A stretch of DNA of 14,198 nt from an uncultured Verrucomicrobiae bacterium (lineage in GTDB: Bacteria > Verrucomicrobiota > Verrucomicrobiia > Limisphaerales > J093): positions 1 to 14,198 of the forward strand of contig CALJWR010000130.1 of the NCBI GenBank assembly GCA_937976685.1. Reading direction: 5' to 3'. The notes under the pieces are model-generated. The model worked only from the letters and a program-made list of their open reading frames with translations, had not been told where the DNA came from and made no database searches. Within the stretch, counting starts at the first letter, position 1. Every line of letters starts with the position of its first letter. The translations under genes and the position numbers were made by a program. This document shows, in pieces, positions 1 through 14,198 of the stretch.

Positions 1-460
1 CAAGCAGCTCTCCGGAGGCGAAGGCGACGGTTGAGGACGCGGAAGCCGAGGTTGTTCGGTTCTATGACGGAGAGGTTCACCCTTTCCGCCTCCAGCCCGC
101 TCGTCCCACCCTTCAGAAACAACCCACCGCACAACCGGCTCCTTTACGGGCGAGTATTACCGTTACAAAAGGTAGGGCATCTATGAGTTTGGGCGTGGGA
201 GGGGCTCTAACCCACCGTTTTCGAGCACACTCCATCCGGCCCGGTGTTCACCACCGGGCCATTCGCTGACTACACCGGCTGGCGCGGAAGCTGTCCGAGC
301 AAATTGTGGTCGATGAGCGCCACGTGACCCACGTGCACGCTTATTTCCCGGATCTCTGTATCGTTCGGGATCCGAGTCGGCCGGCTCGAGGGCGGGCCTT
401 CGCAGCAACCTGGCCGCCAACGAACTCCCTGCGGATCACTGGCAACCAGGGGGGCGGATT

Positions 461-1327
461 TCACTCGCGCGATGCGATCCGTTCGCACGACCAGAAGTTG
501 TACAATGCGCACATGACGGTGAGACCGAGCCACCGCCATGGCCCGCCCCAGTTGAATGGTGAATCGCCAAGCAACGCCAGCGCCAGAACTAAGTCAATCA
601 CCGTGTACGCCAGGATCAGAACGAACCCCACCCAGTTGGCCCGCCACCTTATCGCCCAACTGGTCGCGAAGGACGTCACCCACGGCAGCACGAGCGAGGA
701 AATCAGCCAGATTGCCACCCGCCACCGCAACGGCACTGCCGCTACCGAACGCCGTGCCCGCACTATCCAGGATGGACGCCACTCCATCCGGATCGTATCG
801 CGAAACACGAACATGCCGCGGTGCGTATCATACGCGAGCAGATGCATCGCAGTGCGAAGTGTCCCGTTCGTCGTCTCAGGCGTCAGCGCCCGTCCAGCGA
901 TCACGACGTCGAGATCCACACGGCGGCCGGCGTGCAGCACCTCGTCCAGACTCGTCGCCGCGGCGAGAGCTCGGGATACATCGGACAGAAACCTCTGAAA
1001 CACCGACCGCTCCTCGACGTGCCAACCCGGAGTCGCGGCCAGCGACGCTTTCAGAATCGCGGTGATTTCGTCCCGGGGATCGTTGGCGAGGTGGGCCACA
1101 CCGATCCGGCTCCCGGGCGGCACATGCTGCGCTAGCCGCCGCGCGGCTTCCGTTGCCGTTGCTCGCCAAGCCTCGAGCTCGTCCGGTGTCGGCCTTCTCG
1201 GACGCGGACGCAGGAAGACAATCGCTTGCCAGACGAAGAATGCCAAAACGCATGACGCGAACAAACGCCAACTCCACCACCATCTCAGCCACCGCCACAT
1301 GGCTTCACCCCCTGACTCTGTTCGCAT
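461..1327 (-). CDS. Membrane protein with N-terminal TM helix, central CsgG/LpoB/TolB-N-like domain and C-terminal TM helices. Hypothetical.
   Basis: ATG at 1327 (alternative ATG at 1300 preceded by GGGGGTG; the track's 1402 start is TTG). N-terminus MWRWLRWWWSWRLFASCVLAFFVW is a hydrophobic TM. The central 'RIGVAHLANDPRDEITAILKASL...VDLDVVIAGRAL...GTLRTAMHLLAYDT' matches the alternating-hydrophobic pattern seen in the two downstream paralogs. The C-terminal ~90 aa is hydrophobic and Trp-rich. The antisense + ORF 306-998 is low-complexity and was rejected. Confidence 0.65.
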   Translation of the reverse strand: MRTESGGEAMWRWLRWWWSWRLFASCVLAFFVWQAIVFLRPRPRRPTPDELEAWRATATEAARRLAQHVPPGSRIGVAHLANDPRDEITAILKASLAATPGWHVEERSVFQRFLSDVSRALAAATSLDEVLHAGRRVDLDVVIAGRALTPETTNGTLRTAMHLLAYDTHRGMFVFRDTIRMEWRPSWIVRARRSVAAVPLRWRVAIWLISSLVLPWVTSFATSWAIRWRANWVGFVLILAYTVIDLVLALALLGDSPFNWGGPWRWLGLTVMCALYNFWSCERIASRE

Positions 1328-1359
1328 CCTACTATGCCTCTCCGAGCACCACAATACCA

Positions 1360-1400
1360 CAAACAACTTGACATAACCAAAGCAAATCTCATAGAAATAC
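1360..1400 (+). promoter_or_regulatory. Candidate sigma70-type promoter for the ESCRT-III/Vps4 operon.
   Basis: Perfect -35 TTGACA at 1368-1373, an 18-nt spacer, then TAGAAA (4/6) at 1392-1397. It sits in an AT-rich island (1340-1405) within an otherwise GC-rich sequence. A strong SD AAAGGAG lies 8 nt before the ATG at 1482. An 8-bp direct repeat GGCCGCTG (1410-1417 and 1434-1441) lies between the promoter and the SD. Confidence 0.4.
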
Positions 1401-1481
1401 AAATCAAGCGGCCGCTGGATGTCGCTTTCGGTTGGCCGCTGTCGGCCTTCAAGCTAAAATGCCATCGAAAGGAGCCATGCC

Positions 1482-2108
1482 ATGGGCCACCTCTTCAAAT
1501 CTCGGAAGGAGCGGGAACGCGAGGCGCGGCGGGAGGAACGTCGGGCGTTTCGCCAGGCGGAGAATGCCAGTGAGGACGTGAAGGACCGAATGCGGGAGAT
1601 GGAGCGCGACGCCCGCACACAGTGGGCGCAGGCACGCGAGGCCTTGAAGGCGGGCCAGAATGCGGAGGCTCAGAGGCTGCTCATTGGGTACCGAGCTCGC
1701 CTCGTTCTGATCACAAAGCTGAAGCAAAAGGTATGGGTTTTCGAGCAGTACCTTGCCAAGCTCCGTGCGGCGAAGTCCGACCAGCAATTCTCCGCCGCGT
1801 TGGGGGCGATCAACAAGGTGATGCGTATCGATCCGGATCAAGTGGCCGACGTCTTCGAAGAGGCCGAGGATCTGGTCGGCGAACAGATCGACACGGACCG
1901 GTTTTGGCAGAAACTCCACGAGAAGGAGGTTCAGGGCGCGGCGGCATCCCTGGAGGACCGGATTCCTACGGTCGAAGAGCTCAGTGTCCAGCTCCAACAG
2001 GAGGCGGCGGCGGAGGTCGGCGGCTCGGCGGCAGTGACTGGAGATCTGATTTCGGCGCGCGTGGCCGCCGGTCGCGATCGGGTGAAGAAACTGTTGGACG
2101 GAAAATGA
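1482..2108 (+). CDS. ESCRT-III (Snf7/CHMP/Vps2-24 family) protein.
   Basis: SD AAAGGAG upstream and high GC3. The 208 aa length is typical of ESCRT-III. The N-terminus MGHLFKSRKE parallels CHMP2A MDLLFGRRKT (basic helix alpha0/1). 'ALKAGQNAEAQRLLIGYRARLVLITKLKQ' parallels CHMP2A 'MAKQGQMDAVRIMAKDLVRTRRYVRKF'. 'ALGAINKVMRIDPDQVADVFEEAEDLVGEQIDTD' parallels the alpha4/5 'AMKGVTKAMG...IQKIMMEFERQAEIMDMKEE' region. The C-terminus is acidic, followed by 'DLISARVAAGRDRVKKLL', which resembles a MIM1 (DxxLxxRLxxLK/R). The stop TGA at 2106-2108 abuts the next gene. Confidence 0.75.
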   Translation: MGHLFKSRKEREREARREERRAFRQAENASEDVKDRMREMERDARTQWAQAREALKAGQNAEAQRLLIGYRARLVLITKLKQKVWVFEQYLAKLRAAKSDQQFSAALGAINKVMRIDPDQVADVFEEAEDLVGEQIDTDRFWQKLHEKEVQGAAASLEDRIPTVEELSVQLQQEAAAEVGGSAAVTGDLISARVAAGRDRVKKLLDGK

Positions 2109-3245
2109 TTGGACGCGTGGCGAAACATGAATTTCCTACTGGAGAAAAAACAGGAACACGAGAGAGCGTGTGAGCTCGCCATCCAGGGAAACCGCAGCAC
2201 GGAAGCGGTGTTTCACGCGGCCAAAGCTGCCGAGTTCGCGTTCGCGCTGGCGGAGCGCGCCGCCGATGGGATCGCGCAGCGGTATATCGAGGATGCGGAA
2301 GGCTGGCTAGAGATCGCCGAGCGTCTCCGCGCCGCTCCGTTGCCGCGTCTAGGCTCTTCTCCCAGCCGTGCCGCTCGACGGACCTCCGATGAGGCCGACG
2401 TGCTCGCCGCCGACGATTGGCTCGTCGCCTCTCGGCCCTCTGTCTCGTTCGACCAAATCGCCGGCATGGCAGACGCGAAGCAGGCCATTTTCGAGATGGT
2501 CGTGTATCCTCTCCGGGAGCCCGAGGCGGCGCGTTCCCTCGGCCTCAAGCCCGGTGGCGGTCTGCTTCTATATGGTCCACCGGGAAATGGCAAGACAATG
2601 CTGGGCAAGGCGGTCGCCCATGAATTGGACGCACCGTTTTACTATGCCTCGGGCGCCCAGATCCGATCCAAGTGGCATGGGGAATCCGAGCAAAAGCTTC
2701 GATTATTCCTCCGCACCGCAAAAGAACAGCCTGTCGCCGTCGTGTTTCTCGACGAAGTGGACGGTCTTCTGCCCCGGCGTGGCGGCAGTTCTGTCGTGGA
2801 CAACCGCATCGTGACCCAGTTTCTTGCCGAGATCGGTGGTTTTGAGGAGTCGGACAACGTGCTGCTCATCCTCGGCGCAACGAACAAGCCGTGGGAAATC
2901 GACGAAGCCGTGTTCCGCACCGGCCGGTTCGACCAGAAAATTTATGTCGGCCTGCCCGACGCCGAGGCCCGCCGCGGCATTCTCCAGATGCACTTGCAGG
3001 GCACGGCGGTTGAACCCGGGTTTTCCATCAACGACTGGGTGGACCGCTTCGACGGCTATGCTGGCAGTGACATCGTGGCCATCGTCAACGGCGCCAAACG
3101 CCGAGCCCTGGCGAGAACTGCAAGGGATCGGACCCCGCCCATCCTGTGCTCGGCGGACATCGAGGCGGCCATGGCAACGATGCCACGGTCAGTGACGCCG
3201 CGGATGTTGAAGGAATACGAGAACTTCGCGCGTCAGAGGTTTTGA
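2109..3245 (+). CDS. Vps4-like meiotic-clade AAA+ ATPase with an N-terminal MIT-like 3-helix domain and a Vps4 C-terminal helix.
   Basis: Walker A is GPPGNGKT and Walker B is VVFLDEVD. Pore loop 1 'SKWHGESE' matches the KW(M)GESE signature of Vps4/katanin/spastin. Arginine fingers sit in 'AVFRTGRFDQ'. The C-terminus 'MPRSVTPRMLKEYENFARQRF' parallels Vps4 'RPTVNEDDLLKQEQFTRDFG' (Vps4_C). The N-terminal ~75 aa 'NFLLEKKQEHERACELAIQGNRSTEAVFHAAKAAEFAFALAERA..IAQRYIEDAEGWLEIAERLR' is helical and MIT-like. The start is either TTG at 2109 (directly after TGA, with GGACGGA upstream) or ATG at 2127. Confidence 0.9.
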   Translation: MDAWRNMNFLLEKKQEHERACELAIQGNRSTEAVFHAAKAAEFAFALAERAADGIAQRYIEDAEGWLEIAERLRAAPLPRLGSSPSRAARRTSDEADVLAADDWLVASRPSVSFDQIAGMADAKQAIFEMVVYPLREPEAARSLGLKPGGGLLLYGPPGNGKTMLGKAVAHELDAPFYYASGAQIRSKWHGESEQKLRLFLRTAKEQPVAVVFLDEVDGLLPRRGGSSVVDNRIVTQFLAEIGGFEESDNVLLILGATNKPWEIDEAVFRTGRFDQKIYVGLPDAEARRGILQMHLQGTAVEPGFSINDWVDRFDGYAGSDIVAIVNGAKRRALARTARDRTPPILCSADIEAAMATMPRSVTPRMLKEYENFARQRF

Positions 3246-3246
3246 G

Positions 3247-4161
3247 ATGGAACGATGCTGTATCTGTGGCCGCGATCTGCCCAACCGGTACGCCGTGGCC
3301 GGTCGCTGCGAAGAATCGGGATGCTCCGCGCCTTTCTGTGCGCTACATTGGGACTGCGGCAACCACCGATGCCGAGCACACGGTTACCAGGAACACGATC
3401 GGCAGCCACCGACCAGGTCCGCTGCGGAGGAGGACGCGATGAGAACGCCGAACCCACCGAATCCCGACCCTGCCATCACGCCGCCCACACGGCCGCCGGA
3501 TCGCGCGAAGATCCAGGCAGCCATCCAAGAGGCGTTGACGCTGGCCCGCCGTTTGGGCACGGGCGCCGTCAGCCTCTATCGCCGGTTGCGCCACATCCGC
3601 ACGACCGAGGAGATGCTGCGCATGATCAAAGAGACCGCCTCGAAGAACGAGGCCCGCGCCGGCGAGTTGTCCGCTCGCCTGGAGAGTCTTTACAACCAAC
3701 TCATCGAGAAAAAGAAGGCCTGGGAAACCGCGCCACCCGCGCGCCGGCAGGTTCTCGAAGCGGAGTTAAAGACGTTGCTGGCCATGCACCAGGCGGCCGT
3801 GCGCGAACACGGGATCGTGCTGGAAAACCAGCGCGTGCTCGCACAGGTCCGCGGCCGCATTCTAGAAGCCGAGGCGTATGGCATGGCCGGCGTCACCGAG
3901 GCGGAGATCGACGAATGGGCCGACGTGATCGAGGCCAAAGCCGGCGACGCCGAAAACCGGCTCGACGCCCTTCGCGATCTCGAACAAGCGGGCCGACGAC
4001 GCGAGCGGGAATCGACCCACGAGGACTTTCTGAATCAGCTTTCGCAGTTCAGTGAACCGGCAGCGGCGCCCTCCTCGCCGGAAGCGACCGCGGACCGCCC
4101 GCCCCCGCTCGCTGATCCTCCAGCGGCCAATGGACTCGAGCCTCCACCGCAGGACGATTGA
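3247..4161 (+). CDS. Zinc-ribbon / Pro-rich linker / coiled-coil protein, a probable second Snf7/ESCRT-III-like paralog.
   Basis: ATG at 3247 lies 1 nt after the TGA of the AAA gene, indicating coupling. The N-terminus 'CCICGRDL...CEESGCSAPFCALHWDCGNHRCRAH' is a Cys-rich zinc ribbon, followed by a Pro-rich linker. 'ARAGELSARLESLYNQLIEKKK...LENQRVLAQVRGRILEAEAYGMAGVTEAEIDEWADVIEAKAGDAENRLDAL' parallels Snf7 '...LEQQRMALEQANTN..LKAMKQGAKAM...IDKVDDLMDDITEQQEIAQEISDAI'. The C-terminal tail is acidic and Pro-rich. The overlapping frame 3255-4055 is Arg-rich junk. Confidence 0.7.
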   Translation: MERCCICGRDLPNRYAVAGRCEESGCSAPFCALHWDCGNHRCRAHGYQEHDRQPPTRSAAEEDAMRTPNPPNPDPAITPPTRPPDRAKIQAAIQEALTLARRLGTGAVSLYRRLRHIRTTEEMLRMIKETASKNEARAGELSARLESLYNQLIEKKKAWETAPPARRQVLEAELKTLLAMHQAAVREHGIVLENQRVLAQVRGRILEAEAYGMAGVTEAEIDEWADVIEAKAGDAENRLDALRDLEQAGRRRERESTHEDFLNQLSQFSEPAAAPSSPEATADRPPPLADPPAANGLEPPPQDD

Positions 4162-4255
4162 CATCGCCCTGCCCGCCCGGTGCCACTGACGATCTCGCCG
4201 GCGCCCCTCCATAGCAAACGCGCTCCTCTGCCTCGGCGGGGCGTCTTGTCACTGG

Positions 4256-4275
4256 CTAGCGCGGGGACGCGCTAG
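4256..4275. terminator. GC-rich hairpin between convergent operons; candidate bidirectional terminator.
   Basis: Perfect inverted repeat CTAGCGCG-GGGA-CGCGCTAG (8-bp stem, 4-nt loop). It lies 95 nt after the plus-operon stop (4161) and 9 nt after the minus-operon stop (4284). No U-tract follows on either strand, which is common in high-GC genomes. Confidence 0.4.
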
Positions 4276-4283
4276 GCGCCAGC

Positions 4284-5372
4284 TCAACGGGGACGCCGAG
4301 TCGCGGCGAGCAACATGCGCAACACGATCAGCGCAATCAACACTGCGAGCGCGTACAGTACATAGATCGGGTGGCCTTTGAGCCAGAGCCAGACCTTTTC
4401 TATCACCGTATGTGGCGCCGCGATGAAATGCTCCGCGCGGGCCTCCAGCGTGTCGCTCCACACAATGCCATCGAGCGTTTGAATCTCGATCTGCACCGCC
4501 ACGCGTGCCTCGTAATTGGTGCCAGTCAAATCCGACGCTCTTTGAATGCGGCGATACAGATCGCGCACGGCCCCCCGCAATACGCCATCGGCAACCTGCG
4601 GTTGATCGCGGAGAATCAGTCGCGCTTGGCCGAGCGTCTGAACGTCCTTGTCCACCAGCGCCGCCGGGCTGGCCCGGAACATGTCTTTGACCAGACCGGT
4701 CACATAACCGTCGGTGTCGCCCGCCAGCGGCACCAGCAGTACCTTGCGGACGGATTTAATCTTTTTGGACGCAGACAGCGACTCTGCGCCTTGGTCGCTC
4801 ACCTGCCGCAAGGCCGCCCGTAGCGTCGCATCGAGATTCACCAATCCCGTCAGTTCGGGAACCAGGTAGATGCGCTTCGCGAACGTGCCACCCCAGATGT
4901 GCTGCTTGGTTTCGATAGAACTGGCGTGAACCTCTAGTTCGACGAACACGCGCTCCCGGGTCACGCTCGCCTCCCTCAAAAAAGCGTAGAGGAGTAGCTT
5001 GGCTCCCTGCAGCCGGCCGAACTTAGCGAGCGTGGCGGGGTCCAGGATGTCGGCCTTGCGCTCGCTCCACTCGATCTCCGTCAGGATTTCTTCCCATAAG
5101 GGATCCGTCTTGCCCTCGACCACATTGAGGCCGACCGCGGAGCCGGCGTTCTTCAACAGATTTTCAACATACCGGCTGGCAGTGTCGCCGGGGACCGGCA
5201 GCACGGCGATCGGCGCCGCCTTTGGAATGGGCGCCCCGGCCATCGCGGCCTGCGCTTCGCCCACGGCTTGTTGGATCGCCTGTCGGACCTCGTCGGTGAA
5301 CTCGGCGGCGAACGCCGACGCCGCCCCCACGAGCCACGCCGCCACCATCCAACGCTGCATGCTTCGCTTCAT
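4284..5372 (-). CDS. Exported protein with two tandem CsgG/LpoB/TolB-N-like domains and a C-terminal TM anchor.
   Basis: SD AAAGGAG lies 9 nt upstream of the ATG at 5372. The signal peptide is MKRSMQRWMVAAWLVGAASAFA|AE. Repeat 1 is 'IAVLPVPGDTASRYVENLLKNAGSAVGLNVVE...AKLLLYAFL' and repeat 2 is 'VLLVPLAGDTDGYVTGLVKDMFRASPAALVDKD...'. This 'hhVLPh.G......h...L...L......hV' pattern is typical of the CsgG/LpoB/FlgO fold. The C-terminus 'IYVLYALAVLIALIVLRMLLAA' is a TM helix. Confidence 0.8.
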   Translation of the reverse strand: MKRSMQRWMVAAWLVGAASAFAAEFTDEVRQAIQQAVGEAQAAMAGAPIPKAAPIAVLPVPGDTASRYVENLLKNAGSAVGLNVVEGKTDPLWEEILTEIEWSERKADILDPATLAKFGRLQGAKLLLYAFLREASVTRERVFVELEVHASSIETKQHIWGGTFAKRIYLVPELTGLVNLDATLRAALRQVSDQGAESLSASKKIKSVRKVLLVPLAGDTDGYVTGLVKDMFRASPAALVDKDVQTLGQARLILRDQPQVADGVLRGAVRDLYRRIQRASDLTGTNYEARVAVQIEIQTLDGIVWSDTLEARAEHFIAAPHTVIEKVWLWLKGHPIYVLYALAVLIALIVLRMLLAATRRPR

Positions 5373-5402
5373 CGGAATGACTCCTTTTAATGGCCCGGTT
5401 CG

Positions 5403-6167
5403 TCACCGGGGCTCGATGCCCAATTCGCGATAGTTTGCCAGACGGTTCAGAATCCCCTCGGGCACATCCCGACGGATATAGAGAATCCGGAACACCAGTT
5501 CGCGGCTGCCAAGGTCCTGACGAACCAGTCTGCACCATTTGATGCCCGGGATTGTCGAGACAACTTCGATAAAGCGCTGGGCATAGCGTGCGGCGTCGCT
5601 GCCGGGGAACAGCCGCCACGGCCGGGATATCACGATGTCGGCCGCCGCGAAATCGCCTATGCCGGACGTCACCGTTCGGACCGTCCACTCCGCGGCGGCG
5701 GCGCCCATCTTGTCGCCCAGCGACTGCAAGGCTAGATCTTCTCCCAAACGGCGGTCACCGCGAGCGTTGATGACCTCGCGCCCCAGCACCTGCCCGTCAT
5801 GCGGACGCGTCACGAGGGCATTCGCCGTCCCCTCGAACACGAAATAATTCCCGCTGCGATCGAACAGCGTGTAGTTCACGGCCACGTTGACATCGACATC
5901 GGGATCCCGGCGGTTGAGAGCGAAGGCCTTCTCCGCCAGGCCGTCCTCGATGCGCAGCCGCACCCGCTCGGCGACCGGAGATTTGCCCGTCACGGCTACG
6001 GCGATGTTTAGGTGTGCCACCTCGCGCAGACTGGCCTTGACACCGCCGATCTCGTCGGTCGCGTCCGGCCTGCGCTCCCGACCGAATGTGGCGCAACCGC
6101 CGGCGAGCATCCCAGCCATGCCCGCGACGACCGCGCGTCCAATCATGCGTCGCATCACTTCGTTCAT
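5403..6167 (-). CDS. Lipoprotein with CsgG/LpoB-like domain.
   Basis: SD AAGGAG lies 6 nt upstream of the ATG at 6167. The signal peptide plus lipobox is MNEVMRRMIGRAVVAGMAGMLAGG|C. 'LNIAVAVTGKSPVAERVRLRIEDGLAEKAFALN...VNVAVNYTLFDRSGNYFVFEGTANALVTR' has the same fold signature as the neighbouring paralogs. A 30-nt gap separates it from the downstream gene. Confidence 0.8.
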   Translation of the reverse strand: MNEVMRRMIGRAVVAGMAGMLAGGCATFGRERRPDATDEIGGVKASLREVAHLNIAVAVTGKSPVAERVRLRIEDGLAEKAFALNRRDPDVDVNVAVNYTLFDRSGNYFVFEGTANALVTRPHDGQVLGREVINARGDRRLGEDLALQSLGDKMGAAAAEWTVRTVTSGIGDFAAADIVISRPWRLFPGSDAARYAQRFIEVVSTIPGIKWCRLVRQDLGSRELVFRILYIRRDVPEGILNRLANYRELGIEPR

Positions 6168-6199
6168 GGGTTCTCCTTCCAGCGGGACTGGCCCCGCCG

Positions 6200-7903
6200 C
6201 TACACTTCGATGAATTCCTCGTAATCCTTGATCTGTCGGAACGTCCAGACTTGCGCCGAACGACCCCCGCCCAACGGCACTTCGTCCCCGGGCTGAATCC
6301 AGCGCGGATCACCGACTCCCCGGATGGCAAACGCCGCGCCCTGCCTCCACGCGACGAGGGGCCGAGCCTCCGGCAACACGGCCGCCAACGAGCAACAGCG
6401 GTTAAGCAATACGTACGTTTCCTTCACTGAATCGCGGCGCCGGATCACTACACAGGCTGGCGCCCCGGGAGGACAACGGTTCTCCATCGGACACGCGCCC
6501 CCCCCTGTCGTCGGACACGCCAGCGGTGTGACATCCGCCATCCATCCGCGCGATCCGCGTTTGACGGCATCGCCCAGCCCGATCGCTGTCGCCGTATCCG
6601 CTGGGAGTTCGGCGCTCCCTCCCGGCGGGATTCGGTCGGTCCCGACAAACGTCCCAAACGCCGACGGCCGGTCGATTCCGCTCTTCGGGTCCGGGCCAAG
6701 ATCTCGCACCACGCAGTGCCGGCCGTGGATCTCAATCCGTGCATGGCGGCGGCTGATGGAATTGTTGATGGCCGCCAGCGCCGTCTCCCACGCGCGACGG
6801 TCCCCATGCCAGGCCGGAAATAGACGGGTCATCACGTCGCACGCCGACGAACGCCCCAGTTGCCAGGAAGTCCCCGAAAGGAGATGAATCCGCCACCCAC
6901 CCACCACGAGGGTCAGACGCTCACTCCGGGCCCCTGGCGGCGGCTGCCCAAGGGGGAGCCCGGAGGACTCCACGGCCGTGGCCTCGGACGGCATCGCCGG
7001 GAACAGTTCCAGACGGCTCCACGCGCTTGGGACATTCTCAATTCGCGACAACATCGCATTGAGCGAATCATCCGCCCGCGCGTCTCGTTTCAGTTGTTCG
7101 ATATGGCCGAGGGCATGGCTGAAATCGACAATGCTGCCCCGATCGGCCTCGATATGGATGACCGTGGCCGCCCGGTTCAGCGCTTCGCGGGCGTTCTGCT
7201 GCTGTGAATGGATCGTGATGGAGAACTGCGTTTCGAACCATCGTTCCTCGCCGTTCAAACGGTAGCCGATTCGAAGCGTGACCGCGGGGTTCCCGACGAA
7301 TCGGGGACAGTAGCTCAACGCATGCGGCCACACCATCCCCTTGCGGGCGATCACCCGGCAGAGATGGATCTGCTGCTGCGCATCCTTGCCATCGCCGACG
7401 TTCAAATGAAGTTGAAGATTTTCGATGCCGTCGCTGTGAAACTTGAACCTGAACTCGAAACGCAACACGACGCCTTCGATGAACAGACGGGCGCGATTGA
7501 ACTCAACCGTCAAATCCTTGCAGTAAACCGGCGTCGATGTCCATGTCGATGTCTCGTCCGGAGCGCGCGACCGTGAACAGGACGTCGATGGCGGCAGCAC
7601 GCCGTCCAGAACTGGCAACAGCCCCCCACCCGGCGCCATCGGGTCCGCCGCCGACTCGGTCGGGACCGCCCAACCACCTGTCCGGGCCGGCACGGCCGCG
7701 TTCGAGAGCGCGGCGAGATCTATCGCATTGTAGCCGCCGAGAGCCACGCCGTCGGACAGATCGGAAACCGGCAGAACGCAGTCCGGTCGTGGATCCGCCG
7801 CCATCCGTGCACCGCAGAGGTGGCAGAACCGCGGCGGCGCCCCGTCGTCCGTGCGCGGCACCGGAGCCTTACAGTTGGAGCATCTCGCCACAGACTCGCT
7901 CAT
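6200..7903 (-). CDS. Zinc-ribbon + FHA-domain protein with additional uncharacterised domains.
   Basis: The true start is ATG at 7903 (MSESVARCSNCKAPVP...FCHLCGARM, a CxxC...CxxC zinc ribbon). It forms an ATGA overlap with the upstream gene's stop. The track ORF from 8095 is an Ala/Gly/Arg-rich extension with no start signal. The FHA signature is 'WQLGRSSACDVMT...ISRRHARIEIHGRHCVVRDLG..SAFGTFVGTDRI...ATAIGLGDAV' (GR...SRxHA...DLgS.nGTfVn...GD). A beta-rich middle domain and a Cys-rich C-terminal domain are unassigned. Confidence 0.8.
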   Translation of the reverse strand: MSESVARCSNCKAPVPRTDDGAPPRFCHLCGARMAADPRPDCVLPVSDLSDGVALGGYNAIDLAALSNAAVPARTGGWAVPTESAADPMAPGGGLLPVLDGVLPPSTSCSRSRAPDETSTWTSTPVYCKDLTVEFNRARLFIEGVVLRFEFRFKFHSDGIENLQLHLNVGDGKDAQQQIHLCRVIARKGMVWPHALSYCPRFVGNPAVTLRIGYRLNGEERWFETQFSITIHSQQQNAREALNRAATVIHIEADRGSIVDFSHALGHIEQLKRDARADDSLNAMLSRIENVPSAWSRLELFPAMPSEATAVESSGLPLGQPPPGARSERLTLVVGGWRIHLLSGTSWQLGRSSACDVMTRLFPAWHGDRRAWETALAAINNSISRRHARIEIHGRHCVVRDLGPDPKSGIDRPSAFGTFVGTDRIPPGGSAELPADTATAIGLGDAVKRGSRGWMADVTPLACPTTGGGACPMENRCPPGAPACVVIRRRDSVKETYVLLNRCCSLAAVLPEARPLVAWRQGAAFAIRGVGDPRWIQPGDEVPLGGGRSAQVWTFRQIKDYEEFIEV

Positions 7904-9186
7904 TGCGCCGGCGCCTCCGGAATCGCGTATGCGAAGTGGTCGGGCGCAGCCCGCGCCATGGCCCGAGCGTCCCCGGCCACGGCGCCGCCGTCCGGCACGT
8001 GCGCCAGCTCCCCCGGCCGCCGGTTCACATTCAGCGAGGGCGTCTGCGTGATCACCTGCTCGAAGTCCGCCACGCTGTGCCGCTCGATGCCACATCTCGC
8101 GTGGAACGCAACGAACGGCGCGGCCGGCTCCAATGCCGTCCCCAACCTGCGCGCGATCGCCGAACAGACCGCATGCCCAACGATAGAGCGCGGCGGCTGG
8201 CCCCAGATATGCAAAAAAGCCTCTTCAATCTCCGGCTCCGCTTCCTCCCACACCGCCATTGCGACCTGGGCCGTGTCCGGCCCGGCCGACGAATCCACCA
8301 CCGCCTCCAACGCCTCGGCCGGGGATCTGGCGCCGCAAATAGGCCGGCGCGCGTCCGTGCGAACTGCCGCCGCCGTCAACGGCGGAGGCGAGGGCTTCGC
8401 CGCTGGCCCCAGCGACCGGGCCTCGCGTTCCATCCATATGGCCCAGCCTTCATTGGCAAATCTCGTCGAGTTGAACTCCGTATCCCATTTTTCCCTCAAG
8501 ATGACGCCGTCCGTCGATGTCACGCTCTGCCTCGGATGACGTGCGCGCCGGTACCGTTGCGTCTGTAGAGCCCCCGACTCGCGCCCCCGCGCCGTGGTCG
8601 CGCCCAAGAGCCCGTGGCCCCATTGTTCGTGAATCGCTGTGTCGGTCATCGCCAACAGCACGCGCCAATCCGCCACGTCGGCTCTCGCCGACTCCAACTT
8701 GAACACCTGCGCGAGCAGCCATTCGATCAGGAAACAGCCCCGGCCGTCCAGGAACACGCCCCAGACGCCGCCATCGCGCCCCGCCTCAGTGACTTTGATT
8801 TGCTCTTCCAGCCAGGCCCAAACCTGGGCCATGCTGACGTCTTTGTGCGACAACAACAGCCCGTCGAACTCCTCCGCCATTCCGTACAACATCACGGGGA
8901 ACGCCCATCCCAGCCCATACCGGTTCACCCCTACAGACGACGTAAGGACCCGTTCCACCACCGCGATCTGCGGCACACCCCGGACCTCCCCCATCGCGGG
9001 CAACGGACGGGCGCGATTGGCCGGAACGCCGGCGACGGCCTGCGCATCGGAACGGCCGCTCCTCACGGCGGCCCCGCCCCCGTACACCGCTGGGTGCAGC
9101 CGCCGCCCGCAGCCGGGACAGTCGAAAGCGCCCGCGCTCGCGTCGCGCCCCCACCCACCGCACGTCGCCCTCGATCGATGCGCCAA
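7900..9186 (-). CDS. Hypothetical protein (no recognisable domain), translationally coupled to the ZnR-FHA gene.
   Basis: The long ORF has protein-like composition. Its stop TGA overlaps the downstream ATG (ATGA at 7900-7903). The start is uncertain: TTG at 9186 (28 nt after the upstream stop, GGGGG upstream) or ATG at 8994 (MGEVRGVPQIAVVERVL...). The antisense frames are Arg/Pro-rich junk. Confidence 0.6.
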   Translation of the reverse strand: MAHRSRATCGGWGRDASAGAFDCPGCGRRLHPAVYGGGAAVRSGRSDAQAVAGVPANRARPLPAMGEVRGVPQIAVVERVLTSSVGVNRYGLGWAFPVMLYGMAEEFDGLLLSHKDVSMAQVWAWLEEQIKVTEAGRDGGVWGVFLDGRGCFLIEWLLAQVFKLESARADVADWRVLLAMTDTAIHEQWGHGLLGATTARGRESGALQTQRYRRARHPRQSVTSTDGVILREKWDTEFNSTRFANEGWAIWMEREARSLGPAAKPSPPPLTAAAVRTDARRPICGARSPAEALEAVVDSSAGPDTAQVAMAVWEEAEPEIEEAFLHIWGQPPRSIVGHAVCSAIARRLGTALEPAAPFVAFHARCGIERHSVADFEQVITQTPSLNVNRRPGELAHVPDGGAVAGDARAMARAAPDHFAYAIPEAPAQ

Positions 9187-9213
9187 GTTCGGCCCCCGTC
9201 CTTATCGCCCCTT

Positions 9214-10905
9214 TCAGCGGAAAATCTGCTGCGTGCTCCCGCCGTGCCCCGCCTTGCCGACCGCCTCCACGGCGGCTTTCAGAATGCGCTCGAGCCGTTC
9301 CATCATCGCGTCCCCTTCCTCGCGACGTTCGCGGTACAGGCGTTCGAAATCCTCGCGCTTCACTCGCCCCATGTCCGCCAGCGCCGCCGCGGCCGCCGGG
9401 GATTCCGCCGCCACTCCAGCCAGAAGCTGCTCCGGCGTCATCCCCGCCGCGCGCGCCTGCTGATCCAACCGCAGCAAATGCTCTCGCCGCGATGGGTCGG
9501 GAATGGCCGCGATGAGGGTTTGCAGGTCCATCCCCTGGAAAGCAGCGGCTCTCTGTGCCTCCGCCTCCAACTCAATCCGGGATTTTTCCGCCTTATACTT
9601 CAGGTGCGCCGACATCGTCTCGCTTTGCACGCGGAGCCACTTCAGCGACTCCTCCACCTCGGCGTCCACCGCAACCGCCTTAATCCGGGCCTGCGTTTCG
9701 GCGTCCTGAACCAGCTTGCCCCGAGTGTAGTCATCCCATTGGAGCTTAACGCCAATCTCGTGAGCGGCCGCCTCCATCTCCCTCGCCATCTGGTACGCCG
9801 CTTCCTCCCGCTCCAGTTCATGGCGATGAACCAGGCGCAGCCGTTCCATCTCGTGATTCCGGTGCGCCTCGGAAACGTCCCGCTCCTGCGCCAGTTGCCG
9901 CACGTACGCCTCGAGATCCGCCTCCGTCTTGAACTGCTGCATCTTGTCCGTCGCCAGCAGTTCCCTGAGCCGCTGGTCGAACTCGATCTCGCGCCGCCGA
10001 ACCTCCAGCGCCCCGACCTTTTCGCGAAGCTTCTCGTACTCCGCACCGGTGAAACACACCGCCGCCAGACGAATCAGTTCCAACCCATGCCGCTCCAGCG
10101 CCGTGGCCAACGTCGTGGCCATCGCGTTCTCCAAGTGCAGCCGCCGATCCGGGCTCTTAACCAGATCCTCGATCGTCGAGGCCGCGCACAAGCTTTCTGC
10201 CGCCAGACGGATCTCCCCGGTCATGGGCCCGGCAAGCTCCGCATAGGACAGACGATCGGCATTCTTGAACAGGTTCTCCACGAACGCCGCCGCGCGCCGC
10301 TCGGTGAATCGAAGCACCGCTTCGGTGTACAGCTCCAGCGGCAGCTCTTCGGCGCTGCGCAATCCTTCCAGCCGCAGCGGCAGCACCACGTCGCCGGCCT
10401 CAACTAGAATGAACTCCCTCGGTGGCGGAGCGCCCCACCAATTGATCTTGCGCGCCGTGTTGTCCGGCATGTGTCGCCCCGGCCCCAGCACCGTCTCCAC
10501 GCGGCCCCCTTCCAGCAGGATCGCCGCCTCGCCAGTGTGCACAATCAGCCCGCCAGTTAGGATTCGTTGGACGTCGCCCACGTGGAACCTCTGCGCGAAC
10601 ACGCCGGGCTTTCTCGCCCAGCCCTCCGCGTTGATGTCGTCCCGCGACTCAGGGTGCAGGCGCTGCTTGCAATTCCAGCAGAACCGCGATTCGTTTCCGA
10701 CCCACTTCCCGCAGTTGGGACACTTCCACCATCCGCCCGGCGCTGTGCTGCCACACCGACTGCAGTTCCGAGCCGCTTTGGGCACGCGGTTCCCGCACCG
10801 CGGCCAATGTGGATTTTTCCGGGCTTCTTCGAGCGCGGCACCCGTCAACGCCTCGCCTGTCTTGGGATCGATCAGCGCTTGGCAGCGATCGGCAAATAGA
10901 CCCAT
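9214..10905 (-). CDS. Double zinc-ribbon + SPFH/Band-7 (flotillin-like) protein with a long EA/ER-rich coiled coil.
   Basis: The start is ATG at 10905, with a perfect SD AAGGAGG 6 nt upstream; the track's 11013 start lacks any signal. The N-terminus has four CxxC pairs (CGNRVPKAARNCSRCG...WKCPNCGKW...FCWNCKQ). The SPFH core is 'FHVGDVQRILTGGLIVHTGEAAILLEGGRVETVLGPGRHM...ILVEAGDVVLPLRL...' (compare SPFH 'G...GPGLHF'). The C-terminal ~250 aa form a coiled coil with 'IELEAEAQRAAAF' EA repeats like the flotillin C-terminus. Confidence 0.85.
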   Translation of the reverse strand: MGLFADRCQALIDPKTGEALTGAALEEARKNPHWPRCGNRVPKAARNCSRCGSTAPGGWWKCPNCGKWVGNESRFCWNCKQRLHPESRDDINAEGWARKPGVFAQRFHVGDVQRILTGGLIVHTGEAAILLEGGRVETVLGPGRHMPDNTARKINWWGAPPPREFILVEAGDVVLPLRLEGLRSAEELPLELYTEAVLRFTERRAAAFVENLFKNADRLSYAELAGPMTGEIRLAAESLCAASTIEDLVKSPDRRLHLENAMATTLATALERHGLELIRLAAVCFTGAEYEKLREKVGALEVRRREIEFDQRLRELLATDKMQQFKTEADLEAYVRQLAQERDVSEAHRNHEMERLRLVHRHELEREEAAYQMAREMEAAAHEIGVKLQWDDYTRGKLVQDAETQARIKAVAVDAEVEESLKWLRVQSETMSAHLKYKAEKSRIELEAEAQRAAAFQGMDLQTLIAAIPDPSRREHLLRLDQQARAAGMTPEQLLAGVAAESPAAAAALADMGRVKREDFERLYRERREEGDAMMERLERILKAAVEAVGKAGHGGSTQQIFR

Positions 10906-10925
10906 GGCCGTCCTCCTTGCCGCCG

Positions 10926-11297
10926 TCAGCGGCGTTTCGTTTCCTCGTCCCGCGCCGCAGCCGCAGAAGCTTCGTGCTCCGCGCACCGCCGCACTTTCCG
11001 TCGCGTCCAACAATCGTCACAGAGGGGGGCGCCGCACTCGACACAATGCTGCCGGACCGAACCCCGGCTGCGATAGGCCGTGCCGCACGCCGCACACACC
11101 AGCCGCGCCGCGTCCGTCTTTGTTTTCTCCAGAAAACTCTCGAGATCTCGGCGCTGGATCCGATAAACCTTGCCCAGCCGCGCCGCCGGGAGCTCGCCCG
11201 AGCGAACCAGCTTGTAGATGAGCTGATAGTTCACTCCCATCAGCTCCGCCACATCCTCCAGCGACATGAATTCCTTTTCGATTCGCGTCATGGCCAT
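10926..11297 (-). CDS. Excisionase-family (MerR-superfamily) HTH DNA-binding protein with a C-terminal zinc ribbon; probable cluster regulator.
   Basis: ATG at 11297 (MAMTRIEKEFMSLEDVAELMGVNYQLIYKLVRSGELPAARLGKVYRIQRRDLESFLE matches the excisionase-family HTH signature 'L...E.A..LgV....vY.Lv..G.lPa.r.G...ri...dle'). The C-terminus 'CAACGTAY...HCVECGAPLCDDCW' is a C4 ribbon. It lies 20 nt upstream of the SPFH gene. The track's longer ORF begins with TTG at 11345, inside the promoter region. Confidence 0.8.
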   Translation of the reverse strand: MAMTRIEKEFMSLEDVAELMGVNYQLIYKLVRSGELPAARLGKVYRIQRRDLESFLEKTKTDAARLVCAACGTAYRSRGSVRQHCVECGAPLCDDCWTRRKVRRCAEHEASAAAARDEETKRR

Positions 11298-11411
11298 ACC
11301 GCTATCGTTTGTATACTGATTATCTCTGTTTGTGTCTCTTGTCAATTGGTAGTCGGAAATATTTTTTTCACCAGTTCTGCCTCATGCTTGCCGCACCAGA
11401 CAGCCCGGCCG
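11298..11411 (-). promoter_or_regulatory. AT-rich intergenic region; candidate promoter/operator for the HTH-SPFH-FHA operon.
   Basis: This is the most AT-rich stretch of the window (TTTGTATACTGATTATCTCTGTTTGTGTCTCTTGTCAATTGGTAGTCGGAAATATTTTTTT). On the minus strand it reads as a perfect -35 TTGACA (11345-11340), a 15-nt spacer and GATAAT (11324-11319). The short spacer makes the -10 assignment uncertain. No SD precedes ATG 11297, so the mRNA is near-leaderless. TCTCTGTTTGT / TCTCTTGT are imperfect direct repeats. Confidence 0.35.
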
Positions 11412-11687
11412 CTACTTCAGCAGCAGGTATAGCCCGACCATGTCCGCAAGAAGGAACACCATGTGGGCGATCCACTGATGGCGTTTCTTCAACGATGGCG
11501 ACACTGCACGACGTGCCGCGCCAAGAGCCGGGGGCTCCTCCCTGAATGGCACGCGAGCCCGGCCGTCTTCTTCAGGACGTTCCACCGTCGACCCAGAAGC
11601 CGACTCCGGAAAACGGATCGACGGCCCGATGCGAATCTCATCCGGACGGTGCCCAGGTCTTCCGATGCGTATTTCGGGGCTGTCCAT
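11412..11687 (-). CDS. Small (91 aa) tail-anchored membrane protein. Hypothetical.
   Basis: SD GGAGG lies 7 nt upstream of the ATG at 11687, 14 nt after the stop of the upstream 664-aa gene. The N-terminus is hydrophilic with a short internal repeat (EIRIGRPG / EIRIGPS). A single C-terminal TM follows (WIAHMVFLLADMVGLYLLLK). Small size limits confidence. Confidence 0.5.
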   Translation of the reverse strand: MDSPEIRIGRPGHRPDEIRIGPSIRFPESASGSTVERPEEDGRARVPFREEPPALGAARRAVSPSLKKRHQWIAHMVFLLADMVGLYLLLK

Positions 11688-11700
11688 GTTTCAACCTCCA

Positions 11701-13695
11701 TTAATCGAAATTCCACTCGATCGCGGGACTCTTGTCCCCCTCTTGGCCGAGAATGAACTGCGCTGCCTTGACCACCCGCTCACCTTCCCGGATCTCTACG
11801 ACAACGCGTCGTTCCCCTGTACCGCGATAGTAGTGTGTCCAACATTTGTACCGGCCTTTCGGCGCCTGACCAACAGGCCAGAAGATGTTCTCCGGTCCGC
11901 CTGAGGTCGTGTCATCCCTGTCCAGTTGGCCGCCGCAAGGACATTCCATGGCGCGGTACCATATTCGATGGCCATTGGGATCGAGAACATGCAGGTCTAC
12001 GTCGTCTTTCGGTGGTATCCAGTATATACGGAAAGAGATGTCGCCGATTAACGGCGGGGGAAGCCGACGGGTGCCCAGAACATCCCAGTCCAAAACGTAA
12101 TTTCTTGCTTCAACTCCAACCAGCGCCCCATCCAAGGCGGTCCGCACCTTTTCCATCTTGCGAAATGCGCGAGCTGAATTGAAGATGCCTCTCTTGGACC
12201 TCACGATCTGAATACCGTGAAAGGACACGCGCAAGGCCTTGCCGGACAGCGGCAATCCTCTCGTGATCCTCGAAACCCGAATCGCTTTGCTCCCCACCGA
12301 TGTGGTCGCCGTCACGCCGGCCGACAGCGCCCGCTCAGGCAAAAAGAGCGACAACACATCCGCAACCAGCCCACCGGTTTCAGCGAAGAAATCCGGATTC
12401 ACTGATTCTCCGGTAGCCAGTGTATAGCCCCACGCGATTCCGCGCCCGGTCGCGCTCCCCATCGCGTTGGGAATCCCTCTCCACTCCCAATCTATCACCC
12501 CAGCTTCGTGCAGCAGTGTTGTGCCCGCCGATATCGCCGCATCTACCAGCAACACTAGACCGATCGTGGCCGTAATCGCGAAGTTCGGCCGCCCCTCGAT
12601 GGCTGCACCTGCTAGCACGTTGGCGCTGTTCATGCCGACCAGTGCGCTCACTGTCCACAGCGGCAACTCCGTCGTCGGCTTCTGCAGCGCAGATTCGCGC
12701 ATCTCGGAGAGCCCGATCGCCCGCATACCCGAAATGACATCGTCTTCCAACTCTATCATCCGAACAGGCGCGCCATTTTCCACGAGAACCAGCAGGTTCT
12801 CGACCGCCAGCCGCTCGGCCTCGAGCCGGGCCTCAAATCGGCTGCACTGGTAAAAAACGATTTCCATGGCGCTGTCCATGACGTAGAAGCTGGCGTAGCG
12901 GGCCTCCATCCGTCGTCCTGAAACGGGATCCTGCAACGAGAATGGCTCCGAGTGCGCTGTGGCAAGGATCGCCTCGCCCAGTTGCGCTGTCGTCTTCCGT
13001 ACCCCTCGCAACCGGAAGGTCAGCTCCTCGGGCATTAGAGGCGTCGATTGAGCAGCCCGAAAAGTGAAGACTTGCTCCGTGCCGTCAGGAATGAAACGCG
13101 CCTTCAACTGCGTCAACGCGGCGTTGGCCAGCAGGCCGAGCGATCGCAGTCCCTCATCGCCCCCGACCAGCCGGTCCCGTACCGGGTCGCGGAACAGCAC
13201 CGTGCCCGGCAGTTGGACTTCGCCCATGGTTTCGCCTCCGTAGGCCACATCCGCCAGATACCCGAAACCGTATCGCACCACGCGGTCCTCGCCCTGTCGT
13301 TCTCTCCGGACCTGCACCGTCCCTTCCTGCTGAATTCGGCAACCTCCCCGGCCATCCGTGTACTCCAGTGTCAACAGCGAGTGAAACACGGGATTCGTTT
13401 GCAAAGGATCCGGTAGAGTTGCCGGCAGCGCGGTCCGCCTCACGACGCGTTGCCACCACCGCCGCCAGAATCCACCGTTCGTAGAGACGGTGGTATCATT
13501 CAGTCCCCGTTCGCTGATTCGCGACAACAGACGGCGAATCGCACCCCCCGTCTCTTCCTGAGCCCTCGCCGGGGATTCCGATGGGGGCGCGCTGCGCCAT
13601 TGCTTCCAAAGCCCCGCTGAAAGAATCAAAACGGCAATACATCCGTGAATCACTGTTAGTCGCCCCAGCCGCGATATTTTCCGTGCGCCACTCAT
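11701..13695 (-). CDS. Large membrane-anchored exported protein with a C-terminal beta-sandwich domain resembling the YfaP-type (DUF2135-like) domain.
   Basis: SD GGAGAG lies 5 nt upstream of the ATG at 13695. The N-terminal signal anchor is LTVIHGCIAVLILSAGLW. An internal hydrophobic pair (LWTVSALVGMNSANVLAGAAI...ITATIGLVLLVDAAISAGTTLL) suggests additional TM helices. The C-terminus 'FRIYWIPPKDDVDLHVLDPNGHRIWYRAMECPCGGQLDRDDTTSGGPENIFWPVGQAPKGRYKCWTHYY' fits the 'DLDLHV.DP.G..I.Y.......GG.LD.D...G.GPE......AP.G.Y' pattern. Confidence 0.8.
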   Translation of the reverse strand: MSGARKISRLGRLTVIHGCIAVLILSAGLWKQWRSAPPSESPARAQEETGGAIRRLLSRISERGLNDTTVSTNGGFWRRWWQRVVRRTALPATLPDPLQTNPVFHSLLTLEYTDGRGGCRIQQEGTVQVRRERQGEDRVVRYGFGYLADVAYGGETMGEVQLPGTVLFRDPVRDRLVGGDEGLRSLGLLANAALTQLKARFIPDGTEQVFTFRAAQSTPLMPEELTFRLRGVRKTTAQLGEAILATAHSEPFSLQDPVSGRRMEARYASFYVMDSAMEIVFYQCSRFEARLEAERLAVENLLVLVENGAPVRMIELEDDVISGMRAIGLSEMRESALQKPTTELPLWTVSALVGMNSANVLAGAAIEGRPNFAITATIGLVLLVDAAISAGTTLLHEAGVIDWEWRGIPNAMGSATGRGIAWGYTLATGESVNPDFFAETGGLVADVLSLFLPERALSAGVTATTSVGSKAIRVSRITRGLPLSGKALRVSFHGIQIVRSKRGIFNSARAFRKMEKVRTALDGALVGVEARNYVLDWDVLGTRRLPPPLIGDISFRIYWIPPKDDVDLHVLDPNGHRIWYRAMECPCGGQLDRDDTTSGGPENIFWPVGQAPKGRYKCWTHYYRGTGERRVVVEIREGERVVKAAQFILGQEGDKSPAIEWNFD

Positions 13696-13857
13696 GACAG
13701 CTCTCCGCGTTTCGTCTCCACTGATTCACGATGTCCCGACTCTGCGATATCCTTCTTGGAACCTGGGCGATTCCGCACACTTGCCCTATCCTCCCGTACT
13801 TCCGTCATGATTCCTTCCTCCATCGGCGGTCGCGTCTTCATTTTTTCAAATTTCGAC

Positions 13858-13872
13858 CCCGCCTTCGGCGGG
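13858..13872. other. Short GC hairpin flanked by an oligo-T tract (left) and an oligo-A tract (right) in the intergenic region.
   Basis: CCCGCC-TTC-GGCGGG has a 6-bp stem. It is preceded by CATTTTTTCAAATTT and followed by ATAAAAAAGAAAACGGTAAAAAAAGG. It lies 31 nt downstream (minus strand) of the FGE-domain gene stop. The U-tract precedes rather than follows the stem on both strands, so it is not a canonical terminator. Confidence 0.3.
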
Positions 13873-13903
13873 ATAAAAAAGAAAACGGTAAAAAAAGGAG
13901 CCC

Positions 13904-14198
13904 TCAGCGAACCACAACCCGAAAACCGAGGCCGTAGTTCGAAGAGCCGGGATCGATGTCGTACCGGCACGCGGACCGGCAGTACCTGGCGTAGTTGTAC
14001 CAGCTAACGCCGCGCACCACGCGCGACCCAGCCGCAGAAGTGCCGCCCATCGGGTCGCGCTGCGCCTCTTTCGCGTACGTCCGCTTCCCATCCCAGCACC
14101 ACTCCCAGACATTTCCGTGCATGTCGTGCAAGCCCCAGGCGTTGGGACCGAAGGAACCCACTATGACGGTGGTTTCCCGGTACTGTCCTATCGCTCCA
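13904..14198 (-). CDS. C-terminal part of an FGE-sulfatase (SUMF1/EgtB/PvdO-family) domain protein, truncated by the window edge.
   Basis: '...GSFGPNAWGLHDMHGNVWEWCWD...GGTSAAGSRVVRGVSWYNYARYCRSACRYDIDPGSSNYGLGFRVVVR' matches the conserved C-terminal motifs of formylglycine-generating-enzyme-like domains (GLyDM.GNVWEW...RV.RGGSW......R.A.R.......LGFR). The frame stays open upstream to position 14198 (AIGQYRETTVIV precedes the track's GTG 'M'). The stop is at 13904. Confidence 0.75.
   Translation of the reverse strand, partial: GAIGQYRETTVIVGSFGPNAWGLHDMHGNVWEWCWDGKRTYAKEAQRDPMGGTSAAGSRVVRGVSWYNYARYCRSACRYDIDPGSSNYGLGFRVVVR

Follow-up and report, generated by a model that had tools for sequence, protein, structure and literature searches.

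Introduction

According to current reviews, the pairing of a Snf7-type ESCRT-III protein with a Vps4-like (MIT plus AAA) ATPase is absent from bacteria. In archaea, ESCRT variants are known that include FHA proteins, kinases and an SPFH-coiled-coil-zinc ribbon protein (PMC10936438), and the Halo_FHA and Meth_adaptin variants of the archaeal ESCRT-III/Vps4 (Cdv) systems offer the closest comparison for the locus described here (Makarova et al. 2024, PMC10936438). On the bacterial side, the ydjFGHL/I operon of B. subtilis combines PspA with a band-7-zinc ribbon protein and a double-zinc ribbon protein (Ravi et al. 2024, PMC11237479). VPS4-like AAA+ ATPases have furthermore been transferred from archaea to bacteria, as exemplified by ACB74714.1, and in these bacterial loci snf7 is reported to be displaced by a TPR + 6TM protein (Ravi et al. 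2024). As a Vps4-like ATPase in bacteria has thus already been noted, such an ATPase alone is not unprecedented. Two further systems share single elements with our locus, namely ArnA/ArnB with the ArnC/D kinases, which act in archaellum and DNA-damage regulation of Sulfolobus, and HflK/C with FtsH, where an SPFH scaffold is linked to a classical-clade AAA ATPase.

With these systems in mind, we analysed a stretch of 14,198 nucleotides (the window) from an uncultured Verrucomicrobiae bacterium, in which an array of minus-strand genes faces a plus-strand ESCRT-like operon.

Results

Gene layout and promoters

Positions 4284-11297 hold six tightly packed, co-directional minus-strand genes in the order g09-g08-g07-g06-g05-g04 (Table 1). 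The first-pass annotation had counted seven and had placed the FHA gene before the hypothetical one, whereas the actual order is SPFH - hypothetical (g07) - FHA. Its short gaps (20-32 nt) or overlaps agree with the measured spacings, which from g09 to g04 are 20, 27, -4 (an ATGA overlap), 32 and 30 nt. The strong Shine-Dalgarno sequences that it ascribed to all genes were found, as GGAGG-type sites, upstream of g08, g06, g05 and g04, and of g07 if this gene starts at TTG 9186, but not for g09 at ATG 11297 or 11291; the g09 start is ambiguous (11297, 11291 or 11267), and only 11267 has such a site. Public gene calls give the same starts for g08, g06, g01 and g02. The array does converge on the ESCRT-like operon, yet a terminator shared by the two is not borne out: the gap between them contains only a GC hairpin that lacks a T-tract, yields no terminator-like call and folds no better than shuffled sequences (z -0.03 and -0.88). 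Transmembrane segments are absent from all ESCRT, SPFH, FHA and HTH proteins, while g04 and g05 are extracytoplasmic. The membrane protein gene g00 occurs in 7/44 genome loci, in locus L054 and in 9/31 metagenome loci.

Table 1. Coordinates of genes and other features in the window
Feature	Position	Strand	Basis or remark
g00: 3-TM membrane protein, occasional cluster member	461..1327	-	TM segment call
Promoter region of the plus-strand ESCRT-like operon	1328..1481	+	49% GC
Plus-strand promoter words	CACAAACA 1358-1365; TTGACA 1368-1373; ATACAAA 1397-1403	+	
g01: Snf7-type ESCRT-III-like protein	1482..2108	+	Pfam Snf7 family matches
g02: predicted MIT domain and single classical AAA module, Vps4-like architecture	2127..3245	+	
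g03: binuclear zinc module (residues 1-50), disordered linker, three long helices	3247..4161	+	
8-bp GC hairpin in the 122-nt convergent gap	4256..4275	.	73% GC, without T-tract
g04: signal peptide, LpoB-like periplasmic domains, C-terminal TM anchor, short basic tail	4284..5372	-	Pfam LpoB
g05: lipoprotein, lipobox LAGG/C	5403..6167	-	G24 and C25 invariant
g06: C4 zinc ribbon, Pro-rich linker, beta-rich middle domain, FHA, C-terminal domain	6200..7903	-	Pfam FHA
g07: accessory cytoplasmic protein, invariant HE(K/Q)WGHG...EEGW motif	7900..9186	-	family alignment
g08: N-terminal double zinc ribbon, divergent SPFH/Band-7, long C-terminal helical region	9214..10905	-	Pfam
g09: HTH_17 (excisionase/MerR-type) and C-terminal eight-ligand (C7H) binuclear zinc module	10926..11297	-	Pfam HTH_17, TIGR01764
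AT-rich promoter region of the minus-strand array	11298..11420	-	46% GC vs 63% for the window
g09 promoter words	ATACAAA 11308-11314; CACAAACA 11327-11334; -35 TTGACA 11340-11345	-	
FGE-sulfatase domain fragment	13904..14161	-	PF03781, E 6e-19

The first gene of the array, g09, is presumed to encode its regulator; the protein matches Pfam HTH_17 with 53.2 bits, above the gathering cut-off, and also TIGR01764. Upstream of g09 the annotated AT-rich promoter region was recovered, and its TTGACA is kept in 29/37 orthologous regions (shuffle mean 1.9), mostly 42-56 nt 5' of the start and accompanied by an A-rich tract and TAAACAAA-type repeats. The promoter region of the plus-strand operon contains the window's only promoter-like call and a second promoter-like site at 1432-1460. 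Within the window, CACAAACA and ATACAAA, two words picked after both regions had been viewed, are each confined to the g09 and g01 promoter regions, where they lie in operon orientation.

Zinc modules, SPFH and FHA proteins

The view that one C4 zinc ribbon unifies all these proteins is only half right, because two unrelated zinc modules exist. Classical C4 ribbons occur in the SPFH and FHA proteins and in the g07 family, while g09 and g03 carry an eight-ligand binuclear module; in hhalign, the g09 module proves homologous to the N-terminal part of g03 (prob 95.9). Over 21-45 orthologs per family, the zinc ligands are invariant or nearly so, as seen for the eight Cys of g08 (45/45 orthologs), for C8, C11, C27 and C30 of g06 (37/37), for the seven Cys and one His of g09 (36/36) and for C4, C7 and C31 of g03 (21/21, with H34 in 20/21).

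In g08, Band_7 scores 35.5 bits (cut-off 23.6) and DZR 27.6 bits (cut-off 27.3), and more than 240 full-length homologs were found, all PVC-named. The SPFH domain is very divergent: at E <= 0.01 the family profile matched none of the solved structures. Its double zinc ribbon occupies the N-terminus, where SPFH relatives typically have a membrane anchor; at the threshold used, the protein shows no hydrophobic or transmembrane segment and thus lacks an anchor of the stomatin, HflK/C or flotillin type.

The FHA domain of g06 scores 29.0 bits in Pfam (cut-off 20.7), and the conserved G-R and S-x-x-H motifs (G350, the nearly invariant S384, and H387) place the protein among FHA proteins; the window copy has another residue in place of the Asn of the N-G motif, which most orthologs possess. 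Among solved structures, Sulfolobus ArnA is the best relative of the family (E 6e-8); it shares the arrangement of zinc ribbon, low-complexity linker and FHA domain as well as the association with Ser/Thr kinases. Unlike ArnA, however, g06 (567 aa) has additional middle and C-terminal domains, both conserved, the vWA partner ArnB is missing, and the context is SPFH/ESCRT and not the archaellum. The FGE-sulfatase fragment near the window's end is of the type fused to the Ser/Thr kinases that flank most orthologous loci. This kinase/FGE family is present in 35/49 loci with 71 copies, and all 10 metagenome loci whose flanks reach 6 kb or more have it; part of the adjacency could be background, since these genomes may be rich in FGE-sulfatase kinases.

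The ESCRT-like operon, g07 and proteolysis

Pfam Snf7 (PF03357) is matched by 16/16 members of the g01 family (best E 4.7e-7), while the window copy alone stays under the 27.3-bit gathering cut-off with 19.6 bits; none of the members matches PspA_IM30 at E <= 0.1. The best PDB profile match is the yeast Snf7 core (E 0.06). Conserved features are a hydrophobic/basic N-terminus (MGxLFxKSKKE) and, near the C-terminus, a D-x-IP-x-x-E-E-L motif followed by an amphipathic helix. Judged by these profiles, the g01 family belongs to the Snf7 branch and not to PspA.

In the window, as in most loci, g02 adjoins the Snf7-like gene. By structural modelling its N-domain is an MIT domain, with that of Sulfolobus CdvC as best match. 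The protein has one AAA module (Pfam AAA, 125 bits), for which membership of the Vps4/CdvC (meiotic) clade was considered and rejected, as it lies closer to Cdc48/p97-D2 and VAT. Its best PDB matches are VAT and Cdc48 D2; NCBIfam CdvC gives 197 bits against a cut-off of 650 and CDC48 199.5, and the profile of the lid and C-terminal helix gives 77 bits for p97 D2 and 50 for a katanin-like protein, with Vps4 outside the top 60. Vps4_C matches only at E 0.036.

The first-pass annotation had taken g03 for a zinc ribbon-Snf7 protein; by sequence it is not Snf7, and the Snf7-type protein of the operon is g01. Just 2/20 g03 members match Pfam Snf7 (E 0.025), and the alignment to the g01 family reaches an hhalign probability of 0.2. 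The three helices span residues 120-161, 164-210 and 218-266, and a conserved motif, AGRRRER...F..L..F, lies at the C-terminus. Foldseek returned nothing at E < 0.1, with PspA (4whe) at a probability of 0.98 and TMt 0.55. The modelled fold is at most compatible with that of ESCRT-III, and g03 may be an adaptor or a second ESCRT-III-like subunit.

The sequence of g07 makes it a putative gluzincin-type metallopeptidase. The family comprises 90 representative clusters. Residues H186, E187, G190, H191, G192, E203, E246, G247 and W251 are invariant; relatives match Zn_Ribbon_1/DZR at the N-terminus, where the window copy is degenerate (3 of 4 Cys), and in locus L049 the nearest homolog is likewise encoded between SPFH and FHA. 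A putative metalloprotease in this position, an HExxGH...EEGW motif kept invariant, and an AAA module closest to Cdc48-D2 and VAT unfoldases are what one would expect of membrane-protein quality control, in which an SPFH cage, as HflK/C around FtsH, organises an unfoldase and metalloproteases and the Snf7-like proteins serve as substrates or adaptors and do not cut membranes. An M48-like protein (c20) of other loci matches Peptidase_M48, and the array of L054 ends with a Trypsin_2 protease. The proteases, however, are accessory, g07 being absent from all 44 genome loci, from L047 and from all 80 metagenome loci; the ATPase carries no fused protease domain, always adjoins Snf7-like genes and has, with the predicted MIT domain, an ESCRT-III-binding module. 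We consider quality control unlikely. In itself, g08 differs from HflK/C in the lack of both a transmembrane anchor and a detectable sequence match to solved SPFH structures.

Envelope proteins

Of the two proteins annotated as envelope lipoproteins, g05 has the lipobox of one, and g04 is LpoB-like with a signal peptide and a C-terminal anchor (transmembrane segment at residues 338-356). In the g04 family, 8/10 members match Pfam LpoB (best E 1.5e-7), and g05, which shows only weak DUF4136 matches, is paralogous to part of g04, the two clustering in all-against-all BLAST across 25 loci.

Verrucomicrobia-group PVC lineages generally retain FtsZ. This argues against a device for cell division or envelope growth, in which ESCRT-III/AAA would drive late constriction or abscission, coupled to g04 and g05 as peptidoglycan or outer-membrane factors and timed by Ser/Thr phosphorylation. 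Such a role would be in line with the matches of g04 to Pfam's 'Peptidoglycan-synthase activator LpoB' and with the fact that the archaeal Cdv machinery for division has such a pair, Snf7 and an MIT-AAA ATPase, at its core (PMC10936438, PMC7615534). Yet the family occurs in only 44 of the scanned species genomes and is missing from many relatives, the periplasmic module is swapped for unrelated sets in other loci, and a search for a CdvA-like protein detected none. A role in division appears distinctly improbable.

Conserved linkage of the two modules

Species genomes were scanned by pattern for the SPFH side, which gave 44 species-level genome loci, all from MAGs or uncultured assemblies; an independent metagenome sample was surveyed starting from the Snf7-like gene. 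Adjacency to SPFH was seen for the HTH gene (34/42 loci) and for the FHA gene (30/37). Where at least 8 kb of downstream sequence is available, 20/26 SPFH loci hold at least one of the Snf7-like, Vps4-like and g03 genes and 12/26 hold all three; within 10 kb, 6/26 lack ESCRT-like genes. All 56 matches to these three families in this survey sit on the SPFH strand. From the Snf7 side, where each flank measures 6 kb or more, SPFH is present in 9/10 loci, the Vps4-like gene in 9/10 and a kinase in 10/10, and with flanks of at least 9 kb SPFH is found in 7/7. The cluster families are conserved over Kiritimatiellota/Lentisphaerota.

The two halves are separable modules. L052 holds a bare Snf7 and ATPase pair, L053 and L055 lack SPFH and FHA, and in L049/L050 the modules lie about 25-30 kb apart. 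Together with the separate promoters and convergent transcription in the window, this would suit unrelated SPFH/FHA signalling and Snf7/AAA operons that merely share a kinase-rich region. We regard such a coincidence as very improbable: co-occurrence within 10 kb holds from both sides (20/26 and 9/10), with a chance background that we infer to be far lower, and g09 and g03, which belong to different modules, share a zinc module. Furthermore, the linkage persists over three layouts, being co-directional in most loci, convergent in the window and divergent in L054, and therefore shared transcription alone does not explain it. The first-pass annotation had made its 'one integrated system' depend on conserved co-occurrence; the linkage, found in both directions and in all three layouts, supports it. 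Its statement that no named operon matches also stands, as full-text literature searching found no named counterpart and the closest reports concern different systems. As a whole, the annotated observation is partly confirmed.

The patchy distribution and variable accessory modules could also point to an anti-phage or conflict system, where kinase and FHA protein detect infection and the ESCRT-like and SPFH proteins modify the membrane or give it up, leading to exclusion or abortive infection. Mobile or defence-type genes are neighbours in some loci: L045 has a bAvd + reverse-transcriptase retroelement, L050 an integrase and L053 an inserted AbiEii. Against this, no system-specific model of PADLOC-DB 2.0 matched, and only weak, generic matches were obtained (IetA and TRIP13 for the AAA module, mad1 for the HTH), a nuclease or toxin effector is absent, and a search for relatives on viral contigs found none. 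The core is 34-64% identical across two phyla in stable synteny, which fits a housekeeping accessory better than a defence island with fast turnover. There is, in our view, little chance that defence is its function.

Discussion

Compared with archaeal ESCRT-III/Vps4, the locus shows the same adjacency of a Snf7-type gene and a gene for an MIT+AAA ATPase, and the N-domain of g02 resembles most closely the CdvC MIT domain in modelled structure. However, Cdc48-D2, and not Vps4 or CdvC, is the nearer relative of the AAA module, and CdvA, ESCRT-I/II, adaptin and ubiquitin components are absent. Beyond the archaeal systems, the cluster has an HTH-zinc regulator, the zinc-module coiled-coil protein g03 and periplasmic LpoB-like and lipoprotein partners. 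It also differs from the transferred VPS4-like ATPases as they are described, since its ATPase adjoins Snf7-like genes.

With ydjFGHL/I it shares the linkage of an ESCRT-III-superfamily polymer gene to a zinc-ribbon SPFH/band-7 protein and other ribbon proteins, and with Psp-type systems the proposed role in membrane stress or repair and the cell-surface lipoproteins, which are frequent neighbours there (PMC11237479). The polymer is nevertheless Snf7-type without a PspA_IM30 match, the ribbon is N-terminal to SPFH and not C-terminal as in ydjFGHL/I, and there is an MIT+AAA ATPase partner, which Psp systems lack. No protein of the window matches PspA_IM30, PspB/C, a sigma-54 activator or Toastrack; instead of PspB/C/F, TPM and Toastrack, the cluster has FHA and kinase signalling. 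The likeness to HflK/C-FtsH consists in the SPFH scaffold linked to a classical-clade AAA ATPase, with metalloproteases in some loci, and FtsH differs from g02 in having a fused protease and no MIT domain.

The domain content suggests a role in envelope remodelling or stress. We favour, with a probability of about 0.58, a phospho-regulated ESCRT-III/AAA system for membrane remodelling or repair, of which the minus-strand genes would form one half, responsible for sensing, adaptors and scaffolding. What was observed directly is the architecture, together with the homologies and the conservation of linkage; from these we infer the following steps. Kinases with FGE-sulfatase-type sensor domains would report an envelope or membrane signal, to which g04 and g05 may contribute, and g06 would read the resulting phospho-threonine mark. 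At the cytoplasmic face of the inner membrane, g08 may form a flotillin-like platform, with the ribbons at the N-termini of the SPFH, FHA and g07-type proteins as a common address tag. There, g01, perhaps nucleated or capped by g03, would form a polymer on the membrane that seals, buds or constricts it, and g02 would bind the ESCRT-III tails through its MIT domain while its ATPase disassembles or remodels the polymer. Finally, g09 may control both promoters and, because it shares its zinc module with g03, may be titrated by the partner of g03, analogous to PspA-PspF feedback.

More tentatively, and at somewhat less than even odds, the locus may represent a genuine bacterial counterpart of archaeal/eukaryotic ESCRT-III/Vps4, with a Snf7-type polymer and an MIT-AAA ATPase wired to a path from kinase to zinc ribbon-FHA protein, a flotillin-like scaffold and periplasmic partners. 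Its origin would then lie either in an ancient transfer from archaea or in an MIT domain joined independently to a Cdc48-type AAA module. If this is true, the cluster would make regulated membrane scission or repair of the ESCRT type accessible in a bacterial model.

Results

The public contig, 14,198 bp in its entirety and 63% GC, was modelled from open reading frames, start-codon contexts and codon-position GC (see the table). The first-pass annotation, which our analysis confirms in part, counted seven minus-strand genes in the interval 4284-11297; because the gene model places g09, g08, g07, g06, g05 and g04 there, the number is six, with spacings from g09 to g04 of 20, 27, -4, 32 and 30 nt. 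Public gene calls give identical starts for g01, g02, g06 and g08. For g07 the public call is ATG 8994, and since homologs align from residue 7, TTG 9186 is favoured. Neither an Rfam family nor a tRNA was found in the window. The cluster is closely preceded by g10, which has no Pfam or PADLOC match, and a 91-aa tail-anchored ORF; both are absent beside the cluster in relatives, save for a 41-residue patch in L049. The FGE-sulfatase sequence near the contig end is a short bounded ORF comprising the last ~85 residues alone, and may represent what is left of a kinase-FGE gene, a frameshift or an assembly-end artefact.

Features of the window and their coordinates
Feature	Position	Strand	Description
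g00	461-1327	-	flanking gene, 3-TM protein
g01	1482-2108	+	Snf7-type protein; converges on minus-strand array
g01 N-terminus	1482-1520	+	conserved MG(F/H)LF(F)KSKKEKE
g02	2127-3245	+	MIT-AAA ATPase; converges on minus-strand array
g03	3247-4161	+	zinc module and coiled coil; converges on minus-strand array
g03 zinc module	3247-3396	+	N-terminal
g04	4284-5372	-	signal peptide, LpoB-like domains, C-terminal TM anchor
g05	5403-6167	-	lipobox
g06	6200-7903	-	ZnR-FHA
g07	7900-9186	-	"hypothetical" of the first-pass annotation
g08	9214-10905	-	double ZnR-SPFH
g09	10926-11297	-	HTH regulator with zinc module
g09 zinc module	10926-11120	-	C-terminal
Tail-anchored ORF	11412-11687	-	91 aa
g10	11701-13695	-	flanking gene, 664 aa, N-terminal TM
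FGE-sulfatase fragment	13904-14161	-	flanking

The domains assigned at first reading score above curated Pfam thresholds (HTH_17, 53 bits; Band_7, 35.5; DZR, 27.6; FHA, 29). Judged by ligand conservation, the zinc sites are real: four Cys are invariant in 37/37 FHA orthologs, eight Cys in 45/45 SPFH orthologs, and seven Cys plus one His in 36/36 HTH orthologs, while orthologs of g03 keep C4, C7 and C31 in 21/21, H34 in 20/21 and a second site in 15/21. Not all of these sites are C4 ribbons; profile-profile comparison separates two classes. The FHA ribbon resembles the second SPFH ribbon (probability 95.3), and the C-terminal module of the regulator g09 resembles the N-terminal module of g03 over 45 columns in which the eight ligands all line up (probability 95.9); both values derive from comparing single pairs of Cys-rich profiles and may be optimistic. 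This binuclear module, of pattern C-x2-C-x13-C-x2/4-C-x4-C-x2-C/H-x7/8-C-x2-H, differs from the C4 ribbons found in the SPFH and FHA proteins. Since g09 and g03 share it, they may bind the same partner, or the regulator may be titrated.

The g06 family retains the FHA G-R and S-x-x-H motifs. Among solved structures it is best matched by Sulfolobus ArnA, which has a ZnR-linker-FHA architecture and belongs to a kinase-driven pathway. The window copy carries G-T in place of the N-G kept by most orthologs; its closest relative, L047, retains the Asn. We found no solved-structure relatives for the SPFH family, g07 or g04. Of the proposed "envelope lipoproteins", g05 does have a lipobox, whereas g04 is no lipoprotein; its LpoB-like domains were detected in 8/10 family members (best E 1.5e-7). 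Both proteins are extracytoplasmic, and no TM segments were found in the ESCRT-like, SPFH, FHA, HTH and g07 proteins.

The family of g07, for which no Pfam or PDB match was found, comprises 90 representative clusters, in which the motif HE(K/Q)WGHG...E...EEGW(A/S)TW (g07 residues 186-251) is invariant. Its closest members have an N-terminal zinc ribbon, of which the window copy retains 3/4 Cys. The family thus resembles a metallopeptidase of gluzincin type, as yet uncharacterised, that carries a zinc ribbon at its N-terminus. It is absent from 44 genome loci of relatives and from L047; GC3 backs it as coding. As its closest homolog, in L049, occupies the same SPFH/FHA slot as in the window, we regard g07 as a genuine accessory member, and on the size of the family and this shared slot we reject a spurious ORF or a lineage-specific insertion.

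On the plus strand, Pfam Snf7 is matched by 16/16 members of the g01 family (best E 4.7e-7) and PspA_IM30 by 0/16, and the best PDB profile match is the yeast Snf7 core; the window copy alone scores under the Snf7 cut-off. The conserved g01 N-terminus, which we take to resemble the MGNLFGRKKQ start of eukaryotic CHMP6/Vps20, could be a membrane-insertion motif. The ATPase g02 has a single classical AAA module (125 bits), preceded by 75 residues that are predicted to form a three-helix bundle (pLDDT 94.5) and are undetected by sequence profiles. This AAA module is nearer to Cdc48/p97-D2 and VAT than to Vps4 and fails the CdvC/Vps4 sequence test. Orthology to Vps4 is hence rejected on sequence, and we call g02 Vps4-like by architecture and context. 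The tightest neighbour of g01 is g03, adjacent in 28/31 loci, whose family of 67 members has no Pfam domain. In the predicted structure (pLDDT 81), a linker joins a zinc domain to three long helices. Foldseek, Pfam and hhalign searches with g03 were all negative, and an ESCRT-III fold is no more than compatible with the data. A role in SPFH-organised proteolysis or unfolding would be a minor contender, and a division device an unlikely one.

Whether the two halves belong together was judged from both sides. Every window protein was mapped onto the surroundings of SPFH-protein relatives in 44 species-level genome loci, whose record titles read Kiritimatiellae/-ia, Lentisphaerae, Victivallales, "Verrucomicrobiota" MAGs, or merely "bacterium", "uncultured bacterium" or "metagenome". 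The core order HTH, SPFH, FHA is near-universal, with HTH in 34/42 and FHA in 30/37 loci where the flank allows. A downstream flank of 8 kb or more was available in 26 loci; one or more of g01, g02 and g03 were present in 20 of these, and the full set in 12. The 56 such matches at SPFH loci all lie on the SPFH strand, so the convergent layout of the window is a rearranged form of an array that is otherwise co-directional. Reciprocally, scanning metagenome contigs with the g01 family gave 80 loci; where at least 6 kb was available on both sides (n=10), SPFH was found in 9, HTH in 8, the ATPase in 9, g03 in 9 and a kinase in 10, and with at least 9 kb (n=7) SPFH was found in all seven. In one locus, L054, the ten window families are all present but arranged divergently. 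The earlier reading of one integrated system is thus supported by linkage in 20/26 loci from the SPFH side and 9/10 from the Snf7 side, and mere co-location of two operons, unlike the other rivals, is largely excluded and very improbable.

Nevertheless, the two halves are separable modules. In L052 only Snf7 and the ATPase occur, surrounded by housekeeping genes; in L053 and L055 the ATPase comes with kinases, and neither SPFH nor FHA lies within 10 kb; and on one 2.7-Mb contig (L049/L050) the halves lie ~25-30 kb apart with kinases between them. The periplasmic module between FHA and the ESCRT-like genes takes three forms: g05 and g04 as in the window; a trio of lipoprotein, tail-anchored and outer-membrane-like proteins; or a set including a ZnR-repeat protein and an M48-like protease. 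Beside the ATPase of L050 (3978-5476), g03- and g01-like genes seem split into short called genes (126, 91, 103 and 123 aa), which may reflect decay or frameshifts. In L053, a region rich in small phage-like genes (SSB, NERD), an AbiEii-family gene (9195-10004) is inserted directly upstream of the Vps4-like gene and overlaps it.

Ser/Thr kinases fused to FGE-sulfatase domains flank 35/49 loci (71 copies) and 10/10 of the reciprocal sample; the fragment at the right end of the window comes from such an FGE-sulfatase domain. In L045 (2517-9107), a diversity-generating-retroelement pair (bAvd and RVT_1 reverse transcriptase) directly precedes the HTH-SPFH array and is flanked on either side by a Pkinase+FGE-sulfatase gene; these kinases may have sensor domains that are hypervariable targets.

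The promoter region upstream of the array is AT-rich, as first noted (46% GC). TTGACA occurs upstream of the HTH gene in 29/37 loci vs a shuffle mean of 1.9 and maximum of 7, mostly 42-56 nt before the start, with an A-rich tract before it and TAAACAAA-type repeats after. Two words, CACAAACA and ATACAAA, are each found at exactly two places in the window (expected 0.28 each), in the g09 promoter and the plus-strand operon promoter region, each copy oriented with its own operon; as the words were chosen after both regions had been seen, this sharing is only a lead. A shared intrinsic terminator is not supported: the convergent gap contains only a GC hairpin lacking a T-tract, and its folding does not exceed that of shuffled sequences.

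Discussion

The most economical model, which we infer as a whole, has seven steps. Kinases, perhaps with g04 and g05, would sense an envelope signal; the FHA protein would read the phospho-mark; the SPFH protein would supply a flotillin-like platform, with the N-terminal ribbons serving as a shared address tag; g01, with g03, would polymerise on the membrane; the MIT-AAA ATPase would recycle the polymer; and the HTH-Zn regulator, through the zinc module it shares with g03, would close a feedback loop akin to PspA-PspF. Anti-phage defence is an improbable alternative: PADLOC gave generic matches only for the window proteins, which speaks against a known defence system. No relatives were found on viral contigs, and a phage origin was rejected.

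The cluster is neither a Psp system nor a PADLOC-listed defence system. FHA proteins and kinases accompany archaeal ESCRT variants, as does an SPFH-coiled-coil-ZnR protein (Makarova et al. 2024, PMC10936438), and FHA, kinase and SPFH-ZnR partners recur here. In bacteria, transfer of VPS4-like ATPases with displacement of snf7 has been described, as has the linkage of PspA with band-7-ZnR and double-ZnR proteins in B. subtilis ydjFGHL (Ravi et al. 2024, PMC11237479). By analogy, the cluster would work like an ESCRT-III/Vps4 system with Psp-like accessories. We found no published description of it in the full-text literature searched, which leaves out most subscription papers, so a prior mention is possible.

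According to a 2025 review, a Vps4-like ATPase "appears absent in bacteria" (PMC7619361). A conserved bacterial Snf7 and MIT-AAA pair with archaeal-style partners would revise this view and surprise specialists. It would also bear on the origin of the ESCRT-III/AAA partnership, which may predate archaea, have been transferred or have evolved twice. Phylogeny and reconstitution can address this question directly, and the Cdc48-D2-like look of the AAA module makes a second origin a live possibility. Leads also arise on uncharacterised proteins, namely the g03 family, the g07 family with its protease-like motif and the binuclear zinc module of g09 and g03. PVC bacteria have an unusual membrane organisation, and the coupling of phosphorylation, flotillin-type scaffolds and ESCRT-III polymers could be studied in this cluster as a compact system with clear genetic limits.
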